From Myxococcales bacterium (GTDB lineage: Bacteria > Myxococcota_A > Polyangia > Nannocystales > Nannocystaceae), in NCBI GenBank assembly GCA_020633315.1, contig JACKDV010000004.1, forward strand, positions 384,071 to 448,070: a DNA stretch of 64,000 nucleotides. Direction: 5' to 3'. The notes beneath the pieces are model-generated. The model saw only the letters and a program-made list of their open reading frames with translations. It made no database searches and was not told where the DNA came from. Position numbers and translations under genes: made by a program. Within the stretch, counting starts at the first letter, position 1. The number at the start of each line of letters is the position of its first letter. Shown here piece by piece: positions 1 to 64,000 of the stretch.

Positions 1-1416
1 ACCGACGCCTATCGGGTGCCGTTCCAGTTCCGGCGACGCGTGCAGGAGTCGCTGCGGGTGGGCAACCTGGTGAGTGCCTCGCGCGGCGTGCAGCTGTGCG
101 ACCTCGACGGGAACTGGTCCTACGACCTGAGCGGCTCCTACGGGGTCAACGTGTTCGGCTACGACTTCTACAAGGAGTGCATCGAGGCCGGCGCGGAGCG
201 AGCGCGCGAGCTCGGGCCGGTGCTGGGCCCGTACCACCCCGTCATCGCCGACAACGCGCGACGACTCGCGGCCATCTCGGGCCTCGACGAGGTGTCGTTC
301 CACATGTCGGGAACGGAGGCGGTGATGCAGGCAGTCCGCCTCGCTCGGTACCACACGCGGCGGCGCTACCTGGTCCGCTTCTGCGGGGCGTACCACGGCT
401 GGTGGGACGGCGTGCAGCCGGGCATCGGCAACTCCCGCCCCACGGCCGACGTGTACACCCTCGAGGAGATGAGCGAGGCCACGCTGCGCGTGCTCCGGAC
501 CCGCAAGGACATCGCCTGCGTGCTCGTCAATCCGCTCCAGGCCCTGCACCCCAACGGCAACGCGCCGGGCGACGGCATGCTGGTCAACAGCAGCCGTCGC
601 GCCCACTACGACAAGCACGCCTACGCCCGGTGGCTGGGGCAGCTGCGTCGGGTCTGCACGGAGCGAGGCATCGTGCTCATCCTCGACGAGGTGTTCCTGG
701 GCTTCCGGGTGGCCCACGGCGGCGTGCAGGAGTACTTCGGGGTCGAGGCCGACATGGTGACCTACGGCAAGACCCTCGGCGGCGGCCTGCCGGTGGGCGT
801 GGTCTGCGGGCGAGCCGAGCTGATGAGGCGCCATCGCGACGATCGGCCGACCGACATCTGCTTCGCGCGGGGAACGTTCAACTCGCACCCCTATGTGATG
901 ACCACGATGAACGAGCTCCTGCGTCGAGTCGAGGAGCCGGCGCGCGCCCGCACCTACGAGGACCTCGAGCTGCGCTGGGAGCGACGCGCTCGCGTGCTCA
1001 ACGATCGCCTGCTCGAGCAGGGGCTGCCCGTTCGCTTCGAGAGCATGCTGTCGGTGTGGACCACGCTCTACGACCAGCCGAGCGCCTACAACTGGATGTT
1101 CCAGTACTACCTGCGGGCGCAGGGGCTGGCCCTGTCGTGGGTCGGCAGCGGGCGCCTGATCTTCAGCCACGACTACGGCGACGAGGACTTCGAGGCCGTG
1201 TGCGATCGCATCGTGGCCGCCGCGGAGGCGATGCGCGACGACGGCTGGTGGTGGCGCGGGCCCGAGCTGAGCGACGCCTCGATCAACCGGGAGATCCTGC
1301 GCCGGCTCGTGCGAGCGAGGCTCGGGTGGAGCCGGCCCATCGCGGCCGCCCCGGCCGTGCGGCGGGCCCGGCATCGTGACCACGCCCCGCCGTCCGTTCC
1401 CCCCGACCCACGCTGA
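1..1416 (+). CDS. Aminotransferase class III, glutamate-1-semialdehyde 2,1-aminomutase-like. 5'-truncated at the window edge.
   Basis: The frame is open from base 1. 'YGKTLGGGLPVG' matches the PLP-lysine motif of GSA-aminomutase/class-III aminotransferases. 'ILDEVF.GFR' fold motifs are present. High GC3. Confidence 0.8.
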   Translation, partial: TDAYRVPFQFRRRVQESLRVGNLVSASRGVQLCDLDGNWSYDLSGSYGVNVFGYDFYKECIEAGAERARELGPVLGPYHPVIADNARRLAAISGLDEVSFHMSGTEAVMQAVRLARYHTRRRYLVRFCGAYHGWWDGVQPGIGNSRPTADVYTLEEMSEATLRVLRTRKDIACVLVNPLQALHPNGNAPGDGMLVNSSRRAHYDKHAYARWLGQLRRVCTERGIVLILDEVFLGFRVAHGGVQEYFGVEADMVTYGKTLGGGLPVGVVCGRAELMRRHRDDRPTDICFARGTFNSHPYVMTTMNELLRRVEEPARARTYEDLELRWERRARVLNDRLLEQGLPVRFESMLSVWTTLYDQPSAYNWMFQYYLRAQGLALSWVGSGRLIFSHDYGDEDFEAVCDRIVAAAEAMRDDGWWWRGPELSDASINREILRRLVRARLGWSRPIAAAPAVRRARHRDHAPPSVPPDPR

Positions 1417-1470
1417 GCTCGCGGGCGCGACCCACCGCCCGAGCCTCTCCCTCACCCGATCGAGCGAACG

Positions 1471-2076
1471 ATGCGATTCTCCGAAGCCCTCCGAGAGCAG
1501 CGATGGGACGACCATCGCTTCTACCACCACAGCCGGATCAACCAGTCGCTGCACATGCTCAGCGCCTGCTGCTTCTTGGCCTCCTACGTGATGATCTTCG
1601 TCGATCCGGTCGTGGCCGTGATGCTCGGCTGGACCCTCGCGATGATCTCACGACAGATCGGGCACTTCTTCTTCGAGCCGAAGGGCTACGACGAGGTCAA
1701 CGGAGCGACGCACGAGCACAAGGAGGCCATCAAGGTGGGCTACAACCTGCGCCGCAAGACGATGCTGCTGTCGGTCTGGGGCCTGAGCCTGATCGCGCTG
1801 GTGCTCGACCCCACCCTGCTCGGCCTACTGCCGGCGCCGACCTCCACCTACGCCTTCCTCACCAACCTCTCCATCCTGTGGGCCATGGTGGCCGCGGGGG
1901 CGATGGTGGTCCGCACCGTGCACCTGTTCTTCCTCCAGGGCGTACAGGCGGGCCTGGTGTGGTTCGTGAAGATCCTGACCGATCCGTTCCACGACCTGAA
2001 GATCTACTACAAGTCGCCGCTCCACCTGCTGCGCGGCGAGAAGCTCGATCCGATGGAGCCCTGGCCCGCGGCGTAG
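1471..2076 (+). CDS. Mpo1-like (DUF962) small membrane protein, putative Fe(II)-dependent dioxygenase family.
   Basis: N-terminal 'FYHHSRINQSLH' His cluster followed by 3-4 hydrophobic helices, as in the DUF962/Mpo1 family. Sits 55 nt after the aminotransferase stop. High GC3. Confidence 0.55.
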   Translation: MRFSEALREQRWDDHRFYHHSRINQSLHMLSACCFLASYVMIFVDPVVAVMLGWTLAMISRQIGHFFFEPKGYDEVNGATHEHKEAIKVGYNLRRKTMLLSVWGLSLIALVLDPTLLGLLPAPTSTYAFLTNLSILWAMVAAGAMVVRTVHLFFLQGVQAGLVWFVKILTDPFHDLKIYYKSPLHLLRGEKLDPMEPWPAA

Positions 2077-2092
2077 CCCGCGGGTCGGCGGC

Positions 2093-3178
2093 TCACTTGC
2101 AGGTCTCGTCGCGCGGCGGGCACTTGAAGCGCACGTGGATGTGGTCGTCGTGCTTGGGCACGTGCTGCACCAGGCGCTCCTTGGCGTACTTGCCGTCGGG
2201 ATACTGGAAGATCGGCTTGAGGGCGGCGCGCGAGAGGCCGGACTTGCGCGCGACCTCGTAGAGCTTCCCTTGCAGCTCGTAGTCCAGGAAGATCCGCTCC
2301 GGTCCGCTCGAGGTCTTCGACGCCTTCACCAGCGCATGCACCAGCGTCCAGGTGGCCCCGGCATCGAGCTCGCCGTCGCGCGCCTTGACGAACTCCTCGG
2401 GGTAGCCCGGCGGCACCTTGCGGAAGTAGAGGCCGAGGTCCACGTCGCGGCCGCTCTGGTGCGAGCCGTGCCCGGGCAGGGTGCCGCCGCTGGCCGCCGA
2501 GATGTCACCGATGGCCAGGCGGTGCACCCCGGGGTGCGTGCGGTTGACCTCGGCGATCGCCCGACGCACGTGGTCGATCACGTGCTGGGCTCCCCACACC
2601 CAGTCGGGTCGGCGCCGGTAGTACTGCGGGCTGTGCGGGAGCTTGGCTCCATCGACCAGCGTGCCGCGCTGGGGACGCCCACGGCTCTGCCCCGCCACCA
2701 CGTGGATGGAGATCTCCTCGGTCCCGCCGCCGATCCGCAGGCGCTGTCCCGGGAGGATCACGTCGCCCGTCAGCTCGTTGAGCGCACGGAGCTCCGACAC
2801 CGTGGTGTGATGCTGGGCCGCGATGCCCGAGAGGGTGTCGCCGGCCTTCACCACGTGCTCCAGCGCCTTGGCCGGGGCCTTGCCCTTGGCCTTGCCCGAG
2901 CAGCGGGGAATCTGGAGCCGCGTGCCCACCAGCAGGGGACCCTCGTCCAGCCCGTTGGCCCGGCGCAGATCGTCCACGCGGCAGCCGTGCTCGTGAGCGA
3001 TGCTCCACAGGGAATCGCCTGAGACCACGGTGTAACGAGCGCCCCCGCGGGGGCCGGCCTGGGCCGGCGAGGCGCCGAGGACCAGCATGCCCAGGGCGAG
3101 GCCGGCGAGCAGGCCATCCCCGCGAACAGCGCGAGCTCGGTTCGGCATACGCGTCACCATCGTGGCGAGTCTCTGCAT
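2093..3178 (-). CDS. mepA: Secreted LysM-domain murein endopeptidase: two LysM repeats plus a MepA-like peptidase M74 domain.
   Basis: Signal peptide 'MPNRARAV..LGASPAQAG'. Two LysM units ('YTVVSGDSLWSIA..', 'HVVKAGDTLSGIA..'). C-terminal 'GHGSHQSGRDVDLGLYF' and 'HDDHIHVRFKCP' match the MepA metal-binding motifs ('HDYHFHVRLKCP' in E. coli). The track's 844-aa ORF is over-extended and was trimmed to Met at 3178. Confidence 0.8.
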   Translation of the reverse strand: MQRLATMVTRMPNRARAVRGDGLLAGLALGMLVLGASPAQAGPRGGARYTVVSGDSLWSIAHEHGCRVDDLRRANGLDEGPLLVGTRLQIPRCSGKAKGKAPAKALEHVVKAGDTLSGIAAQHHTTVSELRALNELTGDVILPGQRLRIGGGTEEISIHVVAGQSRGRPQRGTLVDGAKLPHSPQYYRRRPDWVWGAQHVIDHVRRAIAEVNRTHPGVHRLAIGDISAASGGTLPGHGSHQSGRDVDLGLYFRKVPPGYPEEFVKARDGELDAGATWTLVHALVKASKTSSGPERIFLDYELQGKLYEVARKSGLSRAALKPIFQYPDGKYAKERLVQHVPKHDDHIHVRFKCPPRDETCK

Positions 3179-3283
3179 ACCGTGAGCACGGAGGCAAGAA
3201 ATCGAGGGATCCCGCCGTGGCCCCCATGCGAGGTCGGGGGTATGGTGGGCACAGAGCGTTGCCCATTGGTGGCGCCCCTTGCG

Positions 3284-4234
3284 ATGAAGGCTCGGCTCAC
3301 CCCCGTCTTGCTCCTCGTCGTTGCGTGCACGGAGACCCCCGAGGGCTCCGACCTCACGCTCGCGACCACCACCATGCCACCACCCGAGACCAGCGCGGGC
3401 GACACGAGCTCGACCTCCGGGGAGGGCACCACGAGCGAGGCCTCGGGCGGCGGCACCACGGCCGACTCCACCGCCGACGAGACCGGCAACACGCCCAAGC
3501 TCGACGTGGCCTCGCCCGAGACCGGCGAGCCTCCCATGGAGATCGCCGAGGTCTTCGGCCACAGCGGCAACGTGCTCTACCGCCTCGACCCCGACACCAA
3601 CGAGGTGAACGAGGTGGGCCCCTTCGTGGGCTGCGACCCCGGCTCGGTCATCGACATCGCCCTCGACGCCGACTCCCGCATGTTCGGCACCGGCTACAGC
3701 CGGCTGTGGTCGATCGATCGCATGACCGCCCAGTGCACCGAGATCGCCCAGGGCAGCTACCCCACCTCGCTGTCGTTCGTCCCGGCCGGCACCGTGGACC
3801 TGGCCGTGGAGGCGCTGGTCGGCTTCGACGACGCCGACTACATCCGCATCGACACCACCACCGGCCAGATCACCACCCTGGGCACGCTGCCGGGGGGGCT
3901 CGTCTCCAGCGGCGACATGGTCTCGGTGATCGGCGGCAGCAGCTACCTCACCGTGCGCGGCCCCGGCTGCGACACCACCGACTGCATCGTGGAGATCGAT
4001 CCCGTCGACGGCTCGGTGATCCAGAATTTCGGGCCCCTGCCCTATGACCAGGTGTTCGGCCTCGCGTTCTGGGCCGGCCGCGCCTATGGCTTCGCCCGCG
4101 AGGGCGTGCTGTTCGAGATCGACTTCATGGGCGGCAACGTGGTGACCAACCCGATCCCGATCCCGGGCGCCCCCGCCAACCTCGAGTGGTTCGGCGCCGG
4201 CTCGACCACCTCGGCCCCGCCCGTGGCCGGCTAG
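3284..4234 (+). CDS. Hypothetical lipoprotein.
   Basis: 'MKARLTPVLLLVVAC' signal plus lipobox, then a Thr/Ser/Gly/Glu-rich linker and a structured C-terminal domain. Consistent high GC3. Confidence 0.6.
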   Translation: MKARLTPVLLLVVACTETPEGSDLTLATTTMPPPETSAGDTSSTSGEGTTSEASGGGTTADSTADETGNTPKLDVASPETGEPPMEIAEVFGHSGNVLYRLDPDTNEVNEVGPFVGCDPGSVIDIALDADSRMFGTGYSRLWSIDRMTAQCTEIAQGSYPTSLSFVPAGTVDLAVEALVGFDDADYIRIDTTTGQITTLGTLPGGLVSSGDMVSVIGGSSYLTVRGPGCDTTDCIVEIDPVDGSVIQNFGPLPYDQVFGLAFWAGRAYGFAREGVLFEIDFMGGNVVTNPIPIPGAPANLEWFGAGSTTSAPPVAG

Positions 4235-4277
4235 GCCGGTCTGCCCGCACCGCCCCCGGGGCCCGCGGCGGCGTCCG

Positions 4278-4982
4278 ATGGTATATCGCCCGGCCATGAC
4301 CCGCGGCCCCGCCCTCGTCGCAGCATCGCTCCTGTTCGTGACCGCCTGCGGCGACGACGGCTCGTCGGCCACCGATGGCCCCGGCCCCACCTCGGGCCCG
4401 GCGAGCACCAGCGGCAGCGCCACCGACGGAGGGGAGACCGACCCCAGCGGCCCGAGCTCCGACGACCCCTCCCTCACCGACTCGGGCTCGGACGCCGCGA
4501 CCTCGGCCCCGCCCACCGGCGACGACACCGGCAGCGCCGACACCAGCCCGGTGGAGCCGGGCGGCGGCACCATCGACGTCACCCTCGACGGCTGCGCCAT
4601 CGACTTCGGCGGCACCGTGGTGGTCACCTACAACGGCTCGCTGGGCGTGGCCTCGGTCTACGACGGCGGCGCCACCCTCAGCGGGAGCTTCCAATTCGAC
4701 CTGAGCGGGACCGGCACCATGGAGCTGTCCTCGCAGCACCGCGTGGACACGGGCAACGTGATCAACATGGTGGAGCTGAGCGCCGGCACCTGGACCAACC
4801 TCGACGCCGACGCGCTCACCGGCGGGATCGACCGCATCGGCGGCACGCTGGTGGTCTCGGCCTGGGACCCCGCCCAGGGCGTGGCCGACCTCGAGCTCCA
4901 GGGCGTCTCGCTGCTCAACGTGGTCGACGGCTCGGTCTGCACCATCGACGGGACCATCGTCACCGAGGAGCTGTACCCGTAG
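4278..4982 (+). CDS. Hypothetical lipoprotein.
   Basis: 'MTRGPALVAASLLFVTAC' signal plus lipobox, an Asp/Ser/Gly-rich linker and a C-terminal domain. An alternative start lies at 4296. Confidence 0.55.
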   Translation: MVYRPAMTRGPALVAASLLFVTACGDDGSSATDGPGPTSGPASTSGSATDGGETDPSGPSSDDPSLTDSGSDAATSAPPTGDDTGSADTSPVEPGGGTIDVTLDGCAIDFGGTVVVTYNGSLGVASVYDGGATLSGSFQFDLSGTGTMELSSQHRVDTGNVINMVELSAGTWTNLDADALTGGIDRIGGTLVVSAWDPAQGVADLELQGVSLLNVVDGSVCTIDGTIVTEELYP

Positions 4983-4988
4983 GCTCGC

Positions 4989-6332
4989 CTACGCGGCCAC
5001 CTCCTGCGTGGGCTCGAGCTCGCCCGACACCCCGCCGAAGCAGCGCGCGTACCAGCGGTTGAGGAACACCCCGTGCGGATCGAAGGCCGCCCGGGTGGCC
5101 TCCCACTGCCGCCACCGCGGGTGCCTTCGCGCGGGCCGGCGATCGCTCGCGGGGATCACCTTGGCCCAGTGCGCCCGCGCCTCGTACGAGTAGGCCAGCC
5201 GCACCAGGGCGTCCACCACCGGGGCCGCGGCTACCGCATCGAACACGTTGAGGTTGAGCCACGCCGTCTCCCGCCCGTCGTTGGGCGCCAGTGCCATGTC
5301 GATCGCGGGGCTGAAGCGCACCTGCACCTCGATCGCCGCGCTGCGTCGATCCTCCTGCATCAGGGCGATCGCCTCGCGCAGGCAGGCCGCGGCGCGGGCC
5401 CGCGGCAGCGCCAGCTCGATCTCGTCGTGCGGCGGCGCGAAGCCCCGCGAGTCGTAGGTGAGCCCGCGGTACCAGGGCGAGACCCGCGAGGGTCGCTCCG
5501 AGGCCTCCACGTAGGCGTGCCCCAGCACCTCCCACACCCGGGTGCTCAGCGCGGTCGGCATGCGCGAGGCCGGGTAGGCGGCCACCGTCCGGTTCACCGC
5601 CCACAGCCGCGTGGCCTCGATCGATTGCCGCAGCCGATCGCGCCACGACGGCGGGCCGGGCTCCACGTCCCACTGCCCCACCAGCGCCCGCGGCACCGAG
5701 CCGGCCCAGCGCAGGTCCACGAGATCGTGCCGCTCGAGCGCCGCCAGGGCCCGCTCGACCGCCTCCTCGCGGGGCACCGCGTGCTTGTGCTGCCGCACGA
5801 AGAAGAACGGGCGGCACTGCAGGGTGAGCTCGGTGATGATCCCGAACAGGCCCAGGGTCACCTGGCGCAGGGCGGCGCCCTCGAGCACCCGCGGCTCGCC
5901 GCGGCCGTCGACGAGGCGCATGCGCACCACCGACTCGGGCAGGGTCTGGCGGTAGCGTCCGCTGGTGCCGTGGGTCGCGGTGCTGGTGACTCCGGCCACC
6001 GTCTGCTCCATCCAGGCCCCGATGTTGGGCAGCGCCAGGCCGAAGCGCTCGAGCACCCGTACCAGCCGGTGGAGCGGCATCCCGCCCTGCACCGTGATCT
6101 GCATGCGCTCGCGGTCCACCTGCAGCACCCGGTGGAAGCGCGAGAGCTCGATCATCAGGTCGTCGGTGGTCCAGATTCGACCGAAGCTGTGGCGCGCTCC
6201 CACCACCTTCACCCGTCGTCCCTCGCGAGCGGCCCGCCGAACCAGGCGACACAGCTCGGGCTCGCTGGTGGGACGCAGGATCTCGGCCGGGCTCGCCCAC
6301 ACGCGGCCGCACCAGTTGGCGATACGTGGCAT
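4989..6332 (-). CDS. FAD-linked oxidase, D-arabinono-1,4-lactone / L-gulonolactone oxidase family.
   Basis: N-terminal FAD-binding PCMH region 'VKVVGARHSF', 'TVQGGMPLHRLVRVLERFGLALPNIG', plus an ALO-like C-terminal domain. The start was trimmed to 'MPRIANWCGRVW'. Confidence 0.8.
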   Translation of the reverse strand: MPRIANWCGRVWASPAEILRPTSEPELCRLVRRAAREGRRVKVVGARHSFGRIWTTDDLMIELSRFHRVLQVDRERMQITVQGGMPLHRLVRVLERFGLALPNIGAWMEQTVAGVTSTATHGTSGRYRQTLPESVVRMRLVDGRGEPRVLEGAALRQVTLGLFGIITELTLQCRPFFFVRQHKHAVPREEAVERALAALERHDLVDLRWAGSVPRALVGQWDVEPGPPSWRDRLRQSIEATRLWAVNRTVAAYPASRMPTALSTRVWEVLGHAYVEASERPSRVSPWYRGLTYDSRGFAPPHDEIELALPRARAAACLREAIALMQEDRRSAAIEVQVRFSPAIDMALAPNDGRETAWLNLNVFDAVAAAPVVDALVRLAYSYEARAHWAKVIPASDRRPARRHPRWRQWEATRAAFDPHGVFLNRWYARCFGGVSGELEPTQEVAA

Positions 6333-6496
6333 GCCTCGACCGACCAGGCCGGGCCCGTTTCGATCACTCCCCGGGTACGGCTCCACGAGCGAGCGCGCCG
6401 CCGTGGGACCCCCCCCCACGTCTCGCCTCCATCGCCAGGCCGCGCGGGCTCGGCGGATCGACGCCGAGGTGTCGTCCCGACGCCCGAGCTCCCGGC

Positions 6497-7426
6497 TCAC
6501 ACGGCACCGTGGGCGATCGCCTGGGCCACCGTCTCGGCCTGGATCTCGGGGTAGCGCGCGTTGAGGACGGGGCCGAGCAGCGCCTTGCCCCCGTACATCC
6601 CGCGGGCATACATCAGCGGCAGCCAGGCCATCATGTTGCGGGGCTCGGCCGCCATGCGCCGCTCGATCTCCTGGGCCAGCTCCTCGAGCGAGCCGAGGCG
6701 CTCGCGGGTCACCGTCCGGCCATGCGCCTGCTCCCAGGTCCGGGCGAAGGTGAGGATGTCCATGCGATCGCCCCGCACGTACAGCCTCTCGGGCACGGGC
6801 CGCTCGTCGAGCGCGGCCGCGGCGGTGAAGCGAGCCGTGTCCTCCCAGGTGGTCCAGTCGATCGGCGTGGTGCCGTCGCCCCAGTAGCGCACCACCCCGC
6901 GCTCGGCGTCGAGCGCCCCCAGGAAGCCGAGCACGAAGGCATCGGCGAAGATCCCCTGCATCACGTGCACCACCTCGAACGCGTCGCCCGGCTCCGGGCG
7001 CGCCTGCACGGCGAAGGCACGGCGCCAGTCGGAGTTGAGGTTGACGCCCTCGGGTAACGAGAAGAAGTCGAAGGAGTAGGCCGAGGCGATGAAGCGGCGG
7101 GCGCCCGCCCGCTTGGCCGCGCGCATCAGCGAGAGCTGGGCGTCGACGATCACCTCGGGGCCGCCCTGCAGGGCAGAGACCACCGAGTACGCCCCGCGCA
7201 CGACCTCGGCTCGGGCCTCGTCGCTGGCCGCGACCGCATCGAAGCCGGCGAGCTCCACCCCCTCGCGCACCAGCCCCTCGACCTTGGGATCATCGGGGTC
7301 GCGCACGAGCGCCCGCACGGTGACCCCGGGGTGCGCGAGCAGGGAATCGACGAGGAGACGGCCGAGGCGACCGGTGGCTCCGGCCACCACCACCAGCGTG
7401 TCGGAAGGACTGGACGAGCGCTTCAT
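6497..7426 (-). CDS. NmrA-like NAD(P)-binding oxidoreductase (atypical SDR).
   Basis: 'VVVAGATGRLGRLLV' Rossmann motif and the NmrA/isoflavone-reductase-like layout. Its stop overlaps the downstream FAD-oxidase start, so the two form an operon. Confidence 0.75.
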   Translation of the reverse strand: MKRSSSPSDTLVVVAGATGRLGRLLVDSLLAHPGVTVRALVRDPDDPKVEGLVREGVELAGFDAVAASDEARAEVVRGAYSVVSALQGGPEVIVDAQLSLMRAAKRAGARRFIASAYSFDFFSLPEGVNLNSDWRRAFAVQARPEPGDAFEVVHVMQGIFADAFVLGFLGALDAERGVVRYWGDGTTPIDWTTWEDTARFTAAAALDERPVPERLYVRGDRMDILTFARTWEQAHGRTVTRERLGSLEELAQEIERRMAAEPRNMMAWLPLMYARGMYGGKALLGPVLNARYPEIQAETVAQAIAHGAV

Positions 7427-7452
7427 GTCGTCGAGCGTGCGCCCTGCGATCG

Positions 7453-7466
7453 GTGATGACAATCAC
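7453..7466. promoter_or_regulatory. Dyad-symmetric GTGAT-N4-ATCAC site, a candidate LysR box in the divergent promoter region.
   Basis: Perfect inverted repeat 'gtgatgacaatcac' in the 70-nt region between the divergently transcribed LysR gene and the NmrA/FAD-oxidase operon. Confidence 0.35.
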
Positions 7467-7496
7467 TCCAAATCCGAACAGACTGTCAGACTCAGC

Positions 7497-8429
7497 ATGA
7501 CGATCTCGATTCCCCCGGCCGACATGCTCCTGTTCGCCACCGTGGTGCGCGAGGGCAGCTTCACCCGCGCCGCGCAGCAGCTGGGCGTGACCAAGCAGAC
7601 CGTCAGCGAGCGCATCGCTCGGCTGGAGGAGCGACTGGGAGTGCGGCTGCTCGAGCGCACCACCCGGCGCCTGCGTCCCACCGAGCCGGGCACGCTGTAC
7701 TACGAGCGCTGCTCGGCCATCGCCGTGCAGATCGACGAGGCCAACGCGGAGGTGCGGCGCCGCCAGGCCGAGCCGGTGGGGAGCCTGCGCGTGTCTGCCC
7801 CGGTGCTCTACGGCCGGCGCTACCTCGCGCCGGTGGTGGCCGAGTTCCTGTGCGCGCACCCCAAGACCCGGGTGGAGCTGCTGCTCGCCGACCGCCGCGT
7901 GGACCTCATCGAGGAGGGCTTCGACGTGGCCATCCGCATCGGCACGATGGACGACTCCTCGCTGACGGCGCGCAAGCTCGGCGAGGGCCACGTGTACTGC
8001 GTGGCGAGCCCGGGCTTCCTGGCCGAGCACGGCCGCCCCACCCTCCGCTCGCTGCGTGGGCTCCGCTGCGTGGGGCTCCGGCCCGTCGAGACCTGGGAGC
8101 TCGGCGGCACCCGGCACAAGATGGAGCCGGTGCTGGTGGTCAACGACTTCGAGGTGGCCTGCGACGCCGCGATCGCGGGCGTGGGCGTGGCGCTGCTGCC
8201 CTCGATCGTGTGCCGCCACGCGGTGGCCGACGGCCGGCTACGGGTGGTGCTCGGTCCGCAGCCGGCGTTCGTGCTCCCCGTGGTCGCGCTCTACCCGAGC
8301 CGCCGGCACCTCCCGGCCAAGGTCCGCCTGTTCGTCGATGCGCTCGCGACCATGATCGAGCCGATGCAGCCGCTCGGCCTCCGACCGGCCGCCTCGCGCC
8401 GCCGCTCGAGCAAGCGGGCCCCTCGCTAG
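7497..8429 (+). CDS. LysR-family transcriptional regulator.
   Basis: N-terminal wHTH 'LLFATVVREGSFTRAAQQLGVTKQTVSERIARLEERLGVRLLER' plus a LysR substrate-binding domain. Divergent from its likely target operon. Confidence 0.85.
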   Translation: MTISIPPADMLLFATVVREGSFTRAAQQLGVTKQTVSERIARLEERLGVRLLERTTRRLRPTEPGTLYYERCSAIAVQIDEANAEVRRRQAEPVGSLRVSAPVLYGRRYLAPVVAEFLCAHPKTRVELLLADRRVDLIEEGFDVAIRIGTMDDSSLTARKLGEGHVYCVASPGFLAEHGRPTLRSLRGLRCVGLRPVETWELGGTRHKMEPVLVVNDFEVACDAAIAGVGVALLPSIVCRHAVADGRLRVVLGPQPAFVLPVVALYPSRRHLPAKVRLFVDALATMIEPMQPLGLRPAASRRRSSKRAPR

Positions 8430-8755
8430 GGCCCGGCCTCGCGGGCGCGGCTCATCGCGCCCAGGGCCGCCTCCCACTCGTCCTGCCCGCCGGCGATCCG
8501 GGTCAGCGAGCGCTCGAGCGCCGCCGCGGCCTCGCCCACCTCCACGTAGCCATACGAGCCCGCGGTGCCGGCCAGGCGGTGGGCGGCTCCCACCGCCTCC
8601 GCCAGCACTCCCGCGCTGGGCTCTTGGTGGGCCCGCTCCACCAGCCCCGAGAGCTCTCCCAGCCGGTCGCGCAGTCGCTCGGCGAAGCGCTCGCGCAGCA
8701 TCCCCAGCTTGGCCCGGGCTCGATCTCGTTCGTCGCCGTACCCCACCACGTTCAT
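8426..8755 (-). CDS. Stand-alone Hpt (histidine phosphotransfer) domain protein.
   Basis: 'AAHRLAGTAGSYGY' matches the Hpt 'HxLKGsaxxxG' motif. An 'agggag' RBS lies 7 nt upstream. The start codon overlaps the receiver gene's stop (ATGA). Confidence 0.7.
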   Translation of the reverse strand: MNVVGYGDERDRARAKLGMLRERFAERLRDRLGELSGLVERAHQEPSAGVLAEAVGAAHRLAGTAGSYGYVEVGEAAAALERSLTRIAGGQDEWEAALGAMSRAREAGP

Positions 8756-9135
8756 CTCGTTCTCCCTGCGATCGCACGCAGCTCGTCCGCGAGGGCCATG
8801 GGGTCGAAGGGCTTGGCGATCACTCCGATCGCCCCCAGATCCAGGTAGCGCTGGATCTCCTGCCGCTGCACCTTGGCCGTCACGAACACCACTGGAATCG
8901 CCGAGCTCGCCTCCTGCTCGCGCAGCCGCCGAAAGGTGGTGGGCCCGTCCATGTGCGGCATCATCACGTCGAGCAGGATCACGTCGGGTCGCTCGCGGGC
9001 CGCGACCTCCAGCGCCTGCTCACCGCTCGCGGCCAGCACCACCTGCAGCCCCCCCACGTCGCGGAGCGCCATCTCTCCGATCACGCGGATGTCCTCGTCG
9101 TCGTCGACGAGCAGGACCGTGCGAATCTCGGTCAT
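8752..9135 (-). CDS. Single-domain response regulator (CheY-like receiver).
   Basis: 'VLLVDDDEDIR', 'ILLDVMMPHMDG', 'PVVFVTAK'. A GGAGG RBS lies directly upstream of the ATG at 9135. Confidence 0.8.
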   Translation of the reverse strand: MTEIRTVLLVDDDEDIRVIGEMALRDVGGLQVVLAASGEQALEVAARERPDVILLDVMMPHMDGPTTFRRLREQEASSAIPVVFVTAKVQRQEIQRYLDLGAIGVIAKPFDPMALADELRAIAGRTR

Positions 9136-9272
9136 CCTCCCGCCTCCACTGCAGCATCCGGGCCAAGTAGGGTATCCCGGACCATTCGCCGCCGCATCGA
9201 GCCCTCCGTCCACCAGCGGTGTGGGTCATCCCGCAACACCGGGGAACTATGCCCCAGCCCGTGGCACGATGC

Positions 9273-10643
<1,371 letters not shown>

Positions 10644-10780
10644 CGGCTCAGCTCCTCCCCGAGGGTGCTGGGGGTCATACCACGGCCGAGCCGGGGTTGC
10701 CCCGGCGTCGGTTCTCAAATGGCCTCGCCCGCTGTAGCCTTGGGCCACGACGGGCTCCGTCGCGATTCACCCCAGCTCCC

Positions 10781-11833
10781 ATGACAGCCATGCTCGCGGT
10801 CATCACCTCCTTCGCCGTCCAGCTCGGCACGCAAGGGCTCGTCGCGATCGCTCCACCCGAGGATCCGGCCGTACCCGCCGGCACCGTAACGACCGATCCT
10901 GCCTCCGGCGGCAGCACGGAGATCGCCGGCCAGGGCAAGTTCGCCGCGGCCGATCTCGAGGCCACCGAGAGCGAGGACGCGACCGAGCTCGAGATCTCCA
11001 CCGGCGGCCTGATGTCCACCGGCAACGCCTTCGCGGCCGCCGTCACCGCCCAGGGTCGCTTCCGCCTGCGCCGCGGCATCCACCAGGTGGGCGCCCAGGT
11101 GGCGGGCAACTACGGCATCGCCGACACCAACGTCGAGCGCGTCATGTACCGCATCCCCGCCGCGGCCCCGGGCCAGGTGGTGGCCATCGACGACCTCATC
11201 GAGGAGCGCTCGTCGAGCATCGAGCGTCAGACCACCGTGGCCAACGTGCAGGCCATGGCCCGCTACGACGCGTTCTTCGCCAAGCGCTGGTCGGCCTTCC
11301 TCATGGCCACCGCCCGCCACGATCGCTTCCAGGGCCTCGACCTGCGCTTCAACCTCGACCCCGGCTTCGCCTTCCACGCCCTCACCAACGCGCGCCACCG
11401 CCTGTGGCTCGAGGCCGGCTACGACTTCCAGTACGACATCCGCCGCGAGGACGCGGTGTTCGAGGAGCAGGTGGTCGACCCCCCCGTGCCCGACCCCGAC
11501 GTGGTCACCCCGGCCGGAGAGCTGGCCGTGGCCGACACCGCGCGGGTGCGGATCGCCGACGACACCCTGGTCAACCACGCCGCGCGCCTGTTCCTGGGCT
11601 ACAACAACTCGCTGAGCGACCGCGTCACCTTCGACACCGGCCTCGAGTACCTGCAGAGCGTGATCAAGGGCTCGCGCTTCCGCATCAACTGGGTCAACGC
11701 GCTCACCATCCAGCTCGGCGGGCGCTTCGGGGTGGGAGCAACCTTCACCCTGCGCTACGAGAACGAGCCGCTCCCCGGCGTGGCCAAGCTCGACACGATC
11801 ACCGCGATCCTGCTGACCATGCGCTTCATCTAG
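10781..11833 (+). CDS. DUF481-family outer-membrane protein.
   Basis: Signal-like N-terminus, beta-strand-rich alternating pattern, C-terminal '...LTMRFI' aromatic end typical of outer-membrane barrels. Resembles the salt-induced YdiY/DUF481 family. An alternative ATG lies at 10787. Confidence 0.55.
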   Translation: MTAMLAVITSFAVQLGTQGLVAIAPPEDPAVPAGTVTTDPASGGSTEIAGQGKFAAADLEATESEDATELEISTGGLMSTGNAFAAAVTAQGRFRLRRGIHQVGAQVAGNYGIADTNVERVMYRIPAAAPGQVVAIDDLIEERSSSIERQTTVANVQAMARYDAFFAKRWSAFLMATARHDRFQGLDLRFNLDPGFAFHALTNARHRLWLEAGYDFQYDIRREDAVFEEQVVDPPVPDPDVVTPAGELAVADTARVRIADDTLVNHAARLFLGYNNSLSDRVTFDTGLEYLQSVIKGSRFRINWVNALTIQLGGRFGVGATFTLRYENEPLPGVAKLDTITAILLTMRFI

Positions 11834-11839
11834 GGCGCC

Positions 11840-13624
11840 ATGGTCGACGGCCACCCCCTGCAGCCGCTGCTCGACGCCCTCACCACCCGCGCCGCGCTGG
11901 TGGACGCCGACGGCACCCTGCAGGCGACCAACAAGGCGTGGCGACGGGCCAGCGGGCACCCCCTGGCCGGTCCCGCCCTGGGCCCCGGCACCGACTACCT
12001 GCGGGTGCTGGGCGCGGCGGGGGGTCCCATGCGGGTCGACGGCCTGCGCCTGGCCTCGGCGCTGTCGCGGGTGCTCGACGGCGCCACCGAGGCCATCGGC
12101 CACACCTACCGCTACGGGCCCGCCAACCACGTGCAGTGGTGCCGCACCTCGCTGTGCCCCATCGAGGGCCGGCCCCGCTCGGTGGCCGTGCTGCACGAGG
12201 ACATCACCGACCAGGTCCACACCCAGGCCGCGCTCAAGCGCAGCCAGGCCCGGCTGCGCACCATCCTCACCGGTGCCCCCATCGTGCTGTTCTCGCTCGA
12301 CCGCAGCGGCACCTTCACCGTGGTGGAGGGCATGGGCGGCGCGGGCACGGGCTTCGTCACCGAGGACCTCGTGGGCAGCTCCGTGCACGAGGCCTACCGC
12401 CACATGCCCGACCTGCTCGAGGTGATCGACGACGCCCTGCGCGGGCGGGTGGGGGTGATCACCCAGTCGGTGGGGCACCTGGCCTTCGAGATCCGCTGCT
12501 CGCCCATCTACCGCCGCGACCGCGTGGACGGGGTGGTGGGCGTGGCCACCGACGTGACCGAGCGCCTCCACGCCCAGCGCATGAAGGACGAGTTCGTCTC
12601 GATCGTCAGCCACGAGCTGCGCACCCCCCTGACCTCGATCCGCGGCTCGCTGGGGCTCATCGAGGGCGGGGTGGCGGGGGAGCTGCCCGCCAAGGCCCGC
12701 GAGCTGGTCCGCATCGCTCGCTCCAACACCGACCGCCTGGTGCGGCTCATCAATGACATCCTCGACCTCGACAAGATGGAGGCGGGGCGGGTCATCCTGC
12801 AGCGCGAGCCGCTGGACGCCTGGGCGGTGGTCGACGAGGTGATCGGCCAGATGCACGGCTACGCCGAGCAGGCCTCGGTGAGCGTGGAAGAGGCGGGCCG
12901 GGTCCCCGACTGCCCGCCCGTGCACGCCGACCACGATCGCCTGGTCCAGATCCTCACCAACCTGCTGTCCAATGCGATCAAGTTCTCCCCCGAGGGCGGC
13001 CGGGTGGAGGTGAAGGTCACCCAGCGGCAGGGCCGGCTGCGCTTCTCGGTCACCGACCACGGCCCCGGCATCGCCCCCGCCGACGTGCCCCGGCTCTTCC
13101 AGAAATTCCACCAGCTCGACGCCTCGGACACCCGGGCCCGCGGGGGCAGCGGGCTGGGCCTGGTGATCGCCAAGTCGCTGGTCGAGGCGCACCACGGGCA
13201 GATCGGGGTGGACTCGCAGCTGGGCCAGGGCTCTACCTTCTTCTTCGAGATCCCGATCGCCCACGTCACCATCCGCGAGATCCCGGGCCCGCGGCAATCG
13301 CACTCGCCGGCGGTGGCGCTCGATCCCCAGGCCATCGTGGCCCCCCAGCTCCGCGGGGCCGAAGGGCTGCTCGTCGAGCTCGAGGCCCACCTGCGCGACG
13401 CGGCGGGCTCCGACGACCTCGAGGCCCTGGCCGACGCGCAGGCGACGGCGCAGATCCTGGGGGCCACGCTGCCGCCCGACGCCCCCGCCGAGCTGCTGGC
13501 CATGGTCTCCCAGCTCGCCCGCTCGCTCGACGAGGCGCTCCAGCGCGCCAGCCCGCCCAATGCGGCCGGCTGGGCCCACCTGCACCGCGAGCTCGAGCGA
13601 ATCCGCGAGGGCCTGGGCTCCTGA
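11840..13624 (+). CDS. PAS-domain sensor histidine kinase with a C-terminal ~120-aa helical extension.
   Basis: H-box 'SIVSHELRTPLTSI'. N/G boxes 'LLSNAIKFS', 'DHGPGI', 'GSGLGL'. Two PAS-like regions upstream. Confidence 0.85.
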   Translation: MVDGHPLQPLLDALTTRAALVDADGTLQATNKAWRRASGHPLAGPALGPGTDYLRVLGAAGGPMRVDGLRLASALSRVLDGATEAIGHTYRYGPANHVQWCRTSLCPIEGRPRSVAVLHEDITDQVHTQAALKRSQARLRTILTGAPIVLFSLDRSGTFTVVEGMGGAGTGFVTEDLVGSSVHEAYRHMPDLLEVIDDALRGRVGVITQSVGHLAFEIRCSPIYRRDRVDGVVGVATDVTERLHAQRMKDEFVSIVSHELRTPLTSIRGSLGLIEGGVAGELPAKARELVRIARSNTDRLVRLINDILDLDKMEAGRVILQREPLDAWAVVDEVIGQMHGYAEQASVSVEEAGRVPDCPPVHADHDRLVQILTNLLSNAIKFSPEGGRVEVKVTQRQGRLRFSVTDHGPGIAPADVPRLFQKFHQLDASDTRARGGSGLGLVIAKSLVEAHHGQIGVDSQLGQGSTFFFEIPIAHVTIREIPGPRQSHSPAVALDPQAIVAPQLRGAEGLLVELEAHLRDAAGSDDLEALADAQATAQILGATLPPDAPAELLAMVSQLARSLDEALQRASPPNAAGWAHLHRELERIREGLGS

Positions 13625-13750
13625 GGGCGGGTCGCGGCAAAGCGCCCCACCCTCCCATCCCGCCCCGGCCGCCGTGCCGGTTCTCCGCCACGGCGCGCGC
13701 AAGAGGCGGTTAGGATTGGCGCGGTCGCTGCAAGGCGCCCCCTCGGTCCC

Positions 13751-15508
13751 GTGGCTCGCTCCCCCCACGACTCGGTCCGCTTCCCGCTCCGCATCAAGCT
13801 CGCGATCTTCGCGGGCTTGCTGCTGGTCGCGCACATCGTGGCGGTGGGCTGGGCCGCGCTGCGGCTGACCTCGGCCTCGGTGGAGCGCGCCCAGCTCGAG
13901 CTGCAGATCGCGATCATCGAGGCGCTGTCGCGCGACATCGAGGCCGAGCTGGCCCAGGCCCACGACGGCCTCGATGCGATCGGCCGGGCCGCCGTCGACG
14001 AGAGCCTCGAGATGGACGCCCGGCTGTCGCTGGCCGAGGTGCTGGTCGAGAGCAACGAGGTGCTGGACAACACCCTGCTGTACACGGCCCAGGGCACCGA
14101 GCCCGTGCCGATCGTCGAGGCCAGCGCCTCGAGCCTGGCCTGGCCCGACCCCCTGCCCGCCTCGCTGCGAGAGCAATCGGTCGCGCAGGGGGTGGCCACC
14201 GGCGCGGCGGTGGCCAGCGACCACGGACCCCGGGTGCTGGTGGTGATGCCGATCCGCTTCGAGCACGAGGTGACCGGCTACGCCGCGAGCCTGGTGCCGC
14301 TGGCCGGGATCCAGCACCGCGTGGAGGAGATGGCGGCCGGCTACTTCGCGGGCATGCCCGATGCCCTGCTGGTGGTGGACGACCAGTTCCGGCTGCTCGC
14401 CCACCCCGACCCAGAGCGCGCGCTGGGCTCGGCCGCCGACGAACCCATCCTCGCCGGCATCGATCCCTCGGCCCTCGGGGCCCGCTTCTCGTCGTCGGGC
14501 GAGTTCACCCGCCCCGACGGCCACGCGGTGGTGGGCACCGTGGTCGGCCTCGACTCGCGGCCGTGGGCCATCGTGGCGCAGGTGCCCACCGAGATCGCCT
14601 TCGCCCCCATCGTGGCCATGCGCAAGGTGGTGGTGGGCACCGTGGTGGTGGCGGTGGTGGTGGCCCTGATCGCCGCCATCCTGCTCGCGCGGAGGATCAC
14701 CTCGCCCCTGGTGCAGCTGTCGCGCTTCGCCACCGACATCGCCCAGCGCAAGTTCGACGCGCGGGTCCACATCCACACCTCGGACGAGCTGGCGGTGGTG
14801 GGCGAGGCGATGAGCCAGGCCGCGGCCGACCTCGAGAACAGCGAGCACCGCATCCGTGAGGAGCTCGAGATCCGCTCCGACCTCGGGCGCTACCTGCCCG
14901 CCGAGCTGGTCGACAAGGTGGTGCGCCGCGAGCAGGACATGGAGCTCGGCGGCGTGCGCCAGGAGATCACCGTGATGTTCGCCGACGTCGTGGAGTTCAC
15001 GCCGCTGGCCGAGAAGCTGCCCCCCGAGCAGGTCGTCCAGATCCTCAACGAGCTGTTCACCATCGTCACCGAGATCGTGTTCCGCCACCGCGGGACCGTG
15101 GACAAGTTCGTGGGCGACTGCGTCATGGCCCTCTGGGGGGCGCCGACGCAGATCGAGGACCACGCCACGCTCGCCCTCGAGGCGGCGGAGGAGATCGTGT
15201 CATGGCTGGAGGCCGGGAACGAGACATGGGAGAAGAAGTACGGGGTGACGGTCCGGATCGCGATCGGGATCAACTCGGGGGAGGCGGTGGTGGGCAACGT
15301 CGGCTCACGCTCGAGGATGGAGTACACGGCGATCGGGACCACGGTGAACGTGGCGGCACGCCTCGAAGCCATCGCGAGACCGCAGCAGATCTTGATCTCG
15401 GAGCAGACGGCCCGACGAGCGGGGGAGGGATTCCAGCTCAGCCCGGTGGGCGAGCGTACGATCGCCGGGCACTCGGAGCCACTACGGCTGTACGAGGTGG
15501 TGACCTGA
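13751..15508 (+). CDS. Class III adenylate/guanylate cyclase with a periplasmic sensor, TM helix and HAMP domain.
   Basis: TM 'LAIFAGLLLVAHIVAVGW', a second TM 'VVVGTVVVAVVVALIAAILLA' followed by HAMP. Cyclase motifs 'VMFADVVEFTPL', 'KFVGDCVMALWGAP', 'IGINSGEAVVGNVG'. GTG start. Confidence 0.85.
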   Translation: MARSPHDSVRFPLRIKLAIFAGLLLVAHIVAVGWAALRLTSASVERAQLELQIAIIEALSRDIEAELAQAHDGLDAIGRAAVDESLEMDARLSLAEVLVESNEVLDNTLLYTAQGTEPVPIVEASASSLAWPDPLPASLREQSVAQGVATGAAVASDHGPRVLVVMPIRFEHEVTGYAASLVPLAGIQHRVEEMAAGYFAGMPDALLVVDDQFRLLAHPDPERALGSAADEPILAGIDPSALGARFSSSGEFTRPDGHAVVGTVVGLDSRPWAIVAQVPTEIAFAPIVAMRKVVVGTVVVAVVVALIAAILLARRITSPLVQLSRFATDIAQRKFDARVHIHTSDELAVVGEAMSQAAADLENSEHRIREELEIRSDLGRYLPAELVDKVVRREQDMELGGVRQEITVMFADVVEFTPLAEKLPPEQVVQILNELFTIVTEIVFRHRGTVDKFVGDCVMALWGAPTQIEDHATLALEAAEEIVSWLEAGNETWEKKYGVTVRIAIGINSGEAVVGNVGSRSRMEYTAIGTTVNVAARLEAIARPQQILISEQTARRAGEGFQLSPVGERTIAGHSEPLRLYEVVT

Positions 15509-15519
15509 GCACGCAGTGC

Positions 15520-16848
15520 ATGGCCCACGAGCTGCGCCCCGGCATGGTCATCGGCGAGCGCTACGTGATCACCGGCAAGCTCGGCGAGGGCGGCATGGGG
15601 CAGGTGTACCGCGCCACCCAGCAGAACCTCCGCCGCGAGGTGGCGCTCAAGCTGCTCGACTCCGGGGTGCTCGACGTGGCCACCGGGCACCGTCGCTTCC
15701 TGCGGGAGGCCCGGGTGGCGGCGGCCCTGCGGCACCCCCACGCGGTGGAGATCTACGACGTGGGCACCGACGGCTCCCACGTGTTCATCGCGATGGAGCT
15801 GCTCAGCGGCGAGGTGCTGCGCGACCTGCTGGAGCGGGTCGGCTGCCTGCCGCTGGACGAGGCGATCGACCTGACGCTGCAGGTCGCCGACCTGCTGGTG
15901 GCCGCCCACGCGATGCCGCTCATCCACCGCGACCTCAAGCCCGAGAACATCTTCGTGGAGGAGGATCGCGACGGGCACCTGCGCGCCCGCGTGATGGACT
16001 TCGGCCTCGCCTTCATCGAGGGCGGCGACGAGACGGGGCGGCTGACCAAGGAGGGCCTGGTGGTGGGCACCCCGGCCTTCCTCTCGCCCGAGCAGGCACA
16101 GGGCGGGCACGTGGGGCCGCCCTCCGACATCTACTCGCTGGGCTGCGTGCTCTACGAGATGCTCACCGGCCAGACCGTGTTCCGCGGCAGCCAGATGAAC
16201 ATCCTCACCCAGCACATCTACGTGGCCCCGACCTCGCTGCGCGAGCGGGTGCCCGACGCGGGCTTCCCCGCCGACCTCGACGATCTGGTGATGCGCATGC
16301 TGGCCAAGCGCCCCGCGGATCGACCCTCGGCCGAGGCGCTGATGGAGGAGCTGCACCTGGTGCAGGGCACCCTGGCCGGGCAGCGTCACCGCGGACGCGA
16401 CGATCGCCTGCTCGGCACCCGGCGCCACCGCATGATCTCGGTGCCCGCCCACCCCCCGCCCAAGATCGACCAGGAGGCGGTCGAGCAGGCCGCCCCCGAG
16501 CTCGAGGGCTTCCAGGTGGGGGTGCAGGGCGAGTTCCCCGACGAGCTGTGGTTCGGCATGGCGAGCAACGGCCTGTACGCCGAGCGCCTCGAGCCGGGGC
16601 AGGACCCCCGCGGGGCGCTGTGCGACGCGGTGCTGACCAACACCGACGACCCCCGGCGACTCTCCGAGCTGGCCGCCACCGGCGTGCCGGTGATCGTGGC
16701 CACCAACGCACGCGCCGACGAGCTCGCCGAGCTGCTGCGGCTGGGGGTCAACGAGGTGTTGGCCCCGCCCCTGGAGGCCGACGTGGTCGCCCGCAAGATC
16801 CGGCGCGCCGTGGAGCGCAGCCGCCGACGGATGAGGAGGAGACGATGA
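15520..16848 (+). CDS. Ser/Thr protein kinase (Hanks-type) with a C-terminal degenerate receiver-like domain.
   Basis: 'GKLGEGGMGQVYRA', 'VALK', 'HRDLKPENI', 'DFGLA', 'GTPAFLSPE'. The C-terminal ~110 aa resemble the alpha4-beta5-alpha5 half of a REC domain but lack an acidic pocket. Starts 12 nt after the cyclase stop. Confidence 0.85.
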   Translation: MAHELRPGMVIGERYVITGKLGEGGMGQVYRATQQNLRREVALKLLDSGVLDVATGHRRFLREARVAAALRHPHAVEIYDVGTDGSHVFIAMELLSGEVLRDLLERVGCLPLDEAIDLTLQVADLLVAAHAMPLIHRDLKPENIFVEEDRDGHLRARVMDFGLAFIEGGDETGRLTKEGLVVGTPAFLSPEQAQGGHVGPPSDIYSLGCVLYEMLTGQTVFRGSQMNILTQHIYVAPTSLRERVPDAGFPADLDDLVMRMLAKRPADRPSAEALMEELHLVQGTLAGQRHRGRDDRLLGTRRHRMISVPAHPPPKIDQEAVEQAAPELEGFQVGVQGEFPDELWFGMASNGLYAERLEPGQDPRGALCDAVLTNTDDPRRLSELAATGVPVIVATNARADELAELLRLGVNEVLAPPLEADVVARKIRRAVERSRRRMRRRR

Positions 16849-18074
16849 GCATCTGGATGTCCACCGCTGTGGCGGCCGCGGCTGCGGCCGTGGCCGCGCC
16901 CGAGCCGGCGCCCCCGGTCGAGACCATCGAGTACACGATCCGCAAGGGAGACACCTGCGCCAAGATCGCGACCGAGCGCTACGGCGACCGCAAGCACTTC
17001 GAGGTGATCCACCAGTACAACCGCTGGCTGGGACCCACGATGCCGCACCACCTCGAGGAGGGGCAGGTGCTGATCCTGCCCAAGACCCTGCCCCCCGAGC
17101 TGCCCGACGCCGAGGTCACCGCGGCGCGGCGCAAGGTGGAGGCCCGACCGCCCGAGGCCGCCCAGTGGAGCAGCGCCCGCCCGGGCCTCGACCTCTACCG
17201 CGGCTGGCGGGTCAACACGCAGGAGCGTGCCTCGGCCGAGATCACCTTCCGCGACTACTCCCGGATCGAGATGCGGGAGAACACCCTGGTGATCATCTAC
17301 GGGGGCTCGCGCAGCCGCAGCCGGCGCGAGACCACCGAGGCCACCCTCGATCGCGGGGCCCTGCGCGCGCGCCTGGGCGCCTACACGGGCAAGACCAGCG
17401 AGAGCGAGGTGACGGTGACCACCCCCTCGGCAGTGGCCGAGCTCGAGGGCGGCACCAGCCTCGTCACCGTCGACGACGGGGGCACCAGCCGGGTGGCCAA
17501 CCATGGCGACGGCAAGGCGAAGGTGGGCTCGTCGACCGGAGGCGGGGCCAAGGTGAAGGTGGGCCCCAAGATGGGCTCCAAGGTGGTCAAGGGCGAGCGG
17601 CCCTCCGCCGCGCGTCCGCTGCCGCCCACGCCGGTGTGGAGCGGACGCATGGCGACCACCTTCGTCGCCGCCGGCGGGCGGGGGACCATCCGCGGGAGCT
17701 GGGCGCCGGCGGAGAAGGCCGCGCGCTATCGGGTGGAGATCGCCAGCCAGCCCGACGGTCGCGAGCTGGTGGCCAGCCAGACCGTGCCGGCCACGATCAA
17801 CCGCTTCGAGGCCCAGGGCCTGCCTGCGGGCGACTACTACGTGAGCGTGGCGGCGATCGACGACGACGACTTCGAGAGCCCGCCCTCCGATCACCGCAAG
17901 CTCAGCCTGGTCTCGGTGCCCCTGCTCACCCCCGGCGGCGCGCCGCTGCCCGAGCCCGACGCCGCCGCCGAGCCCAGCACCACGCCCTCCCGCGTGCTGC
18001 GGGGCACCCGGCTCGACTTCCGCTGGGCCTGCGCTGCCGCGTGGACGCGGGCGAGCCCTCGCGCCAGCCGGTGA
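16845..18074 (+). CDS. LysM + FecR-like + FN3-like envelope protein. Appears interrupted by a frameshift at ~18024-18040 and probably continues into the next feature.
   Basis: ATG overlaps the kinase stop (ATGA). LysM 'YTIRKGDTCAKIA..GQVLILP'. An FN3-like 'RYRVEIASQPDGRE..GDYYVSVAAID'. The frame ends in a junk-like tail 'ACAAAWTRASPRASR'. Confidence 0.55.
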   Translation: MSIWMSTAVAAAAAAVAAPEPAPPVETIEYTIRKGDTCAKIATERYGDRKHFEVIHQYNRWLGPTMPHHLEEGQVLILPKTLPPELPDAEVTAARRKVEARPPEAAQWSSARPGLDLYRGWRVNTQERASAEITFRDYSRIEMRENTLVIIYGGSRSRSRRETTEATLDRGALRARLGAYTGKTSESEVTVTTPSAVAELEGGTSLVTVDDGGTSRVANHGDGKAKVGSSTGGGAKVKVGPKMGSKVVKGERPSAARPLPPTPVWSGRMATTFVAAGGRGTIRGSWAPAEKAARYRVEIASQPDGRELVASQTVPATINRFEAQGLPAGDYYVSVAAIDDDDFESPPSDHRKLSLVSVPLLTPGGAPLPEPDAAAEPSTTPSRVLRGTRLDFRWACAAAWTRASPRASR

Positions 18075-19057
18075 TCGACTCCACCGGCGAGCACACCGTG
18101 GCCTGCGTCACCGACGACGGCGTGGAGGTGCCCGGCTTCACCGTGCTCGCCATCGACGTCCAGATCGCCGCGGCCCGGGCCGAGGGCGCGATGCGGGGCG
18201 TGACCAGCGAGGCCAGCTTCACCCTCGACGCATCGATCCCGCTGCCCCGTCGCGTGTGGGTGGAGGCTCCCGCGGGCTTCTTGGTCGACACCCCCCGCGC
18301 TGGCGCGACGCCGGGGCAGTGGACGGTGTCGGTGCACCCCGACCAGGACGCCCCCGCCGAGGCCTCGCTGCGGGTGATGGCCGAGGCCGGCGGCACCGAG
18401 GTGGAGCTCGGTGAGATCCCGGTGGCGGTGGCCGAGCCGTCCTCGACGAGCCCCGTCACGCCCGAGACGAGCCCCGAGCCGCGCGGGCCCGAGCGGCACA
18501 TGTTCGAGCTGGGCGTGTGGGGCGGGGTGATGCTCCCCTCCTCCAATCACGACCTGTTCCAGGAGCGCTTCTCCAACGTCCCAGGGATCACGCTGGTGGA
18601 GCACCAGGCCCTGCGCCGCGCCGCGCCCGATCTCGGCATCCGCCTGGGCTACTACCCGATCCGCTGGGTGGGCGTGGAGCTCGAGCATGCGCTGGTCCCC
18701 ACCCGCACCCGCGACACCGGCGACCGGGCCACCGTCTTCGCCATCCGCGGGCAGGTGCTGGGGCAGCTCCCCTGGCGGGTGACCCCCACCGTGCACCTCG
18801 GCGGGGGTGCGCTGGGCGTGAGCGCCGGGCAGGTGCTCGGCCGCGACATCGATCGGGCGCTGCACTTCGGCGTGGGGGTGAAGGCCTACCTGGTCCGCTG
18901 GGCCGCGCTGCGCCTCGATCTGCGCGACGTGATCACCGAGGGTCACTCGGGCGGGGCCGCGCACTCCCCCGAGATCCTCGTGGGCGTGGCCGGCGTGATC
19001 GGCCGCCGCAGCGCAGCATCGCCCACCGGTCGCCGCCTGCGACCAGCCCGGCCGTAG
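18041..19057 (+). CDS. Ig-like domain + 8-strand OmpA-like beta-barrel. Probably the C-terminal continuation of 16845..18074, in the -1 frame.
   Basis: No signal peptide of its own. Its frame is open back to 17165. The beta-barrel 'HMFELGVWGGVMLPS...LRLDLRDVI...HSPEILVGV' is paralogous to the N-terminus of the downstream OmpA. Confidence 0.45.
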   Translation: MDAGEPSRQPVIDSTGEHTVACVTDDGVEVPGFTVLAIDVQIAAARAEGAMRGVTSEASFTLDASIPLPRRVWVEAPAGFLVDTPRAGATPGQWTVSVHPDQDAPAEASLRVMAEAGGTEVELGEIPVAVAEPSSTSPVTPETSPEPRGPERHMFELGVWGGVMLPSSNHDLFQERFSNVPGITLVEHQALRRAAPDLGIRLGYYPIRWVGVELEHALVPTRTRDTGDRATVFAIRGQVLGQLPWRVTPTVHLGGGALGVSAGQVLGRDIDRALHFGVGVKAYLVRWAALRLDLRDVITEGHSGGAAHSPEILVGVAGVIGRRSAASPTGRRLRPARP

Positions 19058-19136
19058 CAGGCCCGCGGGCGACGTTTCCCCGGGCTCCCGGGCGGGGTTT
19101 GGCGGCGAGCCGCGCTCGGGGCAAGGTACCGGGGTC

Positions 19137-20615
19137 ATGCTCCGCGCCTCGCTCCCCTTCGCGTCGGCTCTCCTGCTCGCCCTGGCCTCGGTCCCCGCCG
19201 CGGCCAAGGAACCCGCCGCCTCGGGCGACGCCGAGGCCGAGGCCGAGGTCTCGCTGGGCAAGGGAGGCCGCGAGGCGAAGGCCGAGCGACGCGCTCGCGG
19301 CGAGCCGGGCACGCGCAGCGATCGACCCTGGGCCAAGCGCTGGGCCCCCGAGGATCACCAGGTGGAGGTGGGCCTGTACGGCGGCGTGTTCCTGCCCTCG
19401 CGCCGCCTCGAGCTGTTCCAGGCCGACTTCTCGCTGGTGGACCAGGGCTACAAGCCCTTCGCCCGCGTGGCGCCCGACTTCGGCGTGCGCGTGGGCTACT
19501 ACCCGCTACGCTTCTTCGGCATCGAGGGCGAGGGCGGAGCGATGCCCTCGCGCACCACCACCGGCGACGCCGCCCTGATGTGGACGGCCCGGGCCAACCT
19601 CGTGGGTCAGCTCGGCCTGTGGAGCGTGACGCCCTTCGTGCTCGTGGGCGGCGGGCTGATCGGCGTGGCCAGCGATCGCAGCTCGGTGGGCAACGACGTC
19701 GACGCCTCGGCCCACGTGGGCGTGGGTGCGAAGGTGTTCCTCAGCCGCTACACCGCGCTGCGCCTCGACCTGCGCGACGTGATCGCGGCCCGACGCGGCT
19801 ACCACGAGGGCGTGGTGCACTCGCCCGAGATCCTGCTCGGCCTGAGCATCACCCTCGGCCGCGCCCGCGACGAGGCCCCGCCCCCGCCCCCCGACTCCGA
19901 CGGCGACGGCATCCTCGACCCCGACGACGCGTGCAAGGACGAGCCCGGCGTCCCCGACTACCGCGGCTGCCCCATCCCCGACTCCGACGGCGACGGCGTC
20001 CTCGACCCCGACGACGAGTGCAAGGACGAGCCCGGCGTCCCCGACTACCACGGCTGCCCCATCCCCGACTCCGACGGCGACGGCGTCCTCGACCCCGACG
20101 ACGAGTGCAAGGACGAGCCCGGCGTCCCCGACTACCGCGGCTGCCCCATCCCCGACTCCGACGGCGACGGCATCCTCGATCCCGACGACGCGTGCAAGGA
20201 CGAGCCCGAGACCAACAACGGCTTCCAGGACACCGACGGCTGCCCCGACGAGATCCCCGAGGAGGTCGCTCGCTTCACCGGGGTGATCGAGGGCATCTTC
20301 TTCGAGAACGACAGCGCCACCATCCGCCCGCGCTCGCGGCCCACCCTCGACAAGGCGCTCGAGGTGCTGCGCAAGCACGAGTCGGTGCGGGTGGAGGTCA
20401 GCGGCCACACCGACGATCGCGGCAAGCCCGAGCACAACCTCGAGCTCAGCCGCCGCCGCGCCGAGTCGGTCAAGCAGTACCTGGTGGAGGAGGGGATCGA
20501 CCCCGCCCGCATCACCACGCGCGGCGCGGGGCCCAGCGAGCCCATCGCCGACAACGGCAACAAGCGGGGCCGCGCCAAGAACCGGCGCATCGAGTTCAAG
20601 CTGCTCACCGAGTAG
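19137..20615 (+). CDS. OmpA-family outer-membrane protein: N-terminal 8-strand beta-barrel, 4 thrombospondin type-3 Asp-rich repeats, C-terminal OmpA domain.
   Basis: Signal 'LLLALASVPAAA'. TSP3 repeats 'PIPDSDGDGVLDPDDECKDEPGVPDY'. OmpA motifs 'VEVSGHTDDRG', 'NLELSRRRAESV', 'NRRIEFKL'. Confidence 0.9.
   Translation: MLRASLPFASALLLALASVPAAAKEPAASGDAEAEAEVSLGKGGREAKAERRARGEPGTRSDRPWAKRWAPEDHQVEVGLYGGVFLPSRRLELFQADFSLVDQGYKPFARVAPDFGVRVGYYPLRFFGIEGEGGAMPSRTTTGDAALMWTARANLVGQLGLWSVTPFVLVGGGLIGVASDRSSVGNDVDASAHVGVGAKVFLSRYTALRLDLRDVIAARRGYHEGVVHSPEILLGLSITLGRARDEAPPPPPDSDGDGILDPDDACKDEPGVPDYRGCPIPDSDGDGVLDPDDECKDEPGVPDYHGCPIPDSDGDGVLDPDDECKDEPGVPDYRGCPIPDSDGDGILDPDDACKDEPETNNGFQDTDGCPDEIPEEVARFTGVIEGIFFENDSATIRPRSRPTLDKALEVLRKHESVRVEVSGHTDDRGKPEHNLELSRRRAESVKQYLVEEGIDPARITTRGAGPSEPIADNGNKRGRAKNRRIEFKLLTE
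19891..20238 (+). repeat. Near-identical 87-bp direct tandem repeat x4 (encodes the 29-aa TSP3 units).
   Basis: 'cccgactccgacggcgacggc(a/g)tcctcgaccccgacgacg(c/a)gtgcaaggacgagcccggcgtccccgactacc(g/a)cggctgccccatc' recurs at 19891, 19978, 20065 and 20152, with only a few substitutions until the fourth copy diverges after ~60 nt. Confidence 0.8.
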
Positions 20616-20936
20616 CGCGATCGCGCCGCGGATTGCCGCGCTCCACGCTCCGTTGCGGGTGAGCAGATCACGCGCCGAAGCTTCGGTAGATCGCCTCGCG
20701 ATTGAGCAATGGCAGCCACGCCGACCCGCACCGATCCCCACAAAAACCCCAGCGAGCAGCCGTGAGCCAGTCAGAGTGTGCGGCACACTGCGTTTTGTGC
20801 TTGCACAAAGGGTACGAAGGACCGCACGATCGAGCCGTCCGGCCTCCCAGGGATGTGCATCTTGCGCACACGGGAGTCCCTTCGGGGTCACCGGCACTGC
20901 CCATGCCACAGGCCAGCGACCCCGCCACGAATTACA

Positions 20937-21130
20937 GCGCGACCGTGGTCACCGCTCGGGTCACATTTGGGGGCGACCCGGGCGGTGGCCCCTTTTCGAC
21001 CCCTTTCCTCGGGGTCAGTGCCGACTTCCCTCGCGTCAGCTAGAGTTACTGCGACCGAGGTCGCCGCTCGGACCTATTTTTGGGGGCGGTCCGGGCGGCG
21101 GCCGCTTTTTCGTCGGCCGCCGCGACCTCG
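20937..21130. repeat. Two copies of a ~55-60-nt GC-rich structured intergenic element between convergent OmpA genes.
   Basis: Copy A 'gcgaccgtggtcaccgctcgggtcacatttgggggcgacccgggcggtggcc'. Copy B 'gcgaccgaggtcgccgctcggacctatttttgggggcggtccgggcggcggcc'. Both hold 'gacc-N3-ggtc' and 'ccg-ct-cgg' mini-palindromes. Copy B is followed by a 9-bp-stem hairpin 'cggcggccg-ctttttcgt-cggccgccg'. Confidence 0.4.
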
Positions 21131-21132
21131 GC

Positions 21133-22671
21133 TCACTGCACCTTGAACTCGATGCGTCGGTTCTTGGCGCGACCGGACTTGGTCTTGTTGTCCGCGATCG
21201 GCTCGTCGGGCCCGGCCCCACGCGTGCTGATCCGATTGTCGGCCACGCCCTTGTCGACCAGGTACTGCTTGACCGACTCGGCACGCCGGCGGCTGAGGTC
21301 CATGTTGTCGTCGCGGCTGCCCACGTCGTCGGTGTGGCCGCTGATCTCCACCCGCACCGAGTCGTACTTGACCAGCACGCTGGCCACCTTGTCGAGCTTG
21401 CGCTTGGAGGTCTTGCGGATCGTGTCCTTGCCGGTGGCGAACTCGATGCCCTCGAGCACGCCCTCGAACTGGGTGATCTCGGCGGGGAGCTCGTCGGGGC
21501 AGCCGTCGGTGTCCTCGAAGCCGTTGTAGTTCTCGGGCTTGTCCTCGCACGCGTCGTCCACATCGAGGATGCCGTCGCCGTCCTTGTCGGGGACCGGGCA
21601 GCCGTCGGCCCCGTCGCCCCACTCGTTGGGGCAGGCGTCGCTGCGATCGGGCACGCCGTCGTTGTCGGAGTCGCGGTTGAGCGGGCAGCCGTCCTCGTCC
21701 TCGCCGTACTCGTCGGGACACTCGTCGTAGTAGTCGGCGATCGTGTCGCCGTCGCGATCGCTCCGCTTGGCTCGCCACTCCTCGCCGATCCACTTGGTGA
21801 GGCGGATGTTCACCTCGGCCCCCACCAGCAGCTCGCCGTGGTGGGCCCGGTTGCCGTCGATGCTCGAGCCGGTGACGATGTGGCGCCCGTCGATGCGGAC
21901 GGCGATCCAGTCGTTGATGTAGAACTTGGCCCCGGGGCCCCAGTGGAACGCCGGGTCGCCGCCGTTGAGGATGGCGGCGTCCTTGGACTTGAGCGCCAGC
22001 AGGCCGCCGCCCACGGCCAGGGTGGGCGTGAGGCGGTAGGGCAGCGAGCCGATCACGTGGCCCCGCACCGCATAGAAGGTGCCCTTGGCCCCGCCCGGCA
22101 CGCTGTCGCTCGAGGTGGGCATGATCGACGACTCGAAGCCCACGCCCACGTAGGGGATCACCATGTACTCGAGGTGGAAGCCGAAGTCGAAGTTGCCGCG
22201 CCGGATGCTGGGCTGCGGACCCTCGGAGCGGTCGAACAGGCCGTGGTTGTTCGCGCGCCAGAAGCCACCGAGGTGGAAGCCCGCGTTGATCATGTGGTTG
22301 GTGGGCCTATAGCGCTCGAAGAACGGACGCTCGTCCTTCTCCTTGGGCTTCTTGTCGCCCTTGTCCTTCTTGCTGCGCTTGGCCTTGCCCTTCGCCTTGC
22401 CCTTGCCGCCGCCGCCGAGGCTCACCGAGCCGCTGGCCGAGCCCGAGGCCGACGCCCCGGGGGCCTCCTCCTCGTCCTCGCCCTCGAGCGGATCGTCGTA
22501 CTCCTCCTCGGCATCGCTGCCCTCGAGATCGTCGTACTCGTCGTCCTCGATGATCTCGTCGTCCTCCTCGGGCTGGGCGTGGGCGAGCTCGGGGATCGCG
22601 ACCAGGCCCAGGCCCAGGGCGAGCGCCAGCACGCGGGAGGAATCGGACGAGCGAGGAGGCGTGTGCGTCAT
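21133..22671 (-). CDS. OmpA-family outer-membrane protein with an acidic linker, Lys-rich segment, beta-barrel, TSP3 repeats and C-terminal OmpA domain.
   Basis: Signal 'VLALALGLGLVAIPELAHA'. 'DRDGDTIADYYDECPDE', 'DSDNDGVPDRSDACP', 'DKDGDGILDVDDACED'. OmpA 'VEISGHTDDVG', 'NMDLSRRRAESV', 'NRRIEFKV'. Confidence 0.85.
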   Translation of the reverse strand: MTHTPPRSSDSSRVLALALGLGLVAIPELAHAQPEEDDEIIEDDEYDDLEGSDAEEEYDDPLEGEDEEEAPGASASGSASGSVSLGGGGKGKAKGKAKRSKKDKGDKKPKEKDERPFFERYRPTNHMINAGFHLGGFWRANNHGLFDRSEGPQPSIRRGNFDFGFHLEYMVIPYVGVGFESSIMPTSSDSVPGGAKGTFYAVRGHVIGSLPYRLTPTLAVGGGLLALKSKDAAILNGGDPAFHWGPGAKFYINDWIAVRIDGRHIVTGSSIDGNRAHHGELLVGAEVNIRLTKWIGEEWRAKRSDRDGDTIADYYDECPDEYGEDEDGCPLNRDSDNDGVPDRSDACPNEWGDGADGCPVPDKDGDGILDVDDACEDKPENYNGFEDTDGCPDELPAEITQFEGVLEGIEFATGKDTIRKTSKRKLDKVASVLVKYDSVRVEISGHTDDVGSRDDNMDLSRRRAESVKQYLVDKGVADNRISTRGAGPDEPIADNKTKSGRAKNRRIEFKVQ

Positions 22672-22841
22672 GAGGTGGCTCCGAGAGACGTCGACGCTGG
22701 GCACACCGGAGTGTCGGGGCTTTGCCCCCCGTCTCGGCCGTGCACCTACATCGTCACGCTACACGGCTCGTCCGTCACCGGTCAATCCCGCTCGGACGCC
22801 GATGGGCCCGCGAGCCCATGCCCCGGCTCGCCCCGACGGTG

Positions 22842-23396
22842 ATGCCCGACACGTACACCACGCTCGCATGCTATCCCGACCACGTGGCCGCCTCTCGCCA
22901 CGGCCGACTCCCCCCTCGGGACCCCTCCCCGATCCACTCCGGGGGGCGCTCGCGAGTGCTGGGCGTGCTCGTGCTCGTGGCCCTCTCCACCGTGCTGGCG
23001 TTGGCGGTGGAGACCGGGGTCCGTCGCATGATGATGCCCCCGGACTTCGAGCAGGTCCGCGCCTGGCTCTCGCCCACCCTCGAGCCCTGGGCCTGGGCCA
23101 TCGTGGTCGTGACCGCGTTCGCATGCGCAGGGGAATGGTGGCTGTTCGGCGTGCTCCTGCGCCGTGGCCTCGCCCGCGCCCGCCCTGGTCTGGCCCCCGA
23201 CCGAGCCCGGGCCCGAGCCGAGCTCGACGCGGCGATCCTCGCCAGCTCGGTGCCCCAGGTCCCCGCGGTGGTGGGGACCATGCTGTTCATGATGGGCGCC
23301 CCGCTGCTGCCCGTGGTGACCGCGATGGCGGTGGCGGTGCTCGGCGTGCTCTCGCTGGGCCTGCGGGTGCAGCTGGGCTCCCGCGATCAGGGCTAG
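22842..23396 (+). CDS. Hypothetical integral membrane protein.
   Basis: Three or four hydrophobic helices with strong GC3 bias. The start is uncertain; in-frame ATGs lie at 22815 and 22842. Confidence 0.4.
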   Translation: MPDTYTTLACYPDHVAASRHGRLPPRDPSPIHSGGRSRVLGVLVLVALSTVLALAVETGVRRMMMPPDFEQVRAWLSPTLEPWAWAIVVVTAFACAGEWWLFGVLLRRGLARARPGLAPDRARARAELDAAILASSVPQVPAVVGTMLFMMGAPLLPVVTAMAVAVLGVLSLGLRVQLGSRDQG

Positions 23397-23415
23397 CCCC
23401 GGTCCCCCGCACCCG

Positions 23416-24057
23416 TCACCTGGCTCGGCTCGCTGGCCAGCAGGCATCGGGGCGCGCGGCGTCCTTGGGCCCCAGGCCCAGCACCTCGGCCACCTCGGCC
23501 AGCCGCACCCCGTCGAGCGCGGCCACCTCGGCGCCGTACAGCAGCTCGGTGTGCCGCTGCCCCTCCTTGAGGCGAAAGCCCGGCCGCCGCCCCTCCTCCT
23601 GCAGACCCAGGATCGTCATCAACCTCCGCGAGCCCATGTTGCCCACCAGGCACGAGCCCTCGAGGCGATGGGCCCCGTGGCAGCGCACCGCGTAGGCGCC
23701 CAGGAACCAGGCCAGGCGCGTGCCCACCCCGCGGCCCCACGCCGCGCGCCGGAGCTGGAAGCCGATCTCGAAGCCGCCGGGGCTGCCCTCCACCGCCACG
23801 GTCGCGCCCTGCCCCAGGAAGCCGCCGTCCCCGTCCTCCACCGCGAACACCGAGGTCGCGGGCAGCCGGCCCCGGGCCAGCGCCTCGGCCTGGGCATCGA
23901 GCAAGGGGCCGAAGTAGGCCTCGTAGAACGAGGGCGGCGCCGGGGCGAACCACAGCCAGCGCGTCACCGCGGGATCCTCGAGGGTCTCGAGGAAGGCCGG
24001 CAGGTCGTCGCGCGTGGCGAAGCGATAGCGCTCGGTGAACTCGGTGCGGCTCGTCAT
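23416..24057 (-). CDS. GNAT-family N-acetyltransferase.
   Basis: 'FAVEDGDGGFLGQGATV', 'QLRRAAWGRGVGTRL' (acetyl-CoA binding 'R/Q-x-x-G-x-G/A'). Lies 20 nt downstream of the spermidine-synthase fusion gene on the same strand. The track ORF 23416..27129 was trimmed to Met at 24057. Confidence 0.75.
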   Translation of the reverse strand: MTSRTEFTERYRFATRDDLPAFLETLEDPAVTRWLWFAPAPPSFYEAYFGPLLDAQAEALARGRLPATSVFAVEDGDGGFLGQGATVAVEGSPGGFEIGFQLRRAAWGRGVGTRLAWFLGAYAVRCHGAHRLEGSCLVGNMGSRRLMTILGLQEEGRRPGFRLKEGQRHTELLYGAEVAALDGVRLAEVAEVLGLGPKDAARPDACWPASRAR

Positions 24058-24077
24058 CGGGGCGTCCCCTTCCATCT

Positions 24078-27000
24078 TCACTCCCGCATGCCGTAGGCGG
24101 CAAGCACCTGGAACGCCCAGTCCCCGCTGTCGCGGCCCTCGCCCAGCGGCACCATGTGCTCGGCCGCGAAGGCCCGGCGTCGGGCCGGCTCCACCTCCAT
24201 CAGCTCCAGCGCCACCAGCCCGGCCAGCGCCCGGATGCGAGGCGAGAGCGCGAAGTCCTCTTCGTCCAGAGTGGGCTCCACCGCCGCCCACAGCCGCGGC
24301 CCCTGCCGCCGGGCCAGCGCGTCCATGATCTCCACCGAGCGCCGCACCTCGTCGGTCGCCTGCTCGCGGCCCGCCGTCTGCAGGACCGCGGCCCACCAGG
24401 GAGTGCTCGCCACGTCCACGAAGGGGATCGTGGCCTCGTAGAGCTCGTAGGTCGCCACCAGCCACCCGTGCCAGTCGCCGGGACCGGAGGCCTGCTGCTG
24501 CTTCCAGATCTGCATCATCACCCCGCGCAGCCCCTCGGGCACGGGCGAGCGCTCGAGCCCGAAGGCCCGCATGGCGAGCGCGGCCTCCTCGGCCTCCTCG
24601 AGGATGTGGGGGTCGCGGCGATCGCCGATGCCCTCGGGCGGATAGGGGCGCGGCTCGATGCCCGCGAGCACCGGCAGCACCGGCGCGGGGGCGAAGCGCA
24701 GCTCCAGCAGGAACTCCGCGTCGGATCGCAGGAAGCGCTGCTTCTCGGCCCCGGTGTCGAGCAGGGGCAGCTCGTCGCGGTTGGGCGTGCGGCCCGAGAT
24801 GAACGGATGCAGCAGCCGGCGGTTGCCCGCCACCAGCGCGTCGATCTGCCCGATGTCGTGGATCCCCAGCAGCGAGAGCGAGTCGTGCAGGCCGGGCCAG
24901 CCCAGCACCTGCTCCGAGAACGGGGGCACGGGCCCGTCGGGCGCCGCGAGGATCAGCCAGTCGAGGCTGCCGATGCGCACGATGAGGTAGTCCTCGAACT
25001 CCTGGTCGATCGCCGCGAGCACGCTCATCAGCAGCTCGTCGCTCAGCTCGTAGCCGTGCAGCCACTGCCCCAACAGGCCGCCCGGCTTCAGGTAGCGCTT
25101 GACCTCCTGGTAGAACTCCACCGTGAACAGGCTCGACACCCCGCTCACCCAGGGGTTGGTGGGCTCGGAGAAGATGAAGTCGTACTGGCCCGCGGCCGCG
25201 GCGAAGTAGGCCTTGGCGTCGTCGTAGACGATGTGGCTGCGCGGGTCCTCGTAGGCCCGCGCGTTGGCGGGCATGAAGTGGCGCGAGCCCTTCACCATCT
25301 CGGGCTCGATCTCCACCGTGTCGAGGCGCTGCAGGTTGGGCGAGCCCAGCACGGTGTGGGCGCTGACGCCCGAGCCGAAGCCGATGATCGCCCCGTGGGT
25401 GGCGTCGGGCTTGGCCATCAGCGGCAGGATGCCCATCAGCATCTGGGTGGGCTCGTCGCCCGCGAGCTCGGGGCCCAGCTCGGGGTCGCGTCCCTCCGGC
25501 CAGCGCTCGAGGATCACCGTGGCGTCGGGCTTCCCGTTGGCGTAGAGGATGTGGTAGCCGCGGTTGCCCCGGTTGTGGACCACGGTCACGCTCGAGGTGC
25601 GGCCGTCCACGTAGCTGAGGATCTCGTAGGACGAGGGCAGCTCCACCCGGCCGCTGCGGAACACGGTGGAGGACAGCACCATGGGGTCGATGCGGATCGA
25701 GACGAACGCGGCCGCGATCGCCATCACCGTGCCCCCGGCCGCGCTGAGCACGAAGCTGCGCAGGCGCTTGGAGGCCCCGCGCTGGCGCGCCTGGTGGGCG
25801 ATGAGCAGCACCCCCAGCCCCAGGTCGAGCGCCGCCCCGATGAGGATCACCCCCTTGATCCCCACCAGCGGCATCAGCAGCAGGCCCGCCGCCACCGCGC
25901 CGCAGATCGAGCCCAGGGTGTTGAGCCCGTACACCTGCCCCACCACCCCCTCGGGCTGGCCGCGCTCGAGCATCACCTTGGTGAGCAGGGGCAGGGTCAT
26001 GCCGGCGCAGAAGGTGGCCGGGAACATGATGAGCAGGCACAGCAGGTAGCGCAGCACGTTGAACACGCGCCACAGGCTCTCGCTGCGCTCGAGCTCGAGG
26101 TGCAGCAGCCACAGGTCGCGGGTGCCGGCGTCGTGCTCCATCAGCCAGCCCATGGCCTTCACCGCGTACTCGTACAGCGGCAGGGTCATGATCGCGGCCA
26201 GGCCCATCGCCAGCTGCACCACCGCCAGCACCACCTCGGGGTGCTCGAGGCGATCCATCCGCTTGCGGATGAACAGCCCGCCCATGGCCAGGCCCAGGAT
26301 GAAGGCCGAGAGCATCACCTCGAAGGAGTGGGTGGCCGAGCCCAGGATCATCGACAGCAGGCGGATCCAGCCCACCTCGTACATGAACGACGACAGGCCG
26401 GTGCCCAGCGCCACCGCCAGCAGCAGCCACACCAGCGGCGAGCGACGGGGCGCGGGCGGGCCGTCGCTCGCCGGAGCGCCCTCGCCCTCGCTCGCGGGCG
26501 GGCGGGCCTCGATGGGAGGCGCTGCCTCGCGGTCGCGGATCGCCACGAGCATGATGAGCAGGTTGATCGCCGCCGCCACCATCAAGGTGCCCGACAGCCC
26601 CAGCCACCCCACCAGCACGAAGCCCGAGACCACCGCGCCGATCGAGGCGCCCAGGCTGTTGGTGAAGTAGAGCAGGCTCAGCACCTCGCCCGAGTGCAGC
26701 AGGTCGCGGCGAAGGATCCCCACGCTCATCAGCGGGAAGGTGGTGCCCAGCAGCGTGCACGGGGGCAAGATGAGCAGCCCCGCCACCAGCCACTTGACCA
26801 CGGCCACGGCGGTTCCCCCGCCGAGCGCAGGGAACAGCAGGTCGTAGCTCAGGCGCATCGCAGCGTCGTAGAGGAACGGGAAGGCCAGGGCGTACAGACC
26901 GATGAGCCCTTCGATCACTCCGTAGGCGAGCACCGGGGATCGCAGCCGGGCCAGGTAGCGTCCCGCCAGCAGCGCGCCGGCCGACATGCCTCCCATGAAC

Positions 27001-27161
27001 AGGCTGAGCACCAGGATCTGGGCCGTGGCCGCGCTGCCCACGAACAGCCGGATGTAGCGCGACCAGATCGACTCGTAGAGCAGCCCGCTGACCCCCGAGA
27101 GGAAGAACAGCAGGAACAACACGCGCCAACGCGAACTGGGGCGAGGCGAGGCGTCGTGCAT
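24078..27161 (-). CDS. Fused polytopic membrane (MFS-like, ~12 TM) + spermidine-synthase-like aminopropyltransferase.
   Basis: ~500 aa of TM helices, then a SpeE-like domain 'AIIGFGSGVSAH', 'DFIFSEPTNPWVSGVSSLFTVEFYQEVKRYLKPGG', followed by a ~350-aa C-terminal extension. Confidence 0.8.
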   Translation of the reverse strand: MHDASPRPSSRWRVLFLLFFLSGVSGLLYESIWSRYIRLFVGSAATAQILVLSLFMGGMSAGALLAGRYLARLRSPVLAYGVIEGLIGLYALAFPFLYDAAMRLSYDLLFPALGGGTAVAVVKWLVAGLLILPPCTLLGTTFPLMSVGILRRDLLHSGEVLSLLYFTNSLGASIGAVVSGFVLVGWLGLSGTLMVAAAINLLIMLVAIRDREAAPPIEARPPASEGEGAPASDGPPAPRRSPLVWLLLAVALGTGLSSFMYEVGWIRLLSMILGSATHSFEVMLSAFILGLAMGGLFIRKRMDRLEHPEVVLAVVQLAMGLAAIMTLPLYEYAVKAMGWLMEHDAGTRDLWLLHLELERSESLWRVFNVLRYLLCLLIMFPATFCAGMTLPLLTKVMLERGQPEGVVGQVYGLNTLGSICGAVAAGLLLMPLVGIKGVILIGAALDLGLGVLLIAHQARQRGASKRLRSFVLSAAGGTVMAIAAAFVSIRIDPMVLSSTVFRSGRVELPSSYEILSYVDGRTSSVTVVHNRGNRGYHILYANGKPDATVILERWPEGRDPELGPELAGDEPTQMLMGILPLMAKPDATHGAIIGFGSGVSAHTVLGSPNLQRLDTVEIEPEMVKGSRHFMPANARAYEDPRSHIVYDDAKAYFAAAAGQYDFIFSEPTNPWVSGVSSLFTVEFYQEVKRYLKPGGLLGQWLHGYELSDELLMSVLAAIDQEFEDYLIVRIGSLDWLILAAPDGPVPPFSEQVLGWPGLHDSLSLLGIHDIGQIDALVAGNRRLLHPFISGRTPNRDELPLLDTGAEKQRFLRSDAEFLLELRFAPAPVLPVLAGIEPRPYPPEGIGDRRDPHILEEAEEAALAMRAFGLERSPVPEGLRGVMMQIWKQQQASGPGDWHGWLVATYELYEATIPFVDVASTPWWAAVLQTAGREQATDEVRRSVEIMDALARRQGPRLWAAVEPTLDEEDFALSPRIRALAGLVALELMEVEPARRRAFAAEHMVPLGEGRDSGDWAFQVLAAYGMRE

Positions 27162-27234
27162 CGTATTGCGCACCTTAGCCGGGGCCGGCCGAGCTGACCA
27201 GCCGGGGGCCGGCTGCTATAGTCCCCGGCGACCC

Positions 27235-27549
27235 ATGAAGTACAGCGTGAAGCACGGCTTGGCCGACACCTCTCGGGTTCGACTCGTGGTCGAGAAGGCC
27301 TACTCCGCCTACGAGGAGCGGCTGCGGGACTACCGGCCGTCCATCGACTGGACCGGGGACCAGCAGGCCAAGATCGGCTTCACCGTGATGTCGCAGTCGG
27401 TCTCCGCCGAGCTCGAGTTCGACGAGCAGGAGCTGCGCATCGACGGCAAGGTGCCGTTCTTGTTCCGGCCCTTCCAGGGGAAGATCGAGAGCGTGCTCGG
27501 CCGCGAGATGGACAAGTGGCTCGAGAAGGCTCGAAACGGCGAGATCTAG
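27235..27549 (+). CDS. Polyhydroxyalkanoic-acid-system family small protein.
   Basis: ~100 aa 'MKYSVKHGL..'. Resembles the PHA-system protein family (TIGR02610-like) in length and pattern. Assignment from memory only. Confidence 0.5.
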   Translation: MKYSVKHGLADTSRVRLVVEKAYSAYEERLRDYRPSIDWTGDQQAKIGFTVMSQSVSAELEFDEQELRIDGKVPFLFRPFQGKIESVLGREMDKWLEKARNGEI

Positions 27550-27609
27550 GCGGGCCGTCGGGCCGACGGGGCTTCGGGTAGACTCCCGCGCGTCAGGAGA
27601 GCACGCGCG

Positions 27610-29163
27610 ATGGGACTACTCGACAAGATGTTCGGCGGCGGCACCAACCTCGAGCTGCGGCTCGACACCGACAAGATCCCGGAGGGCGGCACGCTCTCGG
27701 GCACGGTGACCCTCTCGGGCGGCAAGAAGCCGCTCAAGCTCACCGCGCTCAAGGTCCGGCTGGTCTACGTCAAGGTGGAGAAGCGCGACGACTCGCCGCT
27801 GCCCAACATCGAGATGCAGGTGCTGCTCGACAACACCATCGTGGCCAACGCCGACCTGCCCCCGGCCTCGCTGCAGAAGTACGACTTCTCGTTCAAGGTC
27901 CCCACCGGCACCGATCCCGACGGTGAGTACCGGGTGCAGGCCACCGCCGACATCCCCAAGGTCAAGGACCCCTCGGCCGAGGCCAAGCTCAAGGTCATCT
28001 CCCCCGACAGCGCGGGGGCGAGCAAGGGGATCTTCAGCCGCCTCACCGGCAAGTCGAGCGAGGACGAGATCCTCGCGCAGTTCCCCGGGCTGATGTCCTC
28101 CGACGAGGACGAGCAGACCGAGGCGCTGAGCGACCTGACCTGCGCCGCCTACGACGACGACAACAACTTCGTGAACATCGCCGGGCACCTCGGCCGCATG
28201 ATGGCCAACGGCAGCGCCGAGGTGCGGGCCGCCGCCCTGCAGGCCTGGGGCACGGTGCTCAACAATCGCGCCAAGCCCGAGCACATCCAGGCGCTGTCGA
28301 GCATGGCCGCCGACCCGGCCGTGGCCTCCGACCGCCGCCTGATGAGCGAGGTGGTCGCGGTCGCGGCCAAGTTCGCCGAGGAGGGCGCGGGGCCGCTGGT
28401 GCAGTGGTTCGCCCAGCACCCCAACCCCGAGGTGCGCCGAGAGATGGCCGACCGCCTGCGCTTCGACGCCGACGAGGAGTTCATGGACAAGCGCGCCATC
28501 CTCACCGCGCTGGCCAACGACCCCGACCCCGGCGTGCGGGCCTCGGCCATCGGCGGGCTGAGCGAGCACAACGACGAGGCGGCGATGGTGAACGAATTCA
28601 TCCAGCGCTCGTTCTCCGATCCCTCGCCCGAGGTGCAGGCCGCGTGCATCTCGGCCATCACCCTGTCGCACCACTACGGCTTCGCCGAGCAGGTGTTCAC
28701 CACCTTCCAGCAGCACCTGGGCAACCAGCACGTGAAGGTCCGCAAGGAGCTCGCCGATTCCTCCCACTGGCTGCCCGCCGATCCGCGCCTGGCCGGCATC
28801 GTCCACGCGCTGCTCTCCGATCCCAGCGCCGAGGTGCGGCGCTCGATGGCGTGGCAGGGCGTCAACATGAGCGAGCACGGCGAGCTGGCCGAGCTGTTCA
28901 TGCGCGCCTGCGACGACCCCGACGAGGAGGTCGCCCAGGACGCGCTCAAGGGCATGGGCCGCCTGCTGGGCTTCGACCGCGCCGCCCAGTTCTACCGCCA
29001 GCGCCTGGCCACCCACCCCACCGAGAGCACCTACTGGGGCGTCTACTACGGGGTGTGCAACGACCTCGAGGAGCCGGCGGCCCGCCAGGTGATGCAGCAG
29101 CTCGCGCAGTCGCAATTCGCCGACGTGGCCAGCTCGGCCCGCGAGTCGCTGATGGATGCCTGA
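27610..29163 (+). CDS. Spo0M-like (arrestin-like) N-terminal domain fused to a PBS-lyase/HEAT-repeat domain.
   Basis: 'MGLLDKMFGGGTNLELRLDTDKIPEGGTLSGTVTLSGG' matches the Spo0M/SpoOM N-terminus. Repeated 'DPDPGVRASAIGGL', 'DPSPEVQAACISAI', 'DPSAEVRRSMAWQG' HEAT-like units. Confidence 0.65.
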   Translation: MGLLDKMFGGGTNLELRLDTDKIPEGGTLSGTVTLSGGKKPLKLTALKVRLVYVKVEKRDDSPLPNIEMQVLLDNTIVANADLPPASLQKYDFSFKVPTGTDPDGEYRVQATADIPKVKDPSAEAKLKVISPDSAGASKGIFSRLTGKSSEDEILAQFPGLMSSDEDEQTEALSDLTCAAYDDDNNFVNIAGHLGRMMANGSAEVRAAALQAWGTVLNNRAKPEHIQALSSMAADPAVASDRRLMSEVVAVAAKFAEEGAGPLVQWFAQHPNPEVRREMADRLRFDADEEFMDKRAILTALANDPDPGVRASAIGGLSEHNDEAAMVNEFIQRSFSDPSPEVQAACISAITLSHHYGFAEQVFTTFQQHLGNQHVKVRKELADSSHWLPADPRLAGIVHALLSDPSAEVRRSMAWQGVNMSEHGELAELFMRACDDPDEEVAQDALKGMGRLLGFDRAAQFYRQRLATHPTESTYWGVYYGVCNDLEEPAARQVMQQLAQSQFADVASSARESLMDA

Positions 29164-29252
29164 CCCCTCCTCGCTCGCCGCGCCGCCGCCCGCCGCCGCC
29201 CATGGAAGCGCGGCGGGTCCGGGCGCGGATCGAAGCCTGAGGGGCTCGCGCG

Positions 29253-29834
29253 TCAGTAGAGCACGATGTCGTGGTTGCCCGGCACGGTCACGAAGATCGT
29301 GACGCACTGCTCCGCCGCGTCGGTGACGAGCCAGGGATGGGTGGCGTAGGTGTAGTAGACGCCCGAAGTCTGGCCGGGCTCGAGCTGACCGAAGGGGTTC
29401 CTCGTGCCGGTGTAGTCCAGCCAGTACAGCCGCCGCACCGCGCCCGACTCGTTGTGCCACACGATCTGCGCCGCGGCATCGGCCGCGATCGAGGCCAGCG
29501 TGCCCTCCTCGGCGCAGGGGTGCTCGGGCAGGCTCTGCGCCGGAGGCCCGCCGCTGCTGCTCTCCTCGGCGTCGCCCGTCGTGCCCTCGCCGGTGCTGGT
29601 GTCCGCCGCCGCGCTGCTCGTCCCCGGCTCGAGCGTGTCGTCGCCCGTGGTGGCGACCGAGGTCCCGCCCTCGGCCGTGCCCACGCCGGTGCCCCCGGGG
29701 CCCGGGCCCTCGCTGGTCGATCCCGGCGCTCCCGTGGTGTCCTCCGGGGTCCCGCCGTCGCCCGAGCCGAAGCCTCCCGAGGTGGGCGAGCACCCCAGGA
29801 GCACGACGAGCGACAGCCAGCCCGCGCGGTGCAT
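29253..29834 (-). CDS. Lipoprotein with a C-terminal domain resembling the von Hippel-Lindau (VHL) beta-domain.
   Basis: 'MHRAGWLSLVVLLGC' lipobox and a Gly/Thr-rich linker. 'IVWHNESGAVRRLYWLDYTGTRNPFGQLEPGQTSGVYYTYATHPWLVTD' parallels the pVHL beta-domain '[47 protein letters not shown]' (recalled from memory). Confidence 0.55.
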   Translation of the reverse strand: MHRAGWLSLVVLLGCSPTSGGFGSGDGGTPEDTTGAPGSTSEGPGPGGTGVGTAEGGTSVATTGDDTLEPGTSSAAADTSTGEGTTGDAEESSSGGPPAQSLPEHPCAEEGTLASIAADAAAQIVWHNESGAVRRLYWLDYTGTRNPFGQLEPGQTSGVYYTYATHPWLVTDAAEQCVTIFVTVPGNHDIVLY

Positions 29835-29959
29835 GCCGGGAATGATAGAGGATGGGCCCGCCCCGGCGAAGGGGCGAGCCCCCGAGCTCCCGACCCAGCC
29901 CGAGCCGCCCCGAGGACCCCGGGCGCGGGCGCGGGCTCCGGTCGGGGTTCCTCGCCGCC

Positions 29960-31543
29960 CTACGGCCGCGGCCCCACGTACTCGATCGTGGCGTCGTCCG
30001 CCCCGCCCGAGCCGATGTTGATCAGGTTGCCGCCGAAGATGATCGACTTGTTGTGGCCCTGCACGTAGGCGAGCGCGGCGTTGAAGCGCGGCGTGGGCTC
30101 GGAGGCGGGGGTGATGTCGGCCCAGTCGTCGAGGCTGGGGTCGTAGGCCCAGGTGCCCGGGTCGGGGTCGTTGCAGCAGGTGTCGAGCTTGCCGCTGTGC
30201 ACGATGTACGAGCCGTCGGCGTAGTGCGAGCCGGTCTGCACGAACCAGGGACCAGGGGTGGTGGTGGGCGCGGCCTGGGACCAGCTGTTGCCGGCGACGT
30301 CGTAGCGCCAGGTCTGGTCGATGGGGATCCCCGGGTCGATGTCGTCGTCGTCGTAGCCGCCGAACAGGGTGATGGTGCCCAGCCCGTCGAAGCCCATGGT
30401 GTAGGCCGAGCGGGGGGTGGGAGCCCCGGCCGGCGCAAGGTCGGTCCAGGTGTCGGCCGCGACGTCGTAGGCCCAGGTGTCGCCCAGGTGGATGCCGAAG
30501 GAGGTGCGCCCGCCGTAGAGCACCATCGTGCCGTCGGCCACCGTCACCATCGAGACCGCGAAGCGCGGGGACGGGAGCAGGGGCGGGGCCATCATGGTCC
30601 ACTCCTCGGTGACCACGTCGAAGGCCCAGGTGTCCTGCAGGCCCGCGCCCCCGTTGGCCGTGTTGCCGCCGAAGAGGATCACCGTGTCGACGCCGTCGAA
30701 GGCCATCGCGTGCGCCTCGCGGATGGGCGGGGGCGTCATCGGGCTCAGCGCGCTCCAGGTGCCGGCCTCCACGTCGTAGACCCAGGTGTCGTTGAGCCGC
30801 GCTCCCCCTTGGTTGCGGCCGCCGAACATCAGCAGGCGACCGTCCCCGAGGTCGACCATCGCCGCGTTGTAGCGGGCCGAGGGGGACGCCGCGGGAGCGA
30901 GCACGCGGTAGGTGTTGGGCGTGGTGTGGGCACCCACCGTCACCTCGAACGGCGCCTCGTCGGCGTCGTCGTTGTCGATGCTCAGGGTGAGCTCCTTGAG
31001 CCCACCGTTGGTCGGCGCGAAGGTGACGGTGAACGAGGTGGAGCCCGCGGCGGGCACCACCGCGTCGAGCATGGCGGTGTCGAGGGTGAAGTGGGCGTCG
31101 TCCCCCGCCGTGATGCTCACCCCGTTCACCGCCAGGTCGGCGGTGCCCACGTTGTCGATGGTCACCACCACCGGGGTGCCGACCATGCCCACGTCGACGG
31201 TCTCCGCGACGTCGAAGAGGTCGCCCGTGGCCACCGCCGTCATGTCGATCGACACCTCGATCTCCGGGCCCACCGGCCCGCCCGAGGAGCTCGACTCGCC
31301 CTCGGTCGCCGTCGAGTCGGGACCCGGGCCCGACGAGCTCTCCGTGCCGGTCCCCGTGCCATCCGAGGTCATCGCGGTGGTCATGGTGGTGGGGGCGGTC
31401 GTCATCGTCATCGCACCCGTCGACGAGCCCGTGGAATCGTCGCCGGTCGTGCCGTCGCCCATGGGGTCGTCGGGACAGCCGGTGAGCGAGGCGAGCAGCA
31501 GCGTGATGGGAAGGGTCGAGGAGCGGCGCAGACGGTAGCTCAT
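29960..31543 (-). CDS. Kelch-repeat (beta-propeller) lipoprotein.
   Basis: 'LLLASLTGC' lipobox. Multiple Kelch units 'LMFGGRNQGGARLNDTWVYDVEAGTWS', 'ILFGGNTANGGAGLQDTWAFDV', 'VLYGGRTSFGIHLGDTWAYDV', 'TLFGGYDDDD..DQTWRYDV'. Confidence 0.8.
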   Translation of the reverse strand: MSYRLRRSSTLPITLLLASLTGCPDDPMGDGTTGDDSTGSSTGAMTMTTAPTTMTTAMTSDGTGTGTESSSGPGPDSTATEGESSSSGGPVGPEIEVSIDMTAVATGDLFDVAETVDVGMVGTPVVVTIDNVGTADLAVNGVSITAGDDAHFTLDTAMLDAVVPAAGSTSFTVTFAPTNGGLKELTLSIDNDDADEAPFEVTVGAHTTPNTYRVLAPAASPSARYNAAMVDLGDGRLLMFGGRNQGGARLNDTWVYDVEAGTWSALSPMTPPPIREAHAMAFDGVDTVILFGGNTANGGAGLQDTWAFDVVTEEWTMMAPPLLPSPRFAVSMVTVADGTMVLYGGRTSFGIHLGDTWAYDVAADTWTDLAPAGAPTPRSAYTMGFDGLGTITLFGGYDDDDIDPGIPIDQTWRYDVAGNSWSQAAPTTTPGPWFVQTGSHYADGSYIVHSGKLDTCCNDPDPGTWAYDPSLDDWADITPASEPTPRFNAALAYVQGHNKSIIFGGNLINIGSGGADDATIEYVGPRP

Positions 31544-31750
31544 GCCCACCAGATACCAGAGGTCCGCCTCCGTCGTGACACCGCCTCGGTTGCGTCCGCA
31601 CACATCACGCGCTCGATCCAGTCGAGGACCTTCGCGCGCTCCTCGGCGGGCCGCCCCGGACGCAGGCGAACCTCGATTCGGGGCCCTGGTGGCGGAGGAA
31701 GGGTTGGCCCGATGACACGGGCGGGGCCCGGGTCGGTCGCGCCCCCGAGC

Positions 31751-32737
31751 TCAGCGCAGCAGGTACTCGCGGGTCGCGTCGAGCACCGCGTCGGTCTGCT
31801 CGACCATCAGCCGGTGCCCCGCGTCGGCGACGTGGACCACCGACGCCTCGCGGAACAGCCCCTGGTGGTAGCGCTCCTGGAAGCTCCACCCCAGCGCGCT
31901 GCACTCCGAGCCCAGCAGCAGCACCGGGGGCGCGAGGCTCCGCAGGCCGTCGGCGTAGTCGAACTCGAAGCGACCGGCCCGGTGGGGCTGCAGCTTCTGG
32001 TTGCGGACGAGATCGAGGTAGGCCCCGGGGCGCCACACCGGCAGCTCGGGCAGGTCGTCGGGATCGCAGTAGTAGTGCAGCAGCGAGCCGGAGTGCAGGA
32101 GCATGAGGGCCTTGAGGTCCATCTGCTCGTGGTCGAGGGGACCGAGCACCTGCCCCTGCCAGTAGGTCCGAGCCAGCGAGGGATCGAAGAGCTGGAGGTC
32201 GAACACCTGGTCGAAGGTCTCGCCGAAGATCTCGCCCGTGAGCCCGGCGGGCTCGAGCAGGACCAGGCCGGCCACGTCCTCGGGGCGACGCGAGGCGTGC
32301 AGCGCCGCATACATCGCCCCGAACGAGTGCCCCACCAGGGTGACCGGAGCCTCCGGCGAGTAGCGCTGCTTGATCGCGGCGATCTCCTCCACGACGGGCC
32401 CCTCGCCGATCTCGTCGGCGCCGATGCGCTCCGAGAGCCCGTTGCCCCGCTGATCCCACAGCACCACGAAGAAGCCGTCGTCGGCCAGCTCGGCGAACGA
32501 GCGCATCGAGCGGAAGTCGGCGAGCGAGCCGTGCAGCACCAGCACCACGGGGTCGTCGGGATCGCCGTGGGTCTCGAGGTGGATGGCGCGGGCGTGCCCC
32601 GCCACCTCGATCTCGATCTGGGGGAGCCGCGGATCCTCGTCGGCGGTGGGCGGCACGAGCACCCCGAGCCCATCCGCGTCCATGCACGCGCCCGCCGGGC
32701 TCGCCAGCGCCAGCACCAGCCCGAGCCGCCTCACCAT
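31751..32737 (-). CDS. Alpha/beta-hydrolase-fold lipoprotein.
   Basis: 'LVLALASPAGAC' lipobox. 'VVLVLHGSLADF', nucleophile elbow 'GHSFG', C-terminal His 'DAGHRL'. Confidence 0.75.
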   Translation of the reverse strand: MVRRLGLVLALASPAGACMDADGLGVLVPPTADEDPRLPQIEIEVAGHARAIHLETHGDPDDPVVLVLHGSLADFRSMRSFAELADDGFFVVLWDQRGNGLSERIGADEIGEGPVVEEIAAIKQRYSPEAPVTLVGHSFGAMYAALHASRRPEDVAGLVLLEPAGLTGEIFGETFDQVFDLQLFDPSLARTYWQGQVLGPLDHEQMDLKALMLLHSGSLLHYYCDPDDLPELPVWRPGAYLDLVRNQKLQPHRAGRFEFDYADGLRSLAPPVLLLGSECSALGWSFQERYHQGLFREASVVHVADAGHRLMVEQTDAVLDATREYLLR

Positions 32738-33459
32738 CGCAGGTCTGCTCCCGCTTGCAGGTAGAACGGCATCTGACCGATCGCGGGATGGCTGAGCACG
32801 CCCTGGCGCTGAGGCTGCCACGCCCACCCACCGCGCAGGTAGGCGCCCCAGCGACGCAGCACCCGTCCGCCGATCACCGCCCCGAGCAGGAGCGTGCTCG
32901 AGGGGAACGCGAGCACGCCGTCCCTCGGCCCGCTCGTCCCGCCGCTGGTGCCCTCGGGGTAGCGATCGTCGAAGGTCTCGGCCACCACCGCGGAGGGATG
33001 CACCGCGACCAGCGGCACCGTCCGCCAGCGCAGGTCGAGGCCCGCGGACCACCGCCAGCGAAACACTCCCGGCTGCGCCCCCAGCTCCAGGCTCCAGCCC
33101 GTGCGATCGCCGGTGACGTCGCGCGCCCGCACCACGCCGGTGTCGATCGAGGTCGCGATCCCCAGTGAGCGGTGGGGCAGCACGAGCGCGGTGCCGCTGG
33201 CCATCAGCCGCCAGGCGCCGCCGCCGAGCCACAGGCTCACCGGCGCCTCGTAGCGCAGGCCGAGGCGACCGTCGTGACCGCGCAGCACCCCCGGCCACCC
33301 GCGGCTGTAGGCCACCCCGAGCACCCAGATGGGATCCCAGCCGAAGTCGAGGCCCACGCGATCGAGAGCCACCTTGCGCGTGAGCACGGGCTCGGCCCGG
33401 GCCACCCCCGCCGCGAGCGTGAGCGCGAGGCCGAGGGCCGACGCGAGGCCGAGACGCAT
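32731..33459 (-). CDS. Hypothetical secreted beta-rich (outer-membrane barrel-like) protein.
   Basis: Signal 'MRLGLASALGLALTLAAGVARA'. Alternating amphipathic strands and a terminal '..ADLRW'. Overlaps the hydrolase start by 7 nt, so an operon. Confidence 0.5.
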   Translation of the reverse strand: MRLGLASALGLALTLAAGVARAEPVLTRKVALDRVGLDFGWDPIWVLGVAYSRGWPGVLRGHDGRLGLRYEAPVSLWLGGGAWRLMASGTALVLPHRSLGIATSIDTGVVRARDVTGDRTGWSLELGAQPGVFRWRWSAGLDLRWRTVPLVAVHPSAVVAETFDDRYPEGTSGGTSGPRDGVLAFPSSTLLLGAVIGGRVLRRWGAYLRGGWAWQPQRQGVLSHPAIGQMPFYLQAGADLRW

Positions 33460-33600
33460 GCCCCCTCCTACCCCGAGGCAGGCGCTGTGGCGCGTGCAAA
33501 GCTTGCCGCGCACCGATGCCATGGCCCCTCGAGCACACGCTCGCGCTCGGATCGTCACGCCGGCTCGACCGCGAGGCGTCGCTGCGGTCACGCGCGCCGA

Positions 33601-34857
33601 TCAGCCCTCGGCGCAGACCTCGTCGCTGTCGAATTCCGCCGCGTAGTCCACCCCGGGCACGTCGAAGCCGCGGGTCTTGGCGTACTCCGACATGAAGCGC
33701 TCGAACAGGCCCTCGGGGCAGGCGTCGCCCACCTTGGCCGCCTCGAAGCGCTCCGCCATCGGCCCCTGCACGTCGGCGCCGAGCTCCACGTCGTCCATGC
33801 GCAGCAGCCCCTCGTCGTCGAGGGAGGGGCCCGCCTCGCCGAAGTGCTGCTCGAACATCCGCAGCATGCTGGCGGTGGGGTCCTCGTGGCGCTCGCCCAT
33901 CACGTCGAGCAGGTGCGCCAGGTAGAACGACACGCCCGGGATCCCGCCCGAGGCCTCGGTGACCACCGCGGGTCCCTCCACCGCCAGCGCCCGCCCACCG
34001 ATGCGGGTCTTCAACAGCGCATCGAGGGCGCGGGTGGTGTGCTCGAGGTCGGCCTTGGCCAGGCCGATGAGGCCCTTGCGGTACACGCCCTCGTTGAGGG
34101 GGTTGCCGCGGTAGCTGATCGTCAGCAGGTCGAAGCCCTCGGCCAGCACGTCGGCCGCGAGCAGGGTGGACACCCAGCGATCGACGATGCCGCCGCCCAT
34201 CACGTAGATCGTGCCGATGGCCTCCTCGGGGGTGCCGGGGGCGATCACCACCTCGACCACGCGCGAGGGCTCGCCCTTGCGCTCGTCGGGCGCGGTGAAG
34301 GTCTTGAGGGTGACCGGGTTGCCCAGGGCCTTGAGCGCGCTGCTCACCGCCTTGCCGGTGCGGGGGTCGAGCGCCCGCGGGGCGGCCAGCGACCACACGA
34401 TGCCGTGGAGCTTGCCGCCGAAGTGCTCCTGGATCTCGGCCACCACCGCGTCGCGCACCTCGGGGTCGAAGGCATCGCCCTGGATCGTGCGGGCGACCAG
34501 GCCCCGGGCTCGCAGCGCCCGCTCGATCGCGAGGTTGCGGTGGAAGCCGGGCGAGCCGATCTTGCGGATCTTGTTGTTGCTGTCGGGCTGCGGGACGGCG
34601 TCGAGCGAGAGGTTGAGGGTGTTGGCGCCGCGGCGCGCCCCCAGCACGGCCCGCGCCGCGCTGCCGAAGCCTCCCGAGCCGCCCACCACCAGCCAGTTGC
34701 CGCCCGAGCCGGGCGCGGGCGCATCCTTGGTTGCCACGCGATCGACGATCTCCTGGGCCGACACCTGCGTTCCCACCGGGTGGAAGTTGGCCGGGAAGAT
34801 CACGTGGCCGAGCGCGGCCATGAAGCGGTACTGGAACTGCGGGAGCGCGATCTGCAT
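33601..34857 (-). CDS. fabV: Trans-2-enoyl-CoA / enoyl-ACP reductase, FabV/Ter family.
   Basis: 'IQGDAFDPEVRDAVVAEIQEHFGGKLHGIVWSLAAPRALDPRTGKAVSSALKALGNPV' aligns with the FabV 'INGDAFSDEIKQ...[28 protein letters not shown]'. 'GGSGGFG' NADH motif. Confidence 0.8.
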   Translation of the reverse strand: MQIALPQFQYRFMAALGHVIFPANFHPVGTQVSAQEIVDRVATKDAPAPGSGGNWLVVGGSGGFGSAARAVLGARRGANTLNLSLDAVPQPDSNNKIRKIGSPGFHRNLAIERALRARGLVARTIQGDAFDPEVRDAVVAEIQEHFGGKLHGIVWSLAAPRALDPRTGKAVSSALKALGNPVTLKTFTAPDERKGEPSRVVEVVIAPGTPEEAIGTIYVMGGGIVDRWVSTLLAADVLAEGFDLLTISYRGNPLNEGVYRKGLIGLAKADLEHTTRALDALLKTRIGGRALAVEGPAVVTEASGGIPGVSFYLAHLLDVMGERHEDPTASMLRMFEQHFGEAGPSLDDEGLLRMDDVELGADVQGPMAERFEAAKVGDACPEGLFERFMSEYAKTRGFDVPGVDYAAEFDSDEVCAEG

Positions 34858-34983
34858 GACGCGGCGGTCGTAACACAGGGCGAGCCGGCCGCGTGAGCGC
34901 CCCCGCTCCCGCGATCGTGGCGAGCCTCACGGCAGGGCGACGACTCCTGGGCGCGTGCCTCAGGTGCTGGCCCGGGTGCTAGC

Positions 34984-35472
34984 GTGGTTGCGATGGGTCT
35001 CGAGGACGTGCGCCGGAGGCTGCCGGTGGTCGGCGAGCACGGGCTGGCCACGCTGTGGCGAGAGGCGCGGGAGATGAGCTCGCTGCGCAACCGAACGGTG
35101 GACGACCTGTGGGGCTTCTGCCGCGGCTGCTCCTACGCCGAGCTGTGCATGGGGGGCTGCACCGCGGTGTCCGAGCCGGTGCTGGGGCGGCCGGGCAACA
35201 ACCCCTTCTGCATCCACCGCGCCCTCACCCTGCAGCAGCAGGGGCTGCGCGAGCGCATCGAGCTGGTCCGCCGCGCGCCGCCGATCGGCTTCGGCTCGCC
35301 GCTGTTCCGGGTGGTGCGCGAGGCCATCGATCCCGCGCGGCGGGCCGAGCAAGGGCCGGTGGCGATCGAGCAGCCGCGGGTGTCGCGACTCGAGCAGTGG
35401 GAGGGCCCGGGACGACCGGTGGAGCTCGACCCGAGCGAGCGCCTCGACCCGAGGCCCCCCACCTCGGAGTGA
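34984..35472 (+). CDS. Orphan SPASM-like Cys-motif ORF (radical-SAM C-terminal-domain remnant?).
   Basis: 'WGFCRGCSYAELCMGGCTAVS..FCIH' matches the SPASM/twitch C-x2-C-x5-C-x3-C signature. GTG start. Only ~125 nt separate it from the fabV start, so there is no room for an upstream radical-SAM core. Confidence 0.4.
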   Translation: MVAMGLEDVRRRLPVVGEHGLATLWREAREMSSLRNRTVDDLWGFCRGCSYAELCMGGCTAVSEPVLGRPGNNPFCIHRALTLQQQGLRERIELVRRAPPIGFGSPLFRVVREAIDPARRAEQGPVAIEQPRVSRLEQWEGPGRPVELDPSERLDPRPPTSE

Positions 35473-35587
35473 GCGAGGTCGAGCGTGAGCGTCGACCGCC
35501 AGCCACCGAGAAGGGCGTTCGACGACCGGGCTCCGGTCCCGGCATCACTTCGTCCCCGGCCCCGGGGCCCTCGGCTACGATCCGGCC

Positions 35588-37537
35588 ATGGTCCTTGCCC
35601 CCTTCGGATTGCGTGGCTCCTTGCTCCTGAGCGTCGGCGTGCTGCTGGCCGCGTGCCCCGACGATCCCATCCCCTCCGACACCGAGCCGGGCACCACCAG
35701 CAGCACGGACACGGGCAGCGGCTGCGACCCGGGTGAGATCGCGAGCTGCACCTGCGAGGACGGCCGCGAGGGCACCCAGGTGTGCGAGGCCGACGGCCAG
35801 GGCTTCTCGCCCTGCGAGTGCGAAGCCGCCACCTCGGCGGTCGACGACACCAGCACCGGAGGCACCGACGAGACCACCGCGGGCGAGGAGAGCACCGGTC
35901 CCGGCGGCTGCGTGAGCGACGACGAGTGCATGCCGGTGAGCGGCGAGTGCTGGGTGGGGCTGTGCCTGGAGGACGGGAGCTGCTCGGAGCAGTGGGCACC
36001 GCCCGGCACTCCCTGTGGCGATCCCAACGACGACGAGTGCACCGCCCCCGACACCTGTGCCGGCAGCGTGTGCGTGTCCAACGACGTGGACGACGGGCTG
36101 AGCTGCACCGACTGCCCCTCGGGGCAGTGCGCCTGCGCGGCCGGGGCCTGCGGAGACTGCCCGGCCTTCGCGGTCACCAACAGCTTCAACACCGCGCGCT
36201 CGGTGGCGGGCTGGACCTTCACCGGGAGCTGGGGGCTCAAGCGGCAGACCCCACAGAGCCAGCTCGAGCTGCCGTCGCGCTTCCCCGGGCAGGTGATCGG
36301 CAGCGACGGCAACCGGGTGGCCCCGTTTCCGGGCGCCGAGACCGAGGTCTCGTACGCCCGCACGCCGCCGGTGGTGCTGCCGGCCACGCTCGGCTTCCTG
36401 TCGTGGCACATCGACGAGGGCGGCGGCACCACCGACAACAAGACGGTGCGGGTCTCCACCGACGGGGGCATGAGCTGGGACACCCTGGCCGACTGCGCGG
36501 TCGACCCGTCCTACGTGTTCTGCGAGTATCGGGACACGGGCAACCCGGCGGTGTGGTACCCCGCGCTGATCCCCGTGCCCCCCGCCCTGCAGGGCCAGGT
36601 GGCGATCGTCGAGTTCGGCTACGACACCGGCGACAGCTGCTGCGACTTCGAGAAGGGCTGGTACATCGACTCGCTCAACTTCGCCACCGAGTGCGCCTGC
36701 GGGGCCGACTCGGACTGCGACGCCTACTCCGACACCTGCGGCACCGGCATCTGCCAGCTCAACGGCGAGTGCGGGCTCGACCCCATGCCCGACGACACCG
36801 CCTGCGGCGACCCCTTCGACAACGACTGCAACGGCGCGGACCTCTGCGACGGCGTGGGCTACTGCGACGACAACGAGGCCGCCAACGGCCTGAGCCTGTG
36901 CGGCGACTGCCCCTCGGGGGCCTGCTCGTTCTGCGACGGCGACCAGTGTCTGGACTGCCTGAGCTACACCGACTTCGGCGACTTCAGCGACCCGGCCGGC
37001 GTCGCCACCTGGCAGGTGATCAGCATCACGGGGACCCCCGACTGGGGCCTGTACGACGAGGCACCGCCCAACGAGGACCTCGGCTCGCTACCCATCCCCT
37101 TCCCCAACGCGCCGGTCTACGGCACCGACGGCAACCGCAACCCGCCCTACCCCGGCGAGGAGGAGGAGCACTCGCAGGTGATCACCAACATGGTGGCGGT
37201 GCCGGCCGAGATCTCCTTCATGTCGTGGAACGTGGACGAGGGCGACTTCTTCGACACCAAGCGCATCGACATCTCCGTCAACGGCGGGATGACCTGGAAC
37301 AACCTCGTCGACTGTGCGGTGGCCCCCACCCAGCCCTTCTGCAACTTCGTGGACGAAGGCCGGGCGGCGAACGACTGGGACCTCGTGGTCCTCGACACCT
37401 CGATGTGGATGGGCCAGCCGGGGCAGCTCCGCTTCAGCTACGACACCGGCGACAGCTGCTGCACCTTCGAGCGCGGCTGGTACATCGATGACCTGAGCTT
37501 CGCCTCGTACTGCGACGACGAGCCGTTCCCTCCCTGA
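35588..37537 (+). CDS. Cys-rich secreted lipoprotein with two internally duplicated ~300-aa modules.
   Basis: 'LLLSVGVLLAAC' lipobox. Each module ends 'DTGDSCC(D/T)FE(K/R)GWYID(S/D)L(N/S)FA(T/S)(E/Y)C'. 50+ Cys. Confidence 0.75.
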   Translation: MVLAPFGLRGSLLLSVGVLLAACPDDPIPSDTEPGTTSSTDTGSGCDPGEIASCTCEDGREGTQVCEADGQGFSPCECEAATSAVDDTSTGGTDETTAGEESTGPGGCVSDDECMPVSGECWVGLCLEDGSCSEQWAPPGTPCGDPNDDECTAPDTCAGSVCVSNDVDDGLSCTDCPSGQCACAAGACGDCPAFAVTNSFNTARSVAGWTFTGSWGLKRQTPQSQLELPSRFPGQVIGSDGNRVAPFPGAETEVSYARTPPVVLPATLGFLSWHIDEGGGTTDNKTVRVSTDGGMSWDTLADCAVDPSYVFCEYRDTGNPAVWYPALIPVPPALQGQVAIVEFGYDTGDSCCDFEKGWYIDSLNFATECACGADSDCDAYSDTCGTGICQLNGECGLDPMPDDTACGDPFDNDCNGADLCDGVGYCDDNEAANGLSLCGDCPSGACSFCDGDQCLDCLSYTDFGDFSDPAGVATWQVISITGTPDWGLYDEAPPNEDLGSLPIPFPNAPVYGTDGNRNPPYPGEEEEHSQVITNMVAVPAEISFMSWNVDEGDFFDTKRIDISVNGGMTWNNLVDCAVAPTQPFCNFVDEGRAANDWDLVVLDTSMWMGQPGQLRFSYDTGDSCCTFERGWYIDDLSFASYCDDEPFPP

Positions 37538-37588
37538 GCGGGCTCGACGCGGCCTCGTCGATTCCTCCCTCGTCTCTGGTCGGCGGGC

Positions 37589-38764
37589 TCAGCCCTCGGG
37601 CTGCGTGGTCGGCCCTCCGGTGGGCTCGCAGCCCCACTCGAAGTCGTCGAGGAACACGTAGCTGTCGAGGATGGAGTCGCTCAGGTCGAAGACCGCGAAC
37701 ACCACGGTGATCATCTCGCCGCCGGTCACCCCGGCGGTGGTGGTGAGCCAGCCCGTGCCCGCGTGCTGGCGCATGCAGGTGCCCGCGAGCTGGGGCAGGT
37801 TGCCGCCGTCGTCGCGGTAGTCGAGGAAGCCGGCGTTGAGTGAGATCGGGTTGCCCGAGCCGTCGAAGGAGATGTTGCCCGTCCACTTCTCCGACTCCAG
37901 CCAGCCCACGTACATGTCGTTGAACTGCGAGCCGTAGTACCAGGGGTACTCGGTGGAGAAGAACGCGAAGTCGTAGCTGAACGAGACCACGTCGGGAGGC
38001 ACCTGCACGTCGAAGCGCATCTCCACGTAGTCGTTGGCCGACACGCCCTGCGAGAACTGGCCCTGGATGGTGTTGGAGCAGTCGCCGCTGCCCACCAGGC
38101 CGGGGTTGGCGGTGCAATCGCCTCCCACGTTGGCGGGCACCAGCGGGGCGGGCAGCGAGCCCCCGGGATCGTAGGGGCCCAGGTCGTCGTTGCAGTGGGT
38201 GGGCCACTGGTTGCTGTCGCCCGCCGGCGTGGTGCTGTTGAGATCGCCCACCAGGCCGCTGCCGATCACCGCGTAGACCGAGCCCTCGCGGGCATCGAAG
38301 GTGTTGGTCGCGCCGAAGGCCGAGCGGATGCCGATGGCGCTGGCCGGCCCCGAGGTGGAGGCGTCGACGGCCAGCTCGCCGGGGCAGTTGAGGCCCATCG
38401 CACGGAAGGGATCGTTGGTGCCCGCGTCGCAGGGCACGTGCTCGGGGATCGTGCACTCGCAGTTGCCGAGCTCCTCGCAGGTGGGCTCCTCGCCGGTGTC
38501 CTCGGGGGTCGAGCCCAGGTCGAACTTGGGGCCGTCGCCTGCATCGTCGCCGCCCGGGGCATCGTCGCCCTCGCCTCCGGTGACGTCGCCGCTGCCGTTG
38601 CCCTCGTCGCCGTCGCCCTCGGTGTCCTCGCCGCCGCCGCCCAGGGTCACGTTGATCCCGGTGAGCTGCCCGTCGCCCCGTCCTCCGCCGGGATCGCAGG
38701 CCACCAGGCCCAGCACGACCAGCCCCGCCATCCCGCTCCAGCCGCTTCGCTCGCTCACCCTCAT
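37589..38764 (-). CDS. Hypothetical lipoprotein with an Asp/Gly-rich linker and a Cys-containing C-terminal domain.
   Basis: 'MAGLVVLGLVAC' lipobox. 'GGGGEDTEGDGDEGNGSGDVTGGEGDD' linker. Start trimmed to Met at 38764. High GC3. Confidence 0.6.
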   Translation of the reverse strand: MRVSERSGWSGMAGLVVLGLVACDPGGGRGDGQLTGINVTLGGGGEDTEGDGDEGNGSGDVTGGEGDDAPGGDDAGDGPKFDLGSTPEDTGEEPTCEELGNCECTIPEHVPCDAGTNDPFRAMGLNCPGELAVDASTSGPASAIGIRSAFGATNTFDAREGSVYAVIGSGLVGDLNSTTPAGDSNQWPTHCNDDLGPYDPGGSLPAPLVPANVGGDCTANPGLVGSGDCSNTIQGQFSQGVSANDYVEMRFDVQVPPDVVSFSYDFAFFSTEYPWYYGSQFNDMYVGWLESEKWTGNISFDGSGNPISLNAGFLDYRDDGGNLPQLAGTCMRQHAGTGWLTTTAGVTGGEMITVVFAVFDLSDSILDSYVFLDDFEWGCEPTGGPTTQPEG

Positions 38765-39130
38765 GCCGCTCGTCCCCTCCGCTGCTCGGGCCACCCCCCC
38801 GCGCGCGAGCCGGGAGACCTCCGAGTCGTCCTCAATGTACGGCGCGTCGACCCGATGGCGAGCCGGCGTCCTCGAGCCATCGAGACACCAGCGGGCGACG
38901 GATTTCCGACTCGCGACGCGATCGGAGGCAACTTTGGGCAAGTCGCCCAAGGGTGGGTGGGGGGTGGAGCACCGCGCTGCGCAGTTGGCCCGACGCCCAT
39001 CGAAGACTCGGTGAGCGTCGCCGCGTCGATCACAGGCGGTGAGCTCGAGCCGCCTCCACGGGGGGTCATCGGAAATCCGGCCCGGGTCGAGCGCTCGCCG
39101 TCGTCGCGCCGACCTGCGCAGGGCGCTCGC

Positions 39131-39808
39131 TCAGAGCAGGAAGGGGATCAGCTTCTTGGTGCGCCCCTCGTAGGCCACGAAGTCCTCGCCGTAGCGCTCC
39201 CGCAGGTAGGCGTCGAGCTTGGGGATGTTGAAGAAGTAGAAGAACACGAAGAGGAGCGCGGGGACGAGGGCGGCCCAGGCCTCGTGGGCCACGCAGGCGA
39301 TGCCGCCCGCCCACAGCAGGTCGCCGAAGTAGTTGACGTGCATCGATATGGCGAACAGCCCGCCGGTGTAGAGCTTGCCGCGGTTGTCCTCGCGGGCCTT
39401 GAAGCGGTGGCGCTGGTACTCCGAGAAGGTGTTGAGGAACGAGCCCGCCGCGAACAGGGCGATCCCCACGAGCTCGAGCGCGCCGAAGGGGACGGTGGCG
39501 GGGGCGGCCATCAGCGGCATGCCCAGCAGGTACAGGGCGAAGGCCAGCGGCACCGAGATCGTCTCCTCCCACGGGATCCGGCGCCGCAGGAACACGAACA
39601 GGGTGAGGAGGAAGCGGGCCACGATCACGAGGTCGAAGGCGAGCAGCACCCGGTTGCGCAGCGGCTCGGGGTCGGCCCCGAACGCGCGCACGCCCTGGAG
39701 GCCGTCGCCGAGCAGCACCCAGCTCGCGGCGGCGACCAGCCCGAGCTCGGCCGCGAGGATGATCAGCTTCTGCGCCAGGCTGGAGTCTTGCTTGCCGTAC
39801 AGCTCCAT
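39131..39808 (-). CDS. Membrane methyltransferase-family protein (DUF1295 / isoprenylcysteine carboxyl-methyltransferase-like).
   Basis: Five or six TM helices. C-terminal 'LYTGGLFAISMHVNYFGDLLWAGG', 'RTKKLIPFLL' typical of the ICMT/PEMT/DUF1295 superfamily. Confidence 0.6.
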   Translation of the reverse strand: MELYGKQDSSLAQKLIILAAELGLVAAASWVLLGDGLQGVRAFGADPEPLRNRVLLAFDLVIVARFLLTLFVFLRRRIPWEETISVPLAFALYLLGMPLMAAPATVPFGALELVGIALFAAGSFLNTFSEYQRHRFKAREDNRGKLYTGGLFAISMHVNYFGDLLWAGGIACVAHEAWAALVPALLFVFFYFFNIPKLDAYLRERYGEDFVAYEGRTKKLIPFLL

Positions 39809-39872
39809 GGGAGGGCCTCGGGATCGTTGCCCGCGGGGCGGGCCGGGGTAGACGCTCGGCCCGAGGGCTCGA

Positions 39873-42536
39873 TCAGCTCTCGTCCTCGCTCCGCTTGGCT
39901 CGCAGCGCTCGCTCGATGTCCGCGGGCGATAGCGCATGCATCTGCACCATCGTCATCTGCTCCTCGTCGTTGGGCACGGCCTGGGCGTCGGGAGCCAGCA
40001 GTGGCGGCTGCTCGGGCGAGGCGGGAGGCCGCGGGAGCGGACCTGGCAGGGGGGTCACCTCGTCCTCGTCGAAGTCGTCCTCGTCGTCGAGTCGTGCCGG
40101 GGGTGGAGTGGGCGCGCTCCACTGGGGCGCCGGCTCGTCCTCGGGCTGGGGCACGGAGGGCGGCGGCACGGGGGCGGCCCACTGCGGGGGGCCATCGGTG
40201 GCGATCGGCGGCGGCGGGGTGGGGGCCGCCCACGGCGGAGGCCCGTCGTCGGGCTTGGGCACGGAGGGCGGCGGCATGGGGGCGGCCCACTGCGGCGACT
40301 CGGCGGAGGCCACGGACGGAGGCGGCATGGGGGCGGCCCACTGCGGCGGCTCGGCGGAGGCCACGGACGGGGGCGGCACCGGAGCGGACCACGAGGGCGG
40401 CTCGTCGGCGGCGACCGGGCCGAGCGGAGGCGGGGCCCACTGCGGCGGCTCGGCCCCGGCCCCGGGCGTCGAGGCGGGCGGAGGCGGAGCGGACCACTGC
40501 GGCGGCGCCACGGGCATGGGCGGCGACGGGGGCTCGGGCACGGGGGCCGTGGCCCGCGGCTGACCCTTGGCGAGCGCTCGGGCGATGTCGGCCGCCGACA
40601 GCGGGGTGAGCCGCGCCATGGTCGGGGCCTCCTCGCCGCCGCCGAAGGTGGTATCGGGGCCCATCGGTCCGAGGGTGGGCGCGTCGATGTCGTCCATCGA
40701 GCCGTGAGCCGGCCCGAGGGTGGGGCCCTCGAGGTCGTCGATGAGCGGAGGCCGAGCCCGCGACGGCGGGGCCGCGACGGGCGGCGCGATGGTGGGTGCA
40801 TCGAGGTCCACGCGAGGCAGCGCGGCAGCCCCCGGCGGAGCGATGGTGGGCGCGTCGAGGTCCACGCGAGGCAGCGCGGCGGCTCCGGGCGGGGCGATGG
40901 TGGTCGCGTCCTGATCGACGGTGTCCTCGGCCTCGGCTCGGGCCTGGGCGCGCTCGGCCGCGGCCTGGGCCACGGCCTGCTGGGCGCGGGCGATCTCCTC
41001 GGGCGTCAGCGCCCGCATGTGCAGCATGGTCGCCGGCTCACCGTCGTCGTCGTCGTCATCGTCGTCGTAGATGAGCTCGGAGATCGCCGCCTTGGCGGGC
41101 GGGGGGGGCCCGTCGGCCACGGCCGGCATCTCCGGCCGGGTGATCGCGCGGGACGAGGCGGGCGGGCTCGGCTTGGGCAGCAGCGACGGATCGAGCGGGC
41201 TCAGGGCGCGCGTGGCCTCGGGCTCCTCGGCGGCCGGCGTGCCGGGGGGCACCGTGGTCGCGTCCTCGTCGTGCCCGTCGTCGTCGTCCTTGCCCCCCTC
41301 GAGCTCGACCAGCGCCTCCATCAGCGCGGCACCGTCGAGGGTGATGGTGGCGTTGACGTCGAGCTTGGGGCCCGGCCGCGACTTGGGCGGAGGCGGGGGC
41401 GGTCGCGACGGCGTGGAGCTGCGGAGCATCACCTGCTCCATCTCGTCCACGAGCAGCTCGTCGAGGTCGAGGGTCAGCGTGCCCTCGGCCTCGATGAGCC
41501 GCACCGACGAGTCCTCCCGGCCGGGCACCGGGGCGCGCCGCGACTCCTCCATCACCAGGTCGGCGATGCTGAGCACCACCGTGCCCTCGGGGGCAGGGGG
41601 CGGCGGGTCCACGGGGGGGATCGTGCGGGGCCTGGGGATCTCCACCCGCTTGAGCGAGCGCAGGAAGCCGAGATCGGTGGGCCGCCAGTAGCGGGCGTGG
41701 TTGAGGATCGCGTCGGCCTTGTCGGCCTGCCCGGTGGCGCCGAGCTCCTCCACCAGGCGCTCGAGCACGGCGAGGGACTTGTCGGAGCGGCCGATGACAG
41801 CGAAGGCCTGCGCCAGGATCTCGTAGCCCACGATGTCGCCCGGGCTCGCCTTGGTGAGCTGGCCCAGGGCCCGCACCGCGTCGTGGGGACGGCCCAGCTC
41901 CAGGTACACCCGCGGCATGTCGCGCAGGGTGTTGAGGTCGCGGGGCTCGAGCGCGAGCACCTGCGAGGCCACGCCCACGTAGTCCTGGTAGCGCTTGGCC
42001 TGCAGCAGCAGGTTGCCCGCGTCGCTCAGGGCCTCCACCGCCTCGCGCTTCATGTGGCGCGCCTGGTAGATGCGCGCGAGCTGCATGCGGACCTCGGGGT
42101 TGTGCGGGTCGAGCTCCGCCCCCAGCCGCAGCATCTGCAGGCCGTCGGTCTGTCGCCCCGCGCCCAGGTGCAGCTCGGCCGCCTTGGCGCACAGCGGCCG
42201 CGCCTGCCGGCCGATGCGGCGGATCATCGGACCCACCGACATGTACACGAACGACTGCGGCGCGATGTTGATGACGCGCTCGCAGATCGCCAGACACTCC
42301 TGGGGGTGCCCCCGCGCCGCGTAGGCCTGGGCGACCATCAGGTAGTGCTCCGCCGCGGGCTCGGGCTGCTGCAGGTACGCCAGGCACTCGGCGAGCTGCA
42401 TGCGGATCGCGAACTTCGAGGGGTCTTGGTCCAGCGCCGCCGTGTACAGCTGCACGGCCATGTCGGGGCGCCCGGCCGCCTGCCACTGCGCGGCTTGGGC
42501 GGCGAGCTGCTCCGCCTGCGTCACCCGCGCGAGCAT
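39873..42536 (-). CDS. TPR-repeat protein with a long Pro-rich low-complexity C-terminal tail of tandem 'PPQWAAP(M)PPPSV' units.
   Basis: N-terminal ~300 aa of TPR-like helices. Acidic segment 'DDDDDDDDGE'. Three copies of 'DAPTIAPPGAAALPRVDL'. About 8 'PPQWAAP' units. Confidence 0.75.
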   Translation of the reverse strand: MLARVTQAEQLAAQAAQWQAAGRPDMAVQLYTAALDQDPSKFAIRMQLAECLAYLQQPEPAAEHYLMVAQAYAARGHPQECLAICERVINIAPQSFVYMSVGPMIRRIGRQARPLCAKAAELHLGAGRQTDGLQMLRLGAELDPHNPEVRMQLARIYQARHMKREAVEALSDAGNLLLQAKRYQDYVGVASQVLALEPRDLNTLRDMPRVYLELGRPHDAVRALGQLTKASPGDIVGYEILAQAFAVIGRSDKSLAVLERLVEELGATGQADKADAILNHARYWRPTDLGFLRSLKRVEIPRPRTIPPVDPPPPAPEGTVVLSIADLVMEESRRAPVPGREDSSVRLIEAEGTLTLDLDELLVDEMEQVMLRSSTPSRPPPPPPKSRPGPKLDVNATITLDGAALMEALVELEGGKDDDDGHDEDATTVPPGTPAAEEPEATRALSPLDPSLLPKPSPPASSRAITRPEMPAVADGPPPPAKAAISELIYDDDDDDDDGEPATMLHMRALTPEEIARAQQAVAQAAAERAQARAEAEDTVDQDATTIAPPGAAALPRVDLDAPTIAPPGAAALPRVDLDAPTIAPPVAAPPSRARPPLIDDLEGPTLGPAHGSMDDIDAPTLGPMGPDTTFGGGEEAPTMARLTPLSAADIARALAKGQPRATAPVPEPPSPPMPVAPPQWSAPPPPASTPGAGAEPPQWAPPPLGPVAADEPPSWSAPVPPPSVASAEPPQWAAPMPPPSVASAESPQWAAPMPPPSVPKPDDGPPPWAAPTPPPPIATDGPPQWAAPVPPPSVPQPEDEPAPQWSAPTPPPARLDDEDDFDEDEVTPLPGPLPRPPASPEQPPLLAPDAQAVPNDEEQMTMVQMHALSPADIERALRAKRSEDES
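40146..40520. repeat. ~48-51-bp GC-rich tandem repeats (coding the PPQWAAP units).
   Basis: 'ggcggcccactgcggcg.ctcggcggaggccacggacgg.ggcggca..gg' repeats back-to-back at 40281-40331 and 40332-40382, with degenerate flanking copies. Confidence 0.6.
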
Positions 42537-42604
42537 ACCACCCAAATGGTGTCGGTCGGCGGCCCGCCATCGCGGGTCCGCTCACGTGCCGCGCTCGGGG
42601 CGGA

Positions 42605-42955
42605 TCACTGGATGCAGACCTCGATTCGGCCCCCCGTGCCCTCTCGGTCGGTGTTCTTGCACTCGTAGCCGCCGCGGCAGTCCTCGTCCACGTAGCACTC
42701 GAGCAGGCAGACCCCGCCCGCCTTGCTCACGCACCAGGTGCCCGCGGGACAGTCGCGGTCGTCCCGGCACTCCACCGTGCAGGTGCCGCCCGGGAAGTCG
42801 CCCCCCTCCACGCAGCGCTCCACGCAGTCGCGGCTGTCCCGGCAGGAGCCCCCCACCAGGTCGCTGTCGTTGCCCACGTCGCCTCCGTGACACGCGAGCC
42901 CCATGAAGAACACGAACGGCAGCGACAGGACCAGCACGCGGAGCATGAGCCCCAT
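42605..42955 (-). CDS. Small secreted Cys-rich protein (12 Cys, ~116 aa).
   Basis: Signal 'MGLMLRVLVLSLPFVFFMGLA'. 'CRDSRDCVERCVEGGDFPGGTCTVECRDDRDCPAGTWCVSKAGGVCLLECYVDEDCRGGYECKN'. GC3 ~100%, versus mixed GC3 for the overlapping plus-frame. Confidence 0.5.
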   Translation of the reverse strand: MGLMLRVLVLSLPFVFFMGLACHGGDVGNDSDLVGGSCRDSRDCVERCVEGGDFPGGTCTVECRDDRDCPAGTWCVSKAGGVCLLECYVDEDCRGGYECKNTDREGTGGRIEVCIQ

Positions 42956-43033
42956 CCTAGCGGGGTCTCGTTCCCCGGAAAACGGTGCGCAGACAGGCCG
43001 GGAGCGGATGTGTATCCTTGCCGTCGCCCTACC

Positions 43034-45229
43034 GTGCTCGCTTCGTTGGCTCGCGTACTGCCGTTGCTCGTCGGCCCGATCCTCTTGCTGCTGGGCAGTC
43101 TCGCTCAGGCGGCCGAGCCGATCCGTCTGTGGCATGCGTACCGCGGCGCCGAGGAGGAGGCGCTCACCGAGATCCTCGCCGACTTCGACGGTGCGCCCGT
43201 CGAGACCCTGGCGATCCCCTACGACGCCTTCGGCTCCAAGCTGGCCGCGGCGATCCCCCTGGGTGAGGGGCCGCACCTCTACATCGACTCGCACGAGCGC
43301 CTGGGGGACTACCGCCGCCGCAAGATCGTGGTGCCGGTCGGCGACGCGCTGGAGGCCGGCGCCTTCGACCCGGTGGCCCTCGCCGCGGTGCGCCTCGACG
43401 ACGAGGCGTGGGCGGTGCCGCTGTCGCGCAAGTCGGTCGCGCTCTACGTGAACACGGCGCTGGTCGACGAGGTGCCGCCCACCCTCGAGGGCATCGTGGC
43501 GCTGCGCTCCTCGCTGCCCAAGGGCGTGTACCCCTTCGCCTACGAGGTCAAGAAGGCCTACTCGCACGCGCCGCTGCTGCACGCCTTCGGCGGGCACATG
43601 CTCACCGACGACGATCGCTTCGGCTTCGTGGGGCCGGAGGCCGAGGCCTCGGTGCGCTTCGCCGCGAGCCTGGTGGAGCAGGGCGCGGTGCCGGCCAACG
43701 CCGACGGCGGCCTGGTCACCAACCTCTTCAAGTCGGGCAAGGCCGCGTTCGCGATGAGCGGCCCCTGGCTCGCCGCCGACCTGGGCGACGCGGTGCCCTA
43801 CCGCGTGCAGCCGCTGCCGATCCTCGAGGCCACCGGGCGGCCCATGCAGCCCTTCCTCACCGTGGAGGCGGTGATGCTCTCGCCCCACGGCGCGCAGCGG
43901 GACGACGTGCGGGCGCTGGCGCGGCACCTGGCCGGCGCGGCCGCGGCCGAGGTCCGGCAGCGGCGGGCCCGGACCGTCACCGCTCGCCTCGACGTGGCGC
44001 CCCCGGCCGACGATCCGCTGCTGGCCGCCTTCATCGCGCAGGCCGAGCAGGCGATCCCCATGCCCACCTCGCCGGCGATGCGCTCCACCTGGGAGCCCGC
44101 CGACCGGGCGCTGGCCAAGGTGCTGCGCGGCCAGGCCGATCCCGCGTCCGCGCTCGAGGAGGCCGCCCACCGCTTCGACGACGTCCGCCGCCCGCCGCCG
44201 CCCCCCGCCTCGCCGCTGCCCATGCTGGTGATCCTGAGCGCGCTGACGCTGTGGGGGGCCTTCGTGTTGGTGCAGCGCGCCCGCCAGCCCGGCATGCGCG
44301 AGCGCCTGCGTCGCTCGCTGCCCGCCTACCGCTACGTGGTGCACGCCGTGCTCGCGGTGGGGATCCTCGTCATCCTGCCGCTGGTGGTCGGCGCGGGCAC
44401 GGCCCTGTTCGCGGGCCCGGCCGGCGAGACCCAGTACGTGGGCCTGGCCAACTTCGTCGACATCCTCACCGCGCGCGGCGGGCCGCTGCTGTCCACCGGA
44501 TCGTTCTACCTGGTGCTGCTGGTCACCCTGCTGTGGACCCTGGTCAACGTGGTCTTCCACCTGGGCCTGGGTCTGGGCCTGGGCCTGCTGCTCGCCCGCC
44601 CCCTGCTGCGCATGAAGGCGATCTACCGGGTGCTGCTCATCGTGCCCTGGGCGGTCCCCAACTACGTCACCGCGCTGGCCTGGAAGGGCATGTTCGACCA
44701 GCAGTACGGCGCGATCACGGGGGTGATCCTCGCCCTCAACGACACCCTGGGCACCTCGATCGAGCCCATCGCCTGGTTCTCCTCGTTCACCACCGCCTTC
44801 ACCGCCAACGCGGCCACCAACATCTGGCTGGGCTTCCCCTTCATGATGGTGGTGACCATCGGGGCGCTCACCGGGGTGCCCAAGGACGTGCTCGAGGCGG
44901 CCGAGGTCGACGGCGCCACCCGCTGGCAGCGGCTCACCAAGGTGGTGCTGCCCATGATCCGCCCCACCATGATGCCCGCCATCACCCTGGGCGCGATCTG
45001 GACCTTCAACATGTTCAACGTGGTGTTCCTGGTGTCGGGCGGCGACCCCGACGGCAGCACCGACATCCTCGTGTCCGAGGCCTACCGCTGGGCCTTCACC
45101 CGCGAGGCGCAGTACGGCTACGCGGCCGCCTACGCCGTGCTGATCTTCCTGCTGCTGATGGTGACCACGCGCCTGCTCGAGCGCACCAAGGGCCGGTGGG
45201 ATCGCGCGGGCCGGGGAGGTGACTCGTGA
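43034..45229 (+). CDS. ABC importer: fused periplasmic solute-binding protein (CUT1/MalE-like) + permease (MalF-like).
   Basis: GTG start giving the signal 'MLASLARVLPLLVGPILLLLGSLAQA'. ~420-aa binding-protein domain, then 6-TM permease with the 'EAAEVDGATRWQRLTKVVLPMIRP' EAA loop. The track start at 42887 was rejected because it overlaps the divergent Cys-rich gene and has poor GC3. Confidence 0.75.
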   Translation: MLASLARVLPLLVGPILLLLGSLAQAAEPIRLWHAYRGAEEEALTEILADFDGAPVETLAIPYDAFGSKLAAAIPLGEGPHLYIDSHERLGDYRRRKIVVPVGDALEAGAFDPVALAAVRLDDEAWAVPLSRKSVALYVNTALVDEVPPTLEGIVALRSSLPKGVYPFAYEVKKAYSHAPLLHAFGGHMLTDDDRFGFVGPEAEASVRFAASLVEQGAVPANADGGLVTNLFKSGKAAFAMSGPWLAADLGDAVPYRVQPLPILEATGRPMQPFLTVEAVMLSPHGAQRDDVRALARHLAGAAAAEVRQRRARTVTARLDVAPPADDPLLAAFIAQAEQAIPMPTSPAMRSTWEPADRALAKVLRGQADPASALEEAAHRFDDVRRPPPPPASPLPMLVILSALTLWGAFVLVQRARQPGMRERLRRSLPAYRYVVHAVLAVGILVILPLVVGAGTALFAGPAGETQYVGLANFVDILTARGGPLLSTGSFYLVLLVTLLWTLVNVVFHLGLGLGLGLLLARPLLRMKAIYRVLLIVPWAVPNYVTALAWKGMFDQQYGAITGVILALNDTLGTSIEPIAWFSSFTTAFTANAATNIWLGFPFMMVVTIGALTGVPKDVLEAAEVDGATRWQRLTKVVLPMIRPTMMPAITLGAIWTFNMFNVVFLVSGGDPDGSTDILVSEAYRWAFTREAQYGYAAAYAVLIFLLLMVTTRLLERTKGRWDRAGRGGDS

Positions 45230-46089
45230 ACCGGGAGTCGAGCCTGCTCGAGCGCATCGCCGTGCACGCGGCCCTGCTGCTGGCGGTGGCCTTCGCCCTG
45301 TACCCCGTGCTGTGGGTGGTGGCGACCGCGTTCTCGGGCGCGCTCACCCCCGAGCCGCGGGCCCTGCCCGTGCCGCAGGAGCCCACCCTCGAGCACCTGC
45401 GCGAGGTGGTGGGCGGGAGCCGCGAGCTCGCCGACGGCACCACGGTGTGGCTGTTCGGCCGTCAGCTGCTCAACTCGATCATCGTGGCGGTGTCCACCGC
45501 CGCGGTGGGGGTGCTCATCGCGATCCCCACCGCCTACGCCCTGGCCCGCTTCGAGTTCCTGGGCAAGGCCGCCGGCGTGCGCTCGCTGCTGGCCACCCAG
45601 ATGTTCCCCGCGGTGGCCAGCGCCATCCCGCTCTACCTCATCCTCGACGCCCTGGGCCTGCTCAACTCCCGCACCGGCCTGGTGCTCTGCTACGCGAGCA
45701 CCTCGGTGCCCTTCGCCATCTTCCAGCTCCGCGCGGCCTTCGAGGCGATCCCCATCGACCTCGAGGAGGCGGCCATGGTCGACGGGGCCACCCGCTTCCA
45801 GGCCTTCCGCAAGGTGGTGCTGCCGGTGGCCCGCCCCGCCATCGCCGTCACCTCGCTGTTCGCGTTCATGAGCGCCTACAACGAGTTCATCCTCGCGGCC
45901 ACGCTGCTCGACGACGAGACCATGTTCACCCTGCCGGTGATGCTCCAGCGCTTCATCGGCGAGTACGATGCGCAGTGGGACAAGTTCGCCGCGGGGGCCC
46001 TGGTGGTGTCGCTGCCCGTGATGGCGCTGTTCTACCTGGTCCAGCGCCACCTGGTGGCCGGCCTGGCCTCGGGCGGGGTCAAGGGCTAG
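45226..46089 (+). CDS. ABC transporter permease (MalG-like).
   Basis: 'EEAAMVDGATRFQAFRKVVLPVARPA' EAA motif and 6 TM helices. 4-nt overlap with the upstream gene. Confidence 0.85.
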   Translation: MNRESSLLERIAVHAALLLAVAFALYPVLWVVATAFSGALTPEPRALPVPQEPTLEHLREVVGGSRELADGTTVWLFGRQLLNSIIVAVSTAAVGVLIAIPTAYALARFEFLGKAAGVRSLLATQMFPAVASAIPLYLILDALGLLNSRTGLVLCYASTSVPFAIFQLRAAFEAIPIDLEEAAMVDGATRFQAFRKVVLPVARPAIAVTSLFAFMSAYNEFILAATLLDDETMFTLPVMLQRFIGEYDAQWDKFAAGALVVSLPVMALFYLVQRHLVAGLASGGVKG

Positions 46090-46136
46090 GCGAGGCGTCC
46101 TCGGGCGAGCGCCGGGCTTCTGCTACCGTGGTCGGC

Positions 46137-46883
46137 ATGTCGTGTCGCCCCGTGGCGCTGACGCTGGTGCTCGCGCTCGCGAGCGGCTCCTCGGCGTGCA
46201 CCGAGCCCCCCACCAAGCCCCCGCCTCAGGCGGGCCCCGTCGAGCCCCGTGCCCCGGAGCCGATCCCCCCGCCCAGCACCAAGTTCGACGTGGGCGCGCC
46301 CCCGCTCGCCACGCGAGCACCTCCGCAGGGCATGGCCTCGATCTCGGTGCTCGACCCCTCGATCCGCCTCGACATCCGCTACGCGACCACGGCCAATTTC
46401 ACCGGGATGCCGCTGCCGGGCTACGTGCCAGGAGAGGCGTGGCTCACCACCGAGGCCGCGGAGGCGCTGGTGAGGGTGCAGCAGGCGCTGGCCGCCGACG
46501 ACCTGGGCCTGCTGGTCTTCGACGCCTACCGTCCCCGACGGGCCACCGAGGCGATGGTGACCTGGGCCGAGAACGCCGGGCGCCGCGAGCTGCTCGACGG
46601 AGGCTACGTGGCCCGCGACAGCAACCACAACCGCGGCAACACGGTCGACCTCACCCTGGTGTCGCTGCAGACGGGCCGCGAGCTCGACATGGGCAGCGCG
46701 TGGGACACCTTCTCGAAGGCGAGCCACTACGCGGCGGCCAAGGGCGAGGCGATGGCCAACCGCAAGCGCCTGCGCAAGGCGATGAGCGCCCAGGGCTTCG
46801 AGCCCTACGAGCTCGAGTGGTGGCACTTCACGCTGCCCTCCGATCCCTCGCCGCCGGTGCGCGACGAGGCCTACGGGCCCTGA
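46137..46883 (+). CDS. ddpX: D-Ala-D-Ala dipeptidase (peptidase M15D, VanX/DdpX-like), lipoprotein.
   Basis: 'LTLVLALASGSSAC' lipobox. 'LLVFDAYRPRRAT', 'SNHNRGNTVDLTL', 'EWWHF' match the DdpX/VanX catalytic motifs. Confidence 0.85.
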   Translation: MSCRPVALTLVLALASGSSACTEPPTKPPPQAGPVEPRAPEPIPPPSTKFDVGAPPLATRAPPQGMASISVLDPSIRLDIRYATTANFTGMPLPGYVPGEAWLTTEAAEALVRVQQALAADDLGLLVFDAYRPRRATEAMVTWAENAGRRELLDGGYVARDSNHNRGNTVDLTLVSLQTGRELDMGSAWDTFSKASHYAAAKGEAMANRKRLRKAMSAQGFEPYELEWWHFTLPSDPSPPVRDEAYGP

Positions 46884-47257
46884 GCGGCCGCGCCTCGCCG
46901 CCGGCAGCCGCGGCCGGGCACGGGATCGAGCCCGAGTGCCTCGCCGCCGGGGAGCTCGAGCATCCCCAGCGTCTCCACGTCGTCGATCTCGATGATCTCG
47001 ATCGTCTCGTCCTCGGCCAGCGGCGACTCGTCCCCTTCGGGCGATGGCTCGTCCGGGATCGACTCGAGCCAGCGATCGAGCTCGGAGTCGCAGGGGATCT
47101 CGAAGCCCTCGGCGTCGTGGCACAGCGAGCCCGGCAGCTCGAGCTCCGCCACCTGCGGGGCGCAGGCGGCGAGGGTGGCCAGGCCCAGGCCGGCGACCAG
47201 GGGGCGGGCCCGGCGGGCATGGACGGGGCGGGGGACGATCGAGAGCGTGCGGCGCAT
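46871..47257 (-). CDS. Small acidic lipoprotein (hypothetical).
   Basis: 'LVAGLGLATLAAC' lipobox. Acidic C-terminal part. GC3 high. Start trimmed to Met at 47257. Its 3' end overlaps the ddpX stop by 13 nt. Confidence 0.4.
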   Translation of the reverse strand: MRRTLSIVPRPVHARRARPLVAGLGLATLAACAPQVAELELPGSLCHDAEGFEIPCDSELDRWLESIPDEPSPEGDESPLAEDETIEIIEIDDVETLGMLELPGGEALGLDPVPGRGCRRRGAAAQGP

Positions 47258-47474
47258 GGCGAGTCTCGAGCGGTCCCACGGACGAGGCGTCGCTGGGTTT
47301 CCACGAGGGCCTCGGCGGGCTCGTGTCGGCCGCGTCAGCCTCGGCACCAACTCGGCACGGCGTGCGTGGGCACGTGCGTACACGCTCCCACGAAATCGAT
47401 CGCGAGCCGGCATCGCGGCTCGACCTCGCGATCGACTGGGCTATCGTTGCTCGCGTAGGGCGACGAGGATCGTG

Positions 47475-48101
47475 ATGCTCCGAGGGTGCGTGGTGATGGG
47501 CCTGCTGGCGGCAGGCGCGGTCGGCTGTCATGGGCGCGGCGCGAGCAGCGAGCCGGAGCCCGCCCGCTCCGCGGCCGACTGCGACCCCCTGTTCGGCTGC
47601 GACGACCTGCTGGGCGGCTCCACCGTCCGCCAGCACAGCATGCAGGCCGCCAGCTTCACCGCGCTGTCGGCGGGCTGCCCCATGGCCCCCGAGCAGGTGC
47701 CTCCGCTCGACGAGCTCGGTGACGACTCGATCCCCCAGCTCGATCGCTCGCGCTCGCGTCGCTCCAACTTCCACCGCGGCGACGAGAGCCTGCAGGAGGT
47801 CGACCTGCATGAGCACCTCATGGGCATGCAGGGACAGATCTTCGCCTGCGTGGACCTTGCGGCCTGCTACGACGACGGGGCCGAGCTGTCCGGCAGCGGC
47901 GAGCTCGACTTCGAATTCGAGCTCACCCACGAGGGGCGCGTGGCTGCGGTCTCGGTCACCGCCTCGCCCGGGCTCGACCACCCGAGCGTGATCGCCTGCG
48001 CTCGCCGGGCGATGTTCGAGTACCGATTCCCCAGCTACGACGGCGGCCAGATGATGATCAGCTACAGCATGACCATCGAGGCGGTCGACGGTGACGCCTA
48101 G
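47475..48101 (+). CDS. Hypothetical lipoprotein.
   Basis: 'MLRGCVVMGLLAAGAVGC' signal plus lipobox. ~208 aa. High GC3. Confidence 0.5.
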   Translation: MLRGCVVMGLLAAGAVGCHGRGASSEPEPARSAADCDPLFGCDDLLGGSTVRQHSMQAASFTALSAGCPMAPEQVPPLDELGDDSIPQLDRSRSRRSNFHRGDESLQEVDLHEHLMGMQGQIFACVDLAACYDDGAELSGSGELDFEFELTHEGRVAAVSVTASPGLDHPSVIACARRAMFEYRFPSYDGGQMMISYSMTIEAVDGDA

Positions 48102-48134
48102 CCCACGGTAGGCTCCCGGCCCGCGGAGGTCTCC

Positions 48135-49136
48135 GTGCGCCGTTCGACGATCCCTGCTGCCATCCTCGCGCTCGCTGCGGCGTGCTACTCGGGCACCTTC
48201 GACGCGAGCGGACCCGACGGCTCGTCGTCGTCCTCGGGCCCGGGCACCAGCGTGGCCACCACTGCCCCCGCGACCACCACGCCCGGCACCGGCCCGCTCA
48301 CCGGCGACCCCAGCGGCTCGGGTCCCGCCACGACCGCGGCCGACGAGGACTCCACCACCGCGGCCGTGGCCGACCTCGGCCCCGTGGTCGAGCCGTGCCC
48401 CGACACCGCCTTCTGCGAGCCTTTCGACGACTACACCGAGGTCGCGCTCGCCGACGGCCAGACCTTCGGTCCCTGGCGCGCCACGCTGAGCGCCTCCGGG
48501 GCGATCATGGATCTCGACGGGGCCCACACCACCTCGGGCGATCGGGCGCTGCACGTGCGCCTCGAGCAGGGCGGCACCTCGGGCGGCCGCCTGTTCACCA
48601 ACGGCGGGGTGCCGCTGCTCGAGGGCTCGCCCACCCACGTCTACGGCCGCCTCATGATGTACATCGCCGACAACGGCACCAGCGTGCACTGGACCTTCTT
48701 CGGCGCCCAGGGCCCGGCCGAGCCCAGCGCCCCGATCCCGGGCAGCTCTGCGTCCTACATCATGAGCTCGCTGCCCGCCGATGGGATGAACACCTATAGC
48801 TTCGTCGACGGGCTCTCGGGCGGGCCCGACTACCAGGACTGCTGGGCGCGGGGCGATCAGCCGATGCCCACCGGCGAGTGGACCTGCGTGTCGTTCGAGA
48901 TGGACGGGCTCTCCCGACGCCTGCGGATGTACCTCGATGGTGATCCCACCCCGGTCGTCGCGGTCGACGACACCGGCCAGGGCTGCGTGGCGCCGGTGCC
49001 CGGCGACTCGCTGTGGTACGGGCCGCTCATCGAGCGGATGTTCGTGGGCACCTGGAGCTTCCACCCGATGGACGCGCCGCTCGAGGTGTGGATCGACGAT
49101 CTGGTCGTCGACACCGCCCCGGTCGCCTGCCCCTGA
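48135..49136 (+). CDS. Hypothetical lipoprotein with a Ser/Thr/Gly linker and a ~230-aa beta-rich domain.
   Basis: GTG start with a GGAGGT RBS 4 nt upstream. 'AAILALAAAC' lipobox. Confidence 0.6.
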   Translation: MRRSTIPAAILALAAACYSGTFDASGPDGSSSSSGPGTSVATTAPATTTPGTGPLTGDPSGSGPATTAADEDSTTAAVADLGPVVEPCPDTAFCEPFDDYTEVALADGQTFGPWRATLSASGAIMDLDGAHTTSGDRALHVRLEQGGTSGGRLFTNGGVPLLEGSPTHVYGRLMMYIADNGTSVHWTFFGAQGPAEPSAPIPGSSASYIMSSLPADGMNTYSFVDGLSGGPDYQDCWARGDQPMPTGEWTCVSFEMDGLSRRLRMYLDGDPTPVVAVDDTGQGCVAPVPGDSLWYGPLIERMFVGTWSFHPMDAPLEVWIDDLVVDTAPVACP

Positions 49137-49279
49137 GGCGCGGGCTCGACCCTCGAGCGGGGCGTGGCGGGCGTGGGGCGGGCCGTGGGCGTCCATACTC
49201 GGGCTCGCGCCGAGGCGCGAGATCGCGGCATCGGGCCCGCCATGGTCACGCGCACGGAGGCGAGCTAGCCTGACGCTGG

Positions 49280-50683
49280 ATGCGGCCCGATTCCGTCGTT
49301 CGGATCTTCGTCACCACCCAGGAGCCCGACTACGACAACCCGTGGCAGGCATCGTCGCCGTCGCGTGGGACCGGCTCCGGCGTGGTGATCGGGCCGCGGA
49401 GGGTCCTCACCGGCGCGCACGTGGTGGCCGACGCCACCTTCATCCGGGCCCAGACCACGACCTCGCCCGACAAGTTCACCGCCCGCCTGGTCGGCATCTG
49501 CCACGACGCCGACCTCGCCCTGCTCGAGGTGGACGACCCGGCCTTCATGGACGGGGTGGAGATCGCCGAGCTCGGCGAGCTGCCCTCGCGCGGCGACAAG
49601 GTCTCGGTGGTGGGCTTCCCGGTGGGCGGCGAGGAGATCTCGGTGACCGAGGGGGTCGTCTCGCGCATCGAGATCCAGCGCTACTCCCACTCCGATCGCA
49701 CCCTGCTCGCGGTCACCGTGGACGCGGCGATCAACAGCGGCAACAGCGGGGGCCCCGTGTTCCTCGACGGGCGCGTGGCCGGGGTCGCGTTCCAGAGCCT
49801 CGACGACGCGGAGAACGTGGGCGAGATGGTGCCCGTCTCGCTGGTGCGTCGCTTCCTCTCCGGGGTGGATCAGGACCGCCCGCTGGCCATCCCCGGGCTG
49901 GGCTTCCTGGGGCAGACCCTCGAGAACCCCACCCTGCGCGCGTCCCTGGGGATGGGCCCGAGCGACAGCGGGGTGCTGGTGCGCTCGGTCGCCTACGGCG
50001 GCTCGGTCCACGGCCGGGTGCGGAGTGGCGACGTGCTGATGGAGATCGACGGCTACCCGATCGCCAACAACGGCACCATCCAGTACCTGGGGCAGCACCG
50101 CACCGGCTACGTGGTGGTGCTCGGCGATCACTACGTGGGCGACGAGCTGTCGCTGGTGCTGCTGCGCGGCGGTGAGCGCCACGAGCTGGAGATCACCCTC
50201 GGCGAGCCGACCCCGCTGGTCGCCCACAGCCAGTACGACGTGGACCCGCGCTACTTCGTCTACGGCGGCCTGGTGTTCCAGCCGCTGTCGATGAACTTCC
50301 TGGCCACCTGGGATCGCTGGTGGAACCACGCGCCCAAGGAGTTCCTCTACCACTTCCACTTCGGGATCCCCACCGAGGACCGGCGCGAGGTGGTGGCGCT
50401 CACCCAGGTGCTGGCCGACGAGGTCAACGTGGGCTACGAGTCGCGCTACTGCGAGTCGGTGGTGGCCGTCGACGGCCACAAGCCCCGCGACCTCGAGGAC
50501 TTCGTTCGACGGGTGGAGGCGGCCGAGGGGATCCTGCGCCTCGAGATGTCGAGCGGGTGCTCGGTGGTGCTCGACGTGGCGGCCGTGCGCGCGGCCCAGC
50601 CGCGGGTGCTCGAGCGCTACCGGATCCCGCGCGACCGCTCGGAGCGGCTGAGCGCGGGTCCGGTCGCGGTCCCCGAGCCGTAG
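49280..50683 (+). CDS. Trypsin-like (S1C, HtrA/Do-family-like) serine protease with C-terminal PDZ-like region. No signal peptide.
   Basis: 'VLTGAHVV' (His), 'DADLALLEV' (Asp), 'GNSGGPVF' (Ser) catalytic triad motifs. Confidence 0.8.
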   Translation: MRPDSVVRIFVTTQEPDYDNPWQASSPSRGTGSGVVIGPRRVLTGAHVVADATFIRAQTTTSPDKFTARLVGICHDADLALLEVDDPAFMDGVEIAELGELPSRGDKVSVVGFPVGGEEISVTEGVVSRIEIQRYSHSDRTLLAVTVDAAINSGNSGGPVFLDGRVAGVAFQSLDDAENVGEMVPVSLVRRFLSGVDQDRPLAIPGLGFLGQTLENPTLRASLGMGPSDSGVLVRSVAYGGSVHGRVRSGDVLMEIDGYPIANNGTIQYLGQHRTGYVVVLGDHYVGDELSLVLLRGGERHELEITLGEPTPLVAHSQYDVDPRYFVYGGLVFQPLSMNFLATWDRWWNHAPKEFLYHFHFGIPTEDRREVVALTQVLADEVNVGYESRYCESVVAVDGHKPRDLEDFVRRVEAAEGILRLEMSSGCSVVLDVAAVRAAQPRVLERYRIPRDRSERLSAGPVAVPEP

Positions 50684-50704
50684 CCGTAGGCCCGGCCGCG
50701 GCGG

Positions 50705-51838
50705 CTAGCCGCCCACGAAGCCGTCCAGCCCCGCGAGGCGCTCCACGTGGTGCTGCTCGTCGCCCAGCATGGTGTTGAGGGCCAGCATCCGCTTGAAGTA
50801 GAGGCCGATGTCGTGCTCGTCGGTGATCCCGATGCCGCCGTGGAGCTGGATGGCCTGCTGCGAGACGAAGCGGCCGGCGCTGCCCAGCTTGGCCTTGGCG
50901 GCGCTCACCGAGCGCCGGCGCAGCTCGTCGTCGGCCTCGTCGGCGCGCAGCGAGGCCATCATCGACATGGAGCGCAGCAGCTGCACCTCCACGAACATGT
51001 CCACCGCCCGGTGCTGCAGCACCTGGAAGCTGCCGATGGGCACCCCGAACTGCTCGCGCTCCTTGAGGTGGGCCACCGTCATGTCGAGCATGGCCTGCGC
51101 CACGCCCAGGCCCTCGGCGCAGGCGGCCGCGGCCCCCAGGTCGAGCACCCGCTGGAGCACCGCGAGCGAGGCCGGCCCCGGCTCGCCCAGGCGGCGATCG
51201 TCCTCCACCACGGCGCCGTCGAGGCGCAGCCGCGCCGCGCCGTGACCGTCGATGGTCCGCAGCGGGCGTCGATCCACCCCGGGTCCGTCCGCGTCGACCA
51301 CGAACAGGCCGAGGCCGTCGGGGGTGCTCGCCGAGACCACGAGCTGGTCGGCGGCCTGACCCCCGAGCACGAAGACCTTCTCGCCGCTCAGGGCCCAGCC
51401 CTTGCCCTCGCGCGTCGCGCTGAGCCGCGGCTGGCTCGCGTCGTAGCGGCCGTCTCGCTCGGCCCAGGCCAGGGCGAGCACCGACTGCCCCTCGATCATC
51501 GGCGCGAGCCAGCGCTCGTGCTGTGCCTCGCTGCCGGCGCGGGCCAGCGCCAGGCCGGCGAGCACCACCGAGGCCAGGTAGGGCTCGGGCGCGAGCGCCT
51601 TGCCCAGGCCCTCGAGGATGATCGCGACCTCCACCGGGCCGCCGCCGAAGCCCCCCGCCTCCTCGGGGAAGGGCACCGACAGCCAGCCCAGCTCGCCCAT
51701 GTGGGCCCAGACCTCGGGGTCGTGCGGCTGGCCGGCGGCGCGGAGCTTGCGGAAGCGCTCGACCGGCGAGCGCTGCTTGACGAAGGACGCGACCGTCTCG
51801 GCCAGCATCTTCTGTTCGGGCGTGGGCTCGAAGTCCAT
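50705..51838 (-). CDS. Acyl-CoA dehydrogenase-family protein, second of a pair.
   Basis: ACAD C-terminal helical domain 'LGSAGRFVSQQAIQLHGGIGITDEHDIGLYFKRM'. Starts 11 nt after the upstream ACAD stop. Confidence 0.85.
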   Translation of the reverse strand: MDFEPTPEQKMLAETVASFVKQRSPVERFRKLRAAGQPHDPEVWAHMGELGWLSVPFPEEAGGFGGGPVEVAIILEGLGKALAPEPYLASVVLAGLALARAGSEAQHERWLAPMIEGQSVLALAWAERDGRYDASQPRLSATREGKGWALSGEKVFVLGGQAADQLVVSASTPDGLGLFVVDADGPGVDRRPLRTIDGHGAARLRLDGAVVEDDRRLGEPGPASLAVLQRVLDLGAAAACAEGLGVAQAMLDMTVAHLKEREQFGVPIGSFQVLQHRAVDMFVEVQLLRSMSMMASLRADEADDELRRRSVSAAKAKLGSAGRFVSQQAIQLHGGIGITDEHDIGLYFKRMLALNTMLGDEQHHVERLAGLDGFVGG

Positions 51839-51849
51839 GGCTCGTCCCT

Positions 51850-53034
<1,185 letters not shown>

Positions 53035-53241
53035 CGACCGGATTCTACCGGAGAGTCGGCGCTTGTCTACCGAACGGTCGTACGGGCGAGATGCTCCCGG
53101 AACACGGCTCTGGGAGCGCCTGGCCCGGGGGAGGGCCCGAGCCGAGACCACGACGCGCAGCGGGCGACCCTTCGAAAGGGAGCGAGCGCGCCGGCTGGGG
53201 GCACGGCGCGCTCGAGGGTCGGTCGATGGCCCGAGGGGTCG

Positions 53242-53685
53242 TCAGCGGGCTTGGAGCTGACCGCCGACGAAGCGAAGCGCATCGACGGTCGTGAAGATCC
53301 CGGCCACGTGCCCGTGCTCGTCGAGGACCACCGCGGCCTCCGTCTGGGTGGCGAGCAGGCAGCGCGCGACGATGTCGAGCGGCGTGTCGGGGGTGCAGAC
53401 GTAGGGCGGGGATCCGGTCTTGATCTCACCCAAGGTCAGGGGCCCCGTGCTCCGGCCGAGGCCGCGGTAGACCTCGAGGTCGCGTGTGGTCACCACGCCG
53501 ACCAGGCGGCCGCGGTCGAGGACGGGAAGGTGGCGGACGCCGGCGCGGAGCATCAGCTCCTGGGCGTCGGTGATGGGCAGGTCGGCCCGTGCCGTCACCG
53601 GATCGATCGTCATCACGCGACCCACCTCGATCGAGTCGGGTGATCGAGGCTTGGTCGAGAGGTACGAGCGATCCAGGGCGAGCAT
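53242..53685 (-). CDS. CBS-pair domain protein.
   Basis: 'VGRVMTIDPVTARADLPITDAQELMLRAGVRHLPVLDRGRLVGVVTTRDL' plus a second CBS unit. An alternative start lies at 53613. Confidence 0.7.
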   Translation of the reverse strand: MLALDRSYLSTKPRSPDSIEVGRVMTIDPVTARADLPITDAQELMLRAGVRHLPVLDRGRLVGVVTTRDLEVYRGLGRSTGPLTLGEIKTGSPPYVCTPDTPLDIVARCLLATQTEAAVVLDEHGHVAGIFTTVDALRFVGGQLQAR

Positions 53686-54242
53686 GGGAACGAGAGGCGG
53701 TCTAGACGCCGTGGAGGGCCGGGGACAGGAGGCGAGCGGAGGACGGGGTGCCTTGATCGAGTGTCATGACGAGCTCGCCTCTCGCCAGCATGACCGGGAG
53801 GGTGCTCGTCGGGGCTCGCATGATCTGCGGAACGCGACGCAAGACCACCATGGTGAGCGGGTTCTCGAAGAGGTTGGAGCCCGGCAGTCGGCACCAGCGG
53901 GCGCGTGACTCGGAGGGGGAATGGTCACACGTGCTGGAGACCGACCACCGGGCTCGGCGGGGCTCCTTCCAAGGAGACGTCCGCCATCACCCAGAGAGAA
54001 GGAGGTGATGGAGGACGTCGGGGGTGGAGGGATGTGGGCTCAGACTAGTCATCGATGGCCCACATCGCCAGGGGACGACGTTCGCAAAGCTTGCGCTCCG
54101 CCGCGACCATCGCCGCGCGAGTTTCCGGTGCGTGTGGGGGCTCCGCGAGGCAGCCCACGACGCAAAGATTGCTCGCAGGTGGGCATGGCGAGGCTTCCTT
54201 CTTCGCTCGATGGCATCGGGGGCGCACCGCAGATTGGGCTCG

Positions 54243-55658
<1,416 letters not shown>

Positions 55659-55783
55659 GCCGGGCGCGGGCTGGGGGCGCGCCCGACCGACCGGGGGGCG
55701 CGCCACCGGGAGCGTGTGCATCCTCGCTTGCCGGCGCGGTGGCCAAGCGCCCGGAGGTTGCGGCATAACCCGCGCCCATCGAG

Positions 55784-56395
55784 ATGCGCATCCGCGTCGA
55801 GATCGAGCGCCCCGCTCCCCGCCACCTCCAGCCCGCCATCGATGCGATGCGCCGGGACGGCGTGATCATCTATCCGACCGACACCGGCTATGCGTACGGC
55901 TGTGCGCTGTCGAGTCTCAAGGGGATCGGCCGGATCCGCAAGCTCAAGGGCTACACGGACAAGCACCCCAAGCCCCTGACCATGCTCGTCAACGAGATCG
56001 CCGAGCTCGGTCGCTACGGTCACATGGGCAACCGGGTGTTCCGGGTGGTGCGGCGGCTGCTGCCCGGCCCCTACACCATGGTGCTGTCGGCCACCAACGA
56101 GGTGCCGCGGCAGATGAAGAACCGCTGGCACGAGGTGGGCATGCGGGTGCCCGACCACCTGGTGTGCCGCATGCTGGTGGACATGCTCGGCGAGCCCCTG
56201 CTCACGGGCTCGCTCACCTCGTCCGACGCGCAGTTCGAGCTCGAGGAGCCGGAGCTCTACGAGCAGCGCTACGCTCGCGACGTGCAGGTGGTGGTGGACG
56301 GCGGGCCGCTGTGGCCCGAGCCCTCCACCGTGCTCAAGCTGGTCGACGACGAGATCGAGGTGCTGCGCGAGGGCCAGGGCGCGCTGCCCGAGTAG
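55784..56395 (+). CDS. YrdC/Sua5-family (L-threonylcarbamoyladenylate synthase-like) protein, short YciO-type.
   Basis: 'IIYPTDTGYAYGC', 'KPLTMLV', 'GPYTMVL..TNE' YrdC-fold motifs. ~200 aa. Confidence 0.8.
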   Translation: MRIRVEIERPAPRHLQPAIDAMRRDGVIIYPTDTGYAYGCALSSLKGIGRIRKLKGYTDKHPKPLTMLVNEIAELGRYGHMGNRVFRVVRRLLPGPYTMVLSATNEVPRQMKNRWHEVGMRVPDHLVCRMLVDMLGEPLLTGSLTSSDAQFELEEPELYEQRYARDVQVVVDGGPLWPEPSTVLKLVDDEIEVLREGQGALPE

Positions 56396-56397
56396 GG

Positions 56398-58314
56398 CTA
56401 GGGACAGGGGCTGAGGCCGCAGAAGGTCTCCACCTCGTCCACGCAGAAGATGTCCCAGGCGGTGTCGCAGCAGTAGGAGTCGTAGAAGCAGATCGTGTCG
56501 ACGCAGGCGTCGCAGCCGAGCGATAGCGTCCCACCGGTGGTGCACAGGTCGTGGGTGCAGCCGTCGCCCGCACAGATGCCGCACACCAAGGGGGCATTGC
56601 CGGCACAGATGCCGTCCCACAGGGTGTCGCAGCAGTAGGGATCGGCGGCGCACATGGCCGCCTCGCAGCCGGCCTCGTTGCAGCCCGGGCTGCCGTTGGC
56701 GATGCAGCAGTCGCCCGAGTCGGTGAGGCAGGCGCTGGTGTCGAACGAGGCGCAGTCACCCGAGCAGGCCAGGGTGCCGCCGGCGGGGAAGCCCTGGGTG
56801 CCGCAGGTCTGGCCGGCCAGGTTGGCGCCATCGCAGACCTCGGGGCCGTCGACCAGGCCGTTGCCGCAGGAGCTGCAGCTGGTGGTGTTGAAGGTGCAGT
56901 TGGGGGCGCACAGCAGGGTGCCGCCGGTGTAGCCCTGGGTGATGCAGGTCTCGCCGTCGAGGTCGGCGCCGTCGCACTGCTCGAAGCCGTTGAGCACCCC
57001 GTCGCCGCAGTCGAAGCAGCCCGAGGTGTCGAAGGCGACGCAGCCGGGGCTGCAGGCCAGGGTGCCGCCGTCGAAGCCCTGGGTGATGCAGGACTCGCCG
57101 TCGAGGTTGGCTCCGTCGCACACCTCGCCCAGGGTCACCAGGCCGTCGCCGCAGCTCCAGGTGATGCAGCCCGAGGTGTCGAAGCCGCCGCAGCCGGGCG
57201 CGCAGGCGAGGGTGCCCGCGTCGAAGCCCTGGGCGATGCAGGTCTCGCCGCCGAGGTTGAGGAAGTCGCAGGCCTCGGCGGCCTCGATCACGTTGTTGCC
57301 GCAGATCGAGCAGCCCGAGGTGTCGAACGAGCAGGTGGTGGGGTCGCAGGCGAGGGTGCCCCCGTCGTAGCCCACGCCGATGGTCGTGCAGCTCTGCCCG
57401 CCGAGGTCGGCGCCGTCGCACTGCTCGCCCACCGCGGGGGTGATCATGCCGTCTCCGCAGGAGTAGTCGTTGCAGCCCGCGGGGTCGAAGGCGCCGCAGC
57501 CCGCGGCGCAGGCCAGCGTGCCGTAGTCGTAGCCCTGGGTCACGCAGGTCTCGCCGTCGAGGTCGGCCCCGTCGCACAGCTCGGCGCCCTGCGCCGTGCC
57601 GTCGCCGCAGGCGGTGCAGGCCGAGGTGTCGAAGGCACAGCTGACCGGGTCGCAGGCGAGGGTGCCGGCGTCGAAGCCCATGCCGAGGGTGGTGCAGCCG
57701 TTGCCGTCGAGGTCGGCCCCGTCGCAGCTCTCACCCGGATCGAGGGTGCCGTTGTTGCACTCCCAGCTCACGCAGCCCGAGACGTCGAAGGTGCACGAGC
57801 TCGGGTCGCAGGCGAGGGTGCCGGCGTCGAAGCCCATGCCGAGGGTGGTGCAATCGTTGCCGTCGAGCTCGTCGCCCTCGCAGGTCTCGGGCGGCTGGAT
57901 CGTCCCGTCGCCGCACTCCCAGGAGACGCACTCCGAGCGGTCGAAGGTGCAGGTGCGAGGGTCGCAGGCGAGGGCGCCCTCGTCGAAGCCCAGGCCCACG
58001 CAGTCCTGGCCGTCGAGCTCGCTGCCGTCGCACTCCTCGCCCTCCTCGAGCCGCTCGTTGCCGCACTCGGGCGGGACCGGCCCGGTGGAGTCGGGCCCCG
58101 TGTCGTCGGCCCCGGTGCTCTGCGCCGCGCCCGTGCCCACCTCGGTGTCACCGGCCGAGCCGTCGCTGCCGCCGGGGCCCATGCCCGTGTCGCCGCCCCC
58201 CGAGTCGCTGGTGGGCACGCCGAAGGTGGTGAGGATGCCGGGCGTGGTGTCGTCCCCGCAGCCCGCCGCCACCAACGACACCCCCAGCCCCAGTGATCCG
58301 ATCCAACCCCGCAT
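56398..58314 (-). CDS. Secreted lipoprotein built from ~12 Myxococcus-type cysteine-rich repeats, with a C-terminal Cys-knot-like tail.
   Basis: 'SLGLGVSLVAAGC' lipobox. Recurring 'CG(N/D)Gxxxx(G)EECDGxxLDGxxCxxxGfxxGtLaC' units. Trimmed from the 1051-aa track ORF. An alternative start lies at 58338. Confidence 0.8.
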   Translation of the reverse strand: MRGWIGSLGLGVSLVAAGCGDDTTPGILTTFGVPTSDSGGGDTGMGPGGSDGSAGDTEVGTGAAQSTGADDTGPDSTGPVPPECGNERLEEGEECDGSELDGQDCVGLGFDEGALACDPRTCTFDRSECVSWECGDGTIQPPETCEGDELDGNDCTTLGMGFDAGTLACDPSSCTFDVSGCVSWECNNGTLDPGESCDGADLDGNGCTTLGMGFDAGTLACDPVSCAFDTSACTACGDGTAQGAELCDGADLDGETCVTQGYDYGTLACAAGCGAFDPAGCNDYSCGDGMITPAVGEQCDGADLGGQSCTTIGVGYDGGTLACDPTTCSFDTSGCSICGNNVIEAAEACDFLNLGGETCIAQGFDAGTLACAPGCGGFDTSGCITWSCGDGLVTLGEVCDGANLDGESCITQGFDGGTLACSPGCVAFDTSGCFDCGDGVLNGFEQCDGADLDGETCITQGYTGGTLLCAPNCTFNTTSCSSCGNGLVDGPEVCDGANLAGQTCGTQGFPAGGTLACSGDCASFDTSACLTDSGDCCIANGSPGCNEAGCEAAMCAADPYCCDTLWDGICAGNAPLVCGICAGDGCTHDLCTTGGTLSLGCDACVDTICFYDSYCCDTAWDIFCVDEVETFCGLSPCP

Positions 58315-58442
58315 GGTCGAGATCGTATCCCAAACCATCGCCCGTCGACGCACGATCGACGCACGAGTCGAGCGCCCGAGGGCCGCTCGCACCGGTCCCC
58401 GCGCTCGGGCTCGACCCGTGAGCGGGGATCGAGGAGCGAGGA

Positions 58443-59495
58443 TCAGGGGATGAAGTTGGCGCAGCCCTCGGCCACCTTGGCGAGCACCTCCTGGAAGAAG
58501 GGCCCGTAGCCGTCGCTGCACACGCTGCCGACGGCGTGGTTGGGGAAGCGCTCCACGAAGTCCACCAGGCGCGAGGACTGCTCGGCCCCGTCGACGCCCT
58601 GAGAGAGGTCTGCGCAGTCCTCGAACTTGGGCGAGCCCCCCAGCAGCCCCAGGGCCACGATGTTGGTCTCGCGCCCGTTCTTGATGGCCACCACCGCGTC
58701 GAACCACTCGGCGGGCTCGCCCACGCTGCCGCCGAGCTCGGCCCAGTTGTCCTCCTCGTCGGTGATGAGCAGGAAGATCAGCAGGGCATCGTCGCGGATG
58801 AAGCCCTGGTTGCAGCCCTCCGCCGCATTGAGCTCGTCGGACATCGCGGCCACCAGCGCCCCCGCCTGCTGCTCCACGGGGTTGCCCACCGCGCCGACCA
58901 GGGCGGCACAGCCGAACTCGTTGGGGAAGGTCTCCGAGGTGCCGTCCATGTAGGGGGCCCCCGTGGAGAACTCGCAGCTGAGCTCGGGGTCGCTGGCGCT
59001 CTGCGGCTTGGTCAGCAGCGAGCCCAGCTGGTAGTCGCAGGAGCTGCAGTCGACGCCCGACGCCGAGCAGCTGTCGAGGGGATCCTCGAGGGTCCCCAGC
59101 CCCGGGTAGCTGTCGGTGTCGATCACCCCCACCCGCACGCTCTCCACGTTGGGCAGCGCGTTCTGCATGGCGTCGACGAAGCCGGGCACGCCCTGGGCGA
59201 GGAACTGCTGCTCGTCGGTCATGCTCGGGGAGTTGTCCACCACGAACACGAAGTCGACCGCGTTGCAGCGGAACTGCTGGCCCTCGCCGCTCGAGTCCTC
59301 GGCCGTGCCGTCGAAGATGCCGTCGTCGAGCGAGGTGCCCGTGGTGCCGGTGGCGTGGATGCCCTCGGTGAGGTCGATGCCGTCCTCGCCGGAGTCGCCG
59401 CTGGCCGAGTCGTCCCCGCCGCCGCAGGCGAGGGCGAGCGAGGCGAGCAGGAGCGTGGCGGGGCCGCTGATGGTCTTCGGAGTGCGCTCGGTCAT
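58443..59495 (-). CDS. Lipoprotein with a vWA-like (MIDAS) domain.
   Basis: 'LLLASLALAC' lipobox, an Asp/Gly/Ser linker, and the 'VDFVFVVDNSPSMTDEQ' DxSxS MIDAS motif. Confidence 0.7.
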   Translation of the reverse strand: MTERTPKTISGPATLLLASLALACGGGDDSASGDSGEDGIDLTEGIHATGTTGTSLDDGIFDGTAEDSSGEGQQFRCNAVDFVFVVDNSPSMTDEQQFLAQGVPGFVDAMQNALPNVESVRVGVIDTDSYPGLGTLEDPLDSCSASGVDCSSCDYQLGSLLTKPQSASDPELSCEFSTGAPYMDGTSETFPNEFGCAALVGAVGNPVEQQAGALVAAMSDELNAAEGCNQGFIRDDALLIFLLITDEEDNWAELGGSVGEPAEWFDAVVAIKNGRETNIVALGLLGGSPKFEDCADLSQGVDGAEQSSRLVDFVERFPNHAVGSVCSDGYGPFFQEVLAKVAEGCANFIP

Positions 59496-59518
59496 GGCCT
59501 TGTTCCCGGGAGGAGCGC

Positions 59519-61744
59519 TCAGAAGTTCTCGTAGACGATGACCACGTTGTCACCGACCACCGGCACGTTGTTGAGGATCTGCAGGGTGCAGGTGAGCGGG
59601 TCGTAGCTCCAGTCGCCGGGCGGCATCGGGATGCCGTTGACCACCACCGTGATCGTGGCCGGATCGATGAGCGCGCAGCTCCCCGGCGGCACCCCGTCGA
59701 GGATGTAGAGGTCGTTGGGCACGCCGGCCAGGATGTCGTTGGCGAGGCCGCTGAGATCCCAGGGCGCGTCGCAGATGGAGAACATCGAGGGCAGGGTGTT
59801 GGTGACCTGGGCGAGCTTGACGTACTCCTGGCCGTCCTCCACCCCGGTGACGCAGGTGTTGAACTCGTAGACGTCGTCGGCGCCCGTGAGGGTGGCGGTG
59901 CCGGTGTTGCCGATGATCGGGAACACGCCCCAGTCGTCGCCGGGCGTGCTGTCCGGGAAGTAGTCGCCCATGAAGGAGACGAAGCCGCCGTAGATCAGGA
60001 AGTCGAAGGCCAGCGAGGTGTAGTTGCCCAGGCCCGGCGGATCCCAGCGGCAGATGTTGTCCACCGTGAGGTCGTCGATGATGCCGAAGCCGCAGTCGTC
60101 CACGTTGGAGGAGTCGCCGTCGGCGATGGTCCACTGGGGATCGTCGCCGTCGTCGTCCGAGGTGAAGATGAAGGCGATGTACGAGTTGGGCTGCAGCCGC
60201 GGGATCCAGTAGCCCGACTGCTGCATCACCCGGCCGATGGCGTTGCTCGAGTGCACGAACTCGAAGCCGTTGGTCGGGCCGTTGGTGTCGTACTGCCAGA
60301 AGCCGGCGCCCGGGTTGTCGGCGCAGCCGGCCCCGCCCAGCGGGGGCGACACGCAGATCTCGAACGACTCGGTGCCGCGGTCGGCGATGAGGTGCAGCGC
60401 GGTGGACGAGCCGGACGCGGCCAGGTCGTTGGCGAAGGAGTTGATCTCCGCCTCCACCGTGGCCATCTCCTCGCTCATCGAGCCCGAGGAGTCCACGGCC
60501 CAGATCACGTCGATGGGCCGGGTGGCGGTGTCGGTGCCCACCAAGAAGGTCTCGGCGCAGGGCGGGGCCACCCCGTCGCAGTTGTTGTCGATGCCGTCGC
60601 CGCAGATCTCTGGCCCGCCCGGGATCGGCACGCAGGTGTTCTCGGGCTGCGGCACGCCGCCGATGCACTGCGGCACGGTGACCTCGCACTCGTTCATGCC
60701 GCAGGTCCAGTTGCCCTGGTCCTCGTCCACGATGCAGTCGCAGTCGTTGTCGATGCCGTCGCAGATCTCCGGGCTGGCGCCCTCGAAGGGATCGCAGACC
60801 TGGGGGAAGCCGTTGATGCACGACGCGATGGTGTGCTCGCACGCTCCGCAGCCGCAGGTGATGTCGGGCAGGCCCTCGTCGGTCGCGCCGTCGCAGTCGT
60901 TGTCGATGTCGTCGCAGACCTCGGGGGAGGCGCCCTCGAAGGGATCGCAGGGGGGCACCGCCCCGCCCTCGCAGGCCGACACGGTGTGCTCGCACTGGCC
61001 CACGCCGCAGCTCTGGGTCTCGTCGCCCAGGCCCTCGTCGATGTCGCCGTCGCAGTCGTTGTCGACCAGGTCGCAGATCTCGGGCGTGGCCCCGTCGAGG
61101 GGATCGCACAGCTGCTCCATGCCCAGCACGCAGTTGTCCTGCTCGTGCAGGCACGGGCCCAGGCCGCACTGGGTGGTGCCCAGGTCCTCGTCGAGGTCGC
61201 CGTCGCAGTCGTTGTCGACCGCGTCGCAGACCTCCATGGTGGGCAGGCCCTCGCCCTCGCAGGGCCCCCACTCGCCCACGTCGAGGTCGAGCGCCTGGCA
61301 CTGCTGGATGCCCGGCGTGCACTCGCCCACGTTGTACGTGGCCGGGTTGCCCGTGTAGCAGTAGCGGACCTGGCCCGGAGGGGCGCACAGGCCCGTCTCC
61401 TCGCCGGGGTAGCGATCGGGAGGATCGCCCGGGCCTCCGCCGCCGGTGTCCCCGCTGCCGCCCGTGTCGGGATCGCTGCTGGTGGTCCCGTCGCCCGGGC
61501 CCATCGTCTCGCCGTTGGTGTCGTCGGCCGAGTCGCCGGAGTTGGCCGCACCGGTGCCGATGCCATCGCTGCCCGCGGTGCCGTCCATCCCGCTGGTGGC
61601 TCCGGTGCTGCCCGCGGTGGCGCTCGTTCCTCCGGAGCCGTCGTTGCCTGCGGTGGCGTTCGCGACGTCGTCGGAGCCTCCGCACGCTCCGAGGGCGACA
61701 GCAACGACCGACGATCCGATGAGGCGAAAATCGAAGCGAGCCAT
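59519..61744 (-). CDS. Secreted lipoprotein: 5 MopE-like putative metal-binding motifs ('CDxxDNDCDGxxDE') + vWA-like domain + C-terminal beta domain.
   Basis: 'VVAVALGAC' lipobox. 'EVCDAVDNDCDGDLDE', 'EICDLVDNDCDGDIDE', 'EVCDDIDNDCDGATDE', 'EICDGIDNDCDCIVDE', 'EICGDGIDNNCDG'. vWA 'IDVIWAVDSSGSMSEE'. An 'aggggatc' RBS precedes the trimmed start. Confidence 0.8.
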   Translation of the reverse strand: MARFDFRLIGSSVVAVALGACGGSDDVANATAGNDGSGGTSATAGSTGATSGMDGTAGSDGIGTGAANSGDSADDTNGETMGPGDGTTSSDPDTGGSGDTGGGGPGDPPDRYPGEETGLCAPPGQVRYCYTGNPATYNVGECTPGIQQCQALDLDVGEWGPCEGEGLPTMEVCDAVDNDCDGDLDEDLGTTQCGLGPCLHEQDNCVLGMEQLCDPLDGATPEICDLVDNDCDGDIDEGLGDETQSCGVGQCEHTVSACEGGAVPPCDPFEGASPEVCDDIDNDCDGATDEGLPDITCGCGACEHTIASCINGFPQVCDPFEGASPEICDGIDNDCDCIVDEDQGNWTCGMNECEVTVPQCIGGVPQPENTCVPIPGGPEICGDGIDNNCDGVAPPCAETFLVGTDTATRPIDVIWAVDSSGSMSEEMATVEAEINSFANDLAASGSSTALHLIADRGTESFEICVSPPLGGAGCADNPGAGFWQYDTNGPTNGFEFVHSSNAIGRVMQQSGYWIPRLQPNSYIAFIFTSDDDGDDPQWTIADGDSSNVDDCGFGIIDDLTVDNICRWDPPGLGNYTSLAFDFLIYGGFVSFMGDYFPDSTPGDDWGVFPIIGNTGTATLTGADDVYEFNTCVTGVEDGQEYVKLAQVTNTLPSMFSICDAPWDLSGLANDILAGVPNDLYILDGVPPGSCALIDPATITVVVNGIPMPPGDWSYDPLTCTLQILNNVPVVGDNVVIVYENF

Positions 61745-61934
61745 GATCCCCTGACCTCTGCGCTCTGATTCGAGCGGCCTCACATGATTACATGAAAAAA
61801 CCGTTGGCTTCCATCCAATAAAATTTCGCATAGAAAACTGCTTGGATTCCTGTTTTCGGGCGGCCAGCCGGATCGGAGCCCCCGCTACCGAGGGAGTTAC
61901 CGCCGATTTTCTTCGTGCGACAGATGTTTTTGTA

Positions 61935-61964
61935 TTGCTGAATACCAATAATATGGATGATAAT
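61935..61964 (+). promoter_or_regulatory. Candidate sigma-70-like promoter (TTGCTG-N17-TGATAAT) in an AT-rich region.
   Basis: 'ttgctg' at 61935-40, a 17-nt spacer, then 'tgataat' at 61958-64, about 30 nt upstream of the ATG at 61994. The local GC of ~45% contrasts with the ~70% genome. Confidence 0.3.
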
Positions 61965-61993
61965 GAGCCATCCTAGGAACCGGACGCCCTTGC

Positions 61994-64000
61994 ATGAACC
62001 TTCGAGTCTCGTCCTCGTTGCTCCGTTCGCTCCTCCTGCCTGCGGTCGCCCTCGGTGGCTGTAGCGACGACGCGGTCGGTGCCGACGGAGGGACCAACGG
62101 CATCGAGTCGCTCGACGGCGGTGTCGACAGCTCGACCGGCGCGATGGCCAGCAGCTCCTCGGGAGCCGAGTCCACCGGCGAGCCGCTGCCCTGCGACAAC
62201 GGCATCCAGGACGGTGACGAGAGCGACGTGGACTGCGGCGGGAGCAGCTGCGATCCCTGCGGTCCCGGTGGCGCCTGCACCAGCCCCGAGGACTGCGACA
62301 CGATGATCTGCTCGGGCGGCTTCTGCCAGACCCCCACCTGCTACGACGGGATGCGCAACGGCAGCGAGGAGGGGGTCGACTGCGGCGGGACCTGCCCCAA
62401 CGAGTGCATCGGCGACGGCTGCGGCACCGACAACCAGTGCGGCGACGGCTACTTCTGCCTGGACGGCGAGTGCCTCGAGTCGTCGTGCGAGAACGAGCTG
62501 CAGGACACCCTCGAGTCCGACGTGGACTGCGGCGGGGCCGACTGCCCCAACTGCGGCCCGGGCCAGGGCTGCAACACCGACGCCGACTGCACCACGATGG
62601 TCTGCGGCGACGATGGGCTGTGCGCGGGCCCGATGTGCGACGACGCCACGCTCAACGGCGACGAGACCGATCTCGACTGCGGCGGCTCGTGCCCGCCCTG
62701 CCCCAACGGGGGCTCGTGCCTCGACCCCAGCGACTGCGTCGAGGGCGTGTGCGAGATGGGCACCTGCCAGGACGACACCTGCGTGGACATGGTGTTCAAC
62801 GGCCAGGAGACCGACCAGGACTGCGGCGGCCCCGAGTGCCCCGAGTGCATGGACGGCCAGACGTGCATGAACGGGGGCGACTGCAGCAGCGGCGTGTGCA
62901 TGGGGGGCCTGTGCGTGCCGCCCATGTGCGACGACATGGTGCTCAACGGGGACGAGACCGATCTCGACTGCGGAGGCTTGTGCGGGGCGACCTGCGTGCC
63001 GGGGCAGGACTGCGACGGCTCCTTCGACTGCGTGGAGGGGGTGTGCGAGTTCGGCCAGTGCTCCAACCCCGACTGCTCCGACGGGGTCGCCAACGGCACC
63101 GAGTCCGACGTGGACTGCGGGGGCATCTGCGGCTCCACCTGCGATCCAGGCGAGCAGTGCAACGTGGCGGGCGACTGCGAGGAGGGCGTGTGCGTGGTGG
63201 GGGTCTGCGCGCTGCCCACCTGCATGGACATGGTGGAGAACGGGGACGAGAGCGACCTCGACTGCGGAGGCGCCTGCGGTCCCACCTGCGTGCCCGGGGA
63301 GAGCTGCGGCAACGGAGGTGACTGCACCGAGGGCGTGTGCGTGCTGGGCGTGTGCCAGGCGCCCACCTGCAACGACGGCGTGCAGAACGGGATCGAGCTG
63401 GGCGTGGACTGCTCGGGCAACTGCGACCAGCCCTGCCCGGTGGGCGGCGAGGTCACCATCAACACCACGCTGCCCGACTTCCAGGTGCAGCCGGCCGTGG
63501 CCGCGGCCCCTGGCGGCGGCTTCTATGCCGTGACCTGGGCCAGCTACCCCGTGCTCGACCCGCCCCAGGACGGCAGCGGCTCCGGGGTCTACGTGCGCAC
63601 CTACGACGCCCTCGGCGGGGCGATCACCGGCGAGGTGCTGGTCAACGCCACCACCGCGGGCAACCAGAGCTTCCCCGCCATCGATGCCAACGACGTGGGC
63701 TTCGTGGTGGCCTGGCAGGGCCCGGACGCCGACGGCAACGGCGTGTTCGCCCAGCGCTTCAACGCGGGCGGGTTCCCGGTGGGCGGCGAGATCGTGGTCG
63801 CGGCCAGCCCCCTCGACGAGCAGCGGCGCCCCGACGTGGCGATCGAGAACGGCGGCACCTTCGTGGTGTGCTGGGAGGACGAGACCCTCACCTTCGAGAT
63901 CCTGTGCCGACGCTTCTCGGGCGCCGGCGCGCCCCTCACCGCCGAGATCGCGGTCAACACCGTCACCGCCGACCAGCAGAACCTGCCGGTGGTGGAGATC
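61994..64000 (+). CDS. Secreted lipoprotein with ~9 tandem ~40-aa Cys-rich modules ('C..NG.E.D.DCGG.C..C..G..C....DC..G.C'), then a beta-rich domain. 3'-truncated at the window edge.
   Basis: 'MNLRVSSSLLRSLLLPAVALGGC' lipobox. The repeats were read directly from the codons. The frame is open to base 64000. This CDS is absent from the ORF track because it has no stop inside the window. Confidence 0.8.
   Translation, partial: MNLRVSSSLLRSLLLPAVALGGCSDDAVGADGGTNGIESLDGGVDSSTGAMASSSSGAESTGEPLPCDNGIQDGDESDVDCGGSSCDPCGPGGACTSPEDCDTMICSGGFCQTPTCYDGMRNGSEEGVDCGGTCPNECIGDGCGTDNQCGDGYFCLDGECLESSCENELQDTLESDVDCGGADCPNCGPGQGCNTDADCTTMVCGDDGLCAGPMCDDATLNGDETDLDCGGSCPPCPNGGSCLDPSDCVEGVCEMGTCQDDTCVDMVFNGQETDQDCGGPECPECMDGQTCMNGGDCSSGVCMGGLCVPPMCDDMVLNGDETDLDCGGLCGATCVPGQDCDGSFDCVEGVCEFGQCSNPDCSDGVANGTESDVDCGGICGSTCDPGEQCNVAGDCEEGVCVVGVCALPTCMDMVENGDESDLDCGGACGPTCVPGESCGNGGDCTEGVCVLGVCQAPTCNDGVQNGIELGVDCSGNCDQPCPVGGEVTINTTLPDFQVQPAVAAAPGGGFYAVTWASYPVLDPPQDGSGSGVYVRTYDALGGAITGEVLVNATTAGNQSFPAIDANDVGFVVAWQGPDADGNGVFAQRFNAGGFPVGGEIVVAASPLDEQRRPDVAIENGGTFVVCWEDETLTFEILCRRFSGAGAPLTAEIAVNTVTADQQNLPVVEI

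Follow-up and report, generated by a model that had tools for sequence, protein, structure and literature searches.

A phosphorelay ending in a sigma-54 activator probably switches on the adjacent adenylate cyclase, Ser/Thr kinase and LysM-FecR trio of a myxobacterial gene cluster

A stretch of 64,000 nucleotides from a Myxococcales bacterium, taken here as a whole and called the window, holds a cluster of signalling genes in which, judging from sequence, a relay ending in a sigma-54 activator probably switches on an adjacent trio: an adenylate cyclase (AC), a serine/threonine kinase (STK) and an outer-membrane LysM-FecR protein. This trio is uncharacterised, and it is spread across one myxobacterial class. 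We may understand the cluster as two conserved modules that were joined in one lineage of the Nannocystales, the relay activating the AC operon via sigma-54, a reading to which we give about an even chance.

Two modules in one conserved gene cluster

Genes were called by GC3 phase and their domains assigned with Pfam and NCBIfam scans; the cluster that emerges is real and conserved across related loci. An earlier note, made from the sequence alone, had seen there a composite signalling island, which the gene calls, the domain matches and the order kept in relatives all confirm. The profile searches that it proposed match Hpt, REC, HisKA, Guanylate_cyc, Pkinase and FecR, while LysM falls below the Pfam cut-off in the window protein and recurs in orthologues. 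The genes are as follows.

8426..8755, minus strand: stand-alone Hpt, 109 aa (PF01627 35.2 bits against a cut-off of 24.6, E 1.5e-8)
8752..9135, minus strand: single-domain receiver (REC), 127 aa (PF00072 99.2 bits, E 2e-28), its stop overlapping the Hpt start (ATGA)
9273..10643, minus strand: NtrC-type sigma-54 activator, REC-Sigma54_activat-AAA_lid-HTH_8 (PF00158 241 bits, PF00072 91.5 bits, PF25601, PF02954)
10781..11833, plus strand: DUF481, predicted outer-membrane protein (PF04338 86.8 bits against a cut-off of 21.1)
11840..13624, plus strand: DUF481-adjacent histidine kinase (HK), soluble, PAS-PAS-HisKA-HATPase (Pfam domain matches)
13751..15508, plus strand: membrane class III AC, with TM, Cache-like periplasmic domain, TM, HAMP and cyclase domain (PF00211 101.7 bits)
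15520..16848, plus strand: soluble Hanks-type STK with a C-terminal pseudo-receiver, about 16492-16845 (PF00069 168.7 bits)
16845..19057, plus strand: gene of a LysM-FecR-(Ig-like)-beta-barrel outer-membrane protein, interrupted (FecR PF04773 33.8 bits against 24; LysM weak)
19137..20615, plus strand: OmpA-family protein with barrel, TSP3-like repeats and OmpA_C (PF00691, PF13505)

The description of this layout as two tightly packed divergent operons holds for the junctions that overlap as ATGA, namely that of REC with Hpt, which had been noticed at the outset, and that of the STK stop (16848) with the LysM-FecR start (16845). The packing is not uniform: gaps of 137 bp between activator and REC and of 126 bp between HK and AC each hold one sigma-54 promoter-like site, and 11 nt separate AC from STK in the window, where most relatives have a stop/start overlap. 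A cAMP receptor, a sigma-54 gene and a phosphatase were looked for in about the first 37.5 kb of the window, and none was found.

Neighbourhood conservation, on which the earlier note had let its case depend, shows that these genes form a unit and are not together by chance. The whole order is kept in three related loci (L001, L007, L097) and largely in two more (L010, L011), and the AC-STK-FecR core is retained in much more distant genomes, with identities down to 51, 41 and 45% for AC, STK and FecR in Polyangiaceae. AC and STK are adjacent in 18/18 loci where both are visible, and the LysM-FecR gene adjoins them in 13; the best 120 matches of either search contain no Cystobacterineae orthologue of AC or STK. 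REC-Hpt is co-inherited strictly with HK and activator (7/7 loci), and in Enhygromyxa salina these relay genes stand together without the AC trio. As E. salina and strain ST9 have relay and trio apart from each other, the island is best seen as two modules joined.

Of the 17 informative loci, 11 have a sigma-54 activator in the flank that was fetched, six of them with a receiver-bearing protein of the window type, one with another receiver-bearing protein (L098) and four with an FHA-Sigma54_activat protein beside AC-STK-FecR (L008, L012, L015, L095), these last loci often carrying an extra mini-kinase. In six loci with AC-STK the available flank holds no activator, and sigma-54 control is therefore not universal. 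The FHA-type and REC-type activators share 39-45% identity, mainly in the AAA+ core, which does not establish them as the same gene after a domain swap.

The proteins and what their residues allow

In Hpt the candidate phospho-acceptor is His59, within the motif AHRLAGTAGSYG of helix 2, which resembles H-x-x-(K)-G with the Lys replaced by Ala; this His is invariant in five orthologues, and the Hpt profile matches CheA P1 in the PDB. The receiver retains its whole pocket (VDDDED / LLDVMMP / VTAK / AKPF, supplying DD, D, T and K). In E. salina (L096) the two make one fused protein, directly 3' of HK. The HK is soluble and not a hybrid. Its C-terminus comprises about 115 residues without Pfam assignment, in agreement with the helical tail of some 120 residues that had been remarked on, and residues 490-594 (13307-13621) can now be tentatively assigned to an Hpt-like four-helix bundle. 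At the conserved helix-2 position the window protein has Gln, the phosphorylatable His being absent; among 76 orthologues that residue is His in 41, Gln in 28 and Glu in 4.

The receiver pocket of the activator is likewise intact (VDDDAD / LADINLP / MTAF / TKPL). Its loop reads GAFTDA, a variant of GAFTGA common to the aligned Nannocystales orthologues, and the protein is 87% identical to its counterparts in L001 and L007 and 65% to that of E. salina. It scores below every named NCBIfam equivalog cut-off (AtoC 455.6 against 714, NtrC 433 against 558.6, ZraR 400.8 against 760), and identification as a LuxO orthologue was rejected because the LuxO score is 387.6 bits for a cut-off of 800.

In the AC the HAMP match is at the cut-off and dCache_1 lies below it, the latter recurring in orthologues. 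No substitution of D412, K452, D456, R522, T526 or N533 is seen among 30 orthologues, and R537 is nearly invariant; five of the invariant residues (D412, D456, K452, T526, N533) and the nearly invariant R537 are what one looks for in a class III enzyme, where we take them to be two metal-binding Asp, an adenine-specifying Lys with Asp/Thr, and transition-state Asn and Arg. The STK has its motifs intact (GEGGMG22, VALK41, HRDLKPEN136, DFG160, SPE189), and its tail, which had been described as a degenerate receiver-like C-terminus, does have a CheY-like (beta-alpha)5 fold, with helix alpha-2 missing in the model. Across eight orthologues the acceptor Asp, the acidic pair, the Thr/Ser and the Lys are not conserved in any position, an invariant Gly standing where the first acidic residue would be, so that the tail is a pseudo-receiver; it forms a small family, with 64 clusters among 1.84 billion representatives.

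Envelope proteins, which had been noticed beside these genes, are their constant companions: LysM-FecR-barrel, OmpA, and DUF481, which recurs as a neighbour in L007, L010, L011, L012, L094, L096 and L097. The LysM-FecR protein begins with a signal peptide followed by LysM, and has neither an N-terminal anti-sigma domain nor an inner-membrane helix. Its architecture, LysM included, is kept in six orthologues, as is the FecR domain (21.1 bits in L009, below the cut-off of 24), and in L011 and L097 it is fused to OmpA_C. The gene is not intact in the window: DNA alignment places a 1-nt deletion at about 18012-18023, splitting it into frames 16845-18074 and about 18021-19057, the latter containing the barrel, where relatives, L001 and L007 among them, have one uninterrupted ORF coding for about 722-766 aa. 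As a consequence the module may be impaired in this organism, unless this is a sequencing error. The barrel of the following OmpA protein is paralogous to that of the FecR protein (41-43% identical).

Promoter-like sites and the direction of control

Sigma-54 promoters were recognised as GG-N10-GC with TGGCAC-N5-TTGCW-like flanks, intergenic, oriented correctly and conserved. These and other candidate sites of the window are listed here.

9150..9165, minus strand: -24/-12 promoter-like site TGGCCCGGATGCTGCA, upstream of REC-Hpt, 2 mismatches
9241..9255, minus strand: imperfect dyad GGGGCATAGTTCCCC, weak, a candidate activator site lying some 84 nt before the REC-Hpt -24 element
10712..10743, plus strand: sigma-70-like promoter TTCTCA-N17-TAGCCT, before DUF481-HK, found by eye, low confidence
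13634..13648, plus strand: dyad-like GCGGCAAAGCGCCCC, weak, some 77 nt before the promoter-like site of AC
13717..13732, plus strand: -24/-12 promoter-like site TGGCGCGGTCGCTGCA, upstream of AC, 2 mismatches

In 6/6 loci of the window type, REC-Hpt and either AC or DUF481 are preceded by sites of the -24/-12 kind, mostly with two mismatches or fewer, and none with at most two mismatches lies upstream of AC in the FHA-type or activator-less loci. In L001, L010, L011 and L097 the REC-Hpt site recurs at the equivalent place, as it does in L007 with three mismatches; that of AC is conserved in L001 and L007 inside an otherwise diverged spacer, while L010, L011 and L097, in which HK overlaps AC, have the corresponding site upstream of DUF481 instead. 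In L098 similar sites follow directly on the activator gene and also occur where the gene preceding AC begins. The pattern TGGCNCGN5TGCA matches only the REC-Hpt and AC sites in the 64-kb window for 0.26 expected, a statistic that is partly circular since the pattern was refined after the sites had been seen; in other loci it matches at orthologous positions only. Given the annotated start codons, the predicted transcripts of REC and AC in the window would have a leader of no more than about 4-9 nt. The dyad pattern, also derived post hoc, has three matches in the window against 1.06 expected, and no exact match in L097. The sigma-70-like site, on which the consensus scanner made no call, is conserved as TTCAAA...TA(G/C)CCT in L001 and L007.

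We may picture the first module as a split four-step His-Asp phosphorelay. The cytoplasmic PAS-PAS HK would autophosphorylate, and the phosphoryl group would pass, in this predicted direction, to the single-domain REC, to His59 of Hpt and to the receiver of the activator, which would then bind the upstream dyads and remodel sigma-54 RNA polymerase at a pair of nearby promoters; of these, one would drive REC-Hpt, hence positive feedback, and the other the cyclase operon. The second module would be the output operon, AC, STK and LysM-FecR-barrel, perhaps with OmpA, making an envelope-spanning device through contacts that are all predicted: the outer-membrane-anchored, peptidoglycan-binding LysM-FecR protein and the OmpA paralogues would face the periplasmic Cache domain, the HAMP cyclase would make cAMP, and the soluble Hanks kinase, with its non-phosphorylatable receiver-fold tail, would be co-translated with AC and LysM-FecR. 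Envelope, peptidoglycan or osmotic state is our best guess for the signal, and the role in cell-envelope stress or development suggested at first is conjectural. A wider proposal, offered tentatively, is that the trio is an undescribed trans-envelope sensor of the class Polyangia, reporting envelope state from a peptidoglycan-bound FecR-type protein to a Cache-HAMP AC and its partner kinase, and that the adjoining sigma-54 activator was repeatedly rewired by lineage: in Polyangiaceae and Sandaracinaceae it would take phospho-Thr (FHA) input, and in Nannocystales phospho-Asp input by way of the split HK/REC/Hpt relay, whose HK would carry a decaying Hpt domain.

Among other readings, the most serious, if clearly less probable than a relay through REC and Hpt, is an ordinary two-component system of the NtrB-NtrC kind: HK could phosphorylate the activator directly, REC and Hpt being a phosphate sink or a connector to other kinases. 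In all Nannocystales loci, that of E. salina included, HK and activator are indeed paired divergently, HK is not a hybrid kinase, and REC-Hpt, if behind its own sigma-54 promoter, would be made only once the activator is already active. Yet stand-alone Hpt proteins are not known to act outside receiver-to-receiver relay, the constant inheritance of REC-Hpt with HK and activator, down to the fusion directly after HK in E. salina, speaks against this reading, and the arrangement of REC, Hpt and activator parallels the luxO-luxU pair (PMC5394107). The model of the earlier note, in which cyclase, STK and phosphorelay were parallel inputs converging on an activator with its regulon elsewhere, now seems rather improbable. 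The activator of the window has its receiver as sole input domain, no FHA, GAF or cNMP-binding domain being found with Pfam, and the conserved -24/-12 sites set the cyclase-kinase-FecR operon, and REC-Hpt too, downstream of it. The FHA (phospho-Thr-binding) input beside the trio in four sister loci does fit signalling from kinase to activator, and such an input is plausible only in those lineages, whose activators resemble that of the window mainly in the AAA+ core.

It is still less probable that these are neighbours without shared function, conserved by mere relatedness in myxobacterial genomes rich in kinases, cyclases and activators. Only relatives that are fairly close (48-87% protein identity) show all ten genes in order, a flanking spermine-synthase fusion gene is likewise syntenic, and the two modules do live apart in E. 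salina and strain ST9. Against this, AC-STK-FecR at 40-50% identity keeps its stop/start overlaps though its surroundings differ, gene fusions (FecR-OmpA, REC-Hpt) exist, the pseudo-receiver tail belongs to a very small family, and the promoter motifs are conserved within otherwise diverged spacers.

Likeness to known systems

CheA P1 and monomeric Hpt domains are among the known systems that come close to parts of the cluster. In Myxococcus xanthus, Jelsbak et al. are said to have described in 2005 sigma-54 activators that have an FHA domain and are coupled to Ser/Thr kinases; the four FHA-type sister loci pair AC-STK-FecR with an FHA-Sigma54_activat protein, whereas the activator of the window has a receiver. 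A close parallel to a relay ending in a sigma-54 activator is the quorum-sensing phosphorelay of Vibrio, from LuxN/LuxQ/CqsS through LuxU to LuxO (PMC5394107, PMC2680268). In both cases a stand-alone Hpt gene adjoins, on the same strand, that of an NtrC-type REC-AAA+-HTH sigma-54 activator, and the multi-step His-Asp-His-Asp logic and sigma-54-dependent output are shared, if our prediction holds. Unlike its Vibrio counterparts the HK is cytoplasmic, and it is non-hybrid because its receiver is encoded apart from it; adjacent protein-coding operons, and not Qrr sRNAs, are the predicted targets. With NtrB-NtrC the window shares a soluble PAS-HK, a REC-AAA+-Fis-HTH activator, and a candidate -24/-12 promoter with an upstream dyad; it differs by the extra REC and Hpt proteins, the putatively Hpt-like HK tail, the ntrC score (TIGR01818, 433 against 558.6) and the absence of nitrogen-assimilation genes nearby.

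The FecR domain (PF04773), above the Pfam cut-off, recalls the periplasmic part of FecR/FecA/FecI signalling, from which the window protein departs by lacking a cytoplasmic anti-sigma domain and an inner-membrane helix, by having a signal peptide, LysM and a C-terminal outer-membrane barrel, and by standing among scanned neighbours that include neither an ECF sigma factor nor a TonB-dependent transducer. The STK tail joins other pseudo-receivers (PleD D2, the N-terminal domain of CpaE/TadZ, FrzS) in being CheY-like without a functional phosphorylation pocket, yet it sits C-terminal on a Hanks kinase, has no helix alpha-2 in the model and makes a small family of its own. CyaA and CyaB of M. xanthus are osmosensor receptor-type class III adenylate cyclases with HAMP. 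The AC is like them in layout, with its two TM helices, periplasmic sensor, HAMP and class III domain with Lys/Thr adenine-specifying residues; unlike them, its family always has the pseudo-receiver STK immediately downstream, with overlapping stop and start in most loci.

Gene content and envelope proteins

Genes were called by third-position GC phase; the G+C content of the window, about 72%, makes raw ORF lists unreliable. Pfam and NCBIfam scans recovered all the domains that the earlier note had named from the sequence, and the assignments are set out below, together with the frame that carries the barrel and a second OmpA paralogue.

8426-8755, minus strand: Hpt
8752-9135, minus strand: single-domain receiver (REC)
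9273-10643, minus strand: REC-AAA+-HTH_8 sigma-54 activator
10781-11833, plus strand: DUF481
11840-13624, plus strand: PAS-PAS-HisKA-HATPase kinase (HK)
13751-15508, plus strand: Cache (weak)-HAMP-cyclase (AC)
15520-16848, plus strand: Hanks kinase (STK)
from 16845, plus strand: LysM (weak)-FecR
ending at 19057: reading frame with barrel
19137-20615, plus strand: OmpA
21133-22704, minus strand: a further paralogue of the barrel-TSP3-OmpA type, its gene converging on the first and also conserved in L001 and L007, two of the orthologous loci fetched

Direct reading of the sequence gives two ATGA overlaps, REC/Hpt and STK/FecR. The cyclase retains every catalytic residue, with Lys/Thr adenine specificity, and STK has intact kinase motifs. 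In relatives, one uninterrupted ORF of 722-766 aa encodes the LysM-FecR-barrel protein. Alignment with L001 places the window 1 nt short at about 18012-18023, in a short C run (CTCGAC-TTCCGC vs CTGGACGTCCCGC), and the frameshift splits the gene into an N-terminal part with a signal peptide and a barrel part without one; an error of sequencing would account for it, or else the gene is a pseudogene. A similar frameshift occurs in the activator gene of L011, a MAG locus.

The LysM-FecR architecture is preserved in six orthologues, and an OmpA C-terminal domain is fused to the protein as well in L011 and L097. A homologous barrel is common to the LysM-FecR-barrel protein and the OmpA paralogues (41-43% identity), and a small outer-membrane barrel of one type is found in three consecutive genes of the window. 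The FecR domain is genuine, as in FecR-type signalling; unlike the proteins of that system, this one has no anti-sigma part, and neither an ECF sigma factor nor a TonB-dependent transducer is adjacent to its gene. Elsewhere in the window, about 5 kb off the island, a gene at 2093-3088 (minus strand) encodes two LysM domains and a Peptidase_M74 domain (MepA-like murein endopeptidase), another gene directed at peptidoglycan. A small protein with a VHL beta domain (PF01847, E 2.6e-9), typical of eukaryotes, is encoded at 29253-29834 (minus strand), and its gene adjoins that of a multi-Kelch beta-propeller protein (29960-31603, minus strand).

Conservation and modularity

Among named relatives, Paraliomyxa miuraensis is the closest (AC 77%, HK 66%, STK 65% identity), the remaining orthologues carrying the labels Nannocystaceae, Enhygromyxa, Sandaracinaceae, Polyangiaceae and Polyangiales; no Myxococcus-type organism was present among the best 120 matches of any search. 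A single-protein AC scan of species genomes, with peptide patterns that proved too specific, gave 1 true relative (L001), and an alignment-based metagenome scan with cyclase-domain patterns collected mostly generic cyclases, 6 of its 80 loci being orthologous. The set considered here comprises 18 loci, the window included, in which AC and STK orthologues are both visible.

AC has STK as its direct neighbour at each of the 18 loci, and in most relatives the AC stop codon overlaps the STK start codon; the window has an 11-nt gap instead. The LysM-FecR gene adjoins the pair in 13 of the 18, including loci from Polyangiaceae (L012; identity to the window AC 51%, STK 41%, FecR 45%) and Sandaracinaceae (L009, L095), while a sigma-54 activator lies inside the fetched flank at 11 of 17 informative loci. 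The earlier note, which had suggested a sensory module with sigma-54 and envelope links, is in part borne out: such a unit is real, and it is conserved.

The company kept by this AC-STK-LysM/FecR trio varies. HK, REC, Hpt, the REC-type activator and DUF481 join it only in six Nannocystales-type loci (the window, L001, L007, L010, L011 and L097). In Enhygromyxa salina (L096), orthologues of the activator (65% identity) and of HK form a divergent pair, followed by one fused REC-Hpt protein, and the trio is not found within 10 kb of that pair; the AC-STK pair of the species is located on a separate contig, where it follows another REC-type activator (L098). Strain ST9 (L093) has the AC-STK pair by itself, and at L008, L012, L015 and L095 the trio is neighboured by an FHA-Sigma54_activat protein instead. 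FHA-type and REC-type activators share 39-45% identity, chiefly in the AAA+ core, where similarity is uninformative on orthology. We read the island as two separable modules that are joined in one lineage. A 1031-aa MFS-transporter/spermine-synthase fusion protein (24078-27173, minus strand) is a conserved neighbour, encoded near the island in L007 and L010 too.

Sigma-54 promoter-like sites and tandem hairpins

Scanning the 64-kb window with the pattern TGGCACG-N4-TTGCW, GG and GC being fixed, gave six sites with at most 2 mismatches. Two of them are correctly oriented and fall in the island's intergenic gaps of any size, of which there are no others. The sites and the hairpin units discussed below are as follows.

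9165-9150, minus strand: sigma-54 promoter-like site upstream of REC-Hpt
13717-13732, plus strand: sigma-54 promoter-like site upstream of AC
1504-1519 (plus), 5054-5039 (minus), 51930-51945 (plus) and 56126-56141 (plus): other sigma-54 consensus matches, 2 mismatches each
20926-21002 and 21040-21115, plus strand: tandem units of about 76 nt each, between the convergent OmpA genes

Both island elements are found at orthologous positions in L001, L007, L010, L011 and L097, in spacers that are otherwise poorly conserved. A pattern derived from them, TGGCNCGN5TGCA, finds just these two sites in the window (0.26 expected) and none but orthologous places in the fetched loci. Where the HK gene overlaps that of AC, in L010, L011 and L097, it is upstream of DUF481 that the second sigma-54-like site is found, so that, as read from the sequence, the entire DUF481-HK-AC-STK-FecR string would be a sigma-54 unit. 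No such site was seen ahead of AC in FHA-type or activator-less loci; L012 has a 1-mismatch site upstream of DUF481-MscS, and L098 has two locations with sigma-54-like sites, one directly behind the activator gene and one where the gene ahead of AC begins. An imperfect dyad, GnGGCA-N3-yKCCCC, 58-121 nt upstream of several of the sigma-54-like sites and of weak statistical support, is a candidate binding site for the activator. By eye, a sigma-70-like TTCAAA-N17-TAgCCT, conserved in the window, L001 and L007, precedes DUF481-HK.

The tandem units are almost invariant in the window, L001 and L007. Each consists of a 16-bp hairpin and a T run, with compensatory changes between units that preserve pairing. 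About 100 nt upstream of them is a 1-mismatch sigma-54 promoter in L001 (16970-16985) and L007 (17192-17207); the homologous site of the window (20850-20866) is altered, with wrong spacing. The hairpins had no Rfam match, and a covariance model found no further copies in 15 sources. A reading as sigma-54-driven sRNAs of the Qrr/Pxr kind was considered and set aside; the units may correspond to an activator-dependent sRNA or to an unusually conserved double terminator. The interval from the OmpA gene to the activator gene in Enhygromyxa salina has a tandem array of four units, about 125-165 nt each (L096 7830-8470, minus strand). Every unit includes CTGGGATGAGCTTCGCA (GG-N10-GC), then a hairpin, GGCCCCC-TAGAA-GGGGGC, and a T run; the units are placed analogously to the hairpins of the window and have no obvious sequence similarity to them.

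Degenerate tails, proposed circuit and known systems

The receiver-like C-terminus that the earlier note saw in the Hanks kinase is conserved across all lineages, FHA-type loci included. Its profile matches receiver domains of the PDB (RssB, E 1.6e-5, then PleD, CpxR and CpaE), and AlphaFold2, with 32 orthologues, predicts a beta-alpha pattern without helix 2 (pLDDT 94.6). As neither the acidic pocket nor the acceptor Asp, the Thr or the Lys is conserved, this tail is a pseudo-receiver. An exhaustive search of 1.84 billion representatives found only 64 clusters with such a tail, mostly in proteins of about 440 aa. In L010 (11749-13296), the kinase orthologue has a PPVEP repeat (x5) inserted into one loop of its pseudo-receiver.

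For the helical tail of about 120 aa also noticed in HK, a four-helix bundle is predicted (residues about 490-594, pLDDT 88). The model suggests an Hpt-like fold, and the resemblance to an Hpt comes from this prediction only: profile comparison with the Hpt of the locus was marginal (7.9%, then 26.6% probability), the alignment sets the conserved His/Gln one helical turn from the Hpt His, and PDB sequence profiles returned nothing for the tail. On helix 2, 41 of 76 orthologues have His at the best-conserved polar position; the window and its clade have Gln, which makes phosphorylation at that position impossible in this organism. The receiver-fold tail of the Hanks kinase and the Hpt-like one of the non-hybrid HK add two examples of degenerate phosphotransfer domains, perhaps re-used as interaction modules.

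The most economical reading of the locus combines a split relay, a sigma-54 output and an envelope assembly. The soluble PAS kinase would start the relay, which would run from HK through REC and Hpt (His59) to the receiver of the activator, an order supported by the co-inheritance of the four genes and by the REC-Hpt fusion of Enhygromyxa salina. The activator, once activated, would open the sigma-54 promoter before REC-Hpt, as feedback, and that before the AC-STK-FecR(-OmpA) operon, whose products could build an envelope-spanning assembly, as the shared barrel and the FecR-OmpA fusion in two genomes suggest. DUF481 outer-membrane proteins and MscS channels recur as neighbours at L008, L012, L094 and L096, so that our best guess for the signal is an envelope, peptidoglycan or osmotic one. 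In the roughly 37.5 kb scanned of the 64-kb window there was no cAMP-binding protein, phosphatase, rpoN or kinase substrate. The wiring is where we depart from the earlier note, which had the module feeding a sigma-54 regulon: the -24/-12-like sites place the activator probably upstream of the cyclase-kinase operon, and a course from relay to activator to cyclase-kinase-envelope operon is likely.

The kinases, cyclases and sigma-54 activators of myxobacteria number in the hundreds; to our knowledge, few have been placed in pathways, and almost none outside Myxococcus xanthus. We likewise know of no studied representative of the members of the trio. Literature searches found no description of the trio or of the island. 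What the locus provides is a circuit concrete enough to test, its promoters, relay and output operon all being defined, as well as a conserved three-gene envelope module. The occurrence of FHA-type or receiver-type activators beside one module is a natural experiment in how Ser/Thr and His-Asp control can replace each other at sigma-54 promoters. FHA-type activators beside kinases are familiar from M. xanthus, and that pairing resembles the sister loci, not the window locus. The chemistry of the island is not unprecedented, and its predictions are clear and testable. Relay and activator work like Vibrio LuxU-LuxO (PMC5394107, PMC2680268) and can be likened also to NtrBC; the activator falls below every NCBIfam equivalog cut-off and is thus not a member of the named LuxO/NtrC-type families.

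Follow-up and report, generated by a model that had tools for sequence, protein, structure and literature searches.

A one-base deletion very probably disrupts a conserved envelope protein gene in an uncultured Nannocystales-like member of the Myxococcota

In the 64,000 nucleotides of myxobacterial DNA analysed here (the window), two overlapping reading frames very probably represent a single conserved Myxococcota envelope gene which has been disrupted by a real single-nucleotide deletion. That one domain-coherent envelope protein is split here by a one-base indel had been proposed in an original prediction made from the window alone, and this is borne out both by the single open reading frame of the orthologues and by the proline codon which is restored when the missing base is added. 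The intact protein would comprise a signal peptide, LysM, FecR and FN3-like domains, two Ig-like domains and a C-terminal eight-strand outer-membrane barrel.

Results

Position of the deletion

The last 17 residues encoded by the upstream frame read RWACAAAWTRASPRASR, ending in TGA, and have no counterpart in the orthologue alignment, while the -1 frame is free of stops from 17165 to 19057. In windows of 120 nt the GC content at third codon positions (GC3) of the first frame is 0.95–0.97 as far as about 18000, from where the -1 frame has values of 0.92–1.00 until about 19000. Examined codon by codon, the A/T-ending codons of the -1 frame lie at 18011, 18014 and 18017 and the earliest of the first frame lies at 18033, and the frame therefore switches between 18020 and 18033, in agreement with the predicted -1 frameshift between the two. 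A rough scan of the window for similar GC3 switches was also made; the one candidate examined, at 51850, proved to be the ordinary junction of two neighbouring genes, with a proper ATG.

A codon alignment of the junction with the orthologous loci L067, L068 and L007–L010 places the lesion at 18018–18022, where the window has TTCCG instead of the expected TTC CCG (orthologues GAC GTC CCC CGA GGC CTG CGC TGC; window GAC TTC C-CG CTG GGC CTG CGC TGC). Exactly one base is missing from the window, and one added C restores a proline codon (CCG) for residue 393, which is invariant in 21 of 21 aligned orthologues. The loss would thus have been that of one C from a C run, converting an ancestral ...NTC CCG... 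into TTCCG. The frame break itself had been recognized correctly, although at 18027–18040, so that the actual site lies 7–20 nt further upstream; likewise, the junction peptide had been proposed as RLDFRWAC?CRVDAGEPS, whereas the repaired frame reads RLDF-P-LGLRCRVDAGEPS and regains the conserved motif. All features are listed in Table 1.

Table 1. Features of the split gene and its neighbours (window coordinates; residue numbers of the Ig-like domains and the barrel refer to the restored protein)
Feature	Position	Strand	Evidence or content
HAMP/nucleotidyl-cyclase-type gene	13751..15508	+	NCBIfam cyclase and HAMP; precedes the orthologue at nearly every locus
Ser/Thr protein kinase	15520..16848	+	Pfam Pkinase on the counterpart in L001 and L002; synteny in almost all loci
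Upstream ORF, 409 aa	16845..18074	+	Putative signal peptide, LysM, FecR beta domain, FN3-like, first Ig-like strand, tail
LysM-like domain, residues ~27–80	16923..17084	+	Profile hits below cutoff; AF2 fold
FecR-type beta domain, residues ~90–250	17112..17594	+	Pfam PF04773
FN3-like beta-sandwich, residues ~270–360	17652..17924	+	AF2 strands; Foldseek FN3/Ig arrays
Ig-like domain 1, residues ~380–445	17982..18178	+	Frameshift after first strand
Frameshift site TTCCG	18018..18022	+	Orthologues NTC/NTG CCN; one C of the C run missing
Downstream half, -1 frame	18020..19057	+	Remaining Ig-like domain 1, Ig-like domain 2, Pro/Ser linker, putative eight-strand outer-membrane barrel
Out-of-frame tail of upstream ORF	18021..18074	+	First-frame GC3 decays from 18033
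Ig-like domain 2, residues ~455–530	18206..18433	+	AF2 strands, pLDDT ~86–91
Putative eight-strand outer-membrane beta-barrel, residues 551–719	18494..19000	+	Eight long AF2 strands; Foldseek
Paralogous barrel protein with TSP3-like repeats and OmpA C-terminal domain	19137..20615	+	Pfam OmpA 85 bits, OMP_b-brl 30.8 bits

Orthologues and gene neighbourhood

A homology search with the restored protein gave 93 homologues, which is a lower bound, since the downstream half has a cluster in the collection that was missing from the results. The top ~60 are single proteins of ~705–775 aa, most of them covering 90–100% of the restored query; against P0001–P0026 the restored protein gives E = 0 and 58–75% identity over 96–100% of its length, and the mean column identity of the orthologue alignment is 58%. 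At the DNA level, a tblastn HSP in one frame spans the junction in 55 of 60 genomic loci. More than 50 Myxococcota orthologues encode one protein spanning both halves; every full-length orthologue is a single ORF over the junction, and none of these more than 50 is split at the junction codon, in contrast to the window and seven related contigs, which are broken. Frame breaks elsewhere in the gene are found in two MAG loci of the family (L023 near residues 607–626, L053 near 666–676) and are possibly errors.

Judged by colinear similarity, the restored protein belongs to an orthologous group of Myxococcota LysM-FecR-Ig-barrel envelope proteins. The FecR/LysM peptidoglycan-binding orthologues of Nannocystales and other Myxococcota, such as P0013 of Paraliomyxa miuraensis (771 aa) or P0001 (746 aa, 75% identical), have the same domain order, are colinear over 96–100% and lie in the same neighbourhood of cyclase, kinase, the gene itself and barrel-OmpA paralogues, but they are single ORFs, whereas the frame in the window is broken by the 1-nt deletion after residue 392. 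The conserved neighbourhood was confirmed by tblastn of the cyclase, kinase and OmpA-like proteins of the window against the loci. The kinase gene and the split gene share 4 nt (ATGA), which hold the stop of the former and the start of the latter, and the barrel-OmpA gene is conserved downstream in the close orthologous loci. A literature search for LysM, FecR, beta-barrel and Myxococcota returned nothing relevant and no member of this family.

Domain architecture of the restored protein

The predicted content of LysM, FecR, FN3, Ig and barrel domains largely held, with only the FecR domain scoring above its profile cutoff (PF04773, residues 123–217, 32.4 bits; cutoff 24 bits) and both LysM and OMP_b-brl remaining below theirs. 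In detail, the Pfam LysM profile (PF01476) was matched over its full length (1–43) with 16.6 bits against a cutoff of 20.9 (E = 0.0076), and an NCBIfam LysM match, also below cutoff, had an E-value of 1.5e-5. The barrel reached 15.9 of the required 28.7 bits for PF13505 (OMP_b-brl) and 23.9 of 60 bits for TIGR04565 (OMP_myx_plus); its region is, however, 47% identical to the barrel encoded by the next gene, which does pass PF13505. Precomputed LysM (PF01476) and OMP_b-brl matches are present in some orthologues. In the FN3-like region Pfam gave just weak Ig_J and E-set matches.

The AlphaFold2 (AF2) model of the restored protein (mean pLDDT 77.8) predicts a LysM-like unit, a FecR beta domain, three beta-sandwich domains and an eight-strand barrel. 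Residues 21–80 form a small alpha/beta unit of strand-helix-helix-strand order, which is compatible with LysM (pLDDT ~69–88), and the strands of the FN3-like domain at 272–358 are modelled with a pLDDT of ~74–93, mostly 86–93. For the first Ig-like domain the model has strands at 382–385 and 396–443 (pLDDT ~87–92) with the junction at residue 392/393, suggesting that the break sits inside a folded Ig-like domain rather than in a linker. A well-formed Ig-like domain had been expected to begin at about 18041; such a domain is indeed predicted, but the lesion lies within this first one and not at its start.

In Foldseek searches the barrel model matched the transmembrane domain of OmpA (9fzc_A, TMt 0.68; 1bxw, TMt 0.62), and the restored model also matched Ig/FN3 arrays. 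E. coli OmpA consists of an eight-strand transmembrane barrel and a peptidoglycan-binding domain, and the barrel model superposes on the former, suggesting that both proteins may share the logic of an outer-membrane barrel joined to a putative peptidoglycan-binding module. Compared with OmpA, however, the modules come in the opposite order, with the barrel being C-terminal and with FecR and three beta-sandwich domains in between, and the putative peptidoglycan-binding module is LysM and not OmpA_C (PF00691), a domain which this protein lacks but which the two neighbouring genes encode.

The same deletion in other assemblies

The junction sequence is identical in seven further contigs (L001–L006 and L069), which come from ENA (ERZ27309337, ERZ27309119, ERZ28655665, ERZ28655915, ERZ28655045) and from Logan (SRR12358675 and SRR12358676) and are 99.8–100% identical to the window, with SNPs at 17040, 17063, 17078, 17645, 17777 and 18286. 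They represent at least five samples and at least six SNP haplotypes, where their independence rests partly on sample names and these haplotypes and some of them possibly share read sets with the MAG. Five of the six SNPs are synonymous and one is an M-to-L exchange, numbers which are far too small for dN/dS or for telling a recent pseudogene from a gene still expressed. In an exact look-up, neither the restored 737-aa protein nor its M66L variant was present in a collection of 15 billion proteins. Two scans of JGI metagenomes, in which the pattern allowed for both alleles, found 0 copies of each, but they carry no information on this point, as the species is seemingly absent from that collection. 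NCBI holds two protein accessions for each half.

Discussion

A recently fixed truncation, leaving either a pseudogene or an anchor-less variant, is the most likely reading of these results. Within a natural population of a single uncultured species, the deletion would have reached fixation or come close to it. Translation from 16845 would run into the stop at 18074 and yield an exported 409-aa fragment without membrane anchor, while the downstream 345 codons are still open and coding-like; most likely no working outer-membrane protein would be made. The downstream half is probably not working because it lacks a signal peptide, a Shine-Dalgarno-like start and the first Ig strand. Compared with P0001, the C-terminal half is not accelerated (five outgroups; Tajima-type counts of, e.g., 40 vs 31 and 25 vs 30) and it has acquired no further stops, both of which are consistent with a recent event.

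The high downstream GC3 and the synonymous nature of the lone SNP in this half would be equally expected under continued translation and selection. It is therefore conceivable, if improbable, that the split is maintained and not decaying, either with a soluble, anchor-less LysM-FecR fragment being useful in the periplasm or with -1 slippage at CUU_C giving a little full-length protein. If true, the latter would mean that a high-GC bacterium recodes at a site which has no slippery heptamer, and this would be unusual.

Equally improbable is a functional gene fission, in which each half would be expressed as a working protein of its own, the downstream one being initiated either at GTG 18041 or through stop-start coupling at GTGA 18071–18074. 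GTG 18071 does overlap the TGA stop in the classical coupling layout, two genes are called both by gene callers and in the submitters' annotation (the former begin the downstream half either at GTG 18041, giving the 338-aa 'hypothetical protein H6712_10815', or at GTG 18071), and the sole downstream SNP leaves the protein unchanged. Against this, the cut would fall within a folded domain, no orthologue is divided at this point, and the downstream product, judged from its sequence beginning with VDAGEPSRQPVIDSTGEH, seems to have no signal peptide, so that its barrel would be unable to reach the outer membrane. No Shine-Dalgarno-like motif precedes either GTG 18041 or GTG 18071, in keeping with the earlier view that the downstream frame lacks a signal peptide and a convincing start.

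An assembly or sequencing error, with the gene being intact in the organism and the missing C an artefact, for instance of a homopolymer miscalled when long-read or hybrid data were assembled, had been named beforehand as one of the alternatives. A single base within a short C run is indeed a usual sort of indel error, and the breaks in L023 and L053 may be errors. However, the run at the site is merely CC and no long homopolymer, the intact protein of this species is missing from the protein collection, and the identical junction recurs in MEGAHIT-style ENA and Logan contigs under at least five sample names and with differing SNPs. As the same deletion occurs in several contigs and haplotypes, an assembly error in one record is unlikely, and we consider this explanation very doubtful; the alternative of a genuine frameshift is what the several haplotypes favour.

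The full-length protein could also be produced by a programmed -1 ribosomal frameshift or by low-level slippage of tRNA-Phe from UUC to CUU. If the ribosome moved back one base after TTC, the next codons would be CCG CTG and the product would match the conserved ...DFPLGLRC... exactly, and the downstream frame, in which the coding signal is high, stays intact for 1035 nt. The junction reads C GAC TTC CGC, however, and thus lacks an X_XXY_YYZ slippery heptamer; by the codon-anticodon rules tRNA-Phe, once slipped, would face a mismatch at the first position of the codon, which counts against such a slip. In addition, the RNA fold of 18010–18130 is no better than that of shuffled sequences (MFE z = -0.22), and none of the more than 50 orthologues frameshifts here, which would leave the recoding without evolutionary conservation. 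With no heptamer, a fold no better than that of shuffles and orthologues that are read in one frame, programmed frameshifting was rejected as highly unlikely.

Phase variation, i.e. a switch in which strand slippage reversibly adds and removes a base and so toggles the outer-membrane anchor ON and OFF, is hardly credible and was rejected: envelope proteins are often phase-variable in other bacteria and the product belongs to this class, but the C run at the site has 2 bases, TRF and a repeat search found no tandem or direct repeats at 17800–18300, and all eight sequences (the window and seven contigs) are in the deleted OFF state, the ON allele not being found in the protein look-up or the JGI scans. 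The suggestion of a phase-variable gene is thus unsupported. The check for a homopolymer or short repeat at the junction, which had been proposed with it, gave only CC, and the comparison with orthologues proposed at the same time gave a single ORF across the junction in all full-length members.

Conclusion

Similar frameshift pseudogenes and split genes, with an indel in a short homopolymer and an open downstream part, are common in bacterial genomes and MAGs. The present case is set apart from these by a lesion common to several strain haplotypes in several samples and is otherwise not unusual; it is an ordinary gene-disrupting mutation which raises no new mechanism or question. For the annotation it means that the 'FecR domain-containing protein' of 409 aa, so annotated in two NCBI MAG records, and H6712_10815 would be the halves of one disrupted gene, and both NCBI entries should carry a flag as frameshifted pseudogene. 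For the organism, an uncultured Nannocystales-like member of the Myxococcota, it would represent a small natural case in which an outer-membrane-anchored envelope protein has been lost from a conserved module of cyclase, kinase and envelope proteins.

Reading frames at the junction

Because the G+C content of the window is 71.6%, GC3 is a sensitive frame indicator. In 120-nt windows it amounted to 0.95–0.97 in the upstream ORF until approximately 18000 and to 0.92–1.00 in the -1 frame (codons beginning where position mod 3 = 2) from approximately 18000 to 19000. Codon by codon, A/T-ending codons are still present in the -1 frame at 18011, 18014 and 18017, and the earliest A/T-ending codon of the first frame near the junction lies at 18033. 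There is thus a true change of coding frame within some 15 nt, which makes the last 17 residues of the upstream ORF, RWACAAAWTRASPRASR, an out-of-frame tail. This confirmed the -1 frame switch that the original prediction had placed near 18000–18080.

Orthologues and position of the lesion

The frame was restored by inserting one C after 18020 and the 737-aa product, to which all residue numbers refer, was used as homology query. This retrieved 93 homologues; the top 60 or so are single proteins of about 705–775 aa, most spanning 90–100% of the query. The homologues stem from Myxococcota, where named from MAGs labelled Myxococcota, Myxococcales or Nannocystaceae and from the cultured Paraliomyxa miuraensis; the sole 100% identical entry among the 93 is the truncated 409-aa product (P0027). 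A tblastn scan of 60 related loci, with one genome per species, likewise indicated a single ORF, as one single-frame HSP spans residues 385–405 in 55 of them; in the remaining five the HSP ends before residue 405, or far upstream for two short matches. Across 21 aligned orthologues the consensus at the junction is RVLRGTRLDVPxGLRCxVDxGExSRxPVL, and the proline created by the restored codon (P393) is invariant.

As the orthologues are single proteins, the lesion could be pinned to one base. Two of the closest relatives read GAC GTC CCC CGA GGC CTG CGC TGC (locus L067) and GAC GTG CCC CGC GGG CTG CGG TGT (L068) at the junction, and the window, in the codon alignment, reads GAC TTC C-CG CTG GGC CTG CGC TGC. 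Compared with both, the C run at 18018–18022 is short by one C, and the restored peptide is RLDF-P-LGLRCRVDAGEPS. The lesion thus lies 7–20 nt upstream of the originally estimated indel.

Occurrence in other assemblies and alternative explanations

The 409-aa protein was found on six contigs beyond that of the window, namely ERZ27309337, ERZ27309119, ERZ28655665 (WANG18-1, SAMN08389244) and ERZ28655915 (SAMN08389188) from ENA and SRR12358675 and SRR12358676 from Logan, and a seventh contig, ERZ28655045 (SAMN08389256), encodes the one-residue variant M66L. All seven are 99.8–100% identical to the window without a gap at the junction, carry the identical junction string CTCGACTTCCGCTGGGCC and differ among themselves at 17040, 17063, 17078, 17645, 17777, 18286 and three sites in the kinase gene, giving at least six haplotypes within the split gene. 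NCBI lists two separate protein accessions per half, under the names 'FecR domain-containing protein' for the upstream one and 'hypothetical protein H6712_10815' for the downstream one. The restored full-length protein was absent from a collection of 15 billion sequences, and scans of JGI metagenomes with a pattern accepting either allele gave 0 matches of any kind.

The original prediction had left the choice between a genuine frameshift and an assembly error. Some of the seven assemblies may draw on the same reads as the MAG; however, a junction shared by contigs that differ at SNPs makes a one-off assembly error very unlikely, and the deletion is older than the strain diversification sampled. 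The frameshift part of that choice was therefore retained.

Programmed -1 frameshifting could in principle yield the full-length protein, as a -1 slip directly after TTC would continue with CCG CTG and regenerate the conserved peptide. However, the site C GAC TTC CGC contains no X_XXY_YYZ heptamer, and tRNA-Phe slipping onto CUU would be mispaired at the first codon position. Folding of the RNA of 18010–18130 was no better than that of dinucleotide-shuffled sequences (z = -0.22; 81 of 200 fold as well) and no orthologue uses frameshifting here, so that this explanation is rejected. Slipped-strand phase variation, also considered originally together with a homopolymer or short repeat, can be dismissed, since the run is only CC, TRF and a repeat finder reported no tandem or direct repeat around the junction and all eight sequences carry the deletion.

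With regard to the age of the deletion, the downstream half contains no further stops or frame breaks, and Tajima-type relative-rate counts against the closest orthologue (P0001) with five outgroups (40 vs 31, 25 vs 30, 26 vs 37, 33 vs 29 and 24 vs 32) revealed no excess of unique substitutions in it. Of the six changes within the population in the split gene, five are synonymous and one is a conservative M-to-L substitution; just one of the six, a synonymous one, is located in the downstream half. These data fit a recent inactivation and are also compatible with continued expression.

In the kinase gene, two of the seven contigs (L001 and L002) differ from the window by three closely spaced non-synonymous changes at 16546, 16561 and 16564 (L to M, A to S and S to R), which form a small linked haplotype block past the catalytic domain.

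Domain architecture and effect on the products

Pfam detected FecR above threshold and LysM and OMP_b-brl slightly under threshold in the restored protein; sub-threshold NCBIfam matches were to LysM and TIGR04565 'OMP_myx_plus'. An AlphaFold2 model was built on a 22-sequence alignment (mean pLDDT 77.8), and Foldseek searches against the PDB matched it to the OmpA transmembrane domain (9fzc_A, TMt 0.68; 1bxw, TMt 0.62) and to Ig/FN3 arrays. The N-terminal helix is probably a signal peptide, without a basic n-region.

Features of the split gene and its upstream neighbours
Feature	Position	Strand	Remark
Cyclase (HAMP/nucleotidyl)	13751–15508		
Ser/Thr kinase	15520–16848		stop overlaps start of split gene by 4 nt
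Upstream ORF	ATG 16845 to TGA 18072–18074	+	start overlaps kinase stop in ATGA
N-terminal helix	residues 4–14		AlphaFold2, low confidence
LysM-like unit	residues 27–80		AlphaFold2
FecR beta domain	residues ~90–250		AlphaFold2
FN3-like sandwich	residues ~270–360		AlphaFold2
Linker	residues ~361–380		AlphaFold2, low confidence
Two Ig-like sandwiches	residues ~380–445 and 455–530		AlphaFold2
Pro/Ser-rich linker	between second Ig-like sandwich and barrel strands		AlphaFold2
Eight long antiparallel strands	residues 551–719		AlphaFold2

In the model the frameshift falls after residue 392, between strands 382–385 and 396–400 (pLDDT around this position about 87–92), and thus inside the first Ig-like domain and outside the linker preceding it; the cut therefore ignores the domain boundary. 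According to the model, the upstream product would retain the putative export signal and the LysM, FecR and FN3-like parts and would lose the barrel anchor. GTG codons occur in the downstream frame at 18041 and 18071; upstream of both, a Shine-Dalgarno-like motif is missing. Because this frame lacks a hydrophobic N-terminus, the downstream half, if a separate product, would remain cytoplasmic.

Locus context

The order cyclase, Ser/Thr kinase, split-gene orthologue and barrel-OmpA paralogue(s) is conserved between the window (13751–22704) and the related loci (L007–L066): cyclase and kinase lie upstream in nearly all 60 Myxococcota loci, and one or two barrel-TSP3-OmpA paralogues follow in the closest ones. 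Because this order is kept, the split gene looks like part of a conserved and apparently uncharacterised envelope-signalling module; a limited literature search found nothing on such a cyclase/kinase/envelope-protein module.

The next gene (19137–20615, +) encodes an N-terminal barrel, 47% identical to the barrel of the split gene, and after it TSP3-like repeats and then an OmpA C-terminal domain. Between barrel and OmpA_C domain (about 19870–20250) it contains four near-identical tandem thrombospondin type-3-like units of about 34 aa, DSDGDG[IV]LDPDD[AE]CKDEPGVPDY[RH]GCPIP. The match of one of the seven contigs (L069) to the window ends at 19299, a short way upstream of the repeats.

Some related genomes carry two family copies on different contigs (L012/L017, L030/L042 and L032/L037), hence the family has paralogues; within the 64-kb window the N-terminal half occurs only once. 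Frame changes at other places were also observed in the barrel part of the orthologues of two further MAGs, at L023 (~5794–5842, residues ~607–626) and L053 (~5958–5989, residues ~666–676, consistent with the garbled C-terminus of the homologue P0051 in the alignment), which could be either sequencing errors or disruptions that arose independently. A candidate second frameshift at 51850 (50705–53151, -), where two ORFs that by eye are acyl-CoA dehydrogenase-like meet with an abrupt frame change, was rejected as the normal boundary of adjacent ORFs, the second having an ATG (MDFEPTPEQK...).

Conclusion

A functional split that is maintained, or non-canonical slippage, appears highly improbable. 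Most probably, a conserved envelope protein is truncated here by the genuine loss of a single base that has become fixed in a natural population. Events of this kind are ordinary, and the finding is of use chiefly for annotation.

Follow-up and report, generated by a model that had tools for sequence, protein, structure and literature searches.

Paired hairpin modules between convergent OmpA genes as a putative tandem small-RNA locus of Myxococcota

Organization of the locus

The window, i.e., the whole 64-kb stretch of DNA analyzed here, contains a 517-bp spacer (20616-21132) between two convergent genes, and both flanks matched the Pfam OmpA family (PF00691), in agreement with the original prediction. 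The upstream gene, OmpA-1 (19137-20615, plus strand), is an open reading frame with matches to PF00691 and PF13505, and its layout comprises an N-terminal β-barrel, four TSP3-like repeats and the OmpA peptidoglycan-binding domain. The downstream gene, OmpA-2 (21133-22704, minus strand), is an open reading frame with a match to PF00691 and an N-terminal β-barrel. Both genes point at the spacer; their promoters therefore lie elsewhere. No canonical OmpA-1 terminator was conserved in the proximal spacer (the first 100 nt past the OmpA-1 stop codon), and a scan for tRNA and tmRNA genes returned nothing. Within the spacer, we found two related units on the plus strand, unit A (20925-20996) and unit B (21041-21110), and the OmpA-2 stop codon is 22 nt from the T-run of unit B.

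Both units, with their order kept, were present at 12 syntenic Myxococcota loci (the window, L001-L004, L008, L009, L012, L025, L040, L047 and L052). The unit pair was always located 3' of the OmpA-1 (barrel) gene; this location, between convergent genes, equally fits 3'-UTR or terminator elements. The OmpA-1 orthologues shared 63-87% identity, and the syntenic spacers of the relatives were approximately 435-600 bp long, which is comparable to the 517 bp found here. Ten of the 12 loci had a syntenic OmpA-2; in L008 it was truncated by the end of the contig, and Paraliomyxa (L009) lacked it. The genome of Paraliomyxa miuraensis has retained the pair (orthologous units at 6402-6623 of L009, minus strand) and the upstream block despite the loss of OmpA-2 and the reduction of OmpA-1 to its barrel. 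The persistence of the pair in this genome suggests that it is independent of OmpA-2.

Architecture of the two repeat units

Each unit starts with a conserved 5' segment that is unpaired, followed by a 16-bp hairpin, whose U3G5 loop is conserved, and a T-run. In unit A, the 5' segment CCACGAAUUACAGCGCGACCGU (20925-20946, plus strand) was near-invariant in the aligned A units and predicted to be unpaired, and it represents a candidate seed or processing site. The hairpin and putative terminator of unit A (20947-20996, plus strand) showed a covariance model score of 91.1 bits (E 6e-21) and a folding energy of -35.5 kcal/mol; its 5' arm (20947-20962) is followed by the loop ACAUUUGGGGGC (20963-20974), the 3' arm (20975-20990), CC and then UUUU at 20993-20996. 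Unit B has the same arrangement on the plus strand. Its conserved 5' segment UAGAGUUACUGCGACCGA (21041-21058), predicted by folding to be unpaired, leads into a hairpin and putative terminator (21059-21110; 85.7 bits, E 1.5e-19; -36.1 kcal/mol) with a 5' arm at 21059-21074, the loop UAUUUUUGGGGGC at 21075-21087 and a 3' arm at 21088-21103, after which GC precedes UUUUU at 21106-21110. The consensus of the 5' segment in both modules is ..GArUUAc(a)GCGACCG., and the stem is G+C-rich, contains two G-U wobbles whose positions are fixed, and carries the conserved apical loop (A)UUUGGGGGC. The hairpins of the two units differ from each other by three compensatory changes.

The direct repeats that had been reported at 20937-20990 and 21046-21100 were recovered as two families, D1 and D2, with 77-87% identity and a spacing of 112-113; for their 25-nt core pattern, 0 chance matches are expected in the 64-kb window. 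The mini-palindromes described within these repeats (gacc-N-ggtc and ccg-ct-cgg) are present, but they are parts of the 16-bp hairpin and its 5' flank, the main structure, which had been overlooked. Judged from sequence, both units have the form of an intrinsic (Rho-independent) terminator, with a 16-bp stem and a T4 or T5 run within 2 nt. A T-run was located 3' of all 22 aligned units on the plus strand, and the U-runs were short in some of them (3-5 U). The terminator scan flagged only small sub-hairpins rather than the unit stems because its loop limit was 8 nt.

Covariation, strand and coding potential

The alignment supports the helix. The 16 stem pairs were formed in 98.6% of 351 cells, compared with 32-50% when the partner column was slid by 1-3 positions. 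Double changes occurred at four pairs (29 cells), the observed covariation score was reached by none of 500 shuffles, and RNAalifold independently found the same helix. The plus strand is fixed by 46 G-U/U-G cells, which would turn into A-C mismatches if read on the minus strand. The reverse strand scored approximately 20 bits with the covariance model, and the minus-strand folds of both units had interrupted stems, with energies of -33.7 versus -35.5 kcal/mol for unit A (centroid, -27.4 versus -35.0) and -31.5 versus -36.1 kcal/mol for unit B. The suggestion that the units are bidirectional terminators was not supported, since T-runs occur on the plus side only, the 5' flank (GCGACCG) is not A-rich and the conserved G-U/U-G pairs become A-C on the minus strand.

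The loop length varied by 1, 2 or 3 nt among the units (alignment columns 42-46). Coding is excluded because the 1- and 2-nt loop indels break any reading frame. This rules out a small protein-coding gene, for which mechanically called open reading frames crossing the units had made a candidate.

Conservation and distribution

In the covariance model search (cmsearch), ten units among the matches listed scored 59-92 bits, and no further copy was found in the 64-kb window or in approximately 200 kb of the loci; the paralogous OmpA loci L049, L050 and L051, used as negative controls, had no element. The spacer outside the units barely aligned among the relatives. Within the units, conservation of the loop and the 5' flank equaled that of the stem: the loop motif TTTGGGGGC was found in 20 of the 22 units, and the 5' flank GCGACCG was conserved at at least 90%. 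The conserved loop has disappeared from unit A of L004 and is therefore not essential in every case.

The two units also carry copy-specific base pairs. At columns 30/67, all A units have A-U and all B units have G-C; at columns 40/57, U-A is found in 10 of 11 A units and C-G in every B unit. These A- and B-specific pairs indicate that the duplication is older than the divergence of these genomes and that both copies have since been retained.

An exact-pattern scan of 185,579 GTDB species genomes, a set that excludes the source genome of the window, revealed one tandem pair per genome in Myxococcota. Outside Myxococcota, the scan gave 12 single matches, all of which were devoid of the 5' arm. 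No copy matched in Nannocystis, Plesiocystis, Enhygromyxa or Haliangium, where divergent copies would escape the pattern. A metagenome scan with a two-arm pattern returned 25 stretches, two of which were genuine (L025 and L040), and the rest were chance matches in coding DNA. Rfam 15 had no family for the window at gathering scores; when the spacer with 300 nt on either side was searched at E values up to 10, two chance-level matches of 14-15 bits appeared, compared with thresholds of 45 and 145. No described small RNA (sRNA) of this clade was found in the literature.

Conserved features upstream of unit A

A conserved block, GATCCmACmAAA(g/a)C (20733-20747, plus strand), was present in most of the aligned spacers, including that of L052; it may belong to the OmpA-1 3' UTR or serve as a regulator site preceding a promoter-like block. 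The promoter-like block itself (20791-20831, plus strand) was conserved in an in-register alignment and is located approximately 100 nt upstream of unit A. It consists of a T-tract (20793-20796), a -35-like TTGCAC (20801-20806) and a -10-like CACGAT (20825-20830). The pattern TTGCnn-N17-GCAsGATC was in register in 11 of the 12 loci, and the window has N18; this 18-nt spacer contains CGAAGG and shows partial conservation of its own, an unusual trait in a simple promoter. From these sequence features, we infer that the block acts as a promoter, with a putative transcription start near 20836-20838. A consensus promoter scan yielded 0 sites; it did not flag the block because only 6 of the 12 positions of the E. 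coli sigma-70 consensus are matched. Sigma-32, sigma-28 and ECF-type readings of the block fitted poorly. Unit A alone is preceded by a conserved promoter-like block, and no conserved promoter was found for unit B.

The two dyads that had drawn attention to this region, AGTGTGC-G-GCACACT (20775-20789) and TTTGTGC-TT-GCACAAA (20794-20809), are both present, and the promoter-like block contains the latter. Their reading as a tandem operator gained no support from conservation. Dyad 1 is genome-specific and lies in a stretch whose alignment columns are not conserved, and dyad 2 is a dyad in some relatives only, its conserved part being the T-tract and TTGC, which fits the -35-like element.

Downstream of the promoter-like block, folding revealed a hairpin, CTCCC...TGTGC-ATCTTGC-GCACA...GGGAG (20844-20876, plus strand), at the putative 5' end of the RNA, and all loci were predicted to form a hairpin here. 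The window hairpin corresponds by orthology to the TGGCATGTGCGTTGCA motif of the relatives, which resembles a sigma-54 -24/-12 promoter. A second, variable linker hairpin formed by an inverted repeat (20883-20924, plus strand) was found in the "long" loci and was missing from four "short" loci; the distance from the -10-like element to unit A was 105-123 nt in the former and 59-61 nt in the latter. When folded from the implied start, every locus gave a 5' hairpin, an unpaired conserved segment and a terminator hairpin.

Proposed interpretation as a pair of small RNAs

Among the readings offered by the original prediction, we favor a small-RNA locus, to which the 12 loci, the covarying hairpin, the strand-specific G-U pairs, the T-runs and the upstream promoter-like block point at the sequence level. 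We consider it fairly likely that the spacer encodes two ancient paralogous small-RNA modules on the plus strand, each with an intrinsic terminator, and that these act as follows. Transcription would start from the promoter-like block at 20791-20831, approximately 100 nt before unit A, pass through the 5' hairpin at 20844-20876 and stop at terminator A, giving an RNA of approximately 160 nt. The RNA of unit B would arise from read-through to terminator B or from a separate start. The RNAs would then act in trans, with either the loop or the conserved unpaired segment engaged in base-pairing, or alternatively through a protein that recognizes the two near-identical hairpins. Such action would proceed without Hfq, as myxobacteria are reported to have no hfq homologue (PMC5684412), and the pair is probably both trans-acting and Hfq-independent. 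When seed A, seed B and the loop were each scanned for targets by duplex energy across the 64-kb window, the self-antisense site was the sole one to stand out.

The units could instead be cis elements only, namely tandem intrinsic terminators or 3'-end stabilizers of a long OmpA-1 3' UTR that insulate the convergent genes, with no free regulatory RNA made. The hairpins and T-runs do lie on the OmpA-1 strand, always 3' of the OmpA-1 (barrel) gene; no canonical terminator occurs in the first 100 nt past the OmpA-1 stop codon, and unit B ends 22 nt from that of OmpA-2. However, a terminator needs just a stem and a U-run, whereas in these units near-invariance extends to the loop and to 20 nt of 5' flank, across genomes with OmpA-1 proteins of only 63-70% identity. 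The conserved loop and 5' flank thus suggest more than a terminator. Moreover, two distinct paralogues have been retained since before the genomes diverged, a conserved promoter-like block and a 5' hairpin are situated between OmpA-1 and unit A, and the pair has outlived both OmpA-1 truncation and OmpA-2 loss in Paraliomyxa, so we regard a purely cis-acting role as rather unlikely. A variant that keeps the same sRNA pair and differs from our favored explanation only in the promoter places a sigma-54 element (TGGCAT-N5-TTGCA) approximately 40-100 nt upstream of unit A, as for the myxobacterial sRNA Pxr, with the upstream conserved block or the dyads as the site of an enhancer-binding protein. 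At the orthologous position, L001, L002, L012 and L052 match the sigma-54 consensus perfectly and four further loci show 2 mismatches; the background is 0.016 per kb for matches with at most 1 mismatch. In the "short" loci the implied start would fall approximately 10-20 nt before the conserved unpaired segment, and a sigma-54 activator gene is found nearby in L003. The motif is nevertheless lost in 4 of the 12 loci, including the window, yet the hairpin potential at this place is kept in all of them. No enhancer-binding-protein gene is conserved in the neighborhood of the loci, and the upstream block would be just ~45-50 bp from the -24 element. This variant appears unlikely, and for the window itself we rejected a sigma-54 promoter: the consensus TGGCAC-N5-TTGCW had no match with at most 1 mismatch, and the GG-to-GC spacing is 11 instead of 10.

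Binding at the DNA level was also considered, with GCGACC-N2-GGTCGC at the unit starts and the TGTGC..GCACA dyads serving as operators through which a dimeric regulator would control the OmpA genes. In six B units, GCGACCGAGGTCGC is a perfect 14-bp palindrome, and three GTGC..GCAC dyads occur inside an 80-bp stretch of the window spacer, which is above the background of 0.47 per kb. Single dyads are nonetheless at chance density (41 in 64 kb compared with ~50 in Markov simulations), dyad 1 is unconserved, and the flanking genes converge on the spacer with their promoters elsewhere. DNA binding would also leave the strand-asymmetric G-U pairs and the compensatory changes of the long helix unexplained, and we consider operators very unlikely. 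A REP/BIME-like dispersed repeat, another mobile element or a small protein-coding gene has practically no plausibility. Tandem imperfect palindromes between convergent genes do look like BIMEs, and mechanically called open reading frames cross the units. The proposed REP-like family is refuted, however, because the element occurs once per genome: the 185,579 species genomes gave a single tandem pair each where it was present, at an orthologous position in every genome, and neither pattern nor model scans found copies beyond that pair, with no other model match in the 64-kb window. A coding role founders on the loop indels of 1-2 nt, which break the reading frame.

Comparison with known small RNAs

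OmrA/OmrB, PrrF1/PrrF2 and Qrr1-5 are sibling (tandem paralogous) bacterial sRNAs. The pair described here resembles them in that homologous short RNAs would lie adjacent in one intergenic region and end in intrinsic-terminator hairpins, with a conserved unpaired potential seed. Pairs of the OmrA/B or PrrF1/2 type consist of adjacent homologous sRNA genes that each have a promoter and a terminator; of these features, we found homology, adjacency and two putative terminators, and the promoter-like block before unit A only. OmrA/B also share a link to outer-membrane proteins, which here consists of gene neighborhood only. In contrast to these systems, our pair has no sequence or Rfam similarity to them, and its hosts are reported to lack Hfq (PMC5684412). 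The terminator loop is conserved here, which is untypical there, and unit B has no recognizable promoter of its own.

MicL and DapZ are 3'-UTR-associated sRNAs with an internal promoter. The likeness lies in the location on the same strand downstream of a protein gene, an own (here putative) promoter and a terminator end, and MicL additionally has a tie to envelope proteins. The putative promoter is, however, in the spacer and not within the coding sequence, and the sRNA of the window may not share the OmpA-1 terminator.

The protein-sequestering sRNAs CsrB, RsmY and RsmZ are built of repeated hairpins. They share with our units the repetition of near-identical hairpins with a conserved apical loop motif, although only two modules are present here and the loop is UUUGGGGGC, not the GGA of CsrA sites. 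In a speculative model that we regard as unlikely, the 16-bp stem, the fixed G-U wobbles and the UUUGGGGGC loop would form a bipartite platform for an RNA-binding protein, as a decoy or chaperone-docking RNA. If this were true, the locus would represent an Hfq-independent post-transcriptional circuit in marine myxobacteria, which might govern outer-membrane or envelope proteins, the pair being tied to OmpA-family genes.

Pxr is the one characterized myxobacterial sRNA in the literature that we found (PMC5684412). Its gene is flanked by nla19, which encodes a sigma-54 response regulator, and by an NADH dehydrogenase gene, and Pxr occurs in Cystobacterineae only (PMC5568312, which has the PrrF tandem pair among its references). 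Pxr of Myxococcus and Cystobacter shares the phylum and an intergenic location with our pair, and tandem paralogues occur in Cystobacter (PMC5568312, PMC5684412). It has a multi-stem-loop fold with a conserved 3' stem that is needed for accumulation (PMC5568312, PMC5684412). Its upstream sigma-54-type promoter has a comparable motif before unit A in some relatives, and both RNAs would be Hfq-independent. The differences include the OmpA neighbors and the Nannocystaceae/Paraliomyxa-like clade of the present locus, its two repeated modules rather than the SL1-SL3 fold, and the defective sigma-54 motif of the window. Identity with Pxr was rejected, given the OmpA neighbors and the lack of a window match to the complement of the 26-nt Pxr probe at up to 3 mismatches.

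The locus offers a second RNA family in the phylum, strongly conserved and structurally supported, that matches no catalogued RNA family. It comes from a different, poorly studied marine clade that includes the cultured Paraliomyxa miuraensis, and it gives a handle on sRNA function without Hfq in the phylum and on why two sister copies have persisted for so long. Should the link to the neighboring OmpA genes prove functional, the pair would also be an example of envelope-regulating sRNAs outside Gammaproteobacteria.

Additional hairpins near the units

The hairpins containing T-runs that had been noted at 20999-21018 and 21095-21123 both exist, but the one at 20999-21018 was not conserved in the relatives. 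The hairpin at 21095-21123, an inverted repeat of the form GCGGCGGCCG-CTTTTTCGT-CGGCCGCCGC, is an alternative to that of unit B, with which it shares the lower 3' arm, and it encloses the unit B T-run. A short equivalent of 4-11 bp was read from the sequences of most relatives, and this hairpin may fold at the 3' end of the OmpA-2 mRNA, transcribed from the minus strand.

Structure of the repeat units

The 517-bp spacer (20616-21132) separates two convergent OmpA-family genes, OmpA-1 (19137-20615, + strand) and OmpA-2 (21133-22704, - strand), each of which has a PF00691 match and an N-terminal β-barrel. The sequence features quoted in the original prediction were all located where it had placed them, with both dyads perfect, and its two direct repeats were recovered as families D1 and D2, which were 77-87% identical and spaced 112-113 nt apart. 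The chance expectation for the 25-nt repeat core within the window was zero. Each repeat was dominated by a 16-bp hairpin that had been overlooked, with arms at 20947-20962/20975-20990 in unit A (20925-20996) and at 21059-21074/21088-21103 in unit B (21041-21110). The stems of the two copies differed at three positions, and all three differences were compensated.

In an alignment of 22 units from the window and its relatives, the 16 stem pairs were formed in 98.6% of 351 cells, compared with only 32-50% of pairs when the 3' partner column was slid by 1-3 positions as a control. RNA folding and covariance analysis agreed with this result: RNAalifold gave the same helix, and the observed covariation score was reached by none of 500 shuffles. 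Both-sided changes were present at four stem pairs (29 cells); this signal is largely a fixed difference between A and B and thus represents few evolutionary events. Independent pair changes were found in unit A of relatives' loci L025 (G-C to A-U) and L001 (U-G to U-A plus G-C to G-U), and both C-G to U-G and U-G to U-A changes occurred in several units.

G-U or U-G pairs occupied 46 cells, with two positions being wobbles in 16/22 and 18/22 units. Because these 46 cells would be A-C mismatches on the minus strand, they point to a selected structure on the + strand. They also argue against the earlier suggestion of bidirectional terminators, as do the T-run, which followed every unit on the + strand only, and the 5' side, which was not A-rich; the hairpin and T-run resemble a one-way intrinsic terminator in their anatomy. 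Among units, the loop differed in length by 1, 2 and 3 nt, which excludes a conserved reading frame.

The same covarying positions set all A units apart from all B units, so the duplication is older than the split between these genomes, and both copies have been kept ever since. The loop TTTGGGGGC was present in 20/22 units and the 5' flank GCGACCG was conserved at a level of at least 90%, both being as conserved as the stem. The 5' flank was predicted to be unpaired and was longer in the A units (CACGArTTACAGCGCGACCG). Unit A of locus L004 (5722-5798) retained the T-run and a lower stem of 12 bp, with the conserved loop and upper stem replaced (ACCCCATCGACCGGCGACC), and unit A of L025 had GGGAGC in place of GGGGGC and lacked one nucleotide of the 3' arm. 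In that subclade, constraint therefore seems looser on unit A than on unit B.

Distribution and genomic context

The window has a G+C content of ~70% and originates from a Myxococcota bacterium. The closest match to a flanking protein (87% identity) was from a 'Myxococcales' metagenome-assembled genome, and the further relatives were Nannocystaceae genomes and Paraliomyxa miuraensis. Look-ups of OmpA-1 homologues revealed syntenic loci with the gene order kinase, FecR-barrel, OmpA-1, spacer and convergent OmpA-2, and with spacers of 435-600 bp. The neighbouring proteins were only 63-70% identical among relatives, and the spacer outside the units was hardly alignable. Units A and B were found in the same order in 12 independent loci (the window, L001, L002 (=L019), L003 (=L021), L004, L008 (=L048), L009, L012, L025, L040, L047 and L052), and none of the three paralogous OmpA loci (L049, L050 and L051) contained a unit.

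An exact-pattern scan for the loop-plus-3'-arm motif, using one genome per species from 185,579 species, revealed it as a tandem pair in Myxococcota alone, with a single pair per genome. In other phyla there were 12 single matches, which lay within coding DNA and had no 5' arm. Two more loci came from a metagenome scan. The 22 units were used to build a covariance model, which gave the units listed scores of 59-92 bits on the + strand, compared with ~20 bits on the reverse strand, and detected no further copies in the 64-kb window. With one pair per genome and the same order in 12 loci, the element is a single-locus, orthologously conserved element and not a dispersed repeat; the REP-like family considered in the original prediction was accordingly discarded.

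In every case, the pair was located downstream of the barrel gene OmpA-1. The OmpA-1 orthologue was barrel-only in L009 (Paraliomyxa miuraensis; 7025-7732, minus strand) and L040 (~1559-2239), without TSP3 repeats or an OmpA domain, and the pair was kept. In L009, the convergent OmpA-2 was missing, its place being taken by unrelated genes and an 89-bp tandem repeat. The pair and the conserved block upstream of it were nevertheless intact, which argues against a role tied to OmpA-2, and a pure 3'-UTR role is weakened by the neighbourhoods in L009 and L040. In the window, 22 nt separate the end of unit B from the stop codon of OmpA-2; OmpA-2 transcripts, if they reached so far, would be antisense to unit B and may have their 3' end at an alternative hairpin (21095-21123).

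Upstream region and dyads

The spacer alignment revealed a conserved upstream block (T-tract, TTGCnn, N17, GCAsGATC) in register at 11/12 loci, located at 20791-20831 in the window with an 18-nt spacer. The spacing fits a sigma-70-type -35/-10 pair (TTG...A..AT). The block matched the E. coli consensus at only 6/12 positions, was unreported by the consensus scan and also carried a conserved rAAAG in its spacer; we therefore treat it as a putative promoter. A second motif, 14-19 nt downstream, read TGGCATGTGCGTTGCA in several relatives, a perfect sigma-54 -24/-12 consensus. Across the 12 loci it was perfect in four, had two mismatches in four and was absent in four, including the window, where the GG-to-GC spacing was 11 and no sigma-54 site with up to one mismatch was found anywhere in the 64 kb. 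A hairpin was possible at this position in every locus, in differing sequences and registers, which favours a 5'-terminal hairpin of an RNA starting just past CACGAT; a sigma-54 start at the second motif is a live alternative.

The tandem operator proposed for dyad 1 (20775-20789) and dyad 2 (20794-20809) found no comparative support: dyad 1 lay in unconserved sequence, and dyad 2, which overlaps the conserved T-tract and TTGC, was a dyad in only some relatives. A third dyad, TGTGC-ATCTTGC-GCACA (20854-20870), had been missed; it is orthologous to the sigma-54-like/hairpin motif. Dyads with perfect 7-bp arms occurred at chance density (41 in 64 kb versus ~50 simulated), and three GTGC..GCAC dyads within 80 bp were above the background of 0.47 per kb. 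A genome-specific regulator might bind TGTGC..GCACA, which the three dyads within 100 bp of one spacer may reflect.

For an RNA starting past CACGAT, the linker between the 5' hairpin and unit A (0-75 nt, not conserved) would give 'short' RNAs of ~117 nt and 'long' RNAs of ~160-180 nt. No conserved promoter for unit B was found in the aligned loci; its RNA could result from transcription reading through terminator A, from processing at the sole A/U-rich island (GAGUUA) or from initiation at a weak promoter overlapping terminator A. Reading by eye located a TAyyyT motif at a fixed distance from terminator A in four loci.

Additionally, GATCCmACmAAAgC (20733-20747 in the window) was conserved ~55-60 nt upstream of the promoter-like block, with orthologous blocks in L001, L002, L004, L008, L012, L040 and L052. 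This sequence shows partial complementarity to UUUGGGGGC of the conserved loop, and L004 contained an exact GCCCCCAAAT nearby.

Functional interpretation

The equal conservation of loop, 5' flank and stem, next to diverged proteins and a hardly alignable spacer, indicates that the units are more than terminators. A conserved accessible segment followed by a terminator hairpin would correspond to the usual layout of trans-acting sRNAs; a protein-binding RNA would be served equally well by two near-identical hairpins whose length and wobbles are fixed and whose loop is conserved. The small-RNA locus was thus the earlier reading that agreed with the conserved, covarying, strand-specific tandem RNA modules. 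In our judgement, which was not computed, the units probably represent a selected + strand RNA structure, and the balance tips modestly towards putative free small RNAs; any specific mechanism is much less certain.

No Rfam family matched the spacer or the window as a whole, and literature searches turned up no published sRNA from this locus or clade. By layout, the nearest analogues are sibling sRNA pairs such as OmrA/B and PrrF1/2, and within the phylum it is Pxr, which has a sigma-54 promoter and tandem paralogues in Cystobacter and is confined to Cystobacterineae (PMC5568312). Pxr accumulation requires a conserved 3' stem, and an hfq homologue was not found in myxobacteria (PMC5684412). 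Identity of the pair with Pxr was rejected, as the neighbours, clade and fold differ and the Pxr probe sequence had no match. The tandem pair probably represents a new family of sibling sRNAs in a marine myxobacterial clade, one that would be clean and amenable to tests, with a narrow taxonomic range.

Other features of the locus

In relatives, one ORF of ~720-770 aa makes up the FecR-domain/β-barrel gene that lies upstream of OmpA-1. In the window (16923-19057), this gene was split over two reading frames with a junction near 18017-18020, reflecting a frameshift (pseudogene) or else an error in sequencing or assembly. OmpA-1 contained an 87-bp tandem repeat (19889-20208; 3.7 copies, 96% identity) encoding near-identical TSP3-like units, CPIPDSDGDGxLDPDDxCKDEPGVPDYxG, and this near-identity suggests recent expansion or concerted evolution. 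The 89-bp repeat of L009 (6177-6411, 2.6 copies) was directly 3' of unit B, at the usual place of OmpA-2, and included the palindrome CCCCCCTTTGGGGGG. In L012, a 14-bp tandem repeat GGTCGGATCAAGCC (5227-5330, 7.4 copies) lay just past unit B, and a 9-bp repeat (4743-4788, 5.1 copies) was present upstream in the same spacer. In L003 only, a sigma-54-dependent response regulator gene (1500-2876; Response_reg, Sigma54_activat and HTH_8) was located ~1.1 kb upstream of OmpA-1, replacing the kinase and FecR genes of the other loci.

Follow-up and report, generated by a model that had tools for sequence, protein, structure and literature searches.

The 64-kb window, by which we mean the whole stretch of DNA that was analysed, derives from an uncultured marine myxobacterium. 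Within it, a motif scan confined the motifs discussed here to the region 56398-64000, where four adjacent open reading frames (ORFs) carry them, in agreement with an earlier note that had claimed four neighbouring Cys-rich-repeat/vWA genes at this position. All four genes (g1 to g4) are predicted to encode lipoproteins, since each of the four N-termini contains a lipobox and a K/R within its first seven residues in a PROSITE-PS51257-style test. The four proteins are very acidic (16-17% D+E). Gene orientation is not uniform: g1, g2 and g3 lie on the minus strand, and g4 lies on the plus strand, divergent from g3. The locus contains the following features:

56398..58338, minus strand: g1, predicted lipoprotein (ORF and lipobox LVAAGC)
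56401..56721, minus strand: g1 C-terminal Cys-rich domain, ~107 aa, with two YCCDT.WD..C motifs (motif scan)
56722..58065, minus strand: g1 repeat region, nine units of 48-52 aa with six Cys each (regular expression)
58443..59495, minus strand: g2, predicted lipoprotein of 350 aa (ORF and lipobox)
58446-59267, minus strand: predicted vWA domain of g2, residues 77-350 (AF2 model and Foldseek)
59211-59237, minus strand: MIDAS/ADMIDAS-like stretch DNSPSMTDE of g2 (motif)
59519..61744, minus strand: g3, predicted lipoprotein of 741 aa (ORF and lipobox)
59522-60532, minus strand: C-terminal 337 aa of g3, opening with DSSGSMSEE
60467-60493, minus strand: MIDAS motif DSSGSMSEE of g3 (DxSxSMx[DE][DE] signature), behind the Cys-rich stalk
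about 60533-61393, minus strand: Cys-rich stalk of g3, made of ~51-aa units that carry five PF11617 motifs
61745..61993, no strand: divergent g3/g4 intergenic region, 249 bp
61994..64000, plus strand: g4, predicted lipoprotein (lipobox ALGGC), running past the end of the window
62192..63448, plus strand: g4 stalk, eight full copies and one partial copy of a 49-aa module with eight Cys each
63449..64000, plus strand: beginning of the g4 head, of whose seven ~55-aa repeats the first ~3.3 fall within the window

The intergenic region between g3 and g4, with a GC content of 50% compared with about 70% in its flanks, is presumed to be the shared promoter region of both genes. Neither a sigma-70 consensus nor an Rfam element was found in it, and seven orthologous g3/g4 spacers yielded no conserved block and no conserved regulatory motif.

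The g3 protein consists of an acidic Gly/Ser/Thr-rich linker, a Cys-rich stalk and a C-terminal MIDAS-bearing domain, in that order. Five stretches of the stalk match PF11617 (Cu-binding_MopE) at 76.4 bits, well over threshold, which bears out the five MopE-like motifs reported previously; the match is no indication of copper binding. Each motif forms the first third of a 51-aa, six-Cys unit, and the underlying DNA repeats with a period of 153-159 nt. The claim that these motifs are combined with a vWA domain holds for the MIDAS motif and in part for the fold, for which the evidence consists of the DxSxS motif, an hhalign alignment of the C-terminal domain to the g2 family (82% probability across 36 columns) and weak VWA matches in four of ten g3 orthologues. 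One orthologue in the ten matched Integrin_beta weakly (E=0.1).

For g4, 669 of about 870 aa are visible in the window, and full-length orthologues measure 866-880 aa with 50-82% identity. Its stalk had been described as nine ~40-aa modules; the period is in fact 49 aa, and the ninth copy is partial. The consensus of 374 modules reads C.DGV.NG.ETDVDCGG..C..C..G..C....DC.SGVC..G.C..P., in 120 homologues the anchors are predominantly spaced 48-51 aa apart, and neighbouring modules are connected via 4-residue x-x-P-x linkers. An AF2 model of three modules is confident across the inter-module junctions as a continuous array (pLDDT 91.8), and 28 g4 orthologues agree one-to-one in the number and positions of their modules. 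The earlier note could assign the repeat to no named family, and indeed no match was found in Pfam-A 2025, NCBIfam r20, PDB sequences or PDB folds. A profile of the module nevertheless detects 12,893 representative proteins (E<=1e-3), making this a very large, common and uncurated family that has no database name. Elsewhere the module precedes many unrelated heads (CBM_3, fibrinogen_C, TSP_C, PKD, FG-GAP, FGE-sulfatase, BNR and LTD), and for this reason we consider that it is best read as a generic stalk.

The head of g4 is built from repeats of the form E..VN..T...Q..P.VA....G.FVV.W.....DG...GVFAQRF...G.P.G. The full set is seen in orthologues, and seven repeats align in orthologue P0001, so that the head may fold as a 7-bladed beta-propeller. 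The repeats gave a single weak match, to the NF053835 "PDIAV motif lipoprotein" (16.7 bits; cut-off 90); Pfam searches across the 28 orthologues returned no recurring family, and the repeats match neither FG-GAP nor another propeller family.

The g2 protein has no stalk, and a disordered acidic linker (residues 25-75) precedes its putative vWA domain. Although it had been described as a vWA lipoprotein, its score against Pfam VWA (14.9 bits) falls below the cut-off of 27; it is the predicted fold that supports the assignment. The AF2 model (pLDDT 82.7 overall, >90 in the core) is vWA-like and nearest to integrin beta-I domains. In Foldseek searches of the PDB, integrin beta chains were the best matches (E=1e-5) and integrin beta subunits filled the top 35 places, all with probability 1.0, but with TM-scores of only 0.36-0.40; collagen VI and ITIH1 were also matched. 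Among 50 members of the g2 family, 39 matched VWA_2 and 27 matched VWA, all weakly. D87/S89/S91 and D246 are conserved family-wide, providing a complete DxSxS...D signature, which fits a MIDAS. Scattered through the genomes of Nannocystaceae and Polyangia are g2 paralogues with 25-39% identity that have neither g3 nor g4 as neighbours, and hence g2-type proteins can work alone.

We compared the locus with nine related Nannocystaceae loci that have unrelated flanks. All nine contain the divergent g3/g4 pair, in one case as a second, paralogous copy of the pair within the same Paraliomyxa genome. The pair is kept at protein identities of 48-82% while its flanks are exchanged entirely; g3 orthologues are 64-76% identical in the nine loci. 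In seven of the nine, g3 is followed by g2, which is missing from L009 and L095. The two genes are nearly contiguous, with called ends that overlap by 1 nt in L093 and are separated by 1 to 2 nt in L094 and L096. The neighbour of g4 in L009 is another kind of Cys-rich repeat protein, which has a MYXO-CTERM-like tail. The genes conserved together are thus g4, g3 and usually g2 only. No homologue of g1 was found in any of the nine loci (0/9), and the four-gene assembly that had been proposed is therefore unsupported.

The g1 gene encodes 638-646 aa, depending on whether translation starts at ATG 58338, as called in metagenome contigs, or at ATG 58314; in identical contigs that carry g2, g1 is called 105 nt past g2. 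Its nine repeat units, where about 12 Myxococcus-type Cys-rich repeats had been counted, follow the consensus CGDG..E.CDG.DL.G..C...G...GTL.C...C.FDTS.C, and their DNA forms a tandem repeat with a period of 144-156 nt and 69-83% matches. The repeat type itself is upheld, marginally, by TIGR02232 (23.5 bits, cut-off 20.8); the Pfam counterpart DUF4215 scores 22, under its cut-off of 27. The g1 units open with the CG[DN]G....E.CD core of this "Myxococcus cysteine-rich acidic repeat", but neither model covers their second half (G..C...G...GTL.C...C.FDTS.C) and the score is only marginal. The C-terminal Cys-rich domain matched nothing in Pfam or NCBIfam. On the best reading, g1 is a species-specific bystander outside the conserved set: it belongs to the acidic Cys-rich-repeat proteins that are abundant in myxobacteria, and its position beside the set in this species is fortuitous.

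The closest characterised analogue of the conserved genes is CglD of Myxococcus xanthus (the MXAN_0962-type "adventurous gliding motility lipoprotein", NF033765), described as a beta-integrin-like lipoprotein of the cell surface that has a Cys-rich stalk and a MIDAS required for gliding (10.1101/2023.10.19.562135). CglD is also a Myxococcota lipoprotein and shares a disulfide-stabilised Cys-rich stalk and a beta-integrin-like vWA domain with a DxSxS MIDAS. The vWA domain of g2 aligns to profile positions 634-799 of NF033765, the beta-I region, scoring 22.5 bits where the equivalog cut-off is 400, and the proteins are not orthologues. Neither g2 nor g3 has a COMP/TSP3-like Ca-binding domain, g2 is stalk-less, and the stalk of g3 is made of PF11617 units. 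The genomic context also differs, with no Glt/Agl gliding genes adjacent. A second candidate for comparison is CglB, described as an outer-membrane adhesin, a vWA lipoprotein belonging to the Glt gliding machinery, that couples cell and substratum via its MIDAS (PMC9946355). Judged by that description, CglB resembles g2 as a MIDAS-bearing vWA lipoprotein, but is alpha-I-domain-like, whereas g2 is predicted to be nearest to beta-I domains.

The likeness to integrins raises the possibility of an integrin-like heterodimer, in which a seven-bladed g4 propeller would dock on the beta-I-type vWA domain of g3 and/or g2 in alpha-on-beta fashion, with the ligand site at the interface and both subunits on Cys-rich legs. 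The integrin beta-I domain (PF00362) is the best structural match of g2, a Cys-rich leg adjoins a vWA head in both systems, and the DNSPSMTDE of g2 and DSSGSMSEE of g3, both of the beta-integrin type DxSxSMx[DE][DE], align to D119-LSYSMKDD-127 of integrin beta3. The head repeats of g4 number exactly seven, and the strict g3/g4 pairing extends to the paralogous pair. However, we regard this arrangement as unlikely. Apart from the one g3 orthologue, Pfam Integrin_beta is unmatched; hhalign against integrin beta3 gives a probability of just 1.6-4%; the TM-scores are low; insertion-bearing vWA domains tend to match integrin beta chains anyway; and the g4 repeats match no Pfam propeller family. The topology also runs the opposite way, from a lipid anchor at the N-terminus to a head at the C-terminus, and hybrid, PSI and I-EGF domains are absent. 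An equally improbable view is that the genes are adjacent by chance and form no functional unit, Cys-rich lipoprotein genes being numerous in these large genomes. The absence of g1 from the conserved set, the other repeat protein beside g4 in L009, the many other contexts of g2 paralogues and the huge size of the g4 module family are consistent with it. It stands for g1, but is refuted for g3/g4 (and g2), given that the pair persists through complete change of its flanks, with g2 retained in most loci.

MIDAS sites employ a metal for ligand binding, not for scavenging that metal, which argues against an extracellular system for capturing copper or another metal, as inferred from the MopE-like motifs and MIDAS sites. 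The acidity of all four proteins would suit such a system. The proposal otherwise drew on the name of PF11617, a generic Cys/Asp-rich unit that teneurins, algal gametolysins and a diatom glucanase contain as well (PMC3278476). Neither here nor in the nine related loci do the genes have a metal transporter or chaperone (TonB receptor, P-type ATPase, metallochaperone) next to them, and CopC matches among the g4 orthologues stay below threshold and occur only sporadically (3/28). We consider metal capture very improbable. Least credible of all is that g4 is a polyprotein precursor releasing its modules as knottin-like peptides (toxins or inhibitors). The sole PDB resemblance of part of the module is to inhibitor-cystine-knot toxins, Dkk4 (Dickkopf) and colipase, over 25-30 residues and at non-significant levels (E>=1.1, probability <=0.35); the module has eight Cys, and its N-terminal acidic NG.ETDVDCGG half lacks a counterpart in these mini-folds. 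Conserved inter-module cleavage sites are absent, the short linkers and continuous modelled array speak against processing, a globular head always follows the array, and each module position is orthologously conserved.

We favour, with a probability of roughly 0.55, a conserved three-gene Nannocystaceae cell-surface adhesion module resembling Myxococcus CglD, accompanied by one unrelated neighbour, g1. Of the "adhesion or metal-capture assembly" suggested earlier, adhesion is thus retained in part, on the basis of the predicted g2 fold, the MIDAS signatures of g2 and g3 and the CglD analogy. The core of the module would be the divergently transcribed pair. In g3, a lipid anchor and acidic linker would be followed by the stalk with its five MopE-type units, a vWA-like head that carries the MIDAS, and a tail of beta-sandwich type; in g4, a lipid anchor and linker would lead into a stalk of 8.5 disulfide-knotted modules and a propeller-like head of seven repeats. 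The stalk-less, integrin-beta-I-like g2 is predicted to be usually co-transcribed just downstream of g3.

In this adhesion module, the N-terminal lipid would anchor each protein in the outer membrane, probably at the cell surface, and the disulfide-rich repeats, probably stabilised by Ca2+ binding, would serve as rigid spacers that keep the C-terminal heads off the cell. The vWA heads may bind acidic ligand residues via a MIDAS-coordinated divalent cation, as in integrin I-domains and Myxococcus CglB/CglD, and the g4 propeller head could offer a second binding surface or a surface through which the proteins interact physically as partners. The likely ligands would be substratum, matrix or prey-surface polymers.

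Four adjacent genes for Cys-rich or vWA lipoproteins, g1 to g4, lie at window positions 56398-64000, in a region of approximately 70% GC. They were called from high-GC3 reading frames together with an ORF listing and translation:

56398-58338 (or with a start at 58314), minus strand: g1, 638-646 aa
58443-59495, minus strand: g2, 350 aa
59519-61744, minus strand: g3, 741 aa
61994 to beyond 64000, plus strand: g4, 669 aa visible, the rest past the window end

The four-gene cluster described in the earlier note is real, but its orientation, repeat counts and module length were wrong. The genes do not form one co-oriented row, as g4 is on the plus strand and g1-g3 are on the minus strand, with a spacer of 249 bp (50% GC) between g3 and g4. 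A scan of the 64-kb window found the diagnostic motifs of g1-g4 confined to this region. All four proteins passed a PROSITE PS51257-type lipoprotein test (an N-terminal K/R, a hydrophobic stretch and the lipobox [LIVMFWSTAG]2-[LIVMFYSTAGCQ]-[AGS]-C), and their lipobox Cys are residues 19, 24, 21 and 23. Since their N-termini satisfy this rule, they are lipoproteins rather than free secreted proteins. An acidic stretch directly follows the lipobox Cys in each. Among relatives, as called, a lipobox is present in 36 of 50 members of the g2 family and in 18 of 28 g4 orthologues.

We compared the genetic context with nine loci from more distant relatives (48-82% identity).

Gene content of nine related Nannocystaceae loci
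L007 (Paraliomyxa miuraensis): g3/g4 divergent pair, yes; g2 after g3, yes; g1-like gene, no
L009: g3/g4 divergent pair, yes; g2 after g3, no; g1-like gene, no
L010: g3/g4 divergent pair, yes; g2 after g3, yes; g1-like gene, no
L091: g3/g4 divergent pair, yes; g2 after g3, yes; g1-like gene, no
L092 (degraded, beside transposases): g3/g4 divergent pair, yes; g2 after g3, yes; g1-like gene, no
L093: g3/g4 divergent pair, yes; g2 after g3, yes; g1-like gene, no
L094: g3/g4 divergent pair, yes; g2 after g3, yes; g1-like gene, no
L095 (second paralogous pair, same Paraliomyxa genome): g3/g4 divergent pair, yes; g2 after g3, no; g1-like gene, no
L096: g3/g4 divergent pair, yes; g2 after g3, yes; g1-like gene, no

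The divergent g3/g4 pair is kept in all nine loci, while the flanks of the set differ entirely from locus to locus. g4 and g3, usually joined by g2, form the conserved unit. The proposal of a four-gene assembly thus gives way to three genes conserved together, with a g1-like gene in none of the nine loci and g1 a bystander. g3 and g2 are often near-contiguous, their called ends overlapping by 1 nt in L093 and separated by 1 to 2 nt in L094 and L096. Nine short metagenome contigs also carry exact g2 copies, with g3 and g1 as the flanking genes, and we read these contigs as the same species. Just downstream of g4, and convergent with it, L007 (12660-13718, minus strand) and L010 (12737-13750, minus strand) have a g2 paralogue with 31% identity and the same MIDAS motif; the counterpart of this position in the window falls past its end at 64000. 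Rfam, promoter and terminator scans, together with an alignment of seven orthologous g3/g4 spacers, gave no convincing regulatory element.

Several neighbours were observed at individual loci. A cytochrome P450 and an ERG4/ERG24-type sterol reductase, which may relate to myxobacterial sterol synthesis, adjoin the conserved set in L007 (13766-16540) and L010 (13863-16528) and were not seen in the window. Downstream of the g4 orthologue in L009 (12646-15024, plus strand) is a 792-aa protein with a MYXO-CTERM-like tail (GCSC...LLGLLGLMRRRRRR) and approximately 14 repeats of the canonical TIGR02232 type ('CGDGV.N..AGE.CD'); this protein is distinct from g1, in an analogous neighbour role. In the L092 set (1-8900), only a 420-aa remnant of the g4 orthologue survives and the g3 sequence is divided between two ORFs. 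This set adjoins genes for Transposase_mut, a PIN toxin and a type I restriction helicase, and looks like a decaying copy. In the window, the genes upstream of the cluster have housekeeping roles, encoding Sua5/YciO, a PaaA-like oxygenase, a CBS protein, acyl-CoA dehydrogenases, an HtrA protease and an ABC transporter. The 544-aa protein encoded at 54024-55658 (plus strand), with a borderline PaaA_PaaC match (28.2 bits against 28.5), may be a BoxB-like di-iron oxygenase and appears unrelated to the cluster.

The g2 family is small, with 113 unnamed proteins of approximately 350 aa among 5.8 billion, each from Nannocystaceae-type Myxococcota. Sequence profiles detect its domain faintly: Pfam VWA_2 scored 14.9 bits, under the gathering score of 27, with similarly weak matches in 39 of 50 relatives. 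An AF2 model built with 50 homologues has a core pLDDT above 90, and a Foldseek search with it against the PDB returned 70 matches at E<=1e-3, headed by integrin beta subunits (probability 1.0) and followed by the vWA domains of collagen VI and ITIH1; all but one of the 50 matches listed are vWA-containing proteins. On the predicted structure, the g2 domain is a vWA fold of the alpha/beta Rossmann-like type. Across the 50 homologues, conservation reaches at least 90% at D87, S89 and S91 and is complete at D246, which fits a MIDAS with DxSxS after beta1 and an Asp after beta4, as the strands are placed in the model. The g2 segment DNSPSMTDE aligns with integrin beta3 D119-LSYSMKDD-127 (reference PDB 1tye_B, residues 111-359), in an alignment that is statistically weak. 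The family is multi-copy; among the matches listed in a scan of genomes with the g2 profile, paralogues of 25-39% identity are scattered in Nannocystaceae and Polyangia genomes without g3/g4 neighbours.

The stalk of g3 contains five stretches matching PF11617 Cu-binding_MopE (76.4 bits, E=1.9e-21; gathering score 27 bits), each opening a six-Cys unit of approximately 51 aa that is visible as a DNA repeat of 153-159 nt. The C-terminal 337 aa begin with IDVIWAVDSSGSMSEE and contain a DSSGS motif. Because the homologue search for this part yielded 11 proteins, mostly fragments, its profile is shallow and its vWA comparisons are weak: hhalign against the g2 family gave 82% probability over just 36 columns, Pfam VWA matched weakly in four of ten orthologues (best E=0.044), and Integrin_beta matched in one of the ten (E=0.1). 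The g3 head is likely, rather than demonstrated, to be a vWA domain.

In g4, a 49-aa, eight-Cys module, longer than the approximately 40 aa first estimated, fills residues 67-485 with eight full copies and a partial one. Its spacing across 120 homologues is mostly 48-51 aa, the consensus of 374 modules is C.DGV.NG.ETDVDCGG..C..C..G..C....DC.SGVC..G.C..P., and E10, D14, C15, G16 and G17 are near-invariant. The earlier note could not assign this repeat to a named family, which was borne out: searches with one module, three modules and 28 full-length orthologues found no module match in Pfam, NCBIfam or PDB sequences, and no curated-family match emerged from Pfam-A, NCBIfam, PDB sequences or PDB folds. 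The sole literature match to the string 'DVDCGG' was an unrelated cone-snail paper. An AF2 model of three modules (pLDDT 91.8) shows, in each module, short beta-bridges and a single helical turn. A word-indexed search gave more than 4,600 matches, a lower bound, and an exhaustive search with the module profile recovered 12,893 representative proteins with the threshold at E<=1e-3, of which 6,972 reached E<=1e-10. Across homologues the array precedes varied heads, including CBM_3, fibrinogen_C, TSP_C, PKD, FG-GAP, FGE-sulfatase, BNR and LTD; because one array fronts so many unrelated heads, the module appears to behave as a generic spacer or stalk. One homologue, P0054, which is 1106 aa long and attributed to the green alga Chromochloris zofingiensis (EukProt, jgi/Chrzof1), consists almost wholly of approximately 22 modules. 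It could reflect a module genuinely in use in a eukaryote, a horizontal transfer or a contaminated assembly.

Orthologues of g4 are 866-880 aa long and end in a head of seven repeats of approximately 55 aa each, from which we infer a putative seven-bladed propeller. This head has no FG-GAP or other propeller Pfam match; its only database match is the sub-threshold NF053835 (PDIAV motif-containing lipoprotein; 10.9 and 16.7 bits in g4 orthologues, cut-off 90).

The g1 protein carries nine six-Cys units of 48-52 aa. They passed TIGR02232 marginally (23.5 bits, cut-off 20.8) and missed DUF4215 (22, cut-off 27). Its C-terminal domain of approximately 107 aa, with two 'YCCDT.WD..C' motifs, had no match in Pfam or NCBIfam. 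In the g2-g1 intergenic region, a GC-rich hairpin immediately 3' of the g2 stop, no more stable than shuffled sequence (z = -1.0), precedes an 11-nt direct repeat (GTCGACGCACGA, 3.1 copies; 58344-58380) just 5' of the g1 start.

A shared origin of the g1, g3 and g4 repeats was unsupported, as the hhalign probability was below 1% when the g4 module profile was compared with g1 and g3. A 12-residue 'C.DGV.NG.E' likeness at unit starts links g1 (residues 435-446) with g4 (hhalign E=0.12) and could reflect either distant shared ancestry of the acidic first half or convergence. Tandem DNA repeats with 69-83% matches are recognisable in g1 (56722-58065, period 144-156 nt) and g3 (60737-61234), whereas the g4 modules (62192-63448) are not recognisable as such and are conserved position by position in 28 orthologues. 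This difference suggests that the repeats of g1 and g3 expanded recently and that the g4 array is ancient and fixed.

The proteins share an anatomy of lipid anchor, acidic linker, disulfide-rich stalk and C-terminal head, and at least one head is, and probably two are, a MIDAS vWA. CglD of Myxococcus has been described as a beta-integrin-like surface lipoprotein that carries a Cys-rich stalk and a MIDAS required for gliding (10.1101/2023.10.19.562135), and CglB is described in PMC9946355 as a vWA adhesin of myxobacteria. Because the anatomy of g4/g3/g2 resembles that of CglD (lipid anchor, Cys-rich stalk, beta-integrin-like head) and likewise matches CglB, we favour a cell-surface adhesion module by analogy. 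The MIDAS heads would bind ligands in a metal-ion-dependent manner and the disulfide-rich repeats would hold them out as rigid spacers. Membership of the CglD family itself (NF033765; COMP-like Ca-binding domain, EGF-like stalk and beta-I vWA; a whole-protein score of at least 400 bits) was excluded for g2, which scored 22.5 bits over the beta-I region alone (profile positions 634-799); g3 had no match.

The earlier note had suggested adhesion or metal capture, and the vWA/MIDAS features and the likeness to CglD partly support the former. Capture of copper or other metals is unsupported: its basis was the name of PF11617, a motif that also occurs in teneurins and algal enzymes, proteins without a copper link (PMC3278476), and no metal-uptake or metal-handling genes were found near the cluster or in the nine related loci. 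A bolder version of the adhesion reading is that a g4 propeller and a beta-I-type MIDAS vWA of g3 (with g2), carried on a Cys-rich leg, make up a two-subunit integrin analogue in the Nannocystaceae outer membrane, in which the g4 stalk module would probably bind Ca2+. The strict g3/g4 pairing in nine of nine loci and the motif and fold resemblance to integrin speak for this version, which we nevertheless consider unlikely.

CglB and CglD have lately been presented as bacterial counterparts of integrin adhesion. The conserved set of the marine Nannocystaceae, with its uncharacterised beta-I-like vWA and putative propeller lipoproteins, is a testable candidate for a two-subunit version, and P. 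miuraensis is a cultured species with two copies of the g3/g4 pair. The 49-aa, eight-Cys module is a curation gap, with neither a model in Pfam or NCBIfam nor a solved structure for a family of its size, and a name for it would allow the 'stalk' in thousands of hypothetical surface proteins to be annotated. Should neither point hold, this is an ordinary myxobacterial Cys-rich lipoprotein set. The g4/g3/g2 set is an uncharacterised take on the myxobacterial theme of vWA and Cys-rich-stalk lipoproteins, built in part from a very large, uncurated module family.
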